Part shown: positions 1-32,000 of the stretch, one piece after another
Layout: each line of letters opens with the position of its first letter
How positions within the stretch are numbered: position 1 is the first letter of the stretch
DNA from: Candidatus Nanoarchaeia archaeon
Lineage (GTDB): Archaea; Nanobdellota; Nanobdellia; Woesearchaeales; JANQNC01
Length of the DNA: 32,000 nt
NCBI GenBank assembly: GCA_028279745.1
Contig: JANQNC010000001.1
Coordinates: 720,001 to 752,000 of the forward strand
Direction of reading: 5' to 3'
Notes under the pieces: generated by a model
The model's database searches: none
Told to the model about the DNA's origin: nothing
What the model saw: the letters and a program-made list of their open reading frames with translations, nothing else
Translations under genes and position numbers: made by a program

Positions 1-311
1 TAGCCGTGTCACAAGTACTAAGCGCAATATCAGTAGCACACCTAAAATCAGGAAGCATCGGCATCCAAGTAAAAATCATGCCGCCAGACCTAGTGCTACC
101 AGACAAAATTACAATCAAAACCTCAATGGACGAAGAAGTAAAAGAAGAGGAGCCAAAGAAAAAAGCTAAGAAGAAAACAAAAAAGAAAGCGACAAAGAAA
201 AAAGCAGTGAAGAAAGAGAAAAAGGAAGACAAAAAAGAAGAAGCGAAAGAGGAAGCAAAAGAAGCTCCTGAAGAAAAGAAAGAAGAGGCTCCAAAAGAGG
301 ATAAAGAATGA
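1..311 (+). CDS. rps3: 30S ribosomal protein uS3, C-terminal part. The 5' end lies outside the window and the codon phase starts at nt 3. It has a ~60 aa Lys/Glu-rich C-terminal tail.
   Basis: The translation SQVLSAISVAHLKSGSIGIQVKIMPPDLVLPDKITIK matches the conserved uS3 C-terminal domain. The frame is open to the window edge. The position immediately upstream of L29 is the conserved operon order. Its stop overlaps the L29 start (ATGA at 308-311). Confidence 0.85.
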   Translation, partial: AVSQVLSAISVAHLKSGSIGIQVKIMPPDLVLPDKITIKTSMDEEVKEEEPKKKAKKKTKKKATKKKAVKKEKKEDKKEEAKEEAKEAPEEKKEEAPKEDKE

Positions 312-493
312 AAGGAAAAGAGTTCGCTAAAATGACCGCAGAAGAACTAGAGAAAAGACTAGACGAACTAAAAAAAGAAGTAATAAAACAAAATGCTCAA
401 AGATCCTCAGGAACAAACCTAAAAAATCCTGGGCAACTTAAAACAGTCAGAAAAAACATTGCAAGAATACTGACTATACAAAACAAAAAATGA
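308..493 (+). CDS. rpl29: 50S ribosomal protein uL29
   Basis: A 61 aa protein with the typical uL29 pattern ([13 protein letters not shown]...[17 protein letters not shown]). It sits in the S3-L29 order and has ATGA overlaps at both ends. Confidence 0.9.
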
Positions 494-801
494 GTGAAGT
501 ATGCACTAAGTGCGGATTACCAAAAGAACTTTGCGTTTGTGAAACAATCGCAAAGGAGAGCCAAACAATAACTGTAAGCATAGAAAAACGGAAGTTTGGC
601 AAGAAGTACACCATTGTCGAGGGAATTGACGACGGACAGATCAACCTGAAAGAGCTGACAAAAAACCTGAAAAACAAGTTTGCCTGCGGAGGTACACTTA
701 ACGGGAAAGTGATTGAGCTTCAGGGCGACCATAAACAAAAGGTAAAAGAAACCTTGATGGAACTTGGATTCGGTCCGGAAACAATCGAAGTCAAACAATA
801 G
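490..801 (+). CDS. sui1: Translation initiation factor aSUI1 (eIF1 homolog)
   Basis: It has the N-terminal Cys cluster [11 protein letters not shown], then [25 protein letters not shown] and [20 protein letters not shown], which are classic SUI1-family motifs. Confidence 0.9.
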
Positions 802-805
802 ACAA

Positions 806-1072
806 ATGCACCTGAAAAACATAGTAAGGGCAGAGCTCATAGGAAAAACCGTAAAGGTACATGACGCAAAGAACCCCTCAATAAAAGACATGGAAGGAAA
901 AATCGTTGACGAAACGAAACACACACTCAAAATACAAACAAAAAACGGAACAAAAACAATCATGAAAAATCAAGTCGTGCTCGACATAAAGCATGACAAA
1001 CACACAATAAGGATACAAGGCGAAAAAATAACAGGAAGAAGCGAAGAAAGAATCAAAAAAAAGGTTAAGTGA
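806..1072 (+). CDS. rnp1: RNase P protein component 1 (Rpp29/Pop4 family)
   Basis: The protein contains LIGKTVKVHDAKNPSIKDMEGKIVDETKHTLKIQTKNG..IRIQGEKITGRSEERIKK, an Rpp29 Sm-like fold pattern. The position between SUI1 and S17 is conserved in archaea. I chose the ATG at 806, just after the SUI1 stop at 799-801, over the TTG at 764 used by the ORF track. Confidence 0.8.
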   Translation: MHLKNIVRAELIGKTVKVHDAKNPSIKDMEGKIVDETKHTLKIQTKNGTKTIMKNQVVLDIKHDKHTIRIQGEKITGRSEERIKKKVK

Positions 1073-1078
1073 AATAAA

Positions 1079-1420
1079 ATGGCAACAGAAGCAAAAAACA
1101 TCGGAATTGAAGTAAACAAACCAAAAGAAAACTGTGGAGACAAAAACTGTCCTTTCTGCGGTAGCGTAAAAATAAGAGGAAAGATCTTCGTAGGTAGAGT
1201 TATATCCGATAAAATGAACAAAACAGCAACAATCGAATGGGAAAGAAAACATTACATCCCAAAATATGAAAGATACGAAAAAAGAAGAACAAGAGTAAAA
1301 GCACACAATCCAAACTGCATCAAAGCAAAAACAAACGACATAGTAAAAATAGGTGAATGCAGACCACTAAGTAAGACAAAACGATTCATAATACTAGAAA
1401 AACAAACACAAGAGGAATAA
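1079..1420 (+). CDS. rps17: 30S ribosomal protein uS17
   Basis: Motifs CPFCGSVKIRGKIFVGRVISDKMNKTATIEWER and VKIGECRPLSKTKRF, plus operon position. Confidence 0.9.
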   Translation: MATEAKNIGIEVNKPKENCGDKNCPFCGSVKIRGKIFVGRVISDKMNKTATIEWERKHYIPKYERYEKRRTRVKAHNPNCIKAKTNDIVKIGECRPLSKTKRFIILEKQTQEE

Positions 1421-1421
1421 A

Positions 1422-1823
1422 ATGAAAGCAGTAGACTCCAACATAGTAAAATCATTACCAACAGGATGTTTGGTATCAACTTGTGATAACTCTGGAGCTA
1501 AAATGTTGAAAGTGTTTTCAGTTAAAGGCCACAACACAGTAAAAGGAAAATCACCTGCAGCAGGAGTTGGAGATATGGTGATGGCATCAGTAGTAAAAGG
1601 AAGACCTGATGTAAGAAAAACCGTTGTAATGGCGGTAATTGTAAGACAAAAGAAAGAATACAAAAGAAGTGATGGAACAAGAGTCAAATTCGAAGATAAC
1701 GCAGCAGTTGTACTAAAAGATGAAAAAGGAAACCCAAAAGGAACCTTATTCAAAGGAGCAATAGCAAAAGAGGCAACTGAGAAATGGCCAGGAATCGCAA
1801 AGCTGGCGAGGATAGTGGTATAA
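1422..1823 (+). CDS. rpl14: 50S ribosomal protein uL14
   Basis: Motifs CDNSGAK, GDMVMASVVKG and FEDNAAVVL, with typical uL14 length and position. Confidence 0.95.
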   Translation: MKAVDSNIVKSLPTGCLVSTCDNSGAKMLKVFSVKGHNTVKGKSPAAGVGDMVMASVVKGRPDVRKTVVMAVIVRQKKEYKRSDGTRVKFEDNAAVVLKDEKGNPKGTLFKGAIAKEATEKWPGIAKLARIVV

Positions 1824-1824
1824 A

Positions 1825-2205
1825 ATGGCAGGAATATTTAGCACAAGCTGGAAAGCAAGCAAAGATCCAAGAAAACAGAAAAAATACAGATTCAATGCTC
1901 CAACACAGACAGCAGCAAAAATGATGTCATCAAGATTAGCAAAAGAGCTTAAAGAAAAGATAGGTAAAAGAGCCTTACCCGTAAGAACAGGAGATAAAGT
2001 AAAAATCGAAGTTGGAAACTTCAAAGGAAAAATGGGAAAGATAGAAAGCGTAGACAGAAAAAACATGAAAGTCTACATAGAAAAAGTAGAATCCACAAAA
2101 AAAGACGGATCAAAAATAAGAATCCCTGTAGATCCTTCAAACCTAACAATCCTAGAATTAAACATGGAAGATAAAAGAAGACTAAAACGAACGGAGAAAA
2201 AATAA
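1825..2205 (+). CDS. rpl24: 50S ribosomal protein uL24
   Basis: KOW motif VRTGDKVKIEVGNFKGKMGKIESVDRKNMKVYIE, plus operon position. Confidence 0.9.
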   Translation: MAGIFSTSWKASKDPRKQKKYRFNAPTQTAAKMMSSRLAKELKEKIGKRALPVRTGDKVKIEVGNFKGKMGKIESVDRKNMKVYIEKVESTKKDGSKIRIPVDPSNLTILELNMEDKRRLKRTEKK

Positions 2206-2206
2206 G

Positions 2207-2887
2207 ATGGTAAAACAACACCTAAAAAGAATAAACGCGCCAAGAGAATGGCCAATACCAAAGAAATCAACAGTATTTGTTCCAAGACCATTACCAGGAG
2301 CACATAACATTCATACAGGAATGCCATTAGTAATCATACTAAGAGACTTGTTACAACACGCAAAAACAAAAGTAGAAGTAAAAAAGATAATACAAACAAA
2401 AGAAGTTTTGGTGGACGGCAAAAAAGTAAAAGAAACAAGGCACATAACAGGACTTATGGACGTAATATCTTTACCAACAATCAAAGAAAGCTACAGAATA
2501 ATAATCGATAAAAAAGGAAAACTAGCAGTAATCAAAATAGACGAAAAAGAAGCAAACACAAAATTATGCAGAGTAAACACCAAAAAAATGGAAAAAGGAA
2601 AAATAAAACTAGGACTGCATGATGGAAGAAGCCTAATCACAGACAAAAAAGAAATTGCAACAGGAGACACACTTGTCTTGAATGTACCAAAACAAGAAAT
2701 CAAAGATGTCATAAAAACAGAAAAAGGAAATACCGCTTACCTGATCAAAGGAAGATACAAAGGAGAGATTGGAAAAATAGAAGAAGTAAGTGACAAGGTA
2801 CTAGTTAACATAAACGGAAAACAACTAACAGTAACTAAAAACTCAGTGTTCATAATCGGAAAAGATAAACCAGTAATAAACATGTAA
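2207..2887 (+). CDS. rps4e: 30S ribosomal protein eS4
   Basis: The N-terminus HLKRINAPREWPIPKK, then a KOW-like GRYKGEIGKIEEV. Its 226 aa length and position between L24 and L5 fit archaeal S4e. Confidence 0.9.
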   Translation: MVKQHLKRINAPREWPIPKKSTVFVPRPLPGAHNIHTGMPLVIILRDLLQHAKTKVEVKKIIQTKEVLVDGKKVKETRHITGLMDVISLPTIKESYRIIIDKKGKLAVIKIDEKEANTKLCRVNTKKMEKGKIKLGLHDGRSLITDKKEIATGDTLVLNVPKQEIKDVIKTEKGNTAYLIKGRYKGEIGKIEEVSDKVLVNINGKQLTVTKNSVFIIGKDKPVINM

Positions 2888-2889
2888 AA

Positions 2890-3423
2890 ATGGCAGACGA
2901 AAACGTAATGAGAACAATAAGACTGGAAAAAGCAACCGTGAACATCGGTGCTGGAAAAGAACAGTCAATGCTGGAAAAAGGAATCAAACTAATCAAAAGT
3001 CTAACAGGAAAAGAACCAGTAAAAACAATCACAAACAAAAGAATACCCACATGGGGACTAAGACCTGGAATACCTATCGGGTGTAAGTTAACACTAAGAG
3101 GAAAAGAAGCAGAAGATATACTAAAAAGAATGTTAAGCGCAAAATCAAACACACTAAGTGCAGCAAAATTCGACAACGAAGGAAACGTATCCTTTGGTGT
3201 GCCCGAATATATAGATATAGAAGGATCAAAATACGATCCAGAAGTGGGAATCATCGGGTTACAAATAAGCGCAACACTAACAAGACCTGGATTCAGACTA
3301 AAAAATAGAAAAGTAAAACCAAAAACAATACCTAAACAACACAGAATCACAAAAGAAGAAGCAATCAAATTCATGAAAGACAAATTCAACATAAAAATCG
3401 AAGAAGAGGAACAAGAAGAATGA
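2890..3423 (+). CDS. rpl5: 50S ribosomal protein uL5
   Basis: Motifs [16 protein letters not shown] and [24 protein letters not shown]. There is an ATGA overlap with S14 at 3420-3423. Confidence 0.95.
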
Positions 3424-3650
3424 CAACATCAGACTACACCAAACTATTCAAACAATTGAAAGCTAAACCAGTAAAACTAGCTAAATACAAAAAACACAAC
3501 AGTCCAAAGAAAAGAAAAACAGGAAAAAACACAAAACACTGTGAAAGGTGTGGAAGGACTGGAGCACACATAGACAAATATGGTCTTAATTTATGCAGAC
3601 AGTGCTTTAGAGAAACTGCAACAGAACTAGGATTCAAGAAATACAGGTGA
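3420..3650 (+). CDS. rps14: 30S ribosomal protein uS14, zinc-binding type, with a basic N-terminal extension
   Basis: The C-terminus [31 protein letters not shown] carries a CxxC...CxxC zinc knuckle, and the gene has the expected operon position. Confidence 0.85.
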
Positions 3651-3656
3651 AAATAA

Positions 3657-4046
3657 ATGCTTAACGACCCACTATCAAACACACTATCAAAGGCGCAAAA
3701 CGCAGAAAAGATAGGAAAAACAGAGATAACTGTAAAGATATCATCGAAAACAATCAAAGAAACACTGAGAGTAATGAAAGAAAACCACTACATCGGAGAA
3801 TTCAAAGAAACAGAAACCGCAAAAGGGAACATACTAAAAATAAACCTAATAGGACAGATAAACAAATGTGGAACCATAAAACCAAGGTTCTCAGTGACAA
3901 AAGATAACTTCGTAAAATTCGAACAAAGATATCTACCTGCAAGAGGTTTCGGAATACTAATCATATCAACATCAAAAGGAATAATGACACACGAAGAAGC
4001 AAAAAAACAAAAGATAGGAGGAAGCTTGATTGCATACTGCTACTAG
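3657..4046 (+). CDS. rps8: 30S ribosomal protein uS8
   Basis: It begins DPLSNTLSKAQNAEKIGK and ends GILIISTSKGIMTHEEAKKQKIGGSLIAYCY, both typical of uS8. Confidence 0.9.
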   Translation: MLNDPLSNTLSKAQNAEKIGKTEITVKISSKTIKETLRVMKENHYIGEFKETETAKGNILKINLIGQINKCGTIKPRFSVTKDNFVKFEQRYLPARGFGILIISTSKGIMTHEEAKKQKIGGSLIAYCY

Positions 4047-4049
4047 AAA

Positions 4050-4595
4050 ATGTTAGGAGAAGAACTAGTTAAGGAAGTTGAACTTCAAGAAGGAATTCAG
4101 ACAGAGTTCACAGGTAAAGAACTAGTTATGAAAGGGAAAAAAGGAGAAGTAAAGAAAAACTTATTCGACCCAAGAGTCCAACTTAAAGTAGAAGGCAACA
4201 AAATCGTGTTGTCCGCAAAAAAACCATCAAAAAGAGAAAAAAGAATGATCAACACTTACGCAGCACACATAAAAAACATGATTCAAGGCGCAAATGAAGG
4301 TCATGTATACAAACTAAAAATATGTTCAGGGCACTTCCCAATGAATGTTGCTGTAAATGGGAATGAAATAAGCGTTAAAAACTACCTTGGAGAAAAGATT
4401 CCAAGAACAAAAAAGATCAAAGAAGGAGTTAGTGTAAAAGTAAACGGAACAGAAATCGTTGTAGAATCGACAAACCTGGAACTAGCAGGACACACAGCTT
4501 CAGACATAGAGCAAATGATGAGAATCACAGATAGAGACAGAAGGATATTCCAAGACGGAATATACATAATAGAAAAAAACGGAAAATCAATATAA
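4050..4595 (+). CDS. rpl6: 50S ribosomal protein uL6
   Basis: A 181 aa two-domain uL6-like sequence (YAAHIKNMIQGANEGHVYKLKICSGHFPMNV) in the position after S8. Confidence 0.9.
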   Translation: MLGEELVKEVELQEGIQTEFTGKELVMKGKKGEVKKNLFDPRVQLKVEGNKIVLSAKKPSKREKRMINTYAAHIKNMIQGANEGHVYKLKICSGHFPMNVAVNGNEISVKNYLGEKIPRTKKIKEGVSVKVNGTEIVVESTNLELAGHTASDIEQMMRITDRDRRIFQDGIYIIEKNGKSI

Positions 4596-4599
4596 TAAA

Positions 4600-5163
4600 A
4601 TGACTGAAACAACCGGAATCCAAAAAAGAAAAAAACCAAGTTTCATTAGACATGACGCCCACAAAAAACCAAGAGTGGGAACAAGGTGGAACAAGCCAAA
4701 AGGAAGACAAAACAAGATGCGGCTTAACAAAAAAGGTTACAGACGAGGAGTTAGCATAGGATTCGGAAGCGACAAAAGAATAAGAGACTTAGTAAAAGGA
4801 CTAATGCCTGTAAGAGTACACACAATCACAGAACTACTAGAGGTTAACAAAGAAAAAGAAGGCGCAGTAATAGCAAAAAACGTAGGACAAAAAAACAAAC
4901 TAGAACTAGTAAAAAAAGCAAAAGAATCAGGAATAAACGTACTTAACGTAAGAGACATTGACGCTTACATCACAAAAACAGAAGAACAGTTCAAAAAGAA
5001 AACAGAAAAGAAAAAAGAGACAGAAAAACAAAAAGAAGAGAAAAAGAAAGAACTGGAGAAAAAAGCAAAAGAAGCTGAAGAGAAAAAAGAAGAAAAAACA
5101 GAAGACGATAAAAAAGAAGAAGAAAAGAAAAAGAAACAAGAGATAATGAAGAAAGGACAATAA
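4600..5163 (+). CDS. rpl32e: 50S ribosomal protein eL32 with a ~65 aa Lys/Glu-rich C-terminal extension
   Basis: The core FIRHDAHKKPRVGTRWNKPKGRQNKMRLNKKGYRRGVSIGFGS is eL32. From about nt 4970 the tail is KKKTEKKKETEKQKEEKKKELEKKAKEAEEKKEE... Confidence 0.9.
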   Translation: MTETTGIQKRKKPSFIRHDAHKKPRVGTRWNKPKGRQNKMRLNKKGYRRGVSIGFGSDKRIRDLVKGLMPVRVHTITELLEVNKEKEGAVIAKNVGQKNKLELVKKAKESGINVLNVRDIDAYITKTEEQFKKKTEKKKETEKQKEEKKKELEKKAKEAEEKKEEKTEDDKKEEEKKKKQEIMKKGQ

Positions 5164-5164
5164 G

Positions 5165-5614
5165 ATGAGATTAACACTACAAAAAAGACTGGCAGCGCAA
5201 CTGCTTAAATGTTCACAAAAAAAGATCCAGATAGATGAAACAAGGCTTGAAGAAGCAAAAGAAGCAATAACAAAAAGAGACGTAAGAGGACTGATACAAG
5301 ACAAAGCAATAGTCAAAAAAGACACAAATGAACAATCAAAAGTAAGAGCAAGAAAAAAACAAGCACAAAAAAGAAAAGGAAAACAAAAAGGGGCAGGAAA
5401 AAGAAAAGGAACTGCAAACGCAAGATCAAACAAAAAAGACGAATGGAAAGCAAAAGTAAGATTACAAAGAGAACTAATCAAATCACTAAAAGTAAAAGAA
5501 AAAATGGACAATAAAACTTACAGAACACTATACAACAAAATAGGCGGGGGTTTCTTCAGAAGCAGAAGACACCTTAAACTATACATAACAGAAAGAGAGC
5601 TGGCTAAAAAATGA
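5165..5614 (+). CDS. rpl19e: 50S ribosomal protein eL19
   Basis: The N-terminus LTLQKRLAAQLLKCSQKKIQID and a basic middle region are typical of eL19. There is an ATGA overlap with L18. Confidence 0.9.
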   Translation: MRLTLQKRLAAQLLKCSQKKIQIDETRLEEAKEAITKRDVRGLIQDKAIVKKDTNEQSKVRARKKQAQKRKGKQKGAGKRKGTANARSNKKDEWKAKVRLQRELIKSLKVKEKMDNKTYRTLYNKIGGGFFRSRRHLKLYITERELAKK

Positions 5615-6189
5615 GAAAAAGAATAAACGTGCAATACAGACGGAAAAGAGAAGGTAAAACAAACTACCGAAAAAGATTAAAACTACTCTTATCAAGAAAA
5701 AACAGAGCAGTAGTAAGAAAATCTAACGGAAACGTATCAGCACAGATAGTGAGCTACGAAGAAAAAGGAGATAAAATAGTTGTAGCAGCAAGCTCAAGAA
5801 CACTAATCAAACAATACGGCTGGAAAGCAAACAGAAGCAATGTACCCGCAGCATACCTAACAGGATTACTATGCGGAAAAAAAGCAGTTAGTGCTGGAGT
5901 AAAAGAAGCAATACTAGACATGGGCTTCCAAACACCACACAACCAAGGGATCGTTTATGCAACACTAAAAGGACTTATCGATGGAGGACTAAGCATCCCA
6001 CACACAGAAGACATAGTACCAACCGAAGACGCAATCCAAGGCAAGAAAATTGAAGAGTACGCAAAAAAACTAAAAGAAGACAAAGAAAAATACGACAAAC
6101 AATTCTCATCATACATAAAAAACAACGTAAACCCAGAAGAAATATCAAAACATTTCACAGAAGTCAAAAACAAAATAATGAGTGAATAA
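5611..6189 (+). CDS. rpl18: 50S ribosomal protein uL18
   Basis: Motifs RRKREGKTNYRKRLKLL, LVVRKSN and NVPAAYLTGLLCGKKA, plus operon position. Confidence 0.9.
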   Translation: MRKRINVQYRRKREGKTNYRKRLKLLLSRKNRAVVRKSNGNVSAQIVSYEEKGDKIVVAASSRTLIKQYGWKANRSNVPAAYLTGLLCGKKAVSAGVKEAILDMGFQTPHNQGIVYATLKGLIDGGLSIPHTEDIVPTEDAIQGKKIEEYAKKLKEDKEKYDKQFSSYIKNNVNPEEISKHFTEVKNKIMSE

Positions 6190-6193
6190 AAAA

Positions 6194-7018
6194 ATGGCAG
6201 AAGAAGAAAAACACAAGGAAGAAGAAACCCCAAAAGAACCTATCGAAGAAGTCAAAGAAGAAAAAAAAAAGGAAGAAACCAAAACCTCAAAAGACGATAG
6301 AAGAAAAAAGAAAGAATTCGACATAGAAGGATGGCAACCAAAAACAGAACTAGGTAGAAAAGTAAAGAATGGGGAGATAAAATCAGTATCAACAATACTA
6401 GACAAAGGAATAAAAATACAAGAAGCAGAAATAATCGACGCATTAATACCTGACTTAGAAACAGACCTGCTACTAATAGGACAAGCAAAAGGTAAATTCG
6501 GCGGCGGACAAAGAAGAATATTCAAACAAACACAAAAGAAAACAAAAGAAGGAAACAAACCATCATTCGCAACATATGCAGTAGTAGGAAACAAAAACGG
6601 ATACGTAGGAGCAGGATACGGAAAAAGCAAAGAAACAGTACCTTCAAGAGAAAAATCACTAAGAAACGCTAAACTAGGAACAATCAAAATAACAAGAGGA
6701 TGCGGAAGCTGGGACTGTCAATGTGGAACATCACACTCAATACCATTCAAAGTAGAAGGACAAGAAGGCGGCTTCAAAATAACACTTATGCCAGCACCGA
6801 AAGGAACTGGATTAACAGTAGAGAAAGAGGCAGGCAAGATATTAGCAATGGCTGGAATAGAAGACGTATGGAGCAAGACAAAAGGAAAAACAAGAAACAA
6901 AATCAATGTTATAAAAGCAACAATAAAAGCACTAAAGAAAATAAACGAAACAAAAGTACAACAAAAATTCAATGACGTTTTAAGCATAAAAGAAGGAAAA
7001 ATAGGAGCGCAAGAATAA
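6194..7018 (+). CDS. rps5: 30S ribosomal protein uS5 with a ~45 aa Glu/Lys-rich N-terminal extension
   Basis: Core motifs are GQRRIFKQTQKKTKEGNKPSFATYAVVGNKNGYVGAGYGKSKE and VWSKTKGKTRNKINVIKATIKAL. I chose the ATG at 6194, after the L18 stop at 6187-6189, over the GTG at 6182. Confidence 0.9.
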   Translation: MAEEEKHKEEETPKEPIEEVKEEKKKEETKTSKDDRRKKKEFDIEGWQPKTELGRKVKNGEIKSVSTILDKGIKIQEAEIIDALIPDLETDLLLIGQAKGKFGGGQRRIFKQTQKKTKEGNKPSFATYAVVGNKNGYVGAGYGKSKETVPSREKSLRNAKLGTIKITRGCGSWDCQCGTSHSIPFKVEGQEGGFKITLMPAPKGTGLTVEKEAGKILAMAGIEDVWSKTKGKTRNKINVIKATIKALKKINETKVQQKFNDVLSIKEGKIGAQE

Positions 7019-7022
7019 TGAT

Positions 7023-7066
7023 GAAAATTAAAAATTTTCAGCATGCAAAAACCTTGGGGGTTTTTT
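7023..7066 (+). other. Stem-loops in the S5-L30 spacer
   Basis: GAAAAT (7023-7028) pairs with ATTTTC (7034-7039). AAAAACC (7047-7053) pairs with GGTTTTT (7059-7065) around the loop TTGGG, and one more T follows. Confidence 0.5.
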
Positions 7067-7069
7067 AAC

Positions 7070-7465
7070 ATGGCCGAAGAAGAAACAAAAAAAGAACCTG
7101 TACAAGCTAAAGAAAAAATAGCAGTTATAAGAATTAGAGGAGAGACAGGAATAAAAAAACCAATTAAGGATACTTTAACAATGCTAAACTTAGGAAGAAA
7201 AAATGTTTGCGCAATAGTGCCAAAAACAAAAGATTACCTCGGAATGTTGCACAAAGTAAAAGATTATGTTACTTATGGAGATGTTGATGAAGCAACAATA
7301 AAAGAACTACAAGAAAAAAGAGGAAAAGAAAACAGAAAAACATTCACACTAAACCCGCCAAGAGGTGGATTTGAAAGAAAAGGCACAAAAAAATCATACA
7401 CACAAAAAGGCGCACTAGGATACAGAGGCGAAAAAATAAAAGAACTAATCAAAAAGATGATTTGA
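7070..7465 (+). CDS. rpl30: 50S ribosomal protein uL30
   Basis: The sequence IAVIRIRGETGIKKPIKDTLTMLNLGRKNVCAIVPKTKDYLGMLHKVKDYVTYG is typical archaeal L30. I preferred the ATG at 7070 (MAEEE). The in-frame ATG at 7043 lies inside an intergenic hairpin and cannot be excluded. Confidence 0.85.
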   Translation: MAEEETKKEPVQAKEKIAVIRIRGETGIKKPIKDTLTMLNLGRKNVCAIVPKTKDYLGMLHKVKDYVTYGDVDEATIKELQEKRGKENRKTFTLNPPRGGFERKGTKKSYTQKGALGYRGEKIKELIKKMI

Positions 7466-7475
7466 GGATTATAAC

Positions 7476-8027
7476 ATGGTTGTAAACAAAAGAAGCAAAG
7501 GCAGCAGAGGACGAGGAAGCTGGACCCACGGATGGGGAGAAAAGAAAAAACACCGAGGAGCAGGAAGCCGAGGTGGAAAAGGAATGGCAGGCTCAGGTAA
7601 AAGAGGAGACTCCAAAAAACCAAGCGTATGGAAAGATAGAAAATACTTAAGCAAACAAGGATTCACATCAAAATCAAGAACGATACCTTCAAAAATAACA
7701 AACGTTGGTAAATTAGACCAAAAACTGAAAGTTCTAGCTGAATTAAAAGTAATAGAAGAGAAAAACGGAGTATATGAAGTGGACGCATCAAAAGTGGGCT
7801 TCACAAAAATACTAGGCGCAGGAAAAATAAACAGCAAAATAAATCTAACAATCGACACAGCTTCAAAAACAGCAATAGAAAAGATAGAAAAAGCGGGTGG
7901 AAAGGTAATCTTACCTTCACTAGATGAAGTAAAAAAAGAAGCTCCTGCTGAAAAGAAAGTTGAAGAAAAACCAGCTCAAGAACCCAAAGAAGAGGCAGAA
8001 GCTGAACCTGTTGCTGAAAAAGAATAA
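7476..8027 (+). CDS. rpl15: 50S ribosomal protein uL15 with an acidic/Lys-rich C-terminal tail
   Basis: The N-terminus GSRGRGSWTHGWGEKKKHRGAGSRGGKGMAGSGKR is the uL15 glycine/basic signature. The tail is EVKKEAPAEKKVEEKPAQEPKEEAEAEPVAEKE. Confidence 0.9.
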   Translation: MVVNKRSKGSRGRGSWTHGWGEKKKHRGAGSRGGKGMAGSGKRGDSKKPSVWKDRKYLSKQGFTSKSRTIPSKITNVGKLDQKLKVLAELKVIEEKNGVYEVDASKVGFTKILGAGKINSKINLTIDTASKTAIEKIEKAGGKVILPSLDEVKKEAPAEKKVEEKPAQEPKEEAEAEPVAEKE

Positions 8028-8029
8028 GC

Positions 8030-8037
8030 TTTAAAAA
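8030..8037 (+). promoter_or_regulatory. Candidate internal TATA box for secY
   Basis: TTTAAAAA lies ~40 nt upstream of the GTG at 8074, with GAGGGGG (8061-8067) between them. This is one of the few non-coding gaps in the operon. Confidence 0.35.
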
Positions 8038-8073
8038 CACTAATTCCTAAATATCAAAAAGAGGGGGTGCAAG

Positions 8074-9450
8074 GTGTCATTTATTGATGGAATATTAAAC
8101 AATCTACCAGAAGTAGCAGGACCAACACAAAAAAAGCTAGCGTTTAAAGAAAAACTAAAATGGACGCTGATCATTCTAATCATATTCTTCACAATAGGAA
8201 GCTTTCCACTGTTTGGATTGCAAAGCAACGCACTAGAACAGATGCAGTTACTAGCAACAATTATGGGGGCTAGCTTCGGAAGCATAATAACACTAGGTAT
8301 AGGACCAATAGTAACAGCATCAATCGTATTGCAGTTATTAAACGGGTCAGGAATCCTTAAGTTTGACTTACAAACACCAGAAGGTAAAAAAAGATTCCAA
8401 GGGATACAAAAAATACTGGCAGTTGGTTTCATCATATTCGAAGGAACAATCTTCGTAATAATGGGTGGATTAACACCCGAACCAGGAATACACCCATTCG
8501 TACTAGTATTCCAACTAATCCTGGGCGGATTATTAATCATGCTTATGGATGAAGTAGTAAGCAAATGGGGATTTGGGTCAGGGTTAAGTTTATTCATAGC
8601 AGCAGGAGTAGCAAAAGAAATCCTAATCCAAGCATTATCACCTTTACACGTAGTACAAGCAGGAGTAGCAACAGAAGGTTTCGTAGGAAGAATACCAGAA
8701 ATATTCAGAACAATTGCATCAGACCAAATTACAGCAGGATTAGCAATAGCATCAATAGTGGCAACGGTACTAGTATTTGTAGTAGCAGTATATTCACAAG
8801 CGATGAAAATTGAGATACCTTTAAGCTTTGGTCGTATTAGAGGGTACGGAATGAGATGGCCTCTAAACTTTATCTACACTTCAAACATACCAGTAATATT
8901 AGTAGCAGCACTGATGGCAAACATACAGCTATTTGGAAGAATACTTCAAGAAAGAGGACTGCCCATATTCGGAACATTCTCATCATCAGGAGTTCCAGAA
9001 TCTGGGTTAGTGGCATTCTTATCATCACCAAACATAGTAGAAAAAGTAATTCTAGGAAATTTAACAGGACAACACATACTACAAGCATCAGTATACCTAG
9101 GCTTCATGGTAATAGGAGCAGTAATATTCTCATGGTTCTGGGTACAAACATCAGGAATGGATGCAAGATCAGTAGCAAAACAAATAATGGGATCAGGATT
9201 ACAAATCCCAGGATTCAGATCAGACATAAGAGTACTAGAAACAATACTGAAAAGATATATTGGGCCTTTAACAATAATGGGAGCAATAGCCGTAGGTATT
9301 TTAGCTGGATTGGCTGATTTGACAGGCGCCTTAAGTAGAGGTACAGGAATACTATTAGCAGTAATGATCATATACAGAATGTATGAAGACATAGCAAAAC
9401 AACACATGATGGACATGAACCCAATGATGAGAAAGTTCATGAAGACATAA
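8074..9450 (+). CDS. secY: Preprotein translocase subunit SecY
   Basis: A 458 aa protein with about 10 hydrophobic segments. It contains SecY motifs (LGIGPIVTASIVLQLL, GYGMRWPLNFIYTSNIPVILV) and follows L15. The GTG start is preceded by GAGGGGGTG (8061-8069), which resembles a Shine-Dalgarno site. Confidence 0.95.
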   Translation: MSFIDGILNNLPEVAGPTQKKLAFKEKLKWTLIILIIFFTIGSFPLFGLQSNALEQMQLLATIMGASFGSIITLGIGPIVTASIVLQLLNGSGILKFDLQTPEGKKRFQGIQKILAVGFIIFEGTIFVIMGGLTPEPGIHPFVLVFQLILGGLLIMLMDEVVSKWGFGSGLSLFIAAGVAKEILIQALSPLHVVQAGVATEGFVGRIPEIFRTIASDQITAGLAIASIVATVLVFVVAVYSQAMKIEIPLSFGRIRGYGMRWPLNFIYTSNIPVILVAALMANIQLFGRILQERGLPIFGTFSSSGVPESGLVAFLSSPNIVEKVILGNLTGQHILQASVYLGFMVIGAVIFSWFWVQTSGMDARSVAKQIMGSGLQIPGFRSDIRVLETILKRYIGPLTIMGAIAVGILAGLADLTGALSRGTGILLAVMIIYRMYEDIAKQHMMDMNPMMRKFMKT

Positions 9451-9452
9451 AA

Positions 9453-10247
9453 ATGGCATTTGAAGGAATGATGGATGTATTACTAGGATGGTTACTTAAC
9501 TTTGAACCAATCTGGGCACTATTGATAGTATCGGTGATATTTTCTGTCATTTCCAACATAGCATACAAATTCTTTACAGACCAACATCTTATGAAGGAAT
9601 TAAAAGCTGACCTGAAAAGATTCCAAAACGAGATGAAAGAATTCAAAGATCATCCACAAAAAATGATGGAGATCCAAAAGAAAGCGATGTCAAAGAATTT
9701 TGAGTACATGAAACACTCAATGAAACCAACACTGATAACATTCATACCAATCATACTAATATTCGGATGGTTAACAACACACCTAGCTTACGCACCACTA
9801 ATGCCTGGAGAAGACTTCAACACAACAATTACATTTAAGGATGGAGTTACGGGCAGCGCAATAATAGAAGTTCCGCCAGGAATAGAAGTTGTAGGTTCAG
9901 ATTCTATTGAAATAGAAGAAAAAGAATGTAAAGGAGCATTCTTCTCAAAAAGAGCATGTGGAGTGGCAACGTTTAATCTAAAAGGACTGAATAATGGAGA
10001 ATATCCACTAGTGTTCAAGTATGAAGATGAAGAACAAGACAAAAATGTGTTAATTACAAAAGATCAAGAGTACCTACCTGTAGAAAAACTGATTACTGAT
10101 TCTGACAACTTTGAAAAGATCCAAGTAGGAAATGCGAAGTTGAAACCATTAAATCTATTTGGATGGAAAATTGGTTGGTTAGGAACATATATCATCTTTT
10201 CATTGATCATATCTATGAGTCTGAGAAAGATAATGAAATTGCATTGA
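9453..10247 (+). CDS. DUF106 / EMC3-TMCO1-like membrane protein (archaeal YidC/Oxa1-like insertase candidate) with an enlarged extracytoplasmic loop
   Basis: TM1 is followed by a K/E/M/Q-rich helical hairpin (LMKELKADLKRFQNEMKEFKDHPQKMMEIQKKAMSKNFEYMKHSMKP). Then come TM2 (LITFIPIILIFGWL) and a C-terminal GWLGTYIIFSLIISMSLRKIM. This architecture and the location downstream of secY are typical of archaeal DUF106 proteins. Confidence 0.7.
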   Translation: MAFEGMMDVLLGWLLNFEPIWALLIVSVIFSVISNIAYKFFTDQHLMKELKADLKRFQNEMKEFKDHPQKMMEIQKKAMSKNFEYMKHSMKPTLITFIPIILIFGWLTTHLAYAPLMPGEDFNTTITFKDGVTGSAIIEVPPGIEVVGSDSIEIEEKECKGAFFSKRACGVATFNLKGLNNGEYPLVFKYEDEEQDKNVLITKDQEYLPVEKLITDSDNFEKIQVGNAKLKPLNLFGWKIGWLGTYIIFSLIISMSLRKIMKLH

Positions 10248-10292
10248 TAAGCAGTAAAACGTTCTTATTATCATTATAAACTGTGGGAAACC

Positions 10293-10302
10293 TTTATAAA
10301 TA
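10293..10302 (+). promoter_or_regulatory. TATA box for rpl34e (leaderless or near-leaderless transcript)
   Basis: TTTATAAATA is centred ~26 nt upstream of the ATG at 10323 and preceded by purine-rich GGGAAACC (BRE-like). There is no SD sequence. Confidence 0.5.
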
Positions 10303-10322
10303 CCCTCAGATTTCCTCGATGT

Positions 10323-10586
10323 ATGGTAGAAGGAAAACGAAAATCAGGATCAAAAAGGAAAATCAAAGTAAGAGTGCCTAGCTCAAAGTCAGTCACTCAA
10401 TACAAGAAAAGAAAGCCAGCAAAGGCAAAATGTGCAGAATGCAGCGCAGATTTGAAAGGAGTTGCACGAGTAAGAGCAACAAAACTCAAAAAAATGCCAA
10501 AATCAGCAAAACGACCATCAAGACCATTTGGTGGACAGTTATGCAGTAAATGCACAAGAAAAGAAATAGTCAGAAGATCTAAATAG
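10323..10586 (+). CDS. rpl34e: 50S ribosomal protein eL34
   Basis: Motifs VRVPSSKSVTQYKKRKPAKAKCAECSADLKG and RPFGGQLCSKCTRKEI, giving a CxxC...CxxC zinc ribbon as in eL34. Confidence 0.85.
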   Translation: MVEGKRKSGSKRKIKVRVPSSKSVTQYKKRKPAKAKCAECSADLKGVARVRATKLKKMPKSAKRPSRPFGGQLCSKCTRKEIVRRSK

Positions 10587-10620
10587 ATCTTCTGGATTTC
10601 GTAAAGCATAAATGCTTTAC
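10571..10620 (+). other. Two consecutive perfect inverted repeats (stem-loops) at the 3' end of rpl34e
   Basis: CAGAAGATCT (10571-10580) and AGATCTTCTG (10585-10594) flank the loop AAAT and span the TAG stop. GTAAAGCAT (10601-10609) and ATGCTTTAC (10612-10620) form the second repeat. Confidence 0.6.
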
Positions 10621-10703
10621 AAAATAGTCAAACGAGCAAAAGAAGGATCTCTTAAGGGAAAAAGGCGACTATCCCAACAAAACAAGAGATTGGAGGAAAC
10701 AAA

Positions 10704-11189
10704 ATGAATGTAGGAAGACTATGTGTTAAGATAGCAGGAAGAGACGCAGGGAAAAAATGCGTAATCGTTGAAGTTCTAGAAGGAAGCTTTGTAACAATAG
10801 ACGGCGAAACAAGAAGAAGAAAGTGCAATATAAGACACTTAGAACCACTAAAAGAAGAGATAAAAGTGGGAAAAGGAAGCCATGAAGAAGTTGTAAAAGC
10901 GTTCAAAGATTTGGGTATTGAGATAAAAGAAAAGAAATCAAAACCTAAAACTGAAAAACCCAAAAAACAAAGAAAAATTAAAGTAAAAGCTGCAGCAGAA
11001 CCTAAAGCTGTTAAGAAAACAGAGAAAAAGGACACAGCAAAAGCAGCTGAAAAGAAATCAGAGGCTAAAAAAGAAACTCCCAAAGCAGCAGAGAAAAAAG
11101 AAGAAAAACCTGCAGCTGAAAAAAATGAAGTGAAAGCTGAGAAAAAGGCTGAAGCTAAAAAGCCAGCAGCAAAAGCTGCTAAGAAATAA
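10704..11189 (+). CDS. rpl14e: 50S ribosomal protein eL14 (KOW domain) with a ~85 aa Lys/Ala/Glu-rich C-terminal tail
   Basis: The N-terminus VGRLCVKIAGRDAGKKCVIVEVLEGSFVTIDGETRRRKCNIRHLEP is the eL14 KOW core. GGAGG at 10693-10697 precedes the ATG. The tail contains repeated AAEKK/KAAAK units. Confidence 0.8.
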   Translation: MNVGRLCVKIAGRDAGKKCVIVEVLEGSFVTIDGETRRRKCNIRHLEPLKEEIKVGKGSHEEVVKAFKDLGIEIKEKKSKPKTEKPKKQRKIKVKAAAEPKAVKKTEKKDTAKAAEKKSEAKKETPKAAEKKEEKPAAEKNEVKAEKKAEAKKPAAKAAKK

Positions 11190-12064
11190 TGGTAAAACAA
11201 ATACAATACTTTGAACTATTGAAAAAAAGTTGGGGCCAATTTAGACAAAATCTTGTATTAATAACACCAATTCTTTTAGCAATAATATTATCACTAGGAA
11301 TGTTTGTACTAGTAGCATTAGAAGCACTAATAGTAACACTACCAGTAGGACTATTTGACTTCCAAAGCTTCATGAACTCAATACAACTAATAGTTTTAGC
11401 AAGTCTATTCGTAATACTAGACATAATAATCGTATTTGTAATAGGCGCAAAAATACGAAGTATGATGATAGGTGGATTCTACGATGTTGCAAAAAAAGGA
11501 AGTACAAGTTATGCAAGCATGAAAGTTTACGCAAGAAAACTATGGAAAAAAGTATTAGGAGTAAGCATAATACAGATGGCGATAATACTAGTGCCACTAC
11601 TAGTTCTTGGAGGAATAGCTTCACTATTCCTACTAGCTTCACAAGAAGCATTTATGGTGGCGGCAATGAGCCTAGGAATAATATACGGCATATACTTTAT
11701 AGTTGCAGCAGTCATCCTATACTTTGGATTATTCTTCATAACCCCAAAGATAGTAACTGAAAATAAAAGACCTATAGACTTAATGAAATCATCATTACAA
11801 TACACAAAAGAAAACCTAACACATGTCCTAATAACCTGGGCAGTAATGCTTCTTGCAGTATTCTGTTTTGCAGTAATACAAACAGTAGCATCAATGCCTC
11901 TGGCAATAGTGAATATGATGGCATCAATATCAGGAGCAACAGGTGCTATTATCGGGATAGCTGTAGCTAGGATGGTCATAGGGTTTGTTTTCGGAATACT
12001 AAGAATGATATTACAGCTAACACTACAAGTATTCATATTCAACTCTTATTTCGCAAAGAAATAA
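11189..12064 (+). CDS. Hypothetical polytopic integral membrane protein (about 6-7 predicted TM helices)
   Basis: A 291 aa ORF with repeated 20+ residue hydrophobic stretches. Its ATG overlaps the L14e stop (TAATG at 11187-11191). I recognise no family motif. Confidence 0.6.
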   Translation: MVKQIQYFELLKKSWGQFRQNLVLITPILLAIILSLGMFVLVALEALIVTLPVGLFDFQSFMNSIQLIVLASLFVILDIIIVFVIGAKIRSMMIGGFYDVAKKGSTSYASMKVYARKLWKKVLGVSIIQMAIILVPLLVLGGIASLFLLASQEAFMVAAMSLGIIYGIYFIVAAVILYFGLFFITPKIVTENKRPIDLMKSSLQYTKENLTHVLITWAVMLLAVFCFAVIQTVASMPLAIVNMMASISGATGAIIGIAVARMVIGFVFGILRMILQLTLQVFIFNSYFAKK

Positions 12065-12066
12065 AA

Positions 12067-13707
12067 CTATAATTTCTCAAATAACTCAGTAAGATTAAGC
12101 TCAAAAGCAGCAACAGGCATCTCTAAAGCCCAATTACCCAAAACTTCAGGATTAACCTCACCAATGTAGGCAACATCCTTACCCTTAACGCTTACTCTGC
12201 CAACTCGTCCTGAGATAAATGAATTGTTCTCTACTTCTTTAATCTCATACTCAACATCAATCATACGCATCAAAAAGTCAAGAACCTGCTTAATCTTAGT
12301 ATAATCAGCATCATCACTACATAACGTAACTGCTAATCTTTCTTGCTCTAAAACACCCGTATCAGTATCTTTACTCTTGAAAACAGTGCCAATACCAAAA
12401 ATATTTTGCGGGTATTCTCTGTTAAGGTTTGTGTTCAATACTTCTAATAAAGAAGGCAACACCCAATATCTTAAAACATTAAACTCTTTATTCAGAGCGT
12501 TGTGTAACTTAATAGGCTTGCCTTCAGCAAGCATCATCTTATTTTGATTAGTTTCAGAAGTTAAATTAAAAGTTTCAACCTCCAACAATCCTAACCCAAC
12601 TAATAAATCACTAACTTTGTCTTTGAACTTCTCAATCTCAAGCTCTTTACCCACTGTGGAAATTTTTGGAATTATTGGTGTGAAAGTTTCATAACCATAC
12701 GCAATGGCAATGTCTTCAACTAAATCAATAGGATGGAGGATGTCTGCTCTGTAAGCAGGCACTAAAGCATTCTTATCTTTAACACCATAACCCATCTTTT
12801 CTAAACAATCATTAATTTCCTTTTCTGAAATGTTTGTTCCCAACCTTTTGTTGACATAATCATAATCAATCTTCATCACTTCAGGGGATAAGTCTGGAGT
12901 GATCTCTTTCGCATCATACTCAAGCTCTAAAGAGTAAATCTTGCCACCCATGTCCGCCAAAGCAGTTACAATCATGTTAAGACATTTTTTCAAGACTACA
13001 AAATCAAAACCACTGCACTCTACAAAAACATCAGTAGTAGACTCAGAAATCTTACCAACATCATGACTGTTAATAATAGGAGGCATGGACAAAATATTAT
13101 CATCTGCGTCTTTAAAGAAAGCAAATTTAGTTAGACCTTCTAAAAGATGAGCATAATCTCTTCCAGTTGGGTGTTTGCTCAATATCTGCAAACCAGTCAG
13201 TTCCTCTTTAGATTCTAACGGTTGGAAAGTAACTTTCTTAGGATCTTCAGCAAAGTAAGTTATAGGGAACTTAATCTTTTCTAACGGATACACCCCAATT
13301 GCTGCCTTTTTTCTTTTCCTTCCGTATGTTATGTGTAATTTCTCTTGTATCTGAATAATTTCTTTTATAGTTTCATCATCAAAGTTGATACCTTTAACAA
13401 TAGCGCAAGCAGTATAAGGTCTTACATCTTTAACAGATTTTTCTACAATTAACTTTTCACCTGAAGACTCAACCTTGTACTCTTTCAAACCTTTATTAAC
13501 ACCGATAAAAGAGCTGAAAGCTCTTGCAAGACCTTGTTCAGAAAGCTGATCAGGACGGTTAGGAAATATTTCCACATGGATTTCTTTTTCATCAACACTT
13601 TCTAGATCCGTGCCAAGCATAGGGATCTTTTCCTTAAGTTCTTCAATAGTTAAACTCTTTCCGACCAGTTTTTCAAAAACTTTTTTGTTTAGTGTTACAG
13701 TAGGCAT
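12067..13707 (-). CDS. pheT: Phenylalanine--tRNA ligase beta subunit (archaeal type)
   Basis: A 546 aa protein. The N-terminus MPTVTLNKKVFEKLVGKSLTIEELKEKIPMLGTDLE...EIFPNRPD is the archaeal PheT B3/4-B5 pattern. It lies immediately downstream of pheS with a 1-nt gap. Confidence 0.9.
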   Translation of the reverse strand: MPTVTLNKKVFEKLVGKSLTIEELKEKIPMLGTDLESVDEKEIHVEIFPNRPDQLSEQGLARAFSSFIGVNKGLKEYKVESSGEKLIVEKSVKDVRPYTACAIVKGINFDDETIKEIIQIQEKLHITYGRKRKKAAIGVYPLEKIKFPITYFAEDPKKVTFQPLESKEELTGLQILSKHPTGRDYAHLLEGLTKFAFFKDADDNILSMPPIINSHDVGKISESTTDVFVECSGFDFVVLKKCLNMIVTALADMGGKIYSLELEYDAKEITPDLSPEVMKIDYDYVNKRLGTNISEKEINDCLEKMGYGVKDKNALVPAYRADILHPIDLVEDIAIAYGYETFTPIIPKISTVGKELEIEKFKDKVSDLLVGLGLLEVETFNLTSETNQNKMMLAEGKPIKLHNALNKEFNVLRYWVLPSLLEVLNTNLNREYPQNIFGIGTVFKSKDTDTGVLEQERLAVTLCSDDADYTKIKQVLDFLMRMIDVEYEIKEVENNSFISGRVGRVSVKGKDVAYIGEVNPEVLGNWALEMPVAAFELNLTELFEKL

Positions 13708-13708
13708 T

Positions 13709-15247
13709 TTATTTCAACCAACATTTTATATTTCTTAATACTTCAAGATCGTTCTTGTAAAGATCTCTTAAGTCTGATAAATTATAATAAGGTAATAGTA
13801 TTCTCCCGAGACCGAAACCCCACGCCAAGACAGGAACTTCTTTACCAATGAGTGTTTTAGTTACCTCCGGTCTAAATATGCCGCAACCACCAAGCTCAAC
13901 CCACTCATTCTTAACAGGATTTAAAACTTCGATTTCTGCACTTGGTTCTGTGTAAGGGAAATGTGCGGGTCTAATCCTAACATCAGCATACCCCATCTTA
14001 CCGAAAAATTCTTTTAGGAAACCCAGAAGATGGGAGAACGTAGCTTCTTCACCAACAACAATACCATCTACTTGATTAAACTCAAATAAATGTTTCCAAT
14101 CAAGAGCTTCATTTCTATAAACTCTGCCGACCTTGAAATATTTCTTAGGAAGATCTGACTCTTTTAATTTTGAGATTGTGTGTGCTGAGAGAACTGTGGT
14201 GTGAGTTCTAAGTAAGATTTCTTTTGCAACATCTTCACTCCACTTATACTGCCAACCTTTACTTCCAGTATCAGAACCATCTTCATGAACTTCTTTAACT
14301 TTTTTTGCAATGTCTTCTGGAAGTTTAGCTTGTGCAATATTTTTACCGTCCGCTAAATAGAAGGTGTCCTGCATCTCTCTAGCAGGATGATCTTGAGGGA
14401 CAAACAATGAATCTAAATCCCAGAAAGCGCTTTGGACAATATTTCCTTCCATCTCTTCAAATCCCATCTCTAACCAGATCTGTTTAACATACTTTATTGC
14501 CTCTCTGATAAAGTGTCTTCTTCCTGCTGCAATCTTAGGAACATTAATCTTAATATCATAAGATCTGAACTCTTTACCTTTCCAGCTATTGTTTTTTAAC
14601 ATTTCAGGAGTTAGTTGCTCAAGAAGTTCTACATCGAGATCTTTTTCTTTGACTAATTTTTTCCCCAACTCTGTAAGTTCGTAAGATTTAGTTTTTATCG
14701 TGTCTACTTTTACAATCTTTTTTCTCTTCTGTAAATTTTCCAATGAAAACTGTTCTTCCGGTGCAAGTTCGTCAAAAGGTTTAGGTGTTTTTAGAGATAT
14801 GATAAATTTTTGTTCTAATGACTCCGACTCAACCATCTTTTCTCCTGCAGGGAGAACTTTTACCTTCAAAGGTTTGCCTTCAGCTTGGATAGCTGCTTTA
14901 CTTTTTAATGTGCCAATGCATATACCAATCTCTTCTTTCTCTATCTTGGCTTTCTTAGCAACATCGTTAACATCCATCTCTTCTTTGATGGCTTTAAGGA
15001 ATCTAATTTCCGGCAATCCTTCATCTGCGTATTTTTCCCCATTCTCATCTAAAGAAACCATCTGGGTTGAGGATTCTGACAGTTTTAGGACTTCTTTGTT
15101 TTCAAGCCACTGCAAAGCTCTCATAACTTCAACGTCTTTCATCATACTCTTTTCCACAAGGTCATAAAAAGTCTTACAAAAAGTAAGAAAAGGAATGATT
15201 TTCCTCTCAAGAGGATGCAAAGTTTTCACTAATGACTTAATGTCCAT
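13709..15247 (-). CDS. pheS: Phenylalanine--tRNA ligase alpha subunit (archaeal type)
   Basis: Class II motifs are present: HPAREMQDTFYL, LRTHTT, VGRVYRNEALDWKHLFEFNQVDG, FPYTEPSAEIEV and GCGIFRPEV. Confidence 0.9.
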   Translation of the reverse strand: MDIKSLVKTLHPLERKIIPFLTFCKTFYDLVEKSMMKDVEVMRALQWLENKEVLKLSESSTQMVSLDENGEKYADEGLPEIRFLKAIKEEMDVNDVAKKAKIEKEEIGICIGTLKSKAAIQAEGKPLKVKVLPAGEKMVESESLEQKFIISLKTPKPFDELAPEEQFSLENLQKRKKIVKVDTIKTKSYELTELGKKLVKEKDLDVELLEQLTPEMLKNNSWKGKEFRSYDIKINVPKIAAGRRHFIREAIKYVKQIWLEMGFEEMEGNIVQSAFWDLDSLFVPQDHPAREMQDTFYLADGKNIAQAKLPEDIAKKVKEVHEDGSDTGSKGWQYKWSEDVAKEILLRTHTTVLSAHTISKLKESDLPKKYFKVGRVYRNEALDWKHLFEFNQVDGIVVGEEATFSHLLGFLKEFFGKMGYADVRIRPAHFPYTEPSAEIEVLNPVKNEWVELGGCGIFRPEVTKTLIGKEVPVLAWGFGLGRILLPYYNLSDLRDLYKNDLEVLRNIKCWLK

Positions 15248-15265
15248 ACTGTTCAGAGTTAGAGC

Positions 15266-15280
15266 CTTTATTTATAAAAT
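15266..15280 (-). promoter_or_regulatory. TATA box for pheS-pheT (leaderless)
   Basis: The minus strand reads TTTTATAAATAAAGG, centred ~26 nt upstream of the pheS ATG at 15247. Confidence 0.5.
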
Positions 15281-15291
15281 TATAGGAGAAA

Positions 15292-16143
15292 TTATTTCTT
15301 TTTAACTGTAAATATAGCAACTAAAGCGACAACAACCGCTAACAAAATAACCAAAGCAGAAGAACTAACTTCAGGTATGGTTTCACCCCCTTGGTTATCT
15401 GGATTATTGTATAAATCTAAAACTTCAGTCTCGGTTAAAGCTCTATCCCAAACTGCAACTTCATCTAGTAATCCATTATAATAATGCTGAGGAACGGGGC
15501 TGGCACCATCATATCTCGCACGACCCATCTCAAACACACCATAATTGGTATTGAAAGTATTTCCGCTAACAACCGTATATTTAGCACCATTAATGTAAAA
15601 ATCAATAGTCTGACCATCTGAATTAAGAACAACAGCAACATGATTCCATTCGTTGAAGTTTCCAACATAAGCAGAGCCTCCACCTGCGTCAAATCCATCA
15701 ACAACAATTCTAAAATCACCACTATCTGGATCGTTATGATCAATCAGAATGTCAAAAAGCTGATGAGTTGAAGCAGAACCCATACCTAGAATGCCGCCCC
15801 TATAGCTGTATATCCCTTTAAACTGCTCAAGCTGGTAATCAGGGTTAATCCAAAATGATATTGTTCTTTCAGCACTACCTGAAGGAAGATCTGTTGTAGT
15901 CATGGAAACGTAACCCGCATCAGTGCCGTCAAAACTAAATGCATTATCTACTTTTCCAGATACACCTCTTCCTACAACACCATTAACAGTTCCGTCATTA
16001 ACACCTTTTTGATCAATAACATCTCCTGATAACTGATCAAGCTGATAGTAGGATATTAACCCAGTGTCATGATCAAGAACGCCTGCGCTAACAAAAGCAG
16101 AACACAGAAAAATCATAAATGTAAACAAAGTTAGTCTCTTCAT
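15292..16143 (-). CDS. Secreted LamG/concanavalin-A-like lectin domain protein with a C-terminal TM anchor
   Basis: The signal peptide is MKRLTLFTFMIFLCSAFVSAG. The Laminin_G_3-type pattern is YYQLDQLSGDVIDQKGVNDGTVNG...GKVDNAFSFDG...TISFWI...WNHVAVVL...FYINGAKY...GLLDEVAVWDRALTETEVLDLYN. The C-terminus is ALVILLAVVVALVAIFTVKKK. I set the start to the ATG at 16143 because the longer ORF would overlap trmB. Confidence 0.75.
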   Translation of the reverse strand: MKRLTLFTFMIFLCSAFVSAGVLDHDTGLISYYQLDQLSGDVIDQKGVNDGTVNGVVGRGVSGKVDNAFSFDGTDAGYVSMTTTDLPSGSAERTISFWINPDYQLEQFKGIYSYRGGILGMGSASTHQLFDILIDHNDPDSGDFRIVVDGFDAGGGSAYVGNFNEWNHVAVVLNSDGQTIDFYINGAKYTVVSGNTFNTNYGVFEMGRARYDGASPVPQHYYNGLLDEVAVWDRALTETEVLDLYNNPDNQGGETIPEVSSSALVILLAVVVALVAIFTVKKK

Positions 16144-16230
16144 AAAACAGTTAATAGAGTTCCAGTTTAAAAAAGTTTCTAAAAACGCTAGAAAAACGAA
16201 GTTTTTTGTGGAAAAAATGTAAAAATTAAG

Positions 16231-16239
16231 AAAAAAAAA
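16231..16239 (-). terminator. Oligo-T tract downstream of trmB
   Basis: The plus strand has A9, which is T9 on the minus strand. It begins 9 nt past the trmB stop (16248-16250). Archaeal termination typically occurs at oligo-T runs. Confidence 0.4.
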
Positions 16240-16247
16240 GAAGAAAT

Positions 16248-17069
16248 CTATTTCTTCAATGCTGAACCAGCTGCTTTCATGTCTTTCCAAGCAAGGTCAA
16301 ACATGTCATTCATTGCAGATGCAAAGAATGGTGTGTTAACCCAGATTCCCACATCGTAGGTAGGGTGAACATCAGCGTCGTTCATAACCATAAAAGTTAG
16401 TTCTTTGCCGTCAACTAATGCAAATCTTGCATTCACGTTGTGAGCGTTTCTAACTTCCGCAAGTCCTGATAAAGACTTAACTGCACTGCCGCACTCTTTT
16501 GTTATAGGTGCAGCAATCCTAACCTTAACACCTTTTTTCTTAAGCTTTTCAAATACTGGCTTAAGTTGATCAGCTTTTCTGATGAAACCTTGTGTTGTGG
16601 TCATTATAGCAACTGCTTTTTGTGCGTTCTTAACTGTAAGCTCTAAGTGGTCGTATAGGTTTCTTCTTCCTCGGACACTTCCAGATAAATCTGAAGGATC
16701 AACTAACTCGATACCTTGTGTGTGCAGTAAGTTTAGCTCGTTAAGAACATCTGTCTTCTTTAGGTTATCAAGTCTTGATGTTTTCTCTTTTGCATCCTCA
16801 GCAACATTTTTCTTAACTCTCTCAACAACTTCTGTCGGAGGAACTGCAACATACTTGATAGGCTTCCCTAACTTCATCACAACAAAGCCTTTCTTTTCAA
16901 GACTTTCAAGAACGTCATAACTTCTACTTCTTGGAACTGTAGCAATATCTGACAATTCACCCGCAGTAGAAACTCCTCTGCTCAAAAGAGCAGCCCATAT
17001 TTTTACTTCGTATAGATTCAATCCAAAGGATTTCCTCAACTTACTCAAAAATTCATCTTTAACAATCAT
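16248..17069 (-). CDS. TrmB-family transcriptional regulator
   Basis: The N-terminal winged HTH is LYEVKIWAALLSRGVSTAGELSDIATVPRSRSYDVLESLEKKGFVV, followed by a TrmB-like C-terminal domain. The ATG at 17069 is preceded by GGTGA. A TTG at 17108 is an alternative start. Confidence 0.8.
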   Translation of the reverse strand: MIVKDEFLSKLRKSFGLNLYEVKIWAALLSRGVSTAGELSDIATVPRSRSYDVLESLEKKGFVVMKLGKPIKYVAVPPTEVVERVKKNVAEDAKEKTSRLDNLKKTDVLNELNLLHTQGIELVDPSDLSGSVRGRRNLYDHLELTVKNAQKAVAIMTTTQGFIRKADQLKPVFEKLKKKGVKVRIAAPITKECGSAVKSLSGLAEVRNAHNVNARFALVDGKELTFMVMNDADVHPTYDVGIWVNTPFFASAMNDMFDLAWKDMKAAGSALKK

Positions 17070-17295
17070 TTTTTCACCAACCCCCTTTTTTGTTAGGGAC
17101 AAAATCAATTTGCAAAACCTCTTTTACCCCTTTTGGATAACTATGAGATAGAACTAGTATATAAATGTTACTCTATGGTAAGGTCAAAATCGAACAAAAA
17201 AATTTACCGTCGATAAAATTGAAAAAAAGAGTGTTTTGAGGACTCCAGAATGACATAATTATATATGAAAAAGGTCGCTTAATTAAAAGAGAAAG

Positions 17296-17305
17296 ATATA
17301 AATAA
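17296..17305 (+). promoter_or_regulatory. Candidate TATA box for pta-ackA
   Basis: ATATAAATAA lies ~41 nt upstream of the ATG at 17341. The implied transcription start would exclude the ATG at 17314 and include the GAGGT SD at 17329-17333. Confidence 0.4.
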
Positions 17306-17340
17306 AGAAAAAAATGAAATGGGGGAAAGAGGTAATCATA

Positions 17341-18309
17341 ATGATAAAAGACAAACTAAAAGAAAAAGCAAAACTAAACCCAAAAACAATCGTTTATCCA
17401 GAAGCAACAGAAGAAAGGATACTGCAAGCAGTCTCAAAAATATTAGAAGAAAAAATAGCAAACGTAATCCTGTTAGGAAATGAAGAAGATATAAGAAACA
17501 AAGCAAACGAGATGGGGATTAATGTAGAGGAAGCAAAAATAGTCAATCCAGAAACAGACGAAAGAAAAGAACACTACATAGATTCATTGTATGAATTAAG
17601 AAAAGATAAACTAGTCAATAGAGATGAAGCAAAAGCAATACTAGAAAATTATAATTATTATGGAACTATGATGGTGAAAGAGGGTGATGCGGACGGCATG
17701 ATATCTGGAAGCACACACTCAACAGCAGACACGATAAGGCCTGCACTACAAATAATAAAAACAAAAGAAGGAACAAAAACAGCAAGCGGTGCAATGATAA
17801 TGGAGATAGAAGGAAAAGAGATGTTGTTTGCAGATGTAGCAGTAATACCTTCACCAACTTCTGAGCAACTAGCAGACATAGCTGCAGCAGCGGCAAAGAC
17901 AGCACAGATAATGGAGATGAAACCAAAGATTGCAATGCTAAGCTTCTCAACAAAAGGAAGCTCACAACACGAATCAGTAGAAAAAGTAAGAAAAGCAACA
18001 ATACTTGCAAAAGAAAAAGGACTTAGTGTGGATGGAGAGTTACAAGCGGATGCAGCAATAGTAAAAGAAGTTGCAGAGATGAAATGTTCAGGAGGAGATG
18101 TGTGTGGAGATGCAAACATACTAATATTCCCAGACCTAAACTCAGGCAACATAGGATACAAACTAGTTGAAAGACTTGCAAACTGTGAAGCAATAGGACC
18201 AATAATACAAGGGTTAGACAAACCAGTAAACGACTTATCAAGAGGTTGCAAAGTAGAAGACATAATAGACTTAACAGCATACACAGTTGTTGAGGCACAA
18301 GAAAGATGA
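17341..18309 (+). CDS. pta: Phosphate acetyltransferase (short-form Pta)
   Basis: The protein contains IVYPEATEERILQA..., GDADGMISGSTHSTADTIRPALQII, FADVAVIPSPTSEQLADIA, NILIFPDLNSGNIGYKLVERL and GPIIQGLDKPVNDLSRGC, which are PTA_PTB family signatures. GAGGT lies 7 nt upstream of the ATG at 17341. There is an ATGA overlap with ackA. Confidence 0.85.
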   Translation: MIKDKLKEKAKLNPKTIVYPEATEERILQAVSKILEEKIANVILLGNEEDIRNKANEMGINVEEAKIVNPETDERKEHYIDSLYELRKDKLVNRDEAKAILENYNYYGTMMVKEGDADGMISGSTHSTADTIRPALQIIKTKEGTKTASGAMIMEIEGKEMLFADVAVIPSPTSEQLADIAAAAAKTAQIMEMKPKIAMLSFSTKGSSQHESVEKVRKATILAKEKGLSVDGELQADAAIVKEVAEMKCSGGDVCGDANILIFPDLNSGNIGYKLVERLANCEAIGPIIQGLDKPVNDLSRGCKVEDIIDLTAYTVVEAQER

Positions 18310-19382
18310 ACATATTAGTCTTAAACGTAGGAAGTTCTTCAGTAAAGTACTCAGTCTTCAAAGATGAAAAAGAAATCTTAGAAGGGCTTGTAGATAAGAT
18401 AGGTGAAAAAACCGGAGAATTCAAAGATCATGAAAGCGTTATTGAACATATCGAGAAGGAGTTAGTTAGCAAAAATATTTCTATTGATGTTATAGGACAT
18501 AGAGTAGTACACGGGGGAAAAGAGAAGGAAAGCAAAGTAGTAGATAACGAATTCCTAAAAGAAATAGAAAAATATTCAGACTTGGCACCATTACACAACC
18601 CTCACGAAATAAACGGAATAAAAATATCAAAAAAATTAGGAGCGTTACAAGTTGCAGTATTTGATACCGCATTCCATTCAACCATTCCTTCAAAAGCATC
18701 GACTTACGCTTTACCAAACTCATTATGTAAAAAATATGGAATCAAAAGATATGGGTTTCATGGAATAAGTCATAGTTATATTGCATCAGTTACAGAAGGT
18801 AAAGTAATCTCATGTCATTTAGGGAGCGGATCAAGTGTTTGTGCGATCATCAACGGAAAAAGTGTAGATACCTCAATGGGATTCACACCCGCAGAAGGAT
18901 TAGTCATGGGAACCAGAGCTGGAAGCATAGACCCAGGAATAATACCTTTCTTAATCGAGAAAGAGGAGTACAGTTGGCAACAGATAGAACATGTGTTGAA
19001 TGAGGAATCAGGTTTGAAGGGATTAAGTGGAAAGAATGATTTAAGAGAGTTGTTAACAGATGACTCAAAAGAAGGGAAACTGGCAGTTGACATATTTGTT
19101 TATTCGATTGTGAAACACATCGGAAGTTACGCAGCTGCAATGAATGGCGTAGATGAAATAGTTTTTACTGCAGGCATTGGAGAAAACAGTTCTGAAATTA
19201 GAAAAAGAGTGTGTAATAGTTTAAGTTATCTGGGAGTTATTGTCGATGATGAAAGAAATACTGAGGGTGATATGCTAATAAGTTCTGACAATTCTAAAGT
19301 TAAAGTCAAAGTGATAAAAACAAACGAAGAACTGATGATAGCAAAAGAGGTAAAAAAAGCAGTGACTAAATCTCATATCTAA
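18306..19382 (+). CDS. ackA: Acetate kinase (compact, 358 aa)
   Basis: The protein contains ILVLNVGSSSVKYSVF, GHRVVHGG, LAPLHNP, VFDTAFH, YGFHGISH, CHLGSGSSVCAI, SMGFTPAEGLVMGTRAGSIDPG, FTAGIGENS and KTNEELMIA. Every canonical acetate/propionate kinase motif I can recall is present. Confidence 0.9.
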   Translation: MNILVLNVGSSSVKYSVFKDEKEILEGLVDKIGEKTGEFKDHESVIEHIEKELVSKNISIDVIGHRVVHGGKEKESKVVDNEFLKEIEKYSDLAPLHNPHEINGIKISKKLGALQVAVFDTAFHSTIPSKASTYALPNSLCKKYGIKRYGFHGISHSYIASVTEGKVISCHLGSGSSVCAIINGKSVDTSMGFTPAEGLVMGTRAGSIDPGIIPFLIEKEEYSWQQIEHVLNEESGLKGLSGKNDLRELLTDDSKEGKLAVDIFVYSIVKHIGSYAAAMNGVDEIVFTAGIGENSSEIRKRVCNSLSYLGVIVDDERNTEGDMLISSDNSKVKVKVIKTNEELMIAKEVKKAVTKSHI

Positions 19383-20406
19383 GTATGGAAGCAATACCTC
19401 CCAAACCATCTAACTTCTTACCTGCATCATGATCAGAACTAATAACGTGAACTTCTGCTTTAAGAGAATCTGCCAGCTTCATCAAGTTGTCTGTTTCTTC
19501 ATAGTTATGATCTTCAGATCGTATATAGTTATCAGTGACTAACAAAGTTTTGACAGCACCTGCCTCTATTGACTTCTTTACTTCATCTAAACCATAAGCT
19601 GCAAGCTTGCCTTTAGAAATTTCTGTTAATAATTGCTCAACAACAATAGTCTCTTTGGCAATCCGATCTTCCTTCAGGAGAGTTTTAACTTCATCTCTTT
19701 TTAAGACTTCATCCACACCTTTTCTTCCGGAATCATTACAGGTAGCATAAAATATTTTTTTAGGAAAATCGTCAGGAACTTTTTTCTTAAATTCTTCCTT
19801 CCAAAAACCAGGACTTGCAACAAGAACGCTGTTAACTTCGTACCTATTTAGGTAATCTTGTAGAAGTTTAACAGTTTCAGCAAAAAAATCACCTTTGATT
19901 ACAGAATCATCACCTTTTTTCTGAACATCGCCCCTAGTTTCAAGCAAGATATCATAACCTGAACTTTTTAGAAGTGCGAAAGTTGCAACGTCACGATCCA
20001 GTATGAGAATTAATGTGTTAGATTTTTGTTTACAAGCTTCATCAAGTTTGTCTAACTGGTACTTAAGCCACTTTTCCTTCGTTATTTTTATTTGTGTGTT
20101 TTCTTCAACATTGAATGAATGGTGTGAGCCAGAAGGAACATCTTCAGGACCTTCTCTAACAACACCCAGAATTTTTAGAACATTTGAAGATTTAGTAAAA
20201 TCAACCTTTTCAACCTCAATTGTGATAAAAACGGGTTTACGAACAACCTTTGCATTTTCAGAATCACCAATCTTTACCTTCCTCATAGTCTTACCACTAA
20301 CTAAATCTTTAGGTTCGACAATGTGAGAAAGGTACCACAAGTCATCTAAGCTTTCAGTAGTAAGCTTAACTTCGCCTTTCTTCAAATCTTTATGAGTTAC
20401 TTTCAT
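19366..20406 (-). CDS. pelA: Pelota / aDom34 mRNA surveillance factor
   Basis: The protein starts MKVTHKDLKKGEVKLTTESLDDLWYLSHIVEPKDLVSG (Pelota N-domain). Its eRF1-like central and C domains follow (ATFALL..., VASPGFWKEEF, AVKTLLVTD). At 346 aa it has the expected size. The ORF-track extension to 20865 is antisense to the PIN gene and was rejected. Confidence 0.85.
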   Translation of the reverse strand: MKVTHKDLKKGEVKLTTESLDDLWYLSHIVEPKDLVSGKTMRKVKIGDSENAKVVRKPVFITIEVEKVDFTKSSNVLKILGVVREGPEDVPSGSHHSFNVEENTQIKITKEKWLKYQLDKLDEACKQKSNTLILILDRDVATFALLKSSGYDILLETRGDVQKKGDDSVIKGDFFAETVKLLQDYLNRYEVNSVLVASPGFWKEEFKKKVPDDFPKKIFYATCNDSGRKGVDEVLKRDEVKTLLKEDRIAKETIVVEQLLTEISKGKLAAYGLDEVKKSIEAGAVKTLLVTDNYIRSEDHNYEETDNLMKLADSLKAEVHVISSDHDAGKKLDGLGGIASILRYEI

Positions 20407-20428
20407 GATAGTTAGTTTAGGGTTGAGG

Positions 20429-20436
20429 TATAAAAA
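20429..20436. promoter_or_regulatory. Candidate shared or bidirectional TATA element between pelota (minus) and the PIN gene (plus)
   Basis: The plus strand reads TATAAAAA and the minus strand TTTTTATA. The centre is ~26 nt upstream of the pelota ATG at 20406 (leaderless) and ~57 nt upstream of the PIN ATG at 20489. Confidence 0.4.
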
Positions 20437-20488
20437 GGTAGTGGAAAATGGGGAAACAAATAAAAAGGACAGAAAGAATTCACATAAT

Positions 20489-20938
20489 ATGAAAGAGTTA
20501 TTAGATTCTTTAGAGAGAGTTAACAGTGTTGACAAATTATTTGACACCTGCTTTATCCTATATGAAATAGAACACAACAAAGGAAACAAGCTGGAAGGGG
20601 GCATGACAAGCTTTACAGCACAAGAACTGATACATGTAATGCACAAAGTAAAACCAGAACTAAAGCTAAAAGCAAGACACTTCTTAAAAAAATGCAACCT
20701 CAAAATTATTGAGATAAATGTTAATCCTGGAAATGCTGAACAAGAAAGAAACTTCACAGAAACAGTAGACAATGAGCTATTAAAAGAGGTTAGAGATCCT
20801 TCAGATGCAGTGTTAATAGCAACAGCAATACAAAAAAAGATAGATAAAATATATACAAGGGACAAACACCACTTATATACAACAGAGCTAGAAAATTATC
20901 TTCAAAAATATGGGATTACAGTATATAATACAATATAA
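20489..20938 (+). CDS. PIN-domain protein (putative ribonuclease), solitary
   Basis: The acidic residues have PIN-like spacing: LFDTCFILYEIE ... DPSDAVLIATAIQKKIDKIYTRDKH. I placed the start at the first ATG downstream of the predicted TATA box, but it is uncertain. Confidence 0.6.
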   Translation: MKELLDSLERVNSVDKLFDTCFILYEIEHNKGNKLEGGMTSFTAQELIHVMHKVKPELKLKARHFLKKCNLKIIEINVNPGNAEQERNFTETVDNELLKEVRDPSDAVLIATAIQKKIDKIYTRDKHHLYTTELENYLQKYGITVYNTI

Positions 20939-20955
20939 TAGTATTAGTAAAAACA

Positions 20956-20963
20956 TTTATAAA
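20956..20963 (+). promoter_or_regulatory. TATA box for the surface-protein cluster
   Basis: TTTATAAA lies ~39 nt upstream of the ATG at 20999. AGGTGA at 20989-20994 sits 4 nt before the ATG. Confidence 0.45.
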
Positions 20964-20998
20964 GAGAAAACTCAATAAAAGTACTCAAAGGTGACAAT

Positions 20999-22198
20999 AT
21001 GAGAAGAAAAGGACAATCTGGGACAGGCACTGCAACATTAATCACAATAATAGCTGCATTAATCATATTATATATATTATTCATACCGCCAGCAGAACGA
21101 GCAAAACTTCTGGGAGATGACAACGAAACAGTAACCGAAAAAGACAAAGACACAGCAAAAAAAACAGAAGAGCTTGAAAACGAAACCTTGTTGCTTGAAT
21201 ATCCTGGAAGCATAACCTATCAACAATCATCAAGAAAAGAGTATGCTGATTTTCCAACAGTCTACCTGTCTAGCCAGACAACATCTGGAGTTATAGGAGA
21301 AGCAAATGCAATATTCGTAGAAAGAAACATATTCAAAGAAAAAACAGAAAGTGTTAGGTTTGACATAGAAAACACAGAAGAAGTAGACAGCATATTTGTA
21401 AGCTTCAAAGCAAAAGAAAGAGATGGGATACTAGTTCTGAAAGTGAATGGACAGACATTCTACGAAAACAGACTAAGAACAACCGCAGTTAACCCGATCA
21501 ACATACCAAAAACTGAACTAGTCAATGGAGAAAATGTATTGGAGATAACAACAAACCACCCAGGATTACTGTTTTGGGATTCTAACAGATACATACTAGA
21601 AAACGTACAAGTAATCACAGACGTGAAACAACTGGGAAATCTAGAAGCAGAAGTAAGCTTCTATGTTGGTGAGGAGAACAGCAACGTAAAAGATGCAAGA
21701 GTAAGCTTCTTCCCAGACTGTCAAACAGGAACAATAGGCAAACTAAACATCGAGATAAACAACAAATTGCTGTACTCAGCACTACCTGATTGCGGAATGG
21801 CAAAACCGATAAGTTTTGATCCAACATACATAAGACAAGGACAAAACAACATAAAATTCACAACAAGCAAAGGACTGTATGTTTTGGATAGCATGAGAGT
21901 AGAAACAACATTAAAAGAACAACTAAACCCAACATACTACTTCAAAATAAGCTCTGACTTAGCTGAAGACATAGAAGGAAACTATTATGATGCAATATTA
22001 ACACTTAACTTCGCAGATGACGATGAACTAAAAGTGGCAGACATAGTAGTTAATGGTGACTATTTCCCAATAAGCCAAAGAGACTCAAAATACGAGGAAG
22101 ACATCTCTAACTATCTACAACAAGGCAATAACGCAATAAAGATAATCCCTGAAAGCAACATGGACATTATCGACATAAGAGTAGAACTAGAGGAATAA
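20999..22198 (+). CDS. Surface protein with an archaeal class III (type IV pilin-like) signal peptide and three tandem ~90 aa beta-rich repeats
   Basis: The N-terminus MRRKGQSGTGTATLITIIAALIILYILFIPP has basic residues, KG|Q and a hydrophobic helix, matching the archaeal prepilin peptidase motif. Three internal repeats share the pattern xVNGxxF...(Q/N)GxNxIxI...IxxIxVE (aa ~116-207, 216-303, 311-398). A TATA box and AGGTGA lie upstream. Confidence 0.7.
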   Translation: MRRKGQSGTGTATLITIIAALIILYILFIPPAERAKLLGDDNETVTEKDKDTAKKTEELENETLLLEYPGSITYQQSSRKEYADFPTVYLSSQTTSGVIGEANAIFVERNIFKEKTESVRFDIENTEEVDSIFVSFKAKERDGILVLKVNGQTFYENRLRTTAVNPINIPKTELVNGENVLEITTNHPGLLFWDSNRYILENVQVITDVKQLGNLEAEVSFYVGEENSNVKDARVSFFPDCQTGTIGKLNIEINNKLLYSALPDCGMAKPISFDPTYIRQGQNNIKFTTSKGLYVLDSMRVETTLKEQLNPTYYFKISSDLAEDIEGNYYDAILTLNFADDDELKVADIVVNGDYFPISQRDSKYEEDISNYLQQGNNAIKIIPESNMDIIDIRVELEE

Positions 22199-22319
22199 GT
22201 TGCTGACACACTACTTAAAAAAAGAGAGGTAGACGAAAAATGAAGTTTTTCGAACCTCTAAGAATAGAGGTGTTCTGAAAATAGCAGTAGATCAAGACGT
22301 CTTAGAAAAAGAGAACAAA

Positions 22320-24251
22320 GTGCTCAGGGAAGCAATAAGAAATAACAGAAATAATTCTTTCGGAAACTTAAACAGAGAAGAACAGATAAGACAAAAAGAG
22401 CTAAGACTAGAAGAAGAAAAACAAAGGCTGGCTGAAAAACAGTTTCAAGAATCAAAACTAGACAAAGCAAAAGCTTACGGAAGTGCTGCCGCAGGAAAAG
22501 CTGCATTTGCAGGTAAGAAAACAATAGGCGCATTAGACAAATTAACGAACGCAAAATACATGGGAAAAACAATCGTGCAAGCACCCATAAAAGTAATAGG
22601 TGGAATAGCAAACAGAGGTGGAGGAATAATATTTCTTGTAATAATCATCATGCTTGTATACGGAGCATTTTCTTTAACGTGGGCAGGACAAGAACCACTA
22701 CAACAACAAGCAGGACTACTGTGGGAAGGAATAAAGAACATAGGGTCAAAACCATTCGAAATCTACAACAACTATCTAACACAACTAGAACTTCAACTAA
22801 ATGGAAGTTTCTATAGAGGTGTCCAAGAAACCAAAGGAAAAGATTTTGGGATAAAGATAGTCAACTTACAGACACCTGTGCTAAAAGACACATTTGAAGA
22901 CCAACCAATAGAGATATGGGGCGACATAGATGGAGAATTTAATGAAGATTTAGTAGAAAAACTAAGCAGTGCAGGAGATATAATGCTAACATGCAGGACA
23001 AATGACGATGAAAACGGAACAGTAAGCCCAGAAACAATATCAATGTGGGATCTATATGCAGGAAGGCAAGGATTTACATGCGAGATACCTGAAGCAGAAG
23101 AAGGAGTCAAAACAGTATTCATAGAAGCAACATATCCTTTCAGAACAACAGCATACAAAGAGGTGCCATTACTGGAGAAAACACAAAGAGACATACTACT
23201 AAAAGAAGCACCATCAGAACTAGACAGGTTTAAGCAAGATCTGGCAGTGTCAAGCGGAGGACCTGCAACAATAGGACTCCACATAGACTCACCTTTCCCC
23301 GTTGTTGTTGATAGCACAGTATGTCCAGGAGAACCCTATGAACTAACAAGTGGATGTTTTGCATTCGCAACATTCTCGATATACCGAGAGACAACATCAA
23401 CAAGTGAACTCTTTAAAGAGATACAGGACATAACAATCTCACCAGAAAACGAAGGGATGATACTGCAGGAATGCAGCCCAATAAGGTTCAACAAAGTAGG
23501 AACTGAATGGAAAGCAGTTAGTGAAGATCTAGAAAAATATAAAGACTACACAGGAACAATAAGTTCAAAATGTGACGTAATATTCCAAGATCCAGATTTA
23601 TTACTTGGGGAAAACAGAGCAAATGCAAACTCAGTTCCGATAAAAATATCAGCAGATTACTTATTCACGAAAAAAATACCAAAATCGATCATAGTAAAAG
23701 AATCAACATACAACCTAATAACTGCAGAAGCATCACAAGTAAAAAAATACTTTGAAAGCAAAAACTCAGAGTTAACAGATTCGGTCGGGTGGATGGAACG
23801 AGAATCCCAAAGAACAAACATACCGCTAACTGTAATAGCAGGAGTTGCGTCACTAGAAAGCAACAATGGAAAAAGCGGATTATCAACACAAAGCAAAAAT
23901 CTTTACGGGATTAAATGTACATCTTCATGGGAAAGTCAAGGAAAGCCTTGCAAAGACTACCCAAAAAGCGACTTAGATAAAACTTACGAACCAGACGCGC
24001 CAAACAAATATAGAGAATATGGAAATTGGGAAGAATCCATAACTGACTTTGTAAACTTAATAAGCACAAGCAGCATATACTCTGAAGCAATGCAACACAC
24101 AGACAATGCAGCAGAAATGCTAAAATACATACACGGATACGAATGCAGAACAGACAGCACAAAATGCGTATACTCCACATACCCCCTATGGGCAAGCGCG
24201 ATAACAACCAGAATCAAAGACATGAGTGAAGAAGAGGTAACAGTAGCATGA
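22320..24251 (+). CDS. Membrane-anchored multidomain protein with a C-terminal GH73-like N-acetylglucosaminidase (peptidoglycan hydrolase) domain
   Basis: The N-terminal segment is charged and helical. One TM helix (GGGIIFLVIIIMLVYGAFSLTW) is followed by a ~370 aa extracytoplasmic region. The C-terminal ~145 aa carries GH73/FlgJ-type motifs: VIAGVASLESNNGKS (compare AALESGWG, putative catalytic Glu513 at nt 23856-23858), KNLYGIK (compare NLFGIK), YREYGNWEESITDFVNLI and YSTYPLWASAI (compare YATDPxYAxKL). The GTG start at 22320 is uncertain, and an in-frame ATG at 22560 is the alternative. Confidence 0.75.
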   Translation: MLREAIRNNRNNSFGNLNREEQIRQKELRLEEEKQRLAEKQFQESKLDKAKAYGSAAAGKAAFAGKKTIGALDKLTNAKYMGKTIVQAPIKVIGGIANRGGGIIFLVIIIMLVYGAFSLTWAGQEPLQQQAGLLWEGIKNIGSKPFEIYNNYLTQLELQLNGSFYRGVQETKGKDFGIKIVNLQTPVLKDTFEDQPIEIWGDIDGEFNEDLVEKLSSAGDIMLTCRTNDDENGTVSPETISMWDLYAGRQGFTCEIPEAEEGVKTVFIEATYPFRTTAYKEVPLLEKTQRDILLKEAPSELDRFKQDLAVSSGGPATIGLHIDSPFPVVVDSTVCPGEPYELTSGCFAFATFSIYRETTSTSELFKEIQDITISPENEGMILQECSPIRFNKVGTEWKAVSEDLEKYKDYTGTISSKCDVIFQDPDLLLGENRANANSVPIKISADYLFTKKIPKSIIVKESTYNLITAEASQVKKYFESKNSELTDSVGWMERESQRTNIPLTVIAGVASLESNNGKSGLSTQSKNLYGIKCTSSWESQGKPCKDYPKSDLDKTYEPDAPNKYREYGNWEESITDFVNLISTSSIYSEAMQHTDNAAEMLKYIHGYECRTDSTKCVYSTYPLWASAITTRIKDMSEEEVTVA

Positions 24252-25171
24252 AAAAAATATTATTTGTTTTGACACTGCTATCAGTACTTATTCTAGCAGG
24301 ATGTGGACAAAGTAGTGAGGGTGATGTAGCAGTAGACGAAAGAGTAAAAACAGGAACAAGAGGAATGCAAATGGAATTCATAAGAGACATCCCTTATAAT
24401 AACGAAGCATACGAACAAGAACAATTTCCACTGGCACTAACAATACGAAATGAAGGGGGATACGACATAACACAAGGATGGTTGGCAATGACAACAGAAG
24501 GACCTGTAGACGTCCTTTCAGTAGAAAGAAGTGGAACTGTCTACCAATTTGCAACACCAAACGACCCCTTGGGCGGAAAAGGGTTTGGAGAGACAGGGCA
24601 GAGTAGAAGGATAGAAGCAAACTTAAGAGCAAATGAAATAGCATTAACAAAAGAACAACAAGCAACAATAACAACAAAAGCATGCTATCAATATCAAACA
24701 ACACTAGTACAAAAAATATGCATCGACCCAGACATAAACCAAGAATTCCTAAGAATCAAACCCTGTAAGTACAAAAAAGACACAGGTATAAGCGGAGGAC
24801 AAGGTGCACCGGTAAGCGTAACAAATGTAGAATTCAAAAGAATACCTTATGGAAATAACATACAACCAGTATTTAAGTTAACAGTAACAAATAATGAAGG
24901 TGGAAAAATAATAGAAGAAGGAAACACTGGGGGAGCGTGCAGTACAGGAATAATTGCAGGAGCTTTCAACAAAATAAAAGCAGAAGCAAAAATAGGAGAT
25001 GAAAGACTAAGCTGTATACAAAAAGATGAAGACAGCCAAATATACATAGAATGTACAGGATCACAAATATCACAAAGCAAAACATCAGGCTACAAAGACA
25101 TAGTTGTTGATTTATACTACGGTTATATAATAGAAGACGAGAAAAATATAAGACTGCTAAAAAAAGAGTAA
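24248..25171 (+). CDS. Putative lipoprotein, paralog A (two CARDB-like beta-sandwich halves)
   Basis: The signal peptide and lipobox are MKKILFVLTLLSVLILAGC. Shared family motifs are LALTIRNEGGYD, ACYQYQTTLVQKICIDP, GGQGAPVSVTNV, FKLTVTNNEGG and VVDLYYGYI. There is an ATGA overlap with the upstream hydrolase gene. Confidence 0.75.
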   Translation: MKKILFVLTLLSVLILAGCGQSSEGDVAVDERVKTGTRGMQMEFIRDIPYNNEAYEQEQFPLALTIRNEGGYDITQGWLAMTTEGPVDVLSVERSGTVYQFATPNDPLGGKGFGETGQSRRIEANLRANEIALTKEQQATITTKACYQYQTTLVQKICIDPDINQEFLRIKPCKYKKDTGISGGQGAPVSVTNVEFKRIPYGNNIQPVFKLTVTNNEGGKIIEEGNTGGACSTGIIAGAFNKIKAEAKIGDERLSCIQKDEDSQIYIECTGSQISQSKTSGYKDIVVDLYYGYIIEDEKNIRLLKKE

Positions 25172-25231
25172 AAACAACAACATTATATAGAAAAGTTTAA
25201 ATAAGCAAATAGACGGATTTAATATACAAAA

Positions 25232-26116
25232 ATGAAAGGAAAAAACATACTACTAACACTAGCAATAATCGCAGTAATTCTAGCAGGATGTGAGCAAGGA
25301 GGACAAGGAACTGAAGGAGACACATCAACAGGAGTATACATAGGAACACAATCAATAGAAATACAATACAGAGAAGGACTACCCTATAGTCCAGTAACAA
25401 TAGATGATAAAGTAGATATAGGTGTTGAAGTAAAAAATTACGGCGCTGAAGATTTAACAGGTGGAAAAATAATGGTTGAAGGGATAACTTCAACAAACGT
25501 AGCAGTACAATCATTAACTGTTGAGGGAAAAGACACATCAGGAAGAAGTTATGGTGGGCCAGAGTACATAACATTCGAAAACATACCAATAGAAGGAGAC
25601 CAATCAATCATAGTAACCGCATGCTACCCATACAAAACAAAACTGGTAAAGAACTTCTGCTATGATCCAACCATAGGAACACAAACAAGAGAAGAAGTTT
25701 GCTCATTCCAAACACAAAATGCTATTAAAGACGGACAAGGAGCACCAATAGCAGTAACAAACGTACAGATAGACAGAAGAGAAAGAGGAGACAAAGCAAA
25801 ACTCATAATAACACTAGAAAACAAAGGAACTGGAAATATAAGAACACCATCAAAACCAACAATAGACTGTGACGGACAAGTACCAACACAAAACGACATA
25901 AACAGAATAAGGATAGATAAAGCAACATTCTCAGGAAAAACAGGAAATTGCAATCCAACAGTTGGTGGGTTGGTTGTAATGGAAAACGGAAAAGCAGTAG
26001 TAAGTTGTGAATATGCAGGAATGGGAACAACAACATCACAAAGACAGCTAGACCTAGAACTATCATATGGCTACGTAAGCCAATCAAAAATAAAAGAAAT
26101 CAAAGTTGAAACTTAA
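25232..26116 (+). CDS. Putative lipoprotein, paralog B
   Basis: The signal peptide and lipobox are MKGKNILLTLAIIAVILAGC. Family motifs are IGVEVKNYGAED, ACYPYKTKLVKNFCYDP, DGQGAPIAVTNV, LIITLENKGTG and LDLELSYGYV. Confidence 0.75.
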   Translation: MKGKNILLTLAIIAVILAGCEQGGQGTEGDTSTGVYIGTQSIEIQYREGLPYSPVTIDDKVDIGVEVKNYGAEDLTGGKIMVEGITSTNVAVQSLTVEGKDTSGRSYGGPEYITFENIPIEGDQSIIVTACYPYKTKLVKNFCYDPTIGTQTREEVCSFQTQNAIKDGQGAPIAVTNVQIDRRERGDKAKLIITLENKGTGNIRTPSKPTIDCDGQVPTQNDINRIRIDKATFSGKTGNCNPTVGGLVVMENGKAVVSCEYAGMGTTTSQRQLDLELSYGYVSQSKIKEIKVET

Positions 26117-26130
26117 AGGAGGACAACAAA

Positions 26131-27090
26131 ATGAAAAAAGCAATATCACTAACATTCTTGTTGGCATCGTTAATGCTACTAGCAGGGTGTGGAGAACAAG
26201 AAGTAACAACAGATGCAACAAAAACATTCATAGGTGGAACAACAGGCTTAGTAATGAGCTTTGAACCAGGCTTCCCACCAGAAGAAGTATTTGATGCAGG
26301 AAACTCACCATTCGACATAGATATCAAACTAAAGAATGAAGGAGAATACACAGTAGCTTCAGGCGACGTAGAAGCAAGAATAGTTGGGCCATATGCACCT
26401 GACTTCGGCGTAAGTGAAAATGACTTAGTAAAATCAAGTGCAGAAAGCATACTGGCAAAATCAACAAGCACAGAAGGACAGGTAATAGAGGGTGGAGAAA
26501 GCCACATAATCTTCACAAACCTAAATTATGGACAAGAGCTATCCGGAAATGAACTGAATAACTATAGAGCAGACATCTGCTACACATACGGAACAGAAGC
26601 AGTAACACAAATATGTGTGCTGAAAGATCTACTAAGAACAACATCAAGCAACATCTGTAACGTAAATGAAGAAAAGGAAGTGAGAAATTCAGGAGCACCA
26701 GTACAGATAACAAAGATAACAGAAAGCAGATACGGAACACAAGACATTGGGATAACCTTAGACATAGCAAACATAGGTGTTGGAGAAGTATACCAAAAAC
26801 AAATGAAATGTGATGCTACACAGCTAAAAGAAAAGAACAAAGTTTGGGTAGAAATAGACTCAGGATTAGAAACCCAACCAACATGTTCTGGATTAAAAGA
26901 TGAAGCAGGAAGCACAATAAGCGGTAATGCAGGATATGTAACATTAAGCCCAGACACAAAAACAACAAGATTAACATGTGTGCAGAAAGCAACAACACAA
27001 CAAGACTTCATAAAAACAGTCAACTTCAACTTAGAGTATGACTATTATGAAACAAAAGACTGGCAGTTGTTAATAAAACATCTAGGATAA
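26131..27090 (+). CDS. Putative lipoprotein, paralog C
   Basis: AAGGAGG at 26116-26122 precedes the ATG. The signal peptide and lipobox are MKKAISLTFLLASLMLLAGC. Family motifs are IDIKLKNEGEYT, ICYTYGTEAVTQICVLKD, NSGAPVQITKI, IGITLDIANIGVG and FNLEYDYY. Confidence 0.75.
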   Translation: MKKAISLTFLLASLMLLAGCGEQEVTTDATKTFIGGTTGLVMSFEPGFPPEEVFDAGNSPFDIDIKLKNEGEYTVASGDVEARIVGPYAPDFGVSENDLVKSSAESILAKSTSTEGQVIEGGESHIIFTNLNYGQELSGNELNNYRADICYTYGTEAVTQICVLKDLLRTTSSNICNVNEEKEVRNSGAPVQITKITESRYGTQDIGITLDIANIGVGEVYQKQMKCDATQLKEKNKVWVEIDSGLETQPTCSGLKDEAGSTISGNAGYVTLSPDTKTTRLTCVQKATTQQDFIKTVNFNLEYDYYETKDWQLLIKHLG

Positions 27091-27091
27091 A

Positions 27092-27110
27092 TTTTTATCC
27101 TTTCTTTTTT
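27092..27110 (+). terminator. Oligo-T tracts after the last gene of the surface cluster
   Basis: T5 (27092-27096) and T6 (27105-27110) lie directly after the stop at 27088-27090, in the 30-nt gap before the convergent gene. Confidence 0.45.
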
Positions 27111-27120
27111 ATTTCTCTTA

Positions 27121-28434
27121 TTATTTTCCTAAAGAAATATCTTCGTCTTCTAAATTAGAAAGTTCCGTGAAATCTGAGGCGAGACGCTTAATAATCTCCT
27201 GTTCTTTCCTTTCTTTAGCTTTAATTACACGATTAAGATGATCAACATGATCATTTAACTCAGAAATTCTAGACTTATAATCTATCTCTAGTTCCACATT
27301 GTCTTTGCTCATGCTGCTAATTTCTTGATTGAACTTTTTCTTAGCAGACTCAAGACTGTTTTCAAAAAATAGCTGTTTGTCTAAAAGTTCCTTATTTTTC
27401 TTCTTCAAAAGCTCTTTAAGCTCAGAAACAGTCAAATTGAGATTGTCAACCTCTTCGATAAGGTGCTTATTTTCTTTGTCAAAAACAGATAATCTTGCCT
27501 TAGAAGCGTCAAGCTCATCCTCAAAGTTCTTGTTCTTTCTTTCATCAACATTAAGCCTTTCCCGATAAGAGATCATATCATTATTAAGATGGATTATCTG
27601 CTGTTCTTTCTCGATTATATTTCTTTTAAGCGAGTCTATATTTACATTAAGTTTTTCAACCAACTGATCTCTCTTTTTTAATTCAGTATGAAGACTTTGA
27701 AGCTGCAAAAGCTTTTCCTTAACATTACCCTTCAAAGAATCAACATCAGTATTAAGATGCTTAAGCTGCATATTCTTTTCAGTGTTGAATCCAGATAACT
27801 CTTGGTTGAGCTTGTCAAATTTAAGGAGTTCATTTTCTAAAACTCTTATTTGCTTCTTTAAACCATCTGAAGCAGAAATCTCATAGTCAAGTCTATCGGT
27901 AATTCTTCCTTTCTTAGCAGATAAAAAAGTAAGTTGTCTCCCTTTAACTTCCAAATCTTTAGAAAGCATGTTGTTAATCTTATTCATCTTAACAACTTCA
28001 GAACTCAACAGGGCAATCTCTTTCTTAGCTTGTTCAGCAACACTTGCAAAAGTATCCTTATCTTGAGAACACATCTTCAGCTTTTTTTCAAGGAAGTCAC
28101 ATCTTTTAGACAAGTCTTTGATTGTTGAGTTAAGTTGTTTAGTATCTTTAGATAATAAAGTGTTTTCTTCAAGAATATTAAGATGTTTGTCTTCTTTCTT
28201 TCTTTGTGTGGATAACTCTTTAGTTAATCTGTCATTTAATGAGTTTAATTTGATTAAATCTTGTTTGAAAAGACTAACTTGACTTCTAAGCTCTTTATTT
28301 TCAGCCAGTAAGTCATTAATTTCAGAATCAAACTCTTGTTTTCTTCCAAGTTTTGATCTAAGTTCTTCCAATTCGGAATTCAACTTATTAAAAGACTCAG
28401 AAATAGGATCCAAAACCTCTTTTTTTCTTTTCAT
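27121..28434 (-). CDS. Hypothetical all-coiled-coil protein (437 aa)
   Basis: The sequence is heptad-like and rich in Leu/Lys/Glu/Asn/Ser along its whole length. It has no TM segment, no Walker motif and almost no Pro/Gly. It starts 6 nt after the rfcS stop, so it is probably co-transcribed. Confidence 0.7.
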   Translation of the reverse strand: MKRKKEVLDPISESFNKLNSELEELRSKLGRKQEFDSEINDLLAENKELRSQVSLFKQDLIKLNSLNDRLTKELSTQRKKEDKHLNILEENTLLSKDTKQLNSTIKDLSKRCDFLEKKLKMCSQDKDTFASVAEQAKKEIALLSSEVVKMNKINNMLSKDLEVKGRQLTFLSAKKGRITDRLDYEISASDGLKKQIRVLENELLKFDKLNQELSGFNTEKNMQLKHLNTDVDSLKGNVKEKLLQLQSLHTELKKRDQLVEKLNVNIDSLKRNIIEKEQQIIHLNNDMISYRERLNVDERKNKNFEDELDASKARLSVFDKENKHLIEEVDNLNLTVSELKELLKKKNKELLDKQLFFENSLESAKKKFNQEISSMSKDNVELEIDYKSRISELNDHVDHLNRVIKAKERKEQEIIKRLASDFTELSNLEDEDISLGK

Positions 28435-28440
28435 CTTAAC

Positions 28441-29388
28441 TTATTTTAGTACAAAGTTAGCCAGTAAAGCTTCAAGCTGTATGAATTCGTCACTTCCTTC
28501 AACAAGCCTAAATTCAATCTCTCCACATTTATCAACCAATGCAACTTTCTGTCTTCCATCCAGATCTAAATCCCAGATCTGCGCTTGAATCTGTTTTATC
28601 ACATCCAAGCCCGAAAGACCATATTTCAGCATAACATCTAATAATAAGGATCTTGCTTTTATAAAATCACCTTTAATTGCCACTTCTAACATAGTTTTAA
28701 TCTCTGCAGGCTTAGCGACAGAAGCCACACTAAAAATCAAAGACTCATCAATATTTTTTGAAACTGCTGCACAGCTCTGCATAATATTCTCTAACCTTCT
28801 GCAATCCCCACCAGATACTTCAAACAAAGCATCTTTAGCTTTATCATCAACCTTAATACCTTCCTCTTTTGCAACATGATCTATCAAAGATATCATATCT
28901 TCCTTTTCTAGATTTTTAAATCTAAATACTGCACATCTTGACTGGATAGGATCAATTATTTTTGAGCTGAAATTGCATGATAGAATGAACCTTGTAGTCT
29001 TAGTAAAATTTTCCATAGTTCGCCTTAATGCTTGTTGAGCATCTTTAGTCAAAGCATCACACTCATCCAAGAAAATTATTTTAAAAGGAACATCACCAAT
29101 TGCTCTTGTTCTTGCAAAATCTTTAACTTTTACACGTACAACATCTATGCCTCTTTCATCAGACGCGTTAAGCTCTAAAAAGTTTTGATGCCAAGAATCA
29201 CCAAACAATGTTTTAGCAACAACCAAAGCTAACGTGGACTTACCAACACCTGCAGGACCTGCAAACATCAAATGAGGAAGATTGTTCTGCTTAACAAAAG
29301 CATCAACCTTCTCTATAATGTCTTTCTGACCTTTAACATCATCAAAAGTCTGAGGCCGGTATTTTTCAGTCCAAATAGAGTCTACCAT
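28441..29388 (-). CDS. rfcS: Replication factor C small subunit
   Basis: The protein contains WTEKYRPQTFDDVKGQ, Walker A GPAGVGKST, Walker B/DEAD-like IIFLDECDALT, sensor SRC and the RFC box pattern. At 315 aa it contains no intein. Confidence 0.9.
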   Translation of the reverse strand: MVDSIWTEKYRPQTFDDVKGQKDIIEKVDAFVKQNNLPHLMFAGPAGVGKSTLALVVAKTLFGDSWHQNFLELNASDERGIDVVRVKVKDFARTRAIGDVPFKIIFLDECDALTKDAQQALRRTMENFTKTTRFILSCNFSSKIIDPIQSRCAVFRFKNLEKEDMISLIDHVAKEEGIKVDDKAKDALFEVSGGDCRRLENIMQSCAAVSKNIDESLIFSVASVAKPAEIKTMLEVAIKGDFIKARSLLLDVMLKYGLSGLDVIKQIQAQIWDLDLDGRQKVALVDKCGEIEFRLVEGSDEFIQLEALLANFVLK

Positions 29389-29432
29389 AATAATGAATAA
29401 TATATGTTAATATAAAAAGGTTCGGGTTAGAT

Positions 29433-29840
29433 TCAAATACCCTCAAAATGCTTTTCTAGCTCGTCAAGAACCATGTGATCCCCTTTGGCAATGTTAAGGT
29501 TTCTTGCCTCTTTCATTGAGAATAGTTTCATACCATCCCCTTCCTGAAGATTAAAATCCTCCAAGTTAACTTTCAAAGGTGCAACAAAAACATGACCAAC
29601 TAAAAAAATGTCTGGATACTTGACTGATAACTGTTTAAGATAATCAAAATCCTCAAGATGATAATCTAATTCTTCTTTTATTTCTCTTATTATTGCTTGT
29701 TCGGGAGTTTCTCCTTTTTCCATGCCCCCTCCAAAGAAACCCCAACGTTCCCCTCGTTTGTTTATAGTTTTTCGGTCTTGCAAAAGAACATTCTTATCAG
29801 AGTCATAAAACGCAACTACAGCAACATCTCTACGCTCCAT
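29433..29840 (-). CDS. Nudix hydrolase
   Basis: A Nudix box is present: GGGMEKGETPEQAIIREIKEELD (GX5EX7REUXEEXGU). Confidence 0.85.
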   Translation of the reverse strand: MERRDVAVVAFYDSDKNVLLQDRKTINKRGERWGFFGGGMEKGETPEQAIIREIKEELDYHLEDFDYLKQLSVKYPDIFLVGHVFVAPLKVNLEDFNLQEGDGMKLFSMKEARNLNIAKGDHMVLDELEKHFEGI

Positions 29841-29876
29841 TTTACAAAAAAAATTTAAAAAGAAAAGAAAAAAGAT

Positions 29877-30140
29877 CTAAACTATATCTTCTTCAGCAAT
29901 AACTACAAAATCACCTGTAGCGATAACTGCACTGAAAGGTATCAGAATACTTCCTTCTTTATCTTTCTCAAGCTCAAGCTTATCAGCATAACTTGTAGGA
30001 CTAGCAAGAACCATGTGGATAAGTTCACCGCTTCTTGTCTCAAATATTATATCTCCCACTTCTCCAAATCTTTTACCAATCTTACTTACAACAGTCTTTC
30101 CAATCAGTTGTTTTGTGAATTTTTTTTCTTCTTCTGCCAT
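29877..30140 (-). CDS. PRC-barrel domain protein
   Basis: An 87 aa protein. LIGKTVVSKIGKRFGEVGDIIFETRSGELIHMVL...LIPFSAVIATGDFVVI fits the small archaeal PRC-barrel pattern. Confidence 0.7.
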   Translation of the reverse strand: MAEEEKKFTKQLIGKTVVSKIGKRFGEVGDIIFETRSGELIHMVLASPTSYADKLELEKDKEGSILIPFSAVIATGDFVVIAEEDIV

Positions 30141-30293
30141 TTTATTACCCCTCTAACAATTTTTTTAATTATGAAATCATTACAAATCTATCAGCCATAA
30201 TATATAAACTTTTCCAAAAGAATATCATAAATCTGTATATTTCTACAACGGAACGGGCGTAAAAAAGGGTCCGTTTAGGAAAAATAAAAAAGC

Positions 30294-30303
30294 TTTTTAT
30301 ATA
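30294..30303 (+). promoter_or_regulatory. Candidate TATA box for tyrS
   Basis: TTTTTATATA lies ~38 nt upstream of the ATG at 30337, and GAGGT at 30327-30331 falls within the implied short leader. Confidence 0.4.
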
Positions 30304-30336
30304 GTGGATGATAAAATAGGGAATAAGAGGTATAAA

Positions 30337-31413
30337 ATGGATACAGACAAAAAAATCGAGCTAATCAAACAAGTTGGAGAAGAAATAATAACAGAAGAAG
30401 ATTTACGTAAATTATTAGATGAAAAGAAAAATCCAATAGCTTATGATGGGTTTGAACCCTCAGGAAAGATCCACATAGCACAAGGAATCCTTCGTTCAAT
30501 TAATATTAACAAGATGACTTCTGCAGGATGCAAGTTCAAATTATGGGTTGCAGACTGGTTCGCACTAATGAACAACAAGATGGGTGGAGATCTTGAAAAA
30601 ATTAAAATTACTGGAGAATACTTCACAGAAGTATGGAAAGCATCAGGAATGGACATGGACAATGTGGAGTTCTTATGGGCATCAGACGTAATGGACGATA
30701 AAGAATACTGGAAAAAAGTCATAGAAATAGGTCGTAAGAATACTGTAAAAAGAATTACAAGATGCTCACAAATAATGGGAAGATCAGAAGATGAAAGTTT
30801 AAGTGGAGCACAAATATTCTATCCTTGCATGCAAGCAGCAGATATATTTCACCTAGAAGCAGATATTGCGCAGTTAGGAATGGATCAAAGGAAAGTGAAT
30901 ATGCTTGCAAGAGAAGTAGGTGACAAACTATTCGGATACAAACCCGTAGCAGTACACCACCACATGTTAATGGGGTTAGGGCAGCCTCCTGAGAGTGACT
31001 TGAAGGGTGCAGATAGAGGGATAGCAATGAAGATGTCAAAAAGCGTTCCCGACAGCGCATTATTTATGACAGATAGCGAAGATGATATCAAAAGAAAGAT
31101 GAAAAAAGCATACTGTCCTGAGAAAGAAATTAATGAAAATCCAATATTAGAATATGCAAAATATTTGGTATTTGAAAAATTTGATAGTTTCAAGATTGAG
31201 AGAGATGAAAAATTTGGTGGAGATGTGGAGTTCAAAAGTTATGGTGAGCTAGAAGAAGCTTATGGTAAAGGGGAGTTGCACCCGATGGACCTAAAAGCGG
31301 GTGTTGGGAACTATTGTAATGAAATGATCAAACCAATAAGAGAACACTTTGAAAAGAATTCTAAAGCAAAAGAGTTATTAGAACAGGTAAAAAGCTTTGA
31401 AGTGACACGTTAG
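30337..31413 (+). CDS. tyrS: Tyrosine--tRNA ligase (archaeal type)
   Basis: The protein contains YDGFEPSGKIHIAQG (HIGH region), KMSKS, and the C-terminus KKAYCPEKEINENPILEYAKYL...KFGGDVEFKSYGELEEAYGKGELHPMDLK. The C-terminus closely parallels the Methanocaldococcus TyrRS sequence as I recall it. I chose the ATG at 30337, with GAGGT 5 nt upstream, over the GTG at 30304, which abuts the TATA box. Confidence 0.9.
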   Translation: MDTDKKIELIKQVGEEIITEEDLRKLLDEKKNPIAYDGFEPSGKIHIAQGILRSININKMTSAGCKFKLWVADWFALMNNKMGGDLEKIKITGEYFTEVWKASGMDMDNVEFLWASDVMDDKEYWKKVIEIGRKNTVKRITRCSQIMGRSEDESLSGAQIFYPCMQAADIFHLEADIAQLGMDQRKVNMLAREVGDKLFGYKPVAVHHHMLMGLGQPPESDLKGADRGIAMKMSKSVPDSALFMTDSEDDIKRKMKKAYCPEKEINENPILEYAKYLVFEKFDSFKIERDEKFGGDVEFKSYGELEEAYGKGELHPMDLKAGVGNYCNEMIKPIREHFEKNSKAKELLEQVKSFEVTR

Positions 31414-32000
31414 AAATACTTGTTTAGTTCTAGGAGAGATTTAATTTTGTAATCAACATTACTTTTAATTTCTTCATCAGAAGACTCAATAATATCAACT
31501 GTTGTGTCTTTCACACCCGTAAGATCAACAAGAACTGTTTTTGTCCCTATTTTTTTCCCAGGAATCAAGTCTTTGTAAACATTATTACCTACAACAACTG
31601 TTTCTTCTGAGGTTGTGTTCCAATCCTTAATTATCTCTTGATATGGTAAAGAGGAAGGCTTAGCTTTAGCAAACATCTGAGAAGAATAAGCTTTCTTAAA
31701 AAAATCCTTAATACCTAAACAATCTAAAACATTATTGACAGAATCTATAGACGAACCAGAAAGAACAACCAATTCATGCTTCTTACTGAAATCAGAAAGA
31801 AAATCAGCCAACTCTTTATCCTCCCCAATAATGCCCTCTGCTCGGACTGCATTCAAAGTTGCATAAAAATCATCCTTAGAAAAACCTAAAGCAACATAAG
31901 TATAAGTGGATGAGGCTTTCTCACCGTTTGCAGCGAGATCTAACTTAGTCTGATTATACTTATTAAGAGCCTCATCAAAACTAAGATTAAACTTATCTGC
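31410..32000 (-). CDS. HAD-superfamily hydrolase, with the N-terminus outside the window
   Basis: The C-terminal HAD motifs are VVLSGSS..., AKAKPSSLPY (motif III Lys) and VVVGNNVYKDLIPGKKIG (motif IV). My manual translation shows the minus-strand frame stays open from 31857 to the window edge at 32000 (ADKFNLSFDEALNKYNQTKLDLAANGEK...). The TTG start in the ORF track is therefore probably not the true start. Confidence 0.7.
   Translation of the reverse strand, partial: ADKFNLSFDEALNKYNQTKLDLAANGEKASSTYTYVALGFSKDDFYATLNAVRAEGIIGEDKELADFLSDFSKKHELVVLSGSSIDSVNNVLDCLGIKDFFKKAYSSQMFAKAKPSSLPYQEIIKDWNTTSEETVVVGNNVYKDLIPGKKIGTKTVLVDLTGVKDTTVDIIESSDEEIKSNVDYKIKSLLELNKYF

Follow-up and report, generated by a model that had tools for sequence, protein, structure and literature searches.

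A conserved five-gene cell-surface operon of Woesearchaeota with an exchangeable murein hydrolase domain

Woesearchaeota are tiny DPANN archaea, and to our knowledge archaea do not make murein. The presence of a murein hydrolase domain on a membrane-anchored protein, encoded within a 32,000-nt stretch of DNA from this lineage (the window), raises the question of which role such an enzyme may play on an archaeal surface, and whether the four genes beside it belong to the same system. A wall-cutting enzyme in this position suggests that these archaea physically engage bacteria.

Organization and conservation of the locus

An ORF check has located all five genes on the + strand where the earlier note had placed them: G1 (20999-22198, 399 aa), G2 (22320-24251, 643 aa with GTG at 22320 as start), and G3 (24248-25171, 307 aa), G4 (25232-26116, 294 aa) and G5 (26131-27090, 319 aa), the latter three recognized as lipoproteins by signal peptide and lipobox. 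The local signals claimed for the cluster have likewise been recovered from the + strand. A TATA-like box (TTTATAAA, 20956-20963) is positioned 35 nt 5' of the G1 ATG, inside the 60-nt spacer following a PIN gene; a Shine-Dalgarno-like GGTGA (20990-20994) precedes the same ATG at 20999 by 4 nt; AAGGAGG (26116-26122) would serve as the ribosome-binding site 5' of the G5 ATG at 26131; and oligo-T tracts (27092-27110) follow the G5 stop within the 30-nt spacer between G5 and a convergent gene. The box as promoter and the tracts as terminator are plausible, yet TATA, Shine-Dalgarno and T-tract motifs are frequent in DNA of 35% GC. Export or anchor signals are predicted on each of the five products, in agreement with the view of a self-contained unit whose products are all exported or anchored.

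The order of G1, the large membrane protein G2 and three lipoproteins has been found at ∼60 Woesearchaeota/Nanoarchaeia loci, and it holds in all loci whose contig is long enough for gene order to be judged. The concern that homologs might never co-occur in other genomes has thus been decisively removed. Upstream of the cluster, pelota is present at 68 of 68 informative loci; downstream, RFC-small is present at 42. The fixed position of the cluster between these genes therefore argues for a vertically inherited core module rather than a mobile element. The proposed coupling of G2 and G3 is seen as an ATGA at 24248-24251, in which the G3 start overlaps the G2 stop, and this overlap has been kept among relatives (median gap -4 nt, 51 loci), which suggests coupled production. 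The five genes are a genuine cell-surface operon conserved across Woesearchaeota.

These observations bear directly on the idea that unrelated secreted proteins have come together by chance, or that a mobile or viral element with an endolysin-like gene has been integrated. Gene order and the pelota/RFC-small flanks recur in dozens of genomes at a G1 identity of only 28-37%, the GC content of the cluster is that of its surroundings, G2 and G3 remain translationally coupled across loci, and no integrase, capsid or repeat boundaries have been found at the cluster. Against this, the GH73 domain of G2 bears a weak resemblance to phage endolysins, and the annotation of the five products does not go beyond 'hypothetical'. 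We see next to no likelihood for such an origin, which the synteny data refute in practice.

The jelly-roll protein G1 and the lipoproteins

The N-terminus of G1 (MRRKGQ, a [KR][GA]Q motif) leads into a hydrophobic helix (aa 10-29), a FIPPxERxxLL motif conserved in the homolog alignment and an acidic linker (aa 39-59). The sequence pattern fits the class III or pilin-like signal that had been proposed; however, annotated loci show no ATPase, platform protein or peptidase of a type IV filament system next to the cluster. Prepilin-type processing would be predicted from this pattern, and G1 may also be simply signal-anchored. The three jelly-roll, galactose-binding-like repeats described earlier (∼aa 62-200, 201-308 and 309-399) have been borne out by hhalign (E 6.7e-11 for D1-D2, 7.7e-5 for D2-D3 and 1.3e-3 for D1-D3), by an AF2 model with three beta-sandwiches (pLDDT 85) and by Foldseek, in which the best matches of the domains are galactose-binding-like jelly rolls. 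These matches include GH35/GH2 jelly rolls, carbohydrate-binding domains of BcsB and PNGase F, and are generic, with TM-scores of at most 0.25. BcsB, the periplasmic subunit of bacterial cellulose synthase, resembles G1 in being TM-anchored and in carrying jelly-roll carbohydrate-binding domains, and recurs from rank 6 at the domain level only (TM-score about 0.2); G1 differs in having its anchor at the opposite end and no synthase partner. Taking the fold into account, the G1 jelly rolls probably bind glycans. All 59 G1 homologs derive from Woesearchaeota/Nanoarchaeota, and every one is named 'hypothetical'.

The signal peptides of G3, G4 and G5 end in the lipobox L-A-G-C, with Cys19, Cys20 and Cys20, respectively, as the residues predicted to be lipidated, and lipobox proteins together with the lipidation enzyme AliA have been reported in DPANN archaea (PMC12462473). 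As had been supposed, the three proteins are paralogs of paired beta-sandwiches: they match one another in BLASTP (4e-21, 4e-9 and 7e-9), and the AF2 model of G3 (pLDDT 92, pTM 0.85) contains two beta-sandwich domains. The more specific label 'CARDB-like' holds only insofar as Foldseek returns generic Ig-like matches for G3, whereas the lipoproteins have no Pfam match. Orthologs of G4 hold the same place in other loci, and G5 is the most highly conserved of the three across genomes.

G2 and its exchangeable hydrolase head

In G2, a cytoplasmic tail rich in Lys and Glu (aa 1-100) is followed by a single TM helix (∼aa 101-121, nt 22620-22682), an ectodomain resembling tandem beta-sandwiches (aa ∼125-465) and, at the C-terminus, a GH73 domain (aa 493-635, nt 23796-24224, + strand). 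The start at GTG 22320 is uncertain, but because the charged tail is conserved in homologs, the start is placed upstream of ATG 22560. Where the window protein has a single TM helix, most relatives have four to nine. The ectodomain has homologous counterparts in the G2 of other loci and, on profile comparison (hhalign E 4.2e-5 over 244 columns), is a remote paralog of the lipoproteins G3-G5.

The assignment of the C-terminus to GH73 is well founded, as it matches PF01832 (Glucosaminidase/GH73; endo-beta-N-acetylglucosaminidase) with 56.6 bits at a cutoff of 30.2 (E 5.3e-15), and NCBIfam matches point to GsmA/FlgJ. The domain aligns to FlgJ structures, and the predicted catalytic Glu, E513 (nt 23856-23858, motif SLESNNGKS), occupies the column of the residue mutated to Ala in PDB 3k3t. 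LES is invariant across three archaeal G2 GH73 domains; the catalytic Glu, which might have been lost, is consequently intact and conserved. The second catalytic motif (YATD-like) is broken by a 10-aa insertion, and no peptidoglycan-binding domain (LysM, PG_binding, SH3) has been found. Judged by its sequence, the head is a putative active enzyme.

Comparison of G2 across loci has revealed that GH73 is an exchangeable add-on and not a core or defining part of the module. Four classes of peptidoglycan hydrolase (SLT, GH73, M23, VanY) have been recognized at the C-terminus of G2 homologs, about 29% of which bear one of them; ∼70% have no recognizable hydrolase, and SLT occurs in 13 of the 56 genome-derived homologs collected. 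Such domains are found only on G2 and always C-terminal to the ectodomain. In the subclade of the window, the three complete G2 proteins represent three classes, namely GH73 (window), VanY (L001/P0002) and M23 (L086), and are otherwise orthologous. In the G1 tree, loci with SLT and loci with GH73 intermingle within groups of close relatives. The earlier proposal of a wall-breaching apparatus aimed at bacteria has therefore to be divided: the recurrence of four murein hydrolase classes at the G2 C-terminus makes murein, and hence a bacterial target, the simplest reading, whereas the ∼70% of clusters devoid of a recognizable hydrolase indicate that the core of the module serves a purpose other than wall breaching.

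The same distribution speaks against an autolysin acting on a wall of the archaeon's own. In that view, a murein-like polymer would have been acquired by part of the Woesearchaeota and would be remodelled by G2 as a membrane-bound enzyme with lipoprotein partners, comparable to the hydrolase complexes of the bacterial divisome or elongasome. An essential autolysin would not be missing from ∼70% of orthologous clusters, nor would it be expected to be a glycosidase in one genome and a lytic transglycosylase, an endopeptidase or a carboxypeptidase in its close relatives, and mur, fts and pbp genes are absent from the 32,000-nt window and the annotated flanks. In bacteria, it is the norm for such hydrolases to be tethered to the membrane and to have lipoprotein activators, and the housekeeping genomic position of the cluster would suit this idea. 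Many bacterial genes are moreover carried by DPANN archaea (PMC8204110). On balance, we regard an own-wall enzyme as quite improbable.

Possible role and relation to known systems

Our preferred reading, held at about an even chance, is that the five proteins form a surface complex whose murein-cleaving head is held out to bacterial walls for attachment, local wall opening or scavenging. The locus would be the version, in this organism, of a five-protein surface module that is ancient in Woesearchaeota and has been inherited vertically. G2 would provide the membrane-embedded base, with its charged cytoplasmic tail, TM helix and outward beta-sandwich stalk, and G3, G4 and G5 would be lipid-anchored stalk paralogs, probably assembling with the G2 stalk. 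G1 would be held by its N-terminal helix and display three galactose-binding-like jelly rolls. The distal end of G2 may serve as a slot for exchangeable domains, occupied here by the GH73 N-acetylglucosaminidase, whose catalytic Glu is intact, in close relatives by VanY or M23, and in other lineages by SLT or GH73. Since the four classes cut different murein bonds and archaea lack murein, the head most likely faces bacterial walls, and would meet those touching the archaeal surface. The physical assembly of the five proteins and the identity of the target are what we infer from these features. The absence of adk and cmk, taken in the earlier note as a sign of dependence, does not contribute to this picture, as absence from the window says nothing on the whole genome.

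A general envelope scaffold with a structural task, S-layer-like or a pseudo-periplasmic Ig-like lattice, to which the head has been added secondarily for digestion of free wall debris into amino sugars and amino acids or for contact-independent antibacterial action, is possible but unlikely. The module is clade-wide, occupies a fixed spot among informational genes and mostly lacks a hydrolase on G2, and Ig-like folds with lipid or TM anchors are common among archaeal S-layer proteins. Peptidoglycan scavenging has also been proposed for Pacearchaeota (PMC11537232). However, the hydrolase is tethered rather than secreted, four bond specificities have been swapped between near relatives, which resembles adaptation to varying targets more than bulk digestion, and four different ∼300-aa subunits plus a polytopic base would be unusual for an S-layer.

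Membrane or extracellular murein hydrolases directed against bacteria have already been proposed for Woesearchaeota/Pacearchaeota (PMC8204110, PMC9723730, PMC12352652). Consequently, the claim that no described archaeal system is alike stands only in part: the idea of attack on or attachment to bacteria by Woesearchaeota has been published, and what seems to be new with respect to the searched literature is the operon and the swapping of heads. Closest are the large murein-transglycosylase (SLT/GH23) proteins of Woesearchaeota/Pacearchaeota [AR20, Castelle 2015; fam00969, Module 98, Castelle 2021 (PMC8204110); Vigneron 2022 (PMC9723730)], for which the same contact role has been proposed (PMC8204110, PMC9723730). 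They share the lineage, the membrane or extracellular location and a bacterial-type murein-cleaving domain, which is SLT there and GH73 in the window. These papers deal with single proteins or families, and their account does not extend to the five-gene operon, the three-lipoprotein paralogy, G1 as a partner or the swapping of heads; as 13 of 56 G2 homologs carry SLT, the published proteins may include G2 family members. In an archaeal survey, in which peptidoglycan hydrolases are prominent in Nanoarchaeota, Woldo and Danwoldo of Halogranum salarium have been described as secreted archaeal peptidoglycan hydrolases, and Danwoldo likewise possesses a PF01832 glucosaminidase domain aimed at bacterial murein (PMC12352652). 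Both are Tat-secreted, soluble and equipped with PG_binding_1 domains, whereas G2 is membrane-tethered on a beta-sandwich stalk, has no recognized binding domain and belongs to a conserved operon.

Bacterial GH73 enzymes such as FlgJ belong to the same catalytic family with an aligned general-acid Glu, and the closest solved structures (3vwo, 2zyc, 5dn4) show low similarity (E about 1e-4); unlike FlgJ, G2 has no flagellar rod-capping domain, and its host lacks murein. Wall hydrolases of trans-envelope machines, such as VirB1 and PrgK, TraG and TcpG of Gram-positive conjugation systems, pair a membrane anchor at the N-terminus with hydrolase modules that can be interchanged (SLT, M23, CHAP and others), and their operons also encode surface proteins and lipoproteins. 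G2 resembles them in its N-terminal anchor, its swappable modules and its operon of surface protein and lipoproteins. Those enzymes, however, open the wall of the very cell that makes them and have secretion ATPases and channel proteins as neighbours; such neighbours are absent from the five-gene cluster, and no component is homologous. With its head tethered on a ∼350-aa stalk, G2 could reach murein only where the two cells lie very close together, and an outer membrane would keep it out of reach.

Conserved gene order of the five-gene module

An ORF check of the window has returned the five plus-strand genes of the earlier note at exactly the coordinates it had reported, namely G1 (20999-22198), G2 (22320-24251), G3 (24248-25171), G4 (25232-26116) and G5 (26131-27090). 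The short motifs claimed with them have all been located as well, on the same strand: a TATA-like box TTTATAAA (20956-20963), GGTGA 4 nt ahead of the G1 ATG (20999), the ATGA overlap of G2 and G3 (24248-24251), AAGGAGG (26116-26122) and T-tracts (27092-27110). Because the DNA is AT-rich, the putative promoter and terminator motifs are weak evidence when taken alone. The window has a GC content of 35% and archaeal gene content, including a ribosomal-protein operon that ends in SecY and is followed by an EMC3/TMCO1-like insertase, both PheRS subunits (alpha and beta), a TrmB regulator, a bacterial-type pta-ackA pair, pelota, the RFC small subunit, a NUDIX protein and a class I aminoacyl-tRNA synthetase of the Trp/Tyr family (PF00579). 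Pelota and a PIN gene lie to one side of G1-G5, a coiled-coil gene and RFC to the other.

Relatives of the jelly-roll-like repeat protein G1 have been found in 59 entries of the protein index, all of ∼390-405 aa, all annotated as hypothetical and, where named, assigned to Woesearchaeota/Nanoarchaeota MAGs. A scan of one genome per species has detected a G1 relative in 127 species, and the best 80 loci are all titled Woesearchaeota, Nanoarchaeia or Nanobdellati, apart from TPA bins labelled 'Methanosarcinales' that contain the same cluster. These bins (L009, L014, L017-L019, L021, L022 and many more, titled 'uncultured Methanosarcinales archaeon') carry cluster and flanks of the Woesearchaeota type, and their titles are probably placeholders or wrong.

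The proposed joint occurrence of the five genes has been borne out in every comparison locus of sufficient length, in which G1 is followed by one large protein (517-1,253 aa) and then by three lipoproteins. Since the latter form three ordered orthologous lines, the triplication must be old. Pelota lies divergently upstream of G1 wherever the upstream sequence is long enough to tell (68 of 68 loci), RFC-small comes after the cluster in 42 loci, and in most loci the stop of G2 and the start of G3 overlap or nearly touch (median spacing −4 nt; within 20 nt in 41 of 51 loci). The window fits the module order seen in L002-L084 and L086, the sole differences being the PIN gene and the coiled-coil gene inserted at its borders. 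Incidental co-location of the genes or their carriage on a mobile cassette is excluded by this synteny, and a mobile element or prophage has likewise been rejected, since pelota and RFC are conserved as flanks and the GC content is uniform. G1-G5 is a core module passed on by vertical descent rather than an island.

Several local variations have been observed around this order. The PIN-domain gene (20405-20938, plus strand) separates pelota from G1 in the window; the two are directly divergent in most relatives, and L087 has a different ORF of 149 aa in the position of the PIN gene. Between G5 and RFC-small sits a 437-aa Lys/Glu/Leu-rich, coiled-coil-looking protein (27121-28434, minus strand) with no Pfam match, which went undetected across 80 comparison loci, many of them having RFC-small less than ∼6 kb downstream of the G1 start; the cytoplasmic tail of G2 is likewise coiled-coil-like. 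The G1-G2 spacer (22199-22319, 121 nt) contains a 12-codon ORF (ATG at 22240), and an additional ORF lacking TM helices (314 or 489 aa) is found between the two genes in L038 (9617-10561) and L043 (10430-11899). In L003, a 197-aa Gly/Tyr/Ser-rich protein with a signal peptide (15185-15778) is encoded between the second and third lipoprotein genes, and in L002 the RFC small subunit adjoining the cluster (15022-17907) has 961 aa and contains an intein (Intein_splicing match).

The jelly-roll-like protein G1 and the predicted lipoproteins G3-G5

G1 comprises 399 aa and begins with MRRKGQ (MRRKG|Q), followed by a hydrophobic helix. The pattern [KR].[GA][QNDT] has been found within the first 25 residues of all 40 aligned homologs (consensus K-[GA]-Q), with 3-10 small residues between the [KR]-[GA] motif and the helix, and the helix followed by a FIPPxERxxLL motif is also common to the 40 proteins. 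Of the class III/type IV pilin-like signal that had been proposed for G1, the [KR]-[GA] cleavage motif is thus present, but neither a pilin profile nor filament machinery accompanies it: no pilin or class III signal profile of Pfam or NCBIfam has matched G1, even at E up to 1, and a type IV filament ATPase, platform protein or prepilin peptidase is absent from the window and from the annotated flanks of L002-L004 and L086. A type IV filament or secretion-system operon has been rejected as an identity for the cluster, which is without an ATPase or platform gene.

The AF2 model of G1 (pLDDT 85) has shown three beta-sandwich domains, which are repeats of each other by profile comparison (D1-D2 E 6.7e-11, D2-D3 E 7.7e-5). 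Their best Foldseek matches in the PDB are jelly-roll sugar-binding domains of GH35 and GH2 glycosidases, BcsB, PNGase F, reelin and Cry toxins; the probability of 1.0 to GH35 beta-galactosidase, BcsB, PNGase F and GH2 domains applies to the domain level only, with TM-scores of ∼0.2. Nothing significant has been obtained from Pfam and NCBIfam for G1, G3, G4 or G5, and the sequence matches of G1 remain below threshold (PF14683, E 0.24 in Pfam; NF045579, E 0.078 in NCBIfam).

G3, G4 and G5 are paralogous, as the earlier note had claimed, and LAGC ends the signal peptide in all three of them, behind n-regions reading MKK/MKGK. Using the pattern [LVI][ASTVI][GAS]C at the close of an N-terminal signal peptide with a basic n-region, a lipobox has been found in 89 of 111 family members and in 129 of 152 locus copies; some cysteines are invariant throughout the family, and the lipobox Cys is at least 90% conserved (alignment A5). 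Lipoproteins of archaea have been described together with the lipidation enzyme AliA, which is reported in DPANN (PMC12462473). Two beta-sandwich domains are seen in the AF2 model of G3 (pLDDT 92, pTM 0.85), which comes closest in the PDB to generic Ig-like tandems (integrin thigh/calf, complement MG domains, RbmA); the Foldseek comparison of G1 and G3 with the PDB has yielded generic jelly-roll and beta-sandwich matches only, with TM-scores ≤0.25. The suggested likeness to CARDB (PF07705) has found no support in Pfam, which gives no match in G4 or G5 and only noise in G3. A profile of G3-G5 has collected 2,530 cluster representatives (50% identity) at E ≤1e-3, most of them ∼310 aa long. Neither names nor taxonomy were returned by look-ups of cluster members. 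Hydrolase domains have also been sought on the lipoproteins and were rejected, the extended copies holding only fn3 or NPCBM_assoc domains.

G2 as a carrier of exchangeable domains

We have assumed that G2 starts at the GTG at 22320, there being no ATG ahead of codon 81. The resulting protein of 643 aa consists of a Lys/Glu-rich tail, a single TM helix (aa ∼101-121), an ectodomain of ∼340 aa with conserved cysteines and a C-terminal GH73 domain. The latter, already recognised from the sequence, is supported by Pfam (PF01832 Glucosaminidase, E 5.3e-15, aa 493-635), scoring 56.6 bits where the curated gathering score is 30.2, and would be predicted to hydrolyse the GlcNAc-beta-1,4-MurNAc bond of murein. 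On the concern that it might lack catalytic residues, the alignment shows the predicted general-acid Glu to be conserved: E513 lies in an (A/S)-L-E-(S/T) motif and aligns with the catalytic Glu of Sphingomonas FlgJ, the LES is invariant in the three archaeal G2 GH73 domains, and in the structure alignment PDB 3k3t has Ala in the E513 column, which marks the catalytic site. The C-terminal (G)YATD-like motif, the site of a conserved Tyr in GH73, reads AGYASD in L070 and AGYNPN in L055; at this place G2 of the window has HGY, a 10-aa insertion that interrupts the motif, and VYSTYPLW, and the alignments with solved structures end before the motif.

Searching full-length G2 and then its core alignment against an index of 5.8 billion proteins has returned only the protein itself and P0002, the G2 homolog of L001; an exact look-up of G2 and G3 of the window on contigs has given no match, and the wider family was recovered solely via synteny around G1. 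The ectodomain of the window shows weak but repeated similarity to other G2 ectodomains (1e-6 to 1e-13), which is significant only with the 57-sequence set and BLAST (BLASTP) or phmmer, and small-profile hhalign of window-type G2 versus the G2 type of L002-L004 found no match. Across 244 columns, the ectodomain profile of the 57 sequences can be aligned with the lipoprotein family as a whole (hhalign E 4.2e-5, probability 70%), and the hallmark A-x-Y-x-Y-x-T and G-A-P motifs fall inside this alignment; therefore, the complex would hold four paralogous stalk units.

G2 homologs are mostly polytopic (4-9 predicted TM helices), and the subclade of the window (window, L001/P0002, L085, L086 and L087) has one helix after a long charged tail. 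A Pfam census of the 57 proteins has identified SLT in 10, GH73 in 3, M23 in 1 and VanY/M15 in 1, and with a family-specific profile the SLT count rises to 13 of the 56 genome-derived proteins. The hydrolase is C-terminal to the ectodomain in each scan of a single protein and in all matches of the SLT profile. SLT and GH73 carriers interleave among close relatives in the G1 tree, with the window in a different clade, and the three complete G2 proteins of its own subclade end in three different heads: GH73 (window), VanY (P0002, 46% identical to G2 of the window over the shared part) and M23 (L086). In about 70% of the clusters no head is recognised; the G2 of L003 has a Cys-rich extension at its end and no hydrolase. 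The evidence supports G2 as a modular carrier, the distal end of which is a slot for exchangeable domains. The observation of the earlier note is confirmed and its interpretation supported in part: the composition and the link to bacterial walls hold up, but what is conserved is the module, on which the hydrolase is an accessory head, and a general envelope scaffold to which a hydrolase is added may well describe the core function. An autolysin acting on an acquired wall fits poorly, given that ∼70% of the clusters are without a head and that the bond specificity of the heads is swapped.

Possible role, precedents and neighbouring genes

The evidence supports a surface assembly that would consist of a base and stalk formed by G2 together with the three lipid-anchored paralogs, to which G1 would contribute jelly-roll domains of a kind that is usually glycan-binding. 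The slot at the distal end of G2 is filled in different lineages by four enzyme classes addressing four different murein bonds, and this points to bacterial peptidoglycan as the substrate. Since archaea are not known to make murein, and the linkages of pseudomurein differ from those of murein, the likeliest target of the head, judged from sequence, would be the wall of a bacterium touching the archaeon; attachment, local breaching and scavenging are indistinguishable here. A further-reaching and rather unlikely reading is that G1-G5 forms a host-contact organelle of the whole order of Woesearchaeota, in which G2 and the lipoproteins build a stalk, a glycan-binding G1 recognises the envelope of the neighbour, and partner-matched, envelope-cutting heads sit at the tip of G2. 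If this organelle existed, lineages with murein hydrolases such as that of the window would have bacterial partners or prey, and the host type of an uncultured DPANN archaeon would be predictable from its head type.

Woesearchaeota rank among the most widespread groups of DPANN, and the question of which partners these tiny archaea touch, and how, becomes testable here. Scattered sightings of murein hydrolases are drawn into one defined object, a clade-wide operon with a membrane subunit bearing interchangeable wall-cutting domains, and its individual proteins can be approached with antibodies, by cryo-ET and in enzyme assays. As a genomic marker, the type of head could be correlated with the bacteria that co-occur. 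In addition, large families that are unnamed in Pfam and NCBIfam have been flagged, namely the lipoproteins (>2,500 cluster representatives at 50% identity), G1 and the G2 base.

Murein-cleaving proteins of Woesearchaeota and Pacearchaeota have been on record since 2013-2015, and for one lineage-specific family with an SLT domain a role in attachment to the walls of bacteria has been proposed (PMC8204110). 'Vampiristic' Woesearchaeota bearing GH23 genes have been described (PMC9723730), and a survey with experiments from 2025 has shown that archaea produce bactericidal peptidoglycan hydrolases, a PF01832 protein among them, which are prominent in Nanoarchaeota (PMC12352652). Regarding the bacteria-directed role put forward in the earlier note, the link to bacterial walls stands, but the ecological hypothesis is not new, having already been published. 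We relate G1-G5 to the tethered murein hydrolases of DPANN archaea, a known kind. In the open-access literature, the five-gene operon, its pelota/RFC placement, the paralogy of base and lipoproteins, the G1 partner and the head swapping were not found; the published SLT proteins, such as those of family fam00969 (Castelle 2021), may include members of the G2 family.

Other genes of the window merit brief mention. The bacterial-type pta-ackA pair beside pelota (17314-19382) recurs in the same place in ∼10 related loci. At 8074-11189, the operon runs on after SecY with the EMC3/TMCO1-like membrane protein and an L14e-like KOW protein, and adk and cmk are missing there; L002 is arranged alike after SecY (EMC3-like, L34e, KOW). 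This arrangement looks like a gene-order trait of the lineage and does not prove that the genome lacks the two genes. Finally, a secreted Laminin_G_3/ConA-like lectin protein (15295-16290, minus strand; Pfam E 2.6e-19) adjoins the TrmB regulator. Its true start is likely internal, at a signal peptide beginning MKRLTLF, and its C-terminus, ending in PEVSSSALVILLAVVVALVAIFTVKKK, forms a TM anchor resembling an archaeosortase-type sorting signal, making it another candidate for glycan binding at the surface.

Follow-up and report, generated by a model that had tools for sequence, protein, structure and literature searches.

A predicted surface-displayed GH73 glucosaminidase module on a conserved envelope scaffold of a Woesearchaeota-type archaeon

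The window, a 32,000-nucleotide stretch of contig JANQNC010000001.1, encodes a 643-aa type-II membrane protein (22320..24251, +) that combines a lineage-specific envelope scaffold with a GH73 module. With moderate confidence, we propose that this module is a surface-displayed, contact-acting enzyme that cuts bacterial murein and in this way breaches or loosens the walls of host or prey cells. The proposal draws on the domain identity, the conserved catalytic Glu, the predicted topology, the archaeal context, the conservation of a gene cassette around the scaffold, and the exchange of catalytic domains (“warheads”) on the scaffold, all of which are shown here; from these we infer catalytic activity, a murein substrate, and contact-dependent use against bacteria. 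An experimental demonstration that archaeal PGHs are able to kill bacteria exists in the literature, and bacterial-wall attack by Woesearchaeota has been independently proposed (PMC8204110, PMC9723730).

In the proposed mechanism, the GH73 module is fused to the C-terminus of the envelope scaffold of this Woesearchaeota-type (DPANN) archaeon. One TM helix would anchor the scaffold N-in/C-out, and a helical stalk together with a disulfide-containing, β-rich ectodomain of ~290 aa would keep the enzyme off the membrane, at the cell surface. On contact, the enzyme would cut the GlcNAc-β-1,4-MurNAc bonds of bacterial peptidoglycan, and this cutting would breach or loosen the wall of the bacterial host or prey cell. 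Since the archaeon presumably makes no murein, it would need no immunity. Different Woesearchaeota have attached different warheads at one C-terminal position, namely GH73, SLT/GH23, a phage-type lysozyme, M23, VanY/M15, GH73 plus Amidase_2, or none.

A sequence-only reading of this region had placed a GH73-type glucosaminidase at the end of a 643-aa ORF, and both the ORF and the domain were recovered here. The gene, which has a GTG start and is the second of five in its cassette (gene 2), was found by ORF calling, and its product is identical to a database protein (P0001) called on a 1.30 Mb NCBI contig. At aa 493-635 (nt 23796-24224), the protein scores 56.6 bits with Pfam PF01832 (Glucosaminidase; E = 5.3e-15), above the gathering cut-off of 30.2 bits, and the alignment spans profile positions 5-121 of 123; the isolated C-terminus scores 59.8 bits against the same profile. 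The match lies within a module that we delimit at aa 472-643 (23733..24248, +) and that contains Cys 533/544 and 609/616. PHROG endolysin families also match the module (best E = 4e-17), NCBIfam gives partial GsmA/FlgJ matches to the gene 2 product, phmmer finds solved FlgJ GH73 domains at E ~ 1e-4, and tblastn finds glucosaminidase lysins of phages. By these sequence comparisons, aa 472-643 are a genuine and probably active GH73 N-acetylglucosaminidase module.

The active-site motifs point in the same direction. The four motifs quoted in the earlier reading lie where it had put them (SLES with Glu513, NLYGIK at 527, YREYGNW at 564, and YSTYPLW at 618) and align with GH73 blocks. The GH73 proton donor is a strictly conserved Glu at a helix end (AtlA E212, Auto E122, FlgJ E184; PMC9108991), and the codon of its aligned counterpart, Glu513, occupies 23856..23858 (+). 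At the sequence level, the earlier choice of Glu513 as the catalytic acid is borne out: phmmer alignments set it against the FlgJ catalytic Glu, it is invariant together with N527, L528, and G530 in the alignment with phage GH73 lysins, and the position is Glu in all six Woesearchaeal GH73 modules. The NLFGIK-type motif, which in AtlA comprises the aromatic F229, G230, and the catalytic-site Lys K232 (PMC9108991), is present as N527-L-Y529-G530-I-K532 (23898..23915, +), with K532 corresponding to AtlA K232.

The YATD signature is degenerate. In AtlA, this motif and the subsequent aromatic are Y310, T312, D313, and Y316 (PMC9108991), and close relatives have YA(S/T)D. Here, it reads either Y618-S-T620-Y621...W624, with Asp changed to Tyr, or Y607...T611-D612 across the insertion bounded by Cys609 and Cys616. 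For the second acid, one candidate is Asp546 (PCKDY), which aligns with PT-EY of phage lysins and is T, G, or K in archaeal relatives; the alternative candidate is Glu557, in a conserved YEP-APN motif.

These features bear on an alternative in which the GH73 fold has been kept as a peptidoglycan-binding head that attaches the cell to bacteria without hydrolysis. Such an adhesin would fit the replaced YATD Asp (Y621) and a second acid without clear conservation. It would also fit the Pfam search of the gene 2 product, which returned only PF01832 and no recognised wall-binding domain (PG_binding, LysM, SH3, or similar) at E ≤ 1, so that the module itself must bind. However, the second catalytic Glu, located on a β-hairpin, is conserved only in GH73 clusters 1-2 (PMC9108991), and its absence is consequently not diagnostic; moreover, the proton-donor Glu and the FG-K motif are retained in 6/6 Woesearchaeal modules at only 30-41% identity. 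We regard a purely adhesive role as quite improbable.

Structure prediction is confident for the scaffold only. In the full-length AF2 model, the GH73 region has a pLDDT of 30-50, and a model of the module built from a 2-sequence alignment is likewise of low confidence (mean pLDDT 53, pTM 0.55). A Foldseek search with this low-confidence model nevertheless places GH73 structures on top, with E values of 1e-2 at best and TM scores of at most 0.48; the top match is FlgJ 5dn4 (prob 1.0, TM 0.45-0.48), and Auto, TM0633, LytB, and SagB are also found.

The predicted layout of the gene 2 product would place the module outside the cell. The N-terminal region (aa 1-99; 22320..22616, +) is predicted to be cytoplasmic and to form a long helix (helix 2-59 in the AF2 model); it is basic (net +10), and its conservation in a relative, P0002, is weak. 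A single TM anchor follows at aa ~100-122 (22617..22685, +), as judged from hydropathy, an AF2 helix at 102-121, and charges. The charge bias around it (+2 before, -2 after) predicts an N-in/C-out orientation, and no cleavable N-terminal export signal is evident, the anchor with its positive-inside bias being a putative internal signal-anchor. Beyond it, the model predicts an extracellular helical stalk (aa 127-171; 22698..22832, +) and a conserved, β-rich ectodomain (aa 177-466; 22848..23717, +) with pLDDT >90 over most of its length. All 10 Cys of the protein are on the predicted outside, C-terminal to the TM helix. Altogether, hydropathy, charge bias, and the AF2 model support the extracytoplasmic display of GH73 behind a TM anchor that had been proposed from the sequence, on a stalk of ~350 aa.

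The ectodomain defines the scaffold family, of which 30 representatives are found at E < 1e-3. Of its six Cys, four (C225, C254, C385, and C418) show little or no variation across the family. Its fold matches are to generic β-sandwiches only, and it is distantly paralogous to genes 3-5 of the cassette.

These genes belong to a five-gene arrangement. Gene 1 (20999..22198, +) encodes a 399-aa protein with a conserved N-terminus that looks like a class III (pilin-type) signal (MRRKGQSGTGTATLITIIAALIILYILFIPP), and a Pfam search assigned it to no family. Downstream of gene 2 lie three lipoprotein-like paralogs: gene 3 (24248..25171, +; 307 aa, lipobox LAGC), whose start overlaps the gene 2 stop (ATGA), gene 4 (25232..26116, +; 294 aa), and gene 5 (26131..27090, +; 319 aa). 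The cassette is bounded on the left by pelota (19366..20439, -), also a neighbour in loci L004, L005, and L007, and on the right, beyond a conserved coiled-coil ORF (27121-28434), by the RFC small subunit (28441..29388, -). The neighbours named earlier, pelota/PIN and RFC, were thus both found. The order of a pilin-like gene of ~400 aa, a TM-anchored scaffold, and three lipoprotein paralogs, with pelota adjoining, is seen in the window, in L004, L005-L008, L097, and L100, and in nearly all of 80 GTDB loci with a contig long enough. Pelota flanks the cassette in every relative inspected, and where contigs extend far enough, RFC is found at the opposite end (L005-L008). Gene-1 relatives occur in 90 GTDB genomes, all of the Woesearchaeota/Nanoarchaeia type. 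In our reading, the five-gene envelope cassette is inherited vertically; gene 2 is native to it and is not an insertion. Profile searches of PDB sequences with three cassette families gave matches at the signal-peptide level only. Two further matches were taken as noise, a weak GH108 match in gene 3 (E = 0.056) and a weak holin PHROG match in a 437-aa ORF (E = 7e-4), and no tRNA or Rfam features were found in the window.

This conservation also bears on whether the gene could stem from a contaminating bacterial or phage fragment, from chimeric assembly, or from whole-gene transfer in the very recent past. Outside the archaea, the domain is indeed closest to lysins of Firmicutes phages, matched by tblastn with a best E of 3e-6. 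However, the module is far closer to other Woesearchaeal modules (E from 1e-15 to 1e-27), and no bacterial donor of the domain is identifiable among its relatives. In addition, aa 1-470 belong to an archaeal-lineage family, GC is uniform across gene 2 and the window, in line with the shared composition remarked on before, and independent assemblies show an identical order of genes. An artefactual origin is effectively refuted, and the contig is archaeal along its whole length, in agreement with the sequence-only reading, which saw no obvious recent insertion or contaminating bacterial contig. In word-indexed searches, the GH73 module by itself gave no match and the ectodomain profile only three proteins, and scans of GTDB and metagenomes with the whole gene 2 protein found no relative.

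The scaffold is constant and its C-terminus is not. In its nearest scaffold relatives, GH73 gives way to VanY, SLT, or M23: P0002 (49% scaffold identity) has VanY at the C-terminal position, P0003 has SLT, and the protein of locus L004 has M23. A census covered 60 complete scaffold genes. A murein-cleaving domain terminates at least 20 of them (SLT 13, GH73 5, M23 1, and Phage_lysozyme2 1); an extension of at least 90 aa is present in 34, and no extension in 25. A metagenomic scaffold (L100) bears both GH73 and Amidase_2. GH73 is an exchangeable part of a conserved scaffold, the variable part of a native gene. This refines the earlier statement that there was no obvious recent insertion, which stands for the gene but misses the exchangeability of its GH73 domain.

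The identity of the exchanged domains points to the substrate. VanY/M15 acts on D-Ala-D-Ala, M23 on murein cross-bridges, and Amidase_2 on MurNAc-L-Ala, whereas SLT cleaves MurNAc-GlcNAc with formation of a 1,6-anhydro product; all of these substrates are specific to bacterial murein. Since the peptidases and the amidase attack peptide stems and the glycosidases attack the glycan, the warhead families would share murein as their common substrate, which argues against archaeal glycans or pseudomurein. The same evidence weighs on a self-remodelling role, in which the domain would trim the archaeon's own envelope glycans, e.g., the chitobiose core of N-glycans, or its own wall polymer. (The Pfam name “mannosyl-glycoprotein endo-beta-N-acetylglucosaminidase” suggests the chitobiose core as a possible substrate.) That role would suit a scaffold and cassette that are core envelope genes with or without a warhead, and the atypical YATD motif could reflect a changed substrate; yet the murein-specific VanY/M15, M23, Amidase_2, and SLT occupy the same position in relatives. 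No murein synthesis genes were seen in the window. We consider self-remodelling very unlikely.

A less distant possibility, though still an unlikely one, is scavenging. Here, the tethered enzyme would digest free peptidoglycan fragments or dead walls, and the metabolically poor archaeon would import the amino sugars and peptides, with no living partner. Domain identity and surface display fit this equally well, and tethering would keep what is released close to the cell. A fermentative pta-ack pair is encoded in the window, and Woesearchaeota have been described as degraders of cellular compounds (PMC9723730). On the other hand, the cassette and window contain no genes for amino-sugar uptake or catabolism, the enzyme belongs to a conserved set of envelope genes and not to a catabolic operon, and M23, VanY, and SLT would be typical of wall-breaching, not catabolic, enzymes.

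The primary role of the cassette would be something other than wall degradation, since 25/60 scaffolds have no warhead. A broader and decidedly tentative idea is that the pelota-linked cassette is a core surface or host-contact apparatus of Woesearchaeota, in which murein-cleaving warheads, single or double, plug into the scaffold and have been repeatedly exchanged or lost. If so, the warhead at this one locus would indicate which lineages exploit bacteria, as opposed to wall-less or archaeal partners, and the wall chemistry that they target. It would thereby offer a genomic predictor of DPANN host range, along with enzymes whose specificity could identify hosts.

Woesearchaeota are among the most widespread uncultured archaeal groups, and genomic hints that some of them exploit bacteria have come mainly from peptidoglycan-degrading genes. 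Here, one such gene is assigned to a defined and conserved cassette of envelope genes, its enzyme is predicted to be membrane-tethered and not secreted, and its catalytic head proves to be swappable, one position being occupied by at least six murein-specific domain types. The hypothesis of bacterial exploitation is thereby made testable. The advance is incremental, as earlier work already proposes that archaea encode murein hydrolases for use against bacteria (Castelle 2021, Vigneron 2022, Strock 2025), and the result is a useful refinement of, and no surprise to, the published idea that DPANN archaea attack or feed on bacteria. For the same reason, the earlier view that a murein hydrolase is highly unexpected in an archaeon is outdated: reports of such enzymes cover Woesearchaeota/Pacearchaeota as well as other archaea (PMC8204110, PMC9723730, PMC10936187, PMC12352652).

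The closest published counterparts are the large extracellular SLT proteins of Woesearchaeota/Pacearchaeota (fam00969, Castelle 2021, PMC8204110; AR20 of Castelle 2015), and GH23 genes have been described in Woesearchaeota (Vigneron et al. 2022, PMC9723730). The gene 2 product resembles the SLT proteins in its lineage, in its predicted extracellular position, in having a murein-cleaving glycosidase on a large lineage-specific protein, and in the proposed role of attacking or attaching to bacterial walls, but it has GH73 and no SLT/GH23. The SLT-bearing members of the scaffold family may be these same published proteins. The published accounts (PMC8204110, PMC9723730) make no mention of the scaffold ectodomain, the pelota/RFC cassette, or warhead exchange.

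Modular archaeal PGHs such as Danwoldo (UniProt J2ZJU5) and Woldo of Halogranum salarium (Strock et al. 2025, PMC12352652) provide a second comparison. Like the gene 2 product, Danwoldo is an archaeal protein with PF01832 that is thought to act on bacterial peptidoglycan. However, it is secreted (Tat signal) and soluble and has two PG_binding_1 domains, whereas the gene 2 product has a predicted membrane anchor, lacks any recognised wall-binding domain, and is encoded within a conserved envelope cassette. Swapping of catalytic domains on a constant partner has been noted in archaeal PGHs (PMC12352652). To count as a modular archaeal PGH there, a protein must combine one or more catalytic PGH domains with one or more recognised cell-wall-binding domains (PMC12352652); the gene 2 product falls outside this definition, and the survey would have excluded such a protein. 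More generally, surveys that demand a canonical wall-binding domain miss proteins of this type.

With bacterial GH73 structures (FlgJ 5dn4 and 2zyc/3vwo, Auto 3fi7, AtlA, LytB, and TM0633), the module shares the Pfam family, the catalytic Glu, and the FG-K motif. It differs in its low identity (~21-28%), the degenerate YATD, the Cys-bounded insertions, and the uncertain second acid, and the organism that uses it is presumably without murein, so that it would be neither an autolysin nor a flagellar-rod enzyme. Phage lysins (PHROG 3513, the Bacillus phage Wip1 lysin, and the Thermus phage phiFa muramidase) are the closest non-archaeal relatives, at 26-37% identity. As with virion-associated lysins, the module would act from outside on a foreign wall; unlike phage lysins, it is non-viral and forms part of a cellular membrane scaffold protein encoded among chromosomal housekeeping genes.

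Finally, VirB1, PrgK, TcpG, and CwlT are envelope-tethered murein hydrolases of bacterial secretion and conjugation machines that open a local gap in peptidoglycan, and hydrolases of this type often have interchangeable or multiple catalytic domains. The gene 2 product would be like them in principle, by analogy only: its target wall would be foreign, and homology was not detected. A component of a T4SS or type IV pilus machine was rejected as a class for the cassette, with no secretion ATPase, coupling protein, platform gene, or other T4SS/T4P component near it in any locus inspected. The pilin-like N-terminus of gene 1 is the sole hint toward pilus machinery.

The 643-aa ORF at 22320–24251 (plus strand), identical to a protein called on a 1.30 Mb NCBI contig, carries a GH73 domain far beyond chance. 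PF01832 (Glucosaminidase, CAZy GH73) matches at aa 493–635 (nt 23796–24224) with E = 5.3e-15 and a score of 56.6 bits (curated Pfam cut-off, 30.2 bits). This is almost exactly the interval, 23800–24251, in which the sequence-only reading had placed such a domain, and the profile HMM comparison that it had called for is significant. In addition, the protein gives partial matches to NCBIfam GsmA/FlgJ and matches to PHROG endolysin families (best E = 4e-17), to four solved FlgJ GH73 domains (phmmer, E~1e-4), and, by tblastn, to the annotated glucosaminidases, lysins, or muramidases of 32 phage records. The four motifs quoted in the sequence-only reading were found at aa 511, 527, 564, and 618, where they align with the corresponding GH73 blocks.

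The structure paper on AtlA (PMC9108991) gives the hallmarks of GH73, among them a strictly conserved proton-donor Glu and a second catalytic Glu confined to clusters 1–2, and we compared the module with these. At the sequence level, the proton donor is present as Glu513, which does not vary among the aligned phage lysins or in any of the six Woesearchaeal modules (GH73 domains of archaeal relatives) compared, and both the F-G-x-K motif (Y529-G530-I-K532) and the FRxY / SI-D block (aa 564–576) are present. The YATD signature is ambiguous, since it could be read either as Y618-S-T620-Y621, with Asp replaced by Tyr, or as Y607...T611-D612 across an insertion bounded by Cys609 and Cys616 that is absent in close relatives. 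The second catalytic Glu is uncertain: the aligned candidate, Asp546, is not conserved among archaeal relatives, and the alternative, Glu557, lies in a conserved YEP-APN motif. Although the second acid is uncertain, the proton donor is invariant, and we consider it improbable that the domain serves as a non-catalytic, murein-binding adhesin. A model of the GH73 part alone, built from a two-sequence alignment, has low confidence (mean pLDDT 53, pTM 0.55). Its best PDB match is FlgJ (5dn4; probability 1.0, TM-score 0.45–0.48), with further matches to 5t1q, Auto, TM0633, LytB, and SagB, and g-type lysozymes and lytic transglycosylases rank after the GH73 structures. Because the best matches of this low-confidence model are GH73 structures, it is consistent with a GH73 fold for the module.

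The domain sits on a membrane-anchored scaffold. Hydropathy places a single TM segment at aa ~100–122. Its flanks are charged +2 on the N-terminal and −2 on the C-terminal side, residues 1–99 carry +10 net, and ten of ten Cys lie C-terminal to the TM segment. Taken together, the flanking charges, the basic N-terminus, and the Cys distribution indicate an N-in/C-out orientation, in line with the TM anchor that had been proposed to precede the GH73 domain. The full-length AlphaFold2 prediction, made from an alignment of 29 family sequences, consists of an N-terminal helix (aa 2–59), a TM helix (102–121), a helical stalk (127–171), a beta-rich ectodomain (177–466, mostly pLDDT >90), and a poorly modeled GH73 part (pLDDT 30–50). 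Foldseek against PDB and BFVD found no specific structural relative of the ectodomain, only generic tandem beta-sandwich proteins (TM-scores ≤0.26), and the ectodomain profile had no match among PDB sequences. When 1.84 billion representatives were scanned in full by HMMER, using aa 96–470 as the query, 30 proteins were recovered at E<1e-3, in which Pfam recognizes SLT (4), glucosaminidase (2), M23 (1), and VanY/M15 (1) domains, always C-terminal, past the conserved ectodomain. In many scaffold relatives, the N-terminal TM segments number two to four or more, compared with one here. The sequence-only reading had described a long stalk; a helical stalk is indeed predicted, but the N-terminal 470 aa belong to a conserved scaffold family rather than forming an anonymous stalk.

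The scaffold gene is the second of a five-gene envelope cassette (window 20999–27090, plus strand; also L004, L005–L008, L015–L094, and L097–L100, loci on related contigs). Member contigs share a fixed order: pelota (minus), a ~400 aa protein, the scaffold, three ~300 aa proteins, a coiled-coil ORF (minus), and the RFC small subunit (minus). HMM searches of ORFs recovered this order in nearly every sufficiently long locus of 80 GTDB loci; the cassette adjoins pelota across Woesearchaeota, with RFC beyond where contigs reach. Except for the optional hydrolase head, no cassette gene has a Pfam family. The N-terminus of gene 1 is conserved as (K/R)(G/A)(Q/E)(S/A), then a hydrophobic stretch and PP-ER (window 20999–21100; L004:3592, L005:8749, L007:8807), and resembles an archaeal class III (prepilin/pilin-type) signal. 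At ~400 aa, gene 1 is unusually large for a protein with such a signal, and neither a prepilin peptidase nor a pilus ATPase is found near it in the window or the inspected loci. Genes 3–5 (24248–27090) are paralogs with a lipobox Cys and six conserved Cys. An hhalign comparison with the scaffold ectodomain (22848–23717; probability 74%, E=2.8e-5, 170 columns) suggests that the latter is their distant paralog, in which case four related ectodomains that differ in their anchors would be encoded by the cassette. Genes 2 and 3 overlap by ATGA, consistent with an operon.

Several features of the surroundings deserve mention. The 437 aa coiled-coil-rich ORF between the cassette and RFC (27121–28434, minus) has no Pfam family and only weak PHROG matches, including one to a holin family (E=7e-4) that is probably noise; L005 and L007 have ORFs of 304 and 268 aa, respectively, at this conserved position. 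A PIN-domain gene between pelota and gene 1 (20405–20938, plus) is missing there in L004 and L005 and is probably a local insertion into an otherwise conserved neighborhood. Upstream lie a Laminin_G_3 (concanavalin-like lectin) protein (15292–16290, minus) and a bacterial-type pta-ack pair (17314–19382, plus); the order pta-ack-pelota-cassette is common to the window and L004.

All genes tested around the ORF are archaeal or neutral, namely ribosomal proteins S4e, L6, S5, and L15, SecY, an EMC3/TMCO1-like insertase, a two-subunit archaeal PheRS, TrmB, pelota, the RFC small subunit, Tyr/Trp-tRNA synthetase, and the pta-ack pair. The archaeal housekeeping setting between pelota/PIN and RFC described earlier is thereby upheld, and the A-rich composition said to be shared with neighbors proves to be window-wide for plus-strand genes. 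GC is uniform at 0.32–0.39, with no break at the GH73 gene, and gene 1 relatives occur in 90 GTDB species-representative genomes whose meaningful labels are all Woesearchaeota/Nanoarchaeia/Nanobdellota, including the complete AR15 chromosome. Judged by these relatives, the window probably comes from a Woesearchaeota-type DPANN archaeon. Against this background, an artefact is scarcely credible. The cassette also occurs in many GTDB MAGs whose record title reads “uncultured Methanosarcinales archaeon” (L017, L019, L020, L027, L028, and others); these titles are probably mislabels from an automated pipeline. The ribosomal-protein operon (window 1–8000, plus strand) has an AT skew of 0.48–0.62, an extreme excess of A over T on the coding strand.

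Among 60 complete scaffold genes, 34 extend at least 90 aa past the ectodomain and 25 extend less than 40 aa. Among the 34 extensions, Pfam finds SLT (13), glucosaminidase (5), M23 (1), and Phage_lysozyme2 (1), plus some fn3; these counts depend on Pfam thresholds, as divergent sub-threshold SLT heads exist (24 SLT-like members by jackhmmer versus 13 by Pfam). The scaffolds nearest to the window protein bear other heads: ectodomain identity to it is 49% for P0002 (VanY/M15 head), 29% for P0003 (SLT head), and 27% for the L004 scaffold (M23 head). Homology between P0002 and the window protein ends at aa 462, right past the last ectodomain strand. The GH73 scaffolds of L025, L034, L054, and L063 are long polytopic forms with 22–28% ectodomain identity, and their GH73 modules are 30–41% identical to the window module (E 1e-15 to 1e-27); these modules are much closer to it than any phage match. 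A metagenome scan with a Woesearchaeal GH73 module as the query added four more scaffold-GH73 fusions within the cassette. One of them, a 1213 aa scaffold (L100:909–4550), has tandem glucosaminidase (aa 888–1031) and Amidase_2 (aa 1064–1183) heads, an enzyme pair also found in bacterial Atl-type autolysins. The closest module (42% identity) lies on a protein of 359 aa whose N-terminus, MKSKKAMIFEF..., is pilin-like (L096:714–4683, and L095). Several small ORFs whose N-termini are likewise pilin-like come before it, which suggests pilus-like display of the enzyme there. Because scaffold relatives carry other heads and the GH73 modules are more alike than their scaffolds, gene 2 is ancestral to the lineage, and the GH73 domain is a mobile module that passes between surface proteins of Woesearchaeota. 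The relatives compared identify no bacterial donor. The earlier view that the gene is not a recent insertion therefore holds for the gene, but not for the domain itself.

Each kind of head acts on a particular part of murein: GH73, SLT/GH23, and lysozyme on the glycan backbone, M23 on the peptide cross-links, VanY/M15 on the D-Ala-D-Ala terminus, and Amidase_2 on the MurNAc-L-Ala bond. Neither archaeal envelopes nor pseudomurein contain D-amino-acid or MurNAc chemistry, as is well established (see also PMC12352652). Because all alternative heads target murein, whose chemistry is foreign to archaeal envelopes, we infer that the GH73 substrate would be bacterial peptidoglycan; remodeling of the archaeon's own glycans is very improbable. 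Pfam detects no wall-binding domain in the window protein. Since the enzyme is TM-tethered, with neither a diffusible form nor a wall-binding domain, it would act on contact. Scavenging of free wall debris seems rather unlikely. We lean toward a surface-displayed hydrolase, in which the TM anchor would hold the enzyme at the archaeal cell surface and, on contact, the enzyme would locally open the wall of a bacterium that serves as host or prey. About a quarter to a half of the scaffolds lack a head; therefore, the cassette's primary function is not wall cutting and probably lies in envelope or cell-contact architecture.

That archaea encode murein hydrolases is no longer a surprise. About 5% of archaeal genomes, with Nanoarchaeota prominent among them, encode modular peptidoglycan hydrolases; a haloarchaeal M23 enzyme kills bacteria, and a PF01832-containing partner has been named Danwoldo (Strock et al. 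2025, PMC12352652). Large extracellular Woesearchaeota/Pacearchaeota proteins with an SLT domain (fam00969) were reported by Castelle et al. 2021 (PMC8204110), and such enzymes in further MAGs by Vigneron et al. 2022 (PMC9723730) and Zhang et al. 2024. We found no earlier description of a GH73 head in a Woesearchaeota-type lineage, of the scaffold ectodomain as a defined unit paralogous to the lipoproteins next to it, of a conserved cassette of five genes that adjoins pelota and is followed farther on by RFC, of membrane tethering, or of a single position at which at least six types of murein-specific domain replace one another. Scaffold-type proteins such as the window protein, which has no recognized wall-binding domain, would have been missed by the survey of Strock et al. 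2025 because it required one (PMC12352652). On another Woesearchaeal contig, a 1782 aa protein (L005:19857–21746; L006:13674–15563) encoded within a few kb of a cassette with a headless scaffold combines Peptidase_M23 and GDSL lipase domains; wall- and lipid-degrading domains therefore also occur on other giant Woesearchaeal proteins.

Follow-up and report, generated by a model that had tools for sequence, protein, structure and literature searches.

A locus that sets a predicted peptidoglycan hydrolase beside three similar lipoproteins in an archaeal genome raises the question of whether these proteins share one module and whether they act together at the cell surface. The locus lies in a 32,000-nt stretch of DNA (the window) from Candidatus Nanoarchaeia archaeon and forms a five-gene cell-surface cluster, typical in kind of a Woesearchaeota-type (DPANN) archaeon, consisting of p399, the stalk/GH73 protein, and the lipoproteins LP1, LP2, and LP3. 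The initial annotation had read it as one two-domain module present four times, in the three lipoproteins and in the stalk of the hydrolase. The features of the cluster are as follows.

20999..22198, + strand: p399, a conserved partner protein of 399 aa, predicted to be membrane-anchored
22320..24251, + strand: hydrolase/stalk protein, a 643 aa type-II membrane protein in which a charged cytoplasmic N-terminus is followed by a single TM helix, the stalk, and a GH73 head
22620..22676, + strand: TM helix of the hydrolase, aa 101-119 (Kyte-Doolittle window score 2.54)
22689..23729, + strand: stalk module, aa 124-470, which forms a separate conserved family
23196..23714, + strand: second stalk domain, ~aa 293-465, with probable remote homology to lipoprotein domain 2 (hhalign)
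23796..24224, + strand: predicted GH73 N-acetylglucosaminidase domain, aa 493-635 (PF01832, E 5.3e-15)
24248..24251, + strand: ATGA overlap of the hydrolase stop and the LP1 start, read from the sequence
24248..25171, + strand: LP1, 307 aa, lipobox Cys19, two beta-sandwich domains, first-position type
25232..26116, + strand: LP2, 294 aa, lipobox Cys20, middle-position type
26131..27090, + strand: LP3, 319 aa, lipobox Cys20, last-position type

The three lipoproteins are encoded in the same direction, and each opens with a signal peptide and an LAGC lipobox (residues 16-19 or 17-20). Sequence comparison indicates that they are real paralogs: BLASTP aligns LP1 with LP2 over 213 aa at 29% identity (E 4e-21), LP1 with LP3 at E 4e-9, and LP2 with LP3 at E 7e-9, in agreement with the proposed serial duplication of one lipoprotein module. 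Of the three, LP3 is the best conserved and also stands furthest apart. The statement that no repeat is visible at the DNA level was essentially right, because just two short, in-register remnants are left between the copies, namely the codons of the lipobox and those of GAPVxVT.

The family to which the lipoproteins belong, defined here by profile A5, has no Pfam model and numbers 2,754 cluster representatives at E<=1e-3 in an exhaustive profile search; the best 150 of these 2,754 matches are mostly 290-340 aa long, with a lipobox in nearly all. In the 123-sequence alignment from which conserved columns were read, N68, G70, C146, C158, C173, P188, C256, and C269 are invariant, and Y147, Y149, T151, G219, C231, Y291, and Y293 are nearly so. 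The ordered motifs from which homology of the lipoproteins had been deduced are conserved columns of the whole family, and the signature that they compose (NxG, CYxYxT, GAP, six Cys, and the terminal YxY) is present in LP1, LP2, and LP3. Six Cys residues (C146, C158, C173, C231, C256, and C269) are conserved in the mature protein, which bears out the cysteine half of the earlier disulfide proposal; that they pair as disulfides is presumed.

The two-domain organization of the module is likewise upheld by an AlphaFold2 model with two beta-sandwich domains (pLDDT 93.5, pTM 0.86), for which Foldseek matched only generic Ig-like/MG/FN3 tandems. CARDB (PF07705) matches 9 of the 123 family members weakly (best E 4e-4) and none of LP1, LP2, and LP3 at E<=1. 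The family resembles the CARDB/Ig-like tandem surface proteins of archaea in its all-beta sandwich, its ‘hxhxhxNxG’ strand, its extracellular location, and its membrane tether, but differs from CARDB proteins in (i) a signature of its own, made up of CYxYxT, QGAPVxVT, six Cys, and a terminal YGY strand, (ii) an N-terminal lipobox anchor, and (iii) a constant tandem gene order. Among the shared motifs, the NxG strands are a generic CARDB-like feature. A signal peptide with [L][A/S][G]C after it is likewise found in the AliA/AliB-dependent lipobox lipoproteins of archaea; lipoproteins are prevalent in DPANN archaea, which are predicted to be rich in those of the lipobox type (PMC12462473). The difference is that the lipidation of LP1-LP3 is predicted only, with no AliA/AliB gene identified within the window.

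The cluster recurs well beyond the window, in ~30 related loci, of which 18 belong to Woesearchaeota-type genomes and the remainder to metagenome contigs. The 18 genome loci come from MAGs labelled Woesearchaeota or Nanoarchaeia, with four exceptions labelled Methanosarcinales. The recurrent row reads Pelota (-), p399, stalk protein, one to five lipoproteins depending on the lineage, and, further along, RFC (-). The cluster is found in each related locus long enough to reveal it, is surrounded by housekeeping genes, and appears to be inherited vertically. Its genes are closely spaced, and in 18 of 28 loci the stalk gene runs by a 4-nt stop/start overlap into the signal peptide of the first lipoprotein; in the window, the ATGA shared by hydrolase and LP1 makes translational coupling likely. 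On the L027 contig, a bacterial-type Lgt homolog adjoins the cluster.

The order of lipoprotein types is constant over the related loci, with an LP1-type gene leading the array and an LP3-type gene closing it: in every complete array, the final gene scores 110-239 bits to LP3 versus ~10-70 to LP1 or LP2. LP1, LP2, and LP3 each have their own ortholog, in kept order, in locus L001 and across the related loci, and the copies are thus old, as had been supposed, having arisen through ancient tandem duplication with their order retained. Because the orthologs stand in constant order, differentiated subunits are favored over interchangeable variants. This lineage-wide synteny and the upstream partner gene (20999-22198) are both absent from the initial annotation.

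In p399, the product of that partner gene, an N-terminal basic stretch leads to a [KR][GA]Q motif, and a hydrophobic helix (aa 11-29) and the motif ‘YILFxPP’ precede a beta-rich extracellular region of ~350 aa. The family consensus consists of the basic stretch, [KR][GA]Q, a polar spacer of 6-8 residues, and the hydrophobic helix, the spacer being atypical for a class III (prepilin-type) signal peptide. In 15 related loci, the gene immediately before the stalk gene encodes a p399 homolog (phmmer E 1e-32 to 3e-75). Neither Pfam nor NCBIfam yields a family for it, and hhalign shows no relation of p399 to either the lipoproteins or the stalk (E 0.26-0.99), for which reason it serves below as a negative control.

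The TM anchor and the enzyme domain attributed to the 643 aa protein are confirmed by sequence analysis, the former at aa 101-119 and the latter at aa 493-635. In FlgJ, the Glu within the ‘ALETGWGKS’ motif is presumably the catalytic residue. The window’s head aligns to solved FlgJ structures (3vwo, 5dn4) with ‘SLESNNGKS’ opposite this motif, scores 56.6 bits against a PF01832 gathering cut-off of 30.2, and also matches phage endolysin families (PHROGs). In these respects, with the Glu-containing motif kept, the predicted enzyme is like other GH73 N-acetylglucosaminidases (FlgJ C-terminal domain, phage endolysins). It differs from them in being joined to a two-domain stalk and an archaeal type-II membrane anchor, and in giving way to other classes of enzyme in orthologs. 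The stalk itself can be followed by jackhmmer, which recovers the middle protein in 14 loci of a first set and 21 of an enlarged one; in these equivalents, the stalk either follows the last TM helix and precedes the enzyme head or is C-terminal. AlphaFold2 modeled it from a 2-sequence alignment with a pLDDT of 40.7.

What follows the stalk changes from relative to relative: GH73 in the window and VanY/M15, SLT, or Amidase_2 (E 7e-30) elsewhere. The ortholog P0004, 49% identical through the stalk, has a C-terminal VanY/M15 peptidase in place of GH73, and SLT domains occur in the proteins that take the hydrolase’s position in L010, L028, and L004. The stalk proteins of L012 and L015 stop just after the stalk, and the first lipoprotein there bears a C-terminal SLT lytic transglycosylase, joined in L015 by DUF2272; L016 also has SLT on its first lipoprotein, as a sub-threshold Pfam match truncated by the contig end. 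The position of SLT at the C-terminus of the first lipoprotein means that the lipoprotein module, too, is usable as an enzyme pedestal, which supports equivalent roles for the stalk protein and the lipoproteins as enzyme carriers. Judged by domain matches, at least four peptidoglycan hydrolase families are recruited to one scaffold, on two carriers. Several heads match no enzyme model and consist of Cys-rich or Ig-like extensions. In L003 and L006, neither the stalk protein nor the first lipoprotein has an extension, and the stalk protein has no Pfam match; a role of the conserved core independent of peptidoglycan lysis follows from these enzyme-less loci.

Among the closest described counterparts are the fam00969 murein lytic-transglycosylase proteins (PMC8204110; also PMC9723730), which occur in the same lineage (Woesearchaeota/Pacearchaeota). 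In the passages searched, they are large, extracellular or membrane-anchored, and contain a peptidoglycan hydrolase domain of bacterial type. The SLT-bearing equivalents in L010, L028, and L004 are similar to fam00969 as described, and the window protein differs in having GH73 and not SLT. The searched passages of PMC8204110 and PMC9723730 describe none of the stalk, p399, the ordered lipoprotein array, or head swapping between carriers.

We take the cluster to encode a conserved assembly at the cell surface on which peptidoglycan-lytic heads, GH73 in this case, are presented and can be exchanged, and give this functional reading a probability of roughly 45%. All cluster proteins would be anchored by their N-termini on the external side of the archaeal membrane and would join in one hetero-oligomeric pedestal, which may present the lytic head to the murein wall of a neighboring bacterium. 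The outcome could be attachment, breaching of the wall, or scavenging of wall fragments. Bacteria can be killed by archaeal peptidoglycan hydrolases (PMC12352652). The presence of the cluster, in a housekeeping setting, in each related locus of sufficient length fits a basic envelope structure no less than a host-interaction device.

Somewhat unlikely by comparison is a basic Woesearchaeota cell coat, S-layer-like in nature, in which the stalk protein would be the membrane-embedded relative of the lipoproteins and lytic heads would be optional additions of some lineages. Archaeal surface-layer proteins typically combine Ig-like/CARDB-like domains in tandem with a membrane anchor, a pattern that the weak CARDB matches recall, and the constant paralog order suggests a defined hetero-oligomer. 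A coat would also explain why the cluster is in every sufficiently long related locus, within a housekeeping neighborhood, and persists without a detectable enzyme head in L003 and L006. The recruitment of at least four hydrolase families on two carriers is, however, hard to reconcile with a purely structural coat; the lipoproteins are small (~280 aa when mature), each with its own lipid anchor, and no S-layer family model matches the lipoproteins, the stalk, or p399.

A second doubtful reading concerns the fourth copy: the likeness of stalk and lipoproteins could be convergent, a generic beta-sandwich feature, and the module would then be present three times, not four. Simple searches fit convergence, as BLASTP finds nothing significant between stalk and lipoproteins, the lipoprotein HMM has no match in the hydrolase at E<=10, jackhmmer from the stalk reaches no lipoproteins at E<=1, and local hhalign at default settings gives a weak match (E 0.004, probability 8.5%, 45 columns). 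Full-length global hhalign gives a colinear alignment with E 1.4e-5 to 3e-4 by alignment used, its real score being matched by 0 of 150 block shuffles in one version and by 1 of 100 in another, the latter a point for convergence. By domain, the signal resides in the second. Domain 1 of the lipoproteins against domain 1 of the stalk is not significant (E 0.06-0.5), whereas domain 2 against domain 2 reaches E 5.7e-6 globally and 1.6e-5 locally, values attained by none of 150 block shuffles, and the independent alignment A7 gives 1.6e-5 and 2e-4. Cross-domain comparisons yield E 0.014-0.16 and controls overall 0.014-0.7, those with crossed domains or p399 being 3-5 orders of magnitude weaker than domain 2 against domain 2 (E 6e-6 to 2e-5 in two independent alignments).

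Motifs also pair in the colinear alignment, GAPVxVT with GPVxIG and the terminal YxY strand with its counterpart, and the stalk HMM places true lipoproteins ~3 bits above reversed or shuffled ones. The two modules are of equal size, are both membrane-anchored N-terminally, and can carry enzyme heads of the same type at the C-terminus. On the side of convergence, a strand with NxG is a generic element of CARDB-like domains, and the cysteines do not correspond: in the stalk family, the conserved cysteines are C102 and C131, both in domain 1 and outside the lipoprotein set, and its counterpart of CYxYxT is FPFxT, without Cys. The second stalk domain is probably a very distant copy of the lipoprotein module, and the fourth-copy claim is partly supported for the stalk as a whole. 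Fusion of one copy to a TM anchor and an enzyme stands for the C-terminal domain of the stalk and not for the N-terminal one.

It is improbable that each of the three lipoproteins is an adhesin or binding protein in its own right, with differing specificities, and that they are redundant variants rather than parts of a single complex. The Ig-like fold is generic to adhesins, copy number ranges from 1 to 5 among lineages, and some family members have large insertions or Cys-rich C-terminal extensions. Set against this are the lineage-wide orthology of the paralog types, which keep their array position, the strong conservation of the LP3 type, unexpected for diversifying variants, and the tight packing of the genes, with the stalk gene overlapping that of the first lipoprotein.

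Bacterial peptidoglycan hydrolases are often under lipoprotein control, as with amidases and NlpD/EnvC or PBPs and LpoA/LpoB. The analogy to the window is functional, a membrane-proximal wall hydrolase encoded with surface lipoproteins; the differences are that the window proteins have no sequence relationship to these systems, that the organism is an archaeon without known murein of its own, and that the lipoproteins of the window are probably distant paralogs of the stalk that carries the enzyme. An autolysin complex with lipoprotein regulators, serving to remodel the archaeon’s own murein-like wall, would fit this precedent of amidase or PBP activator lipoproteins, the housekeeping site, and the wide conservation, but is very improbable given that murein/pseudomurein is known only in Methanobacteriales and Methanopyrales (PMC12352652, PMC10117817), that no mur genes occur among the genes examined in the window and related loci, and that the heads change enzyme class and are at times missing.

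As a surface assembly with exchangeable lytic heads, the cluster would provide a testable candidate for how Woesearchaeota, which are tiny DPANN archaea, attack or attach to bacteria.

The gene cluster in the window consists of five closely packed genes on the + strand, encoding (i) p399, a 399 aa partner protein, (ii) a membrane-anchored hydrolase, and (iii) three tandem lipoproteins, LP1, LP2, and LP3.

20999-22198, +, p399, 399 aa
22320-24251, +, stalk plus GH73 hydrolase, 643 aa
24248-25171, +, LP1, 307 aa
25232-26116, +, LP2, 294 aa
26131-27090, +, LP3, 319 aa

The hydrolase has a single predicted transmembrane helix (aa 101-119), a stalk (aa 124-470), and a C-terminal GH73 glucosaminidase domain (PF01832, aa 493-635, E 5e-15, above threshold) that can be aligned to solved FlgJ structures and retains the Glu-containing motif. 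Its stop codon overlaps the LP1 start codon in an ATGA. An L-A-G-C lipobox follows the signal peptide at the start of each lipoprotein, and no Pfam or NCBIfam family was found in LP1-3 beyond the signal peptide. The cluster lies on a 1.3 Mb contig and is flanked by archaeal housekeeping genes for a Pelota-like protein and the RFC small subunit. Promoter and terminator scans of the window used bacterial consensus patterns and are hence uninformative here.

The Pelota-like gene (19366-20865, -) was called mechanically as an ORF that is ~145 codons too long at its 5′ end. The over-extension overlaps an opposite-strand 177 aa PIN-domain ORF (20405-20938, +; PF01850, E 2e-7), a gene that is absent from the Pelota-adjacent position in related loci. 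Convergent to LP3 lies a 437 aa all-coiled-coil protein (27121-28434, -) with weak SMC/Rad50-like matches; its counterpart is kept in the closest relative (L001:3420-4712, -; phmmer E 3e-95), and searches of the other 18 loci gave no homolog.

The three lipoproteins are certainly copies of one module. The initial annotation had proposed this paralogy from shared ordered motifs, and pairwise BLASTP bears it out, with E values of 4e-21 for LP1/LP2, 4e-9 for LP1/LP3, and 7e-9 for LP2/LP3. In-register repeats at the DNA level comprise only short lipobox-codon and GAPVxVT-codon stretches. The proposed family search, run exhaustively with a profile of LP1-3 and one ortholog against 1.84 billion representatives, recovers 2,754 proteins at E<=1e-3, of which 2,108 reach E<=1e-10. 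Among the best 150 of the 2,754 matches, sizes are mostly 290-340 aa and nearly all sequences carry a lipobox. Word-indexed searches return a single homolog for LP1 and another for the hydrolase, and the stalk profile retrieves none. The conserved columns of a 123-sequence alignment are NxG (N68, G70), CYxYxT (C146, Y147, Y149, T151), GAP (P188), a second NxG (G219), and a terminal YxY (Y291, Y293), together with six cysteines; these are exactly the motifs first recognized in the window. A weak CARDB match occurs in 9 of the 123 members, which marks the NxG strands as generic and CARDB-like. The concern that the motifs are common to unrelated beta-sandwich folds thus applies to these strands but not to CYxYxT, QGAPVxVT, and the cysteines, which are family-specific.

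An AlphaFold2 model of the lipoprotein, with the family alignment as input, reaches a pLDDT of 93.5 and a pTM of 0.86 and comprises two beta-sandwich domains (roughly aa 36-160 and 178-304), whose mutual duplication is not demonstrable (hhalign E 0.016). Foldseek comparison of the LP1 model with PDB and BFVD yields generic tandem Ig-like matches alone (integrin calf/thigh domains, complement MG domains, and RbmA, with TM-scores around 0.2) and no functional lead. Nothing significant was found among PDB sequences with the lipoprotein profile, the stalk profile, or p399. Several middle-position lipoproteins of related loci bear a ~110-140 aa insertion at a common site inside domain 1, between profile positions about 70-96 and about 99-108.

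L008:12138-13484, lipoprotein with insertion
L009:6729-8036, lipoprotein with insertion
L011:4460-7140, lipoprotein with insertion
L012:11701-13068, lipoprotein with insertion

A scan of GTDB species genomes with the lipoprotein alignment gave 18 related loci, and 11 more were added from contigs encoding family members. All 18 are in Woesearchaeota or Nanoarchaeia MAGs, except four of the same synteny labelled “uncultured Methanosarcinales”. These four (L004, L009, L010, and L011) have the full Woesearchaeota-type gene row, and the label is probably a placeholder or misassignment. In almost all loci, the row reads Pelota (-), a p399 homolog (E 1e-32 to 3e-75), a stalk-containing membrane protein of 500-1,170 aa, one to five lipoproteins, and, further along, RFC (-). 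The array usually starts with an LP1-type lipoprotein, and complete arrays end in an LP3-type (110-239 bits to LP3 vs about 10-70 to the others), with a variable number of LP2-like or LP1-like members in the middle. This recurrence of paralog types in fixed order agrees with the earlier view that the copies are old: the duplication is older than the split between these lineages, which have kept the gene order. A 4-nt start/stop overlap joins the stalk gene to the first lipoprotein gene in 18 of 28 loci.

Two other origins were considered for the hydrolase and lipoproteins. A mobile-element or conjugation-type origin was rejected because Pelota and RFC flank the cluster in every case, with neither an ATPase nor a relaxase nearby, and a phage origin because endolysin-family matches are confined to the GH73 head. 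In locus L027, a bacterial-type Lgt homolog (L027:3011-3808, +; NCBIfam E 1.8e-31, under the curated cut-off) adjoins the flanking Pelota gene, which stands out because Lgt homologs are reported absent from archaea (PMC12462473).

In 15 related loci, the gene directly upstream of the stalk gene encodes a homolog of p399, which belongs to no known family. The p399 N-terminus is basic and carries a [KR][GA]Q motif and a hydrophobic helix, with YILFxPP as a further conserved motif; it looks like a prepilin-type (class III) signal, though the polar spacer is atypical. In most lineages (L003, L004, L006, L007, L009, L010, L012, L015, L016, L019, L022, L027, and L028), 3-7 transmembrane helices are predicted in the stalk protein ahead of the stalk, while a single helix, as in the window protein, is also found in L002 and L017. 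The polytopic part matches no family and could be a channel or an enzyme.

The further proposal that the stalk is a fourth copy of the module is partly supported. BLASTP of the hydrolase against the lipoproteins is not significant, and the lipoprotein HMM has no match in the hydrolase at E<=10. A jackhmmer search from the stalk gathers a separate stalk family from related loci and no lipoprotein at E<=1, and no relative turned up when genome contigs were scanned with the stalk alignment. In profile-profile comparison, the default local hhalign is weak (E 0.004 over 45 columns). The full-length global alignment is colinear across about 260-275 columns, with E values of 1.4e-5 to 3e-4 depending on the stalk alignment used, and of the 20-column block shuffles, none of 150 in one version attained the real score and 1 of 100 did so in a second version. 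For the domain 2 pair, the E value is 5.7e-6 globally and 1.6e-5 locally, none of 150 block shuffles reach the real score (null 12.4 +/- 5.3 vs 31.7), and an independent MAFFT alignment gives 1.6e-5 and 2e-4. The domain 1 pair, on the other hand, yields only 0.06-0.5, and cross-domain pairs 0.014-0.16. The stalk HMM places real lipoproteins ~3 bits above reversed or shuffled ones, the conserved cysteines differ between the two families, and structure prediction of the stalk from a 2-sequence alignment gave no usable model (pLDDT 40.7). Stalk domain 2 is likely a true distant homolog of lipoprotein domain 2, but the corresponding relationship for domain 1 is doubtful, with odds well short of even. 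Comparisons with p399 (beta-rich, extracellular, and from the same organisms) give E values of 0.16-0.99, and p399 was rejected as a fifth copy of the module at hhalign E 0.26-0.99.

The domain that follows the stalk varies among related proteins.

Window hydrolase: GH73
P0004, the closest ortholog (49% identity through the stalk): VanY/M15 peptidase
L010, L028: SLT
L004, L018: divergent SLT-like
L008: Amidase_2 (E 7e-30)

Other stalk proteins carry Cys-rich or Ig-like extensions with no model match, and no head follows the stalk in L003, L006, L007, L009, L011, L012, L015, and L016. In L012 and L015, the stalk protein stops right after the stalk, and an extended first lipoprotein bears a C-terminal SLT.

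L012:10001-11719, first lipoprotein extended by SLT
L015:9785-13213, first lipoprotein with SLT and DUF2272
L016:9860-11541, same pattern, with an SLT match below threshold and truncated at the edge of the contig

The head on the L012 lipoprotein is similar to that on the L028 stalk protein (E 2e-6), and the lytic head has moved between two carriers, the stalk protein and the first lipoprotein. Because heads occur on either carrier, the lipoprotein module and the stalk share one architectural role, that of an N-terminally membrane-anchored pedestal with the lytic domain at its far end, and this functional equivalence is backed independently of the weak sequence signal. The SLT on the first lipoprotein also ties the lipoproteins to peptidoglycan degradation.

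The window cluster is likened to surface-anchored modular wall hydrolases on Ig-like pedestals. Synteny and ordered orthology, paralogy and fold, the anchoring signals, the stalk-LP1 gene coupling, the enzyme families, and the exchange of heads are established. Going further, its proteins may form one surface assembly that would confront bacterial cell walls with a murein-lytic or binding head, a reading given a probability of roughly 0.45. This reading is consistent with published work: the proposal that Woesearchaeota and Pacearchaeota deploy large extracellular murein transglycosylases against bacteria (PMC8204110, PMC9723730), the killing of bacteria by archaeal peptidoglycan hydrolases (PMC12352652), and the abundance of lipoproteins in DPANN archaea (PMC12462473). 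The main rival, in which lipoproteins and stalk are a basic cell coat with optional heads, draws on the housekeeping location of the cluster and the head-less lineages L003 and L006, yet is rather unlikely. Independent adhesins fit poorly with the fixed paralog order and are improbable, and remodelling of the archaeon's own wall is very improbable, with no mur genes seen among those inspected in the window and related loci.

The surface assembly might, though this is an unlikely reading, be a new archaeal cell-contact organelle with which Woesearchaeota breach bacterial walls and dock onto or feed from hosts. Paralogous Ig-like lipoproteins would form its ring or pedestal around a central membrane-embedded paralog that is polytopic in most lineages, completed by the pilin-like p399 and a swappable murein-lytic or binding tip. 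If true, these archaea would have their own equivalent of a contact-dependent attack or attachment system, homologous to no known secretion or pilus machine.

Peptidoglycan hydrolases in Woesearchaeota are already known (PMC8204110, PMC9723730). The passages of these papers that were searched contain no description of a conserved stalk family, an ordered lipoprotein family, p399 as a partner, the conserved locus, or the exchange of lytic heads between enzyme classes and between two carriers. The lipoprotein and stalk families have no Pfam or NCBIfam models; two large unannotated protein families are defined, the former alone with ~2,750 cluster representatives. The cluster offers specific starting points for structure prediction, for localisation by antibody or cryo-ET, and for biochemistry. 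Woesearchaeota are among the most widespread uncultured archaea, and whether and how they associate with bacteria has so far been addressed mainly through scattered sightings of murein transglycosylase genes. The present analysis places murein hydrolases within a defined, lineage-wide gene cluster, where their conserved partners, all non-enzymatic, are p399, the stalk, and an ordered array of lipoproteins. The lytic head can be drawn from at least four families of peptidoglycan hydrolases and can sit on either of two carriers.
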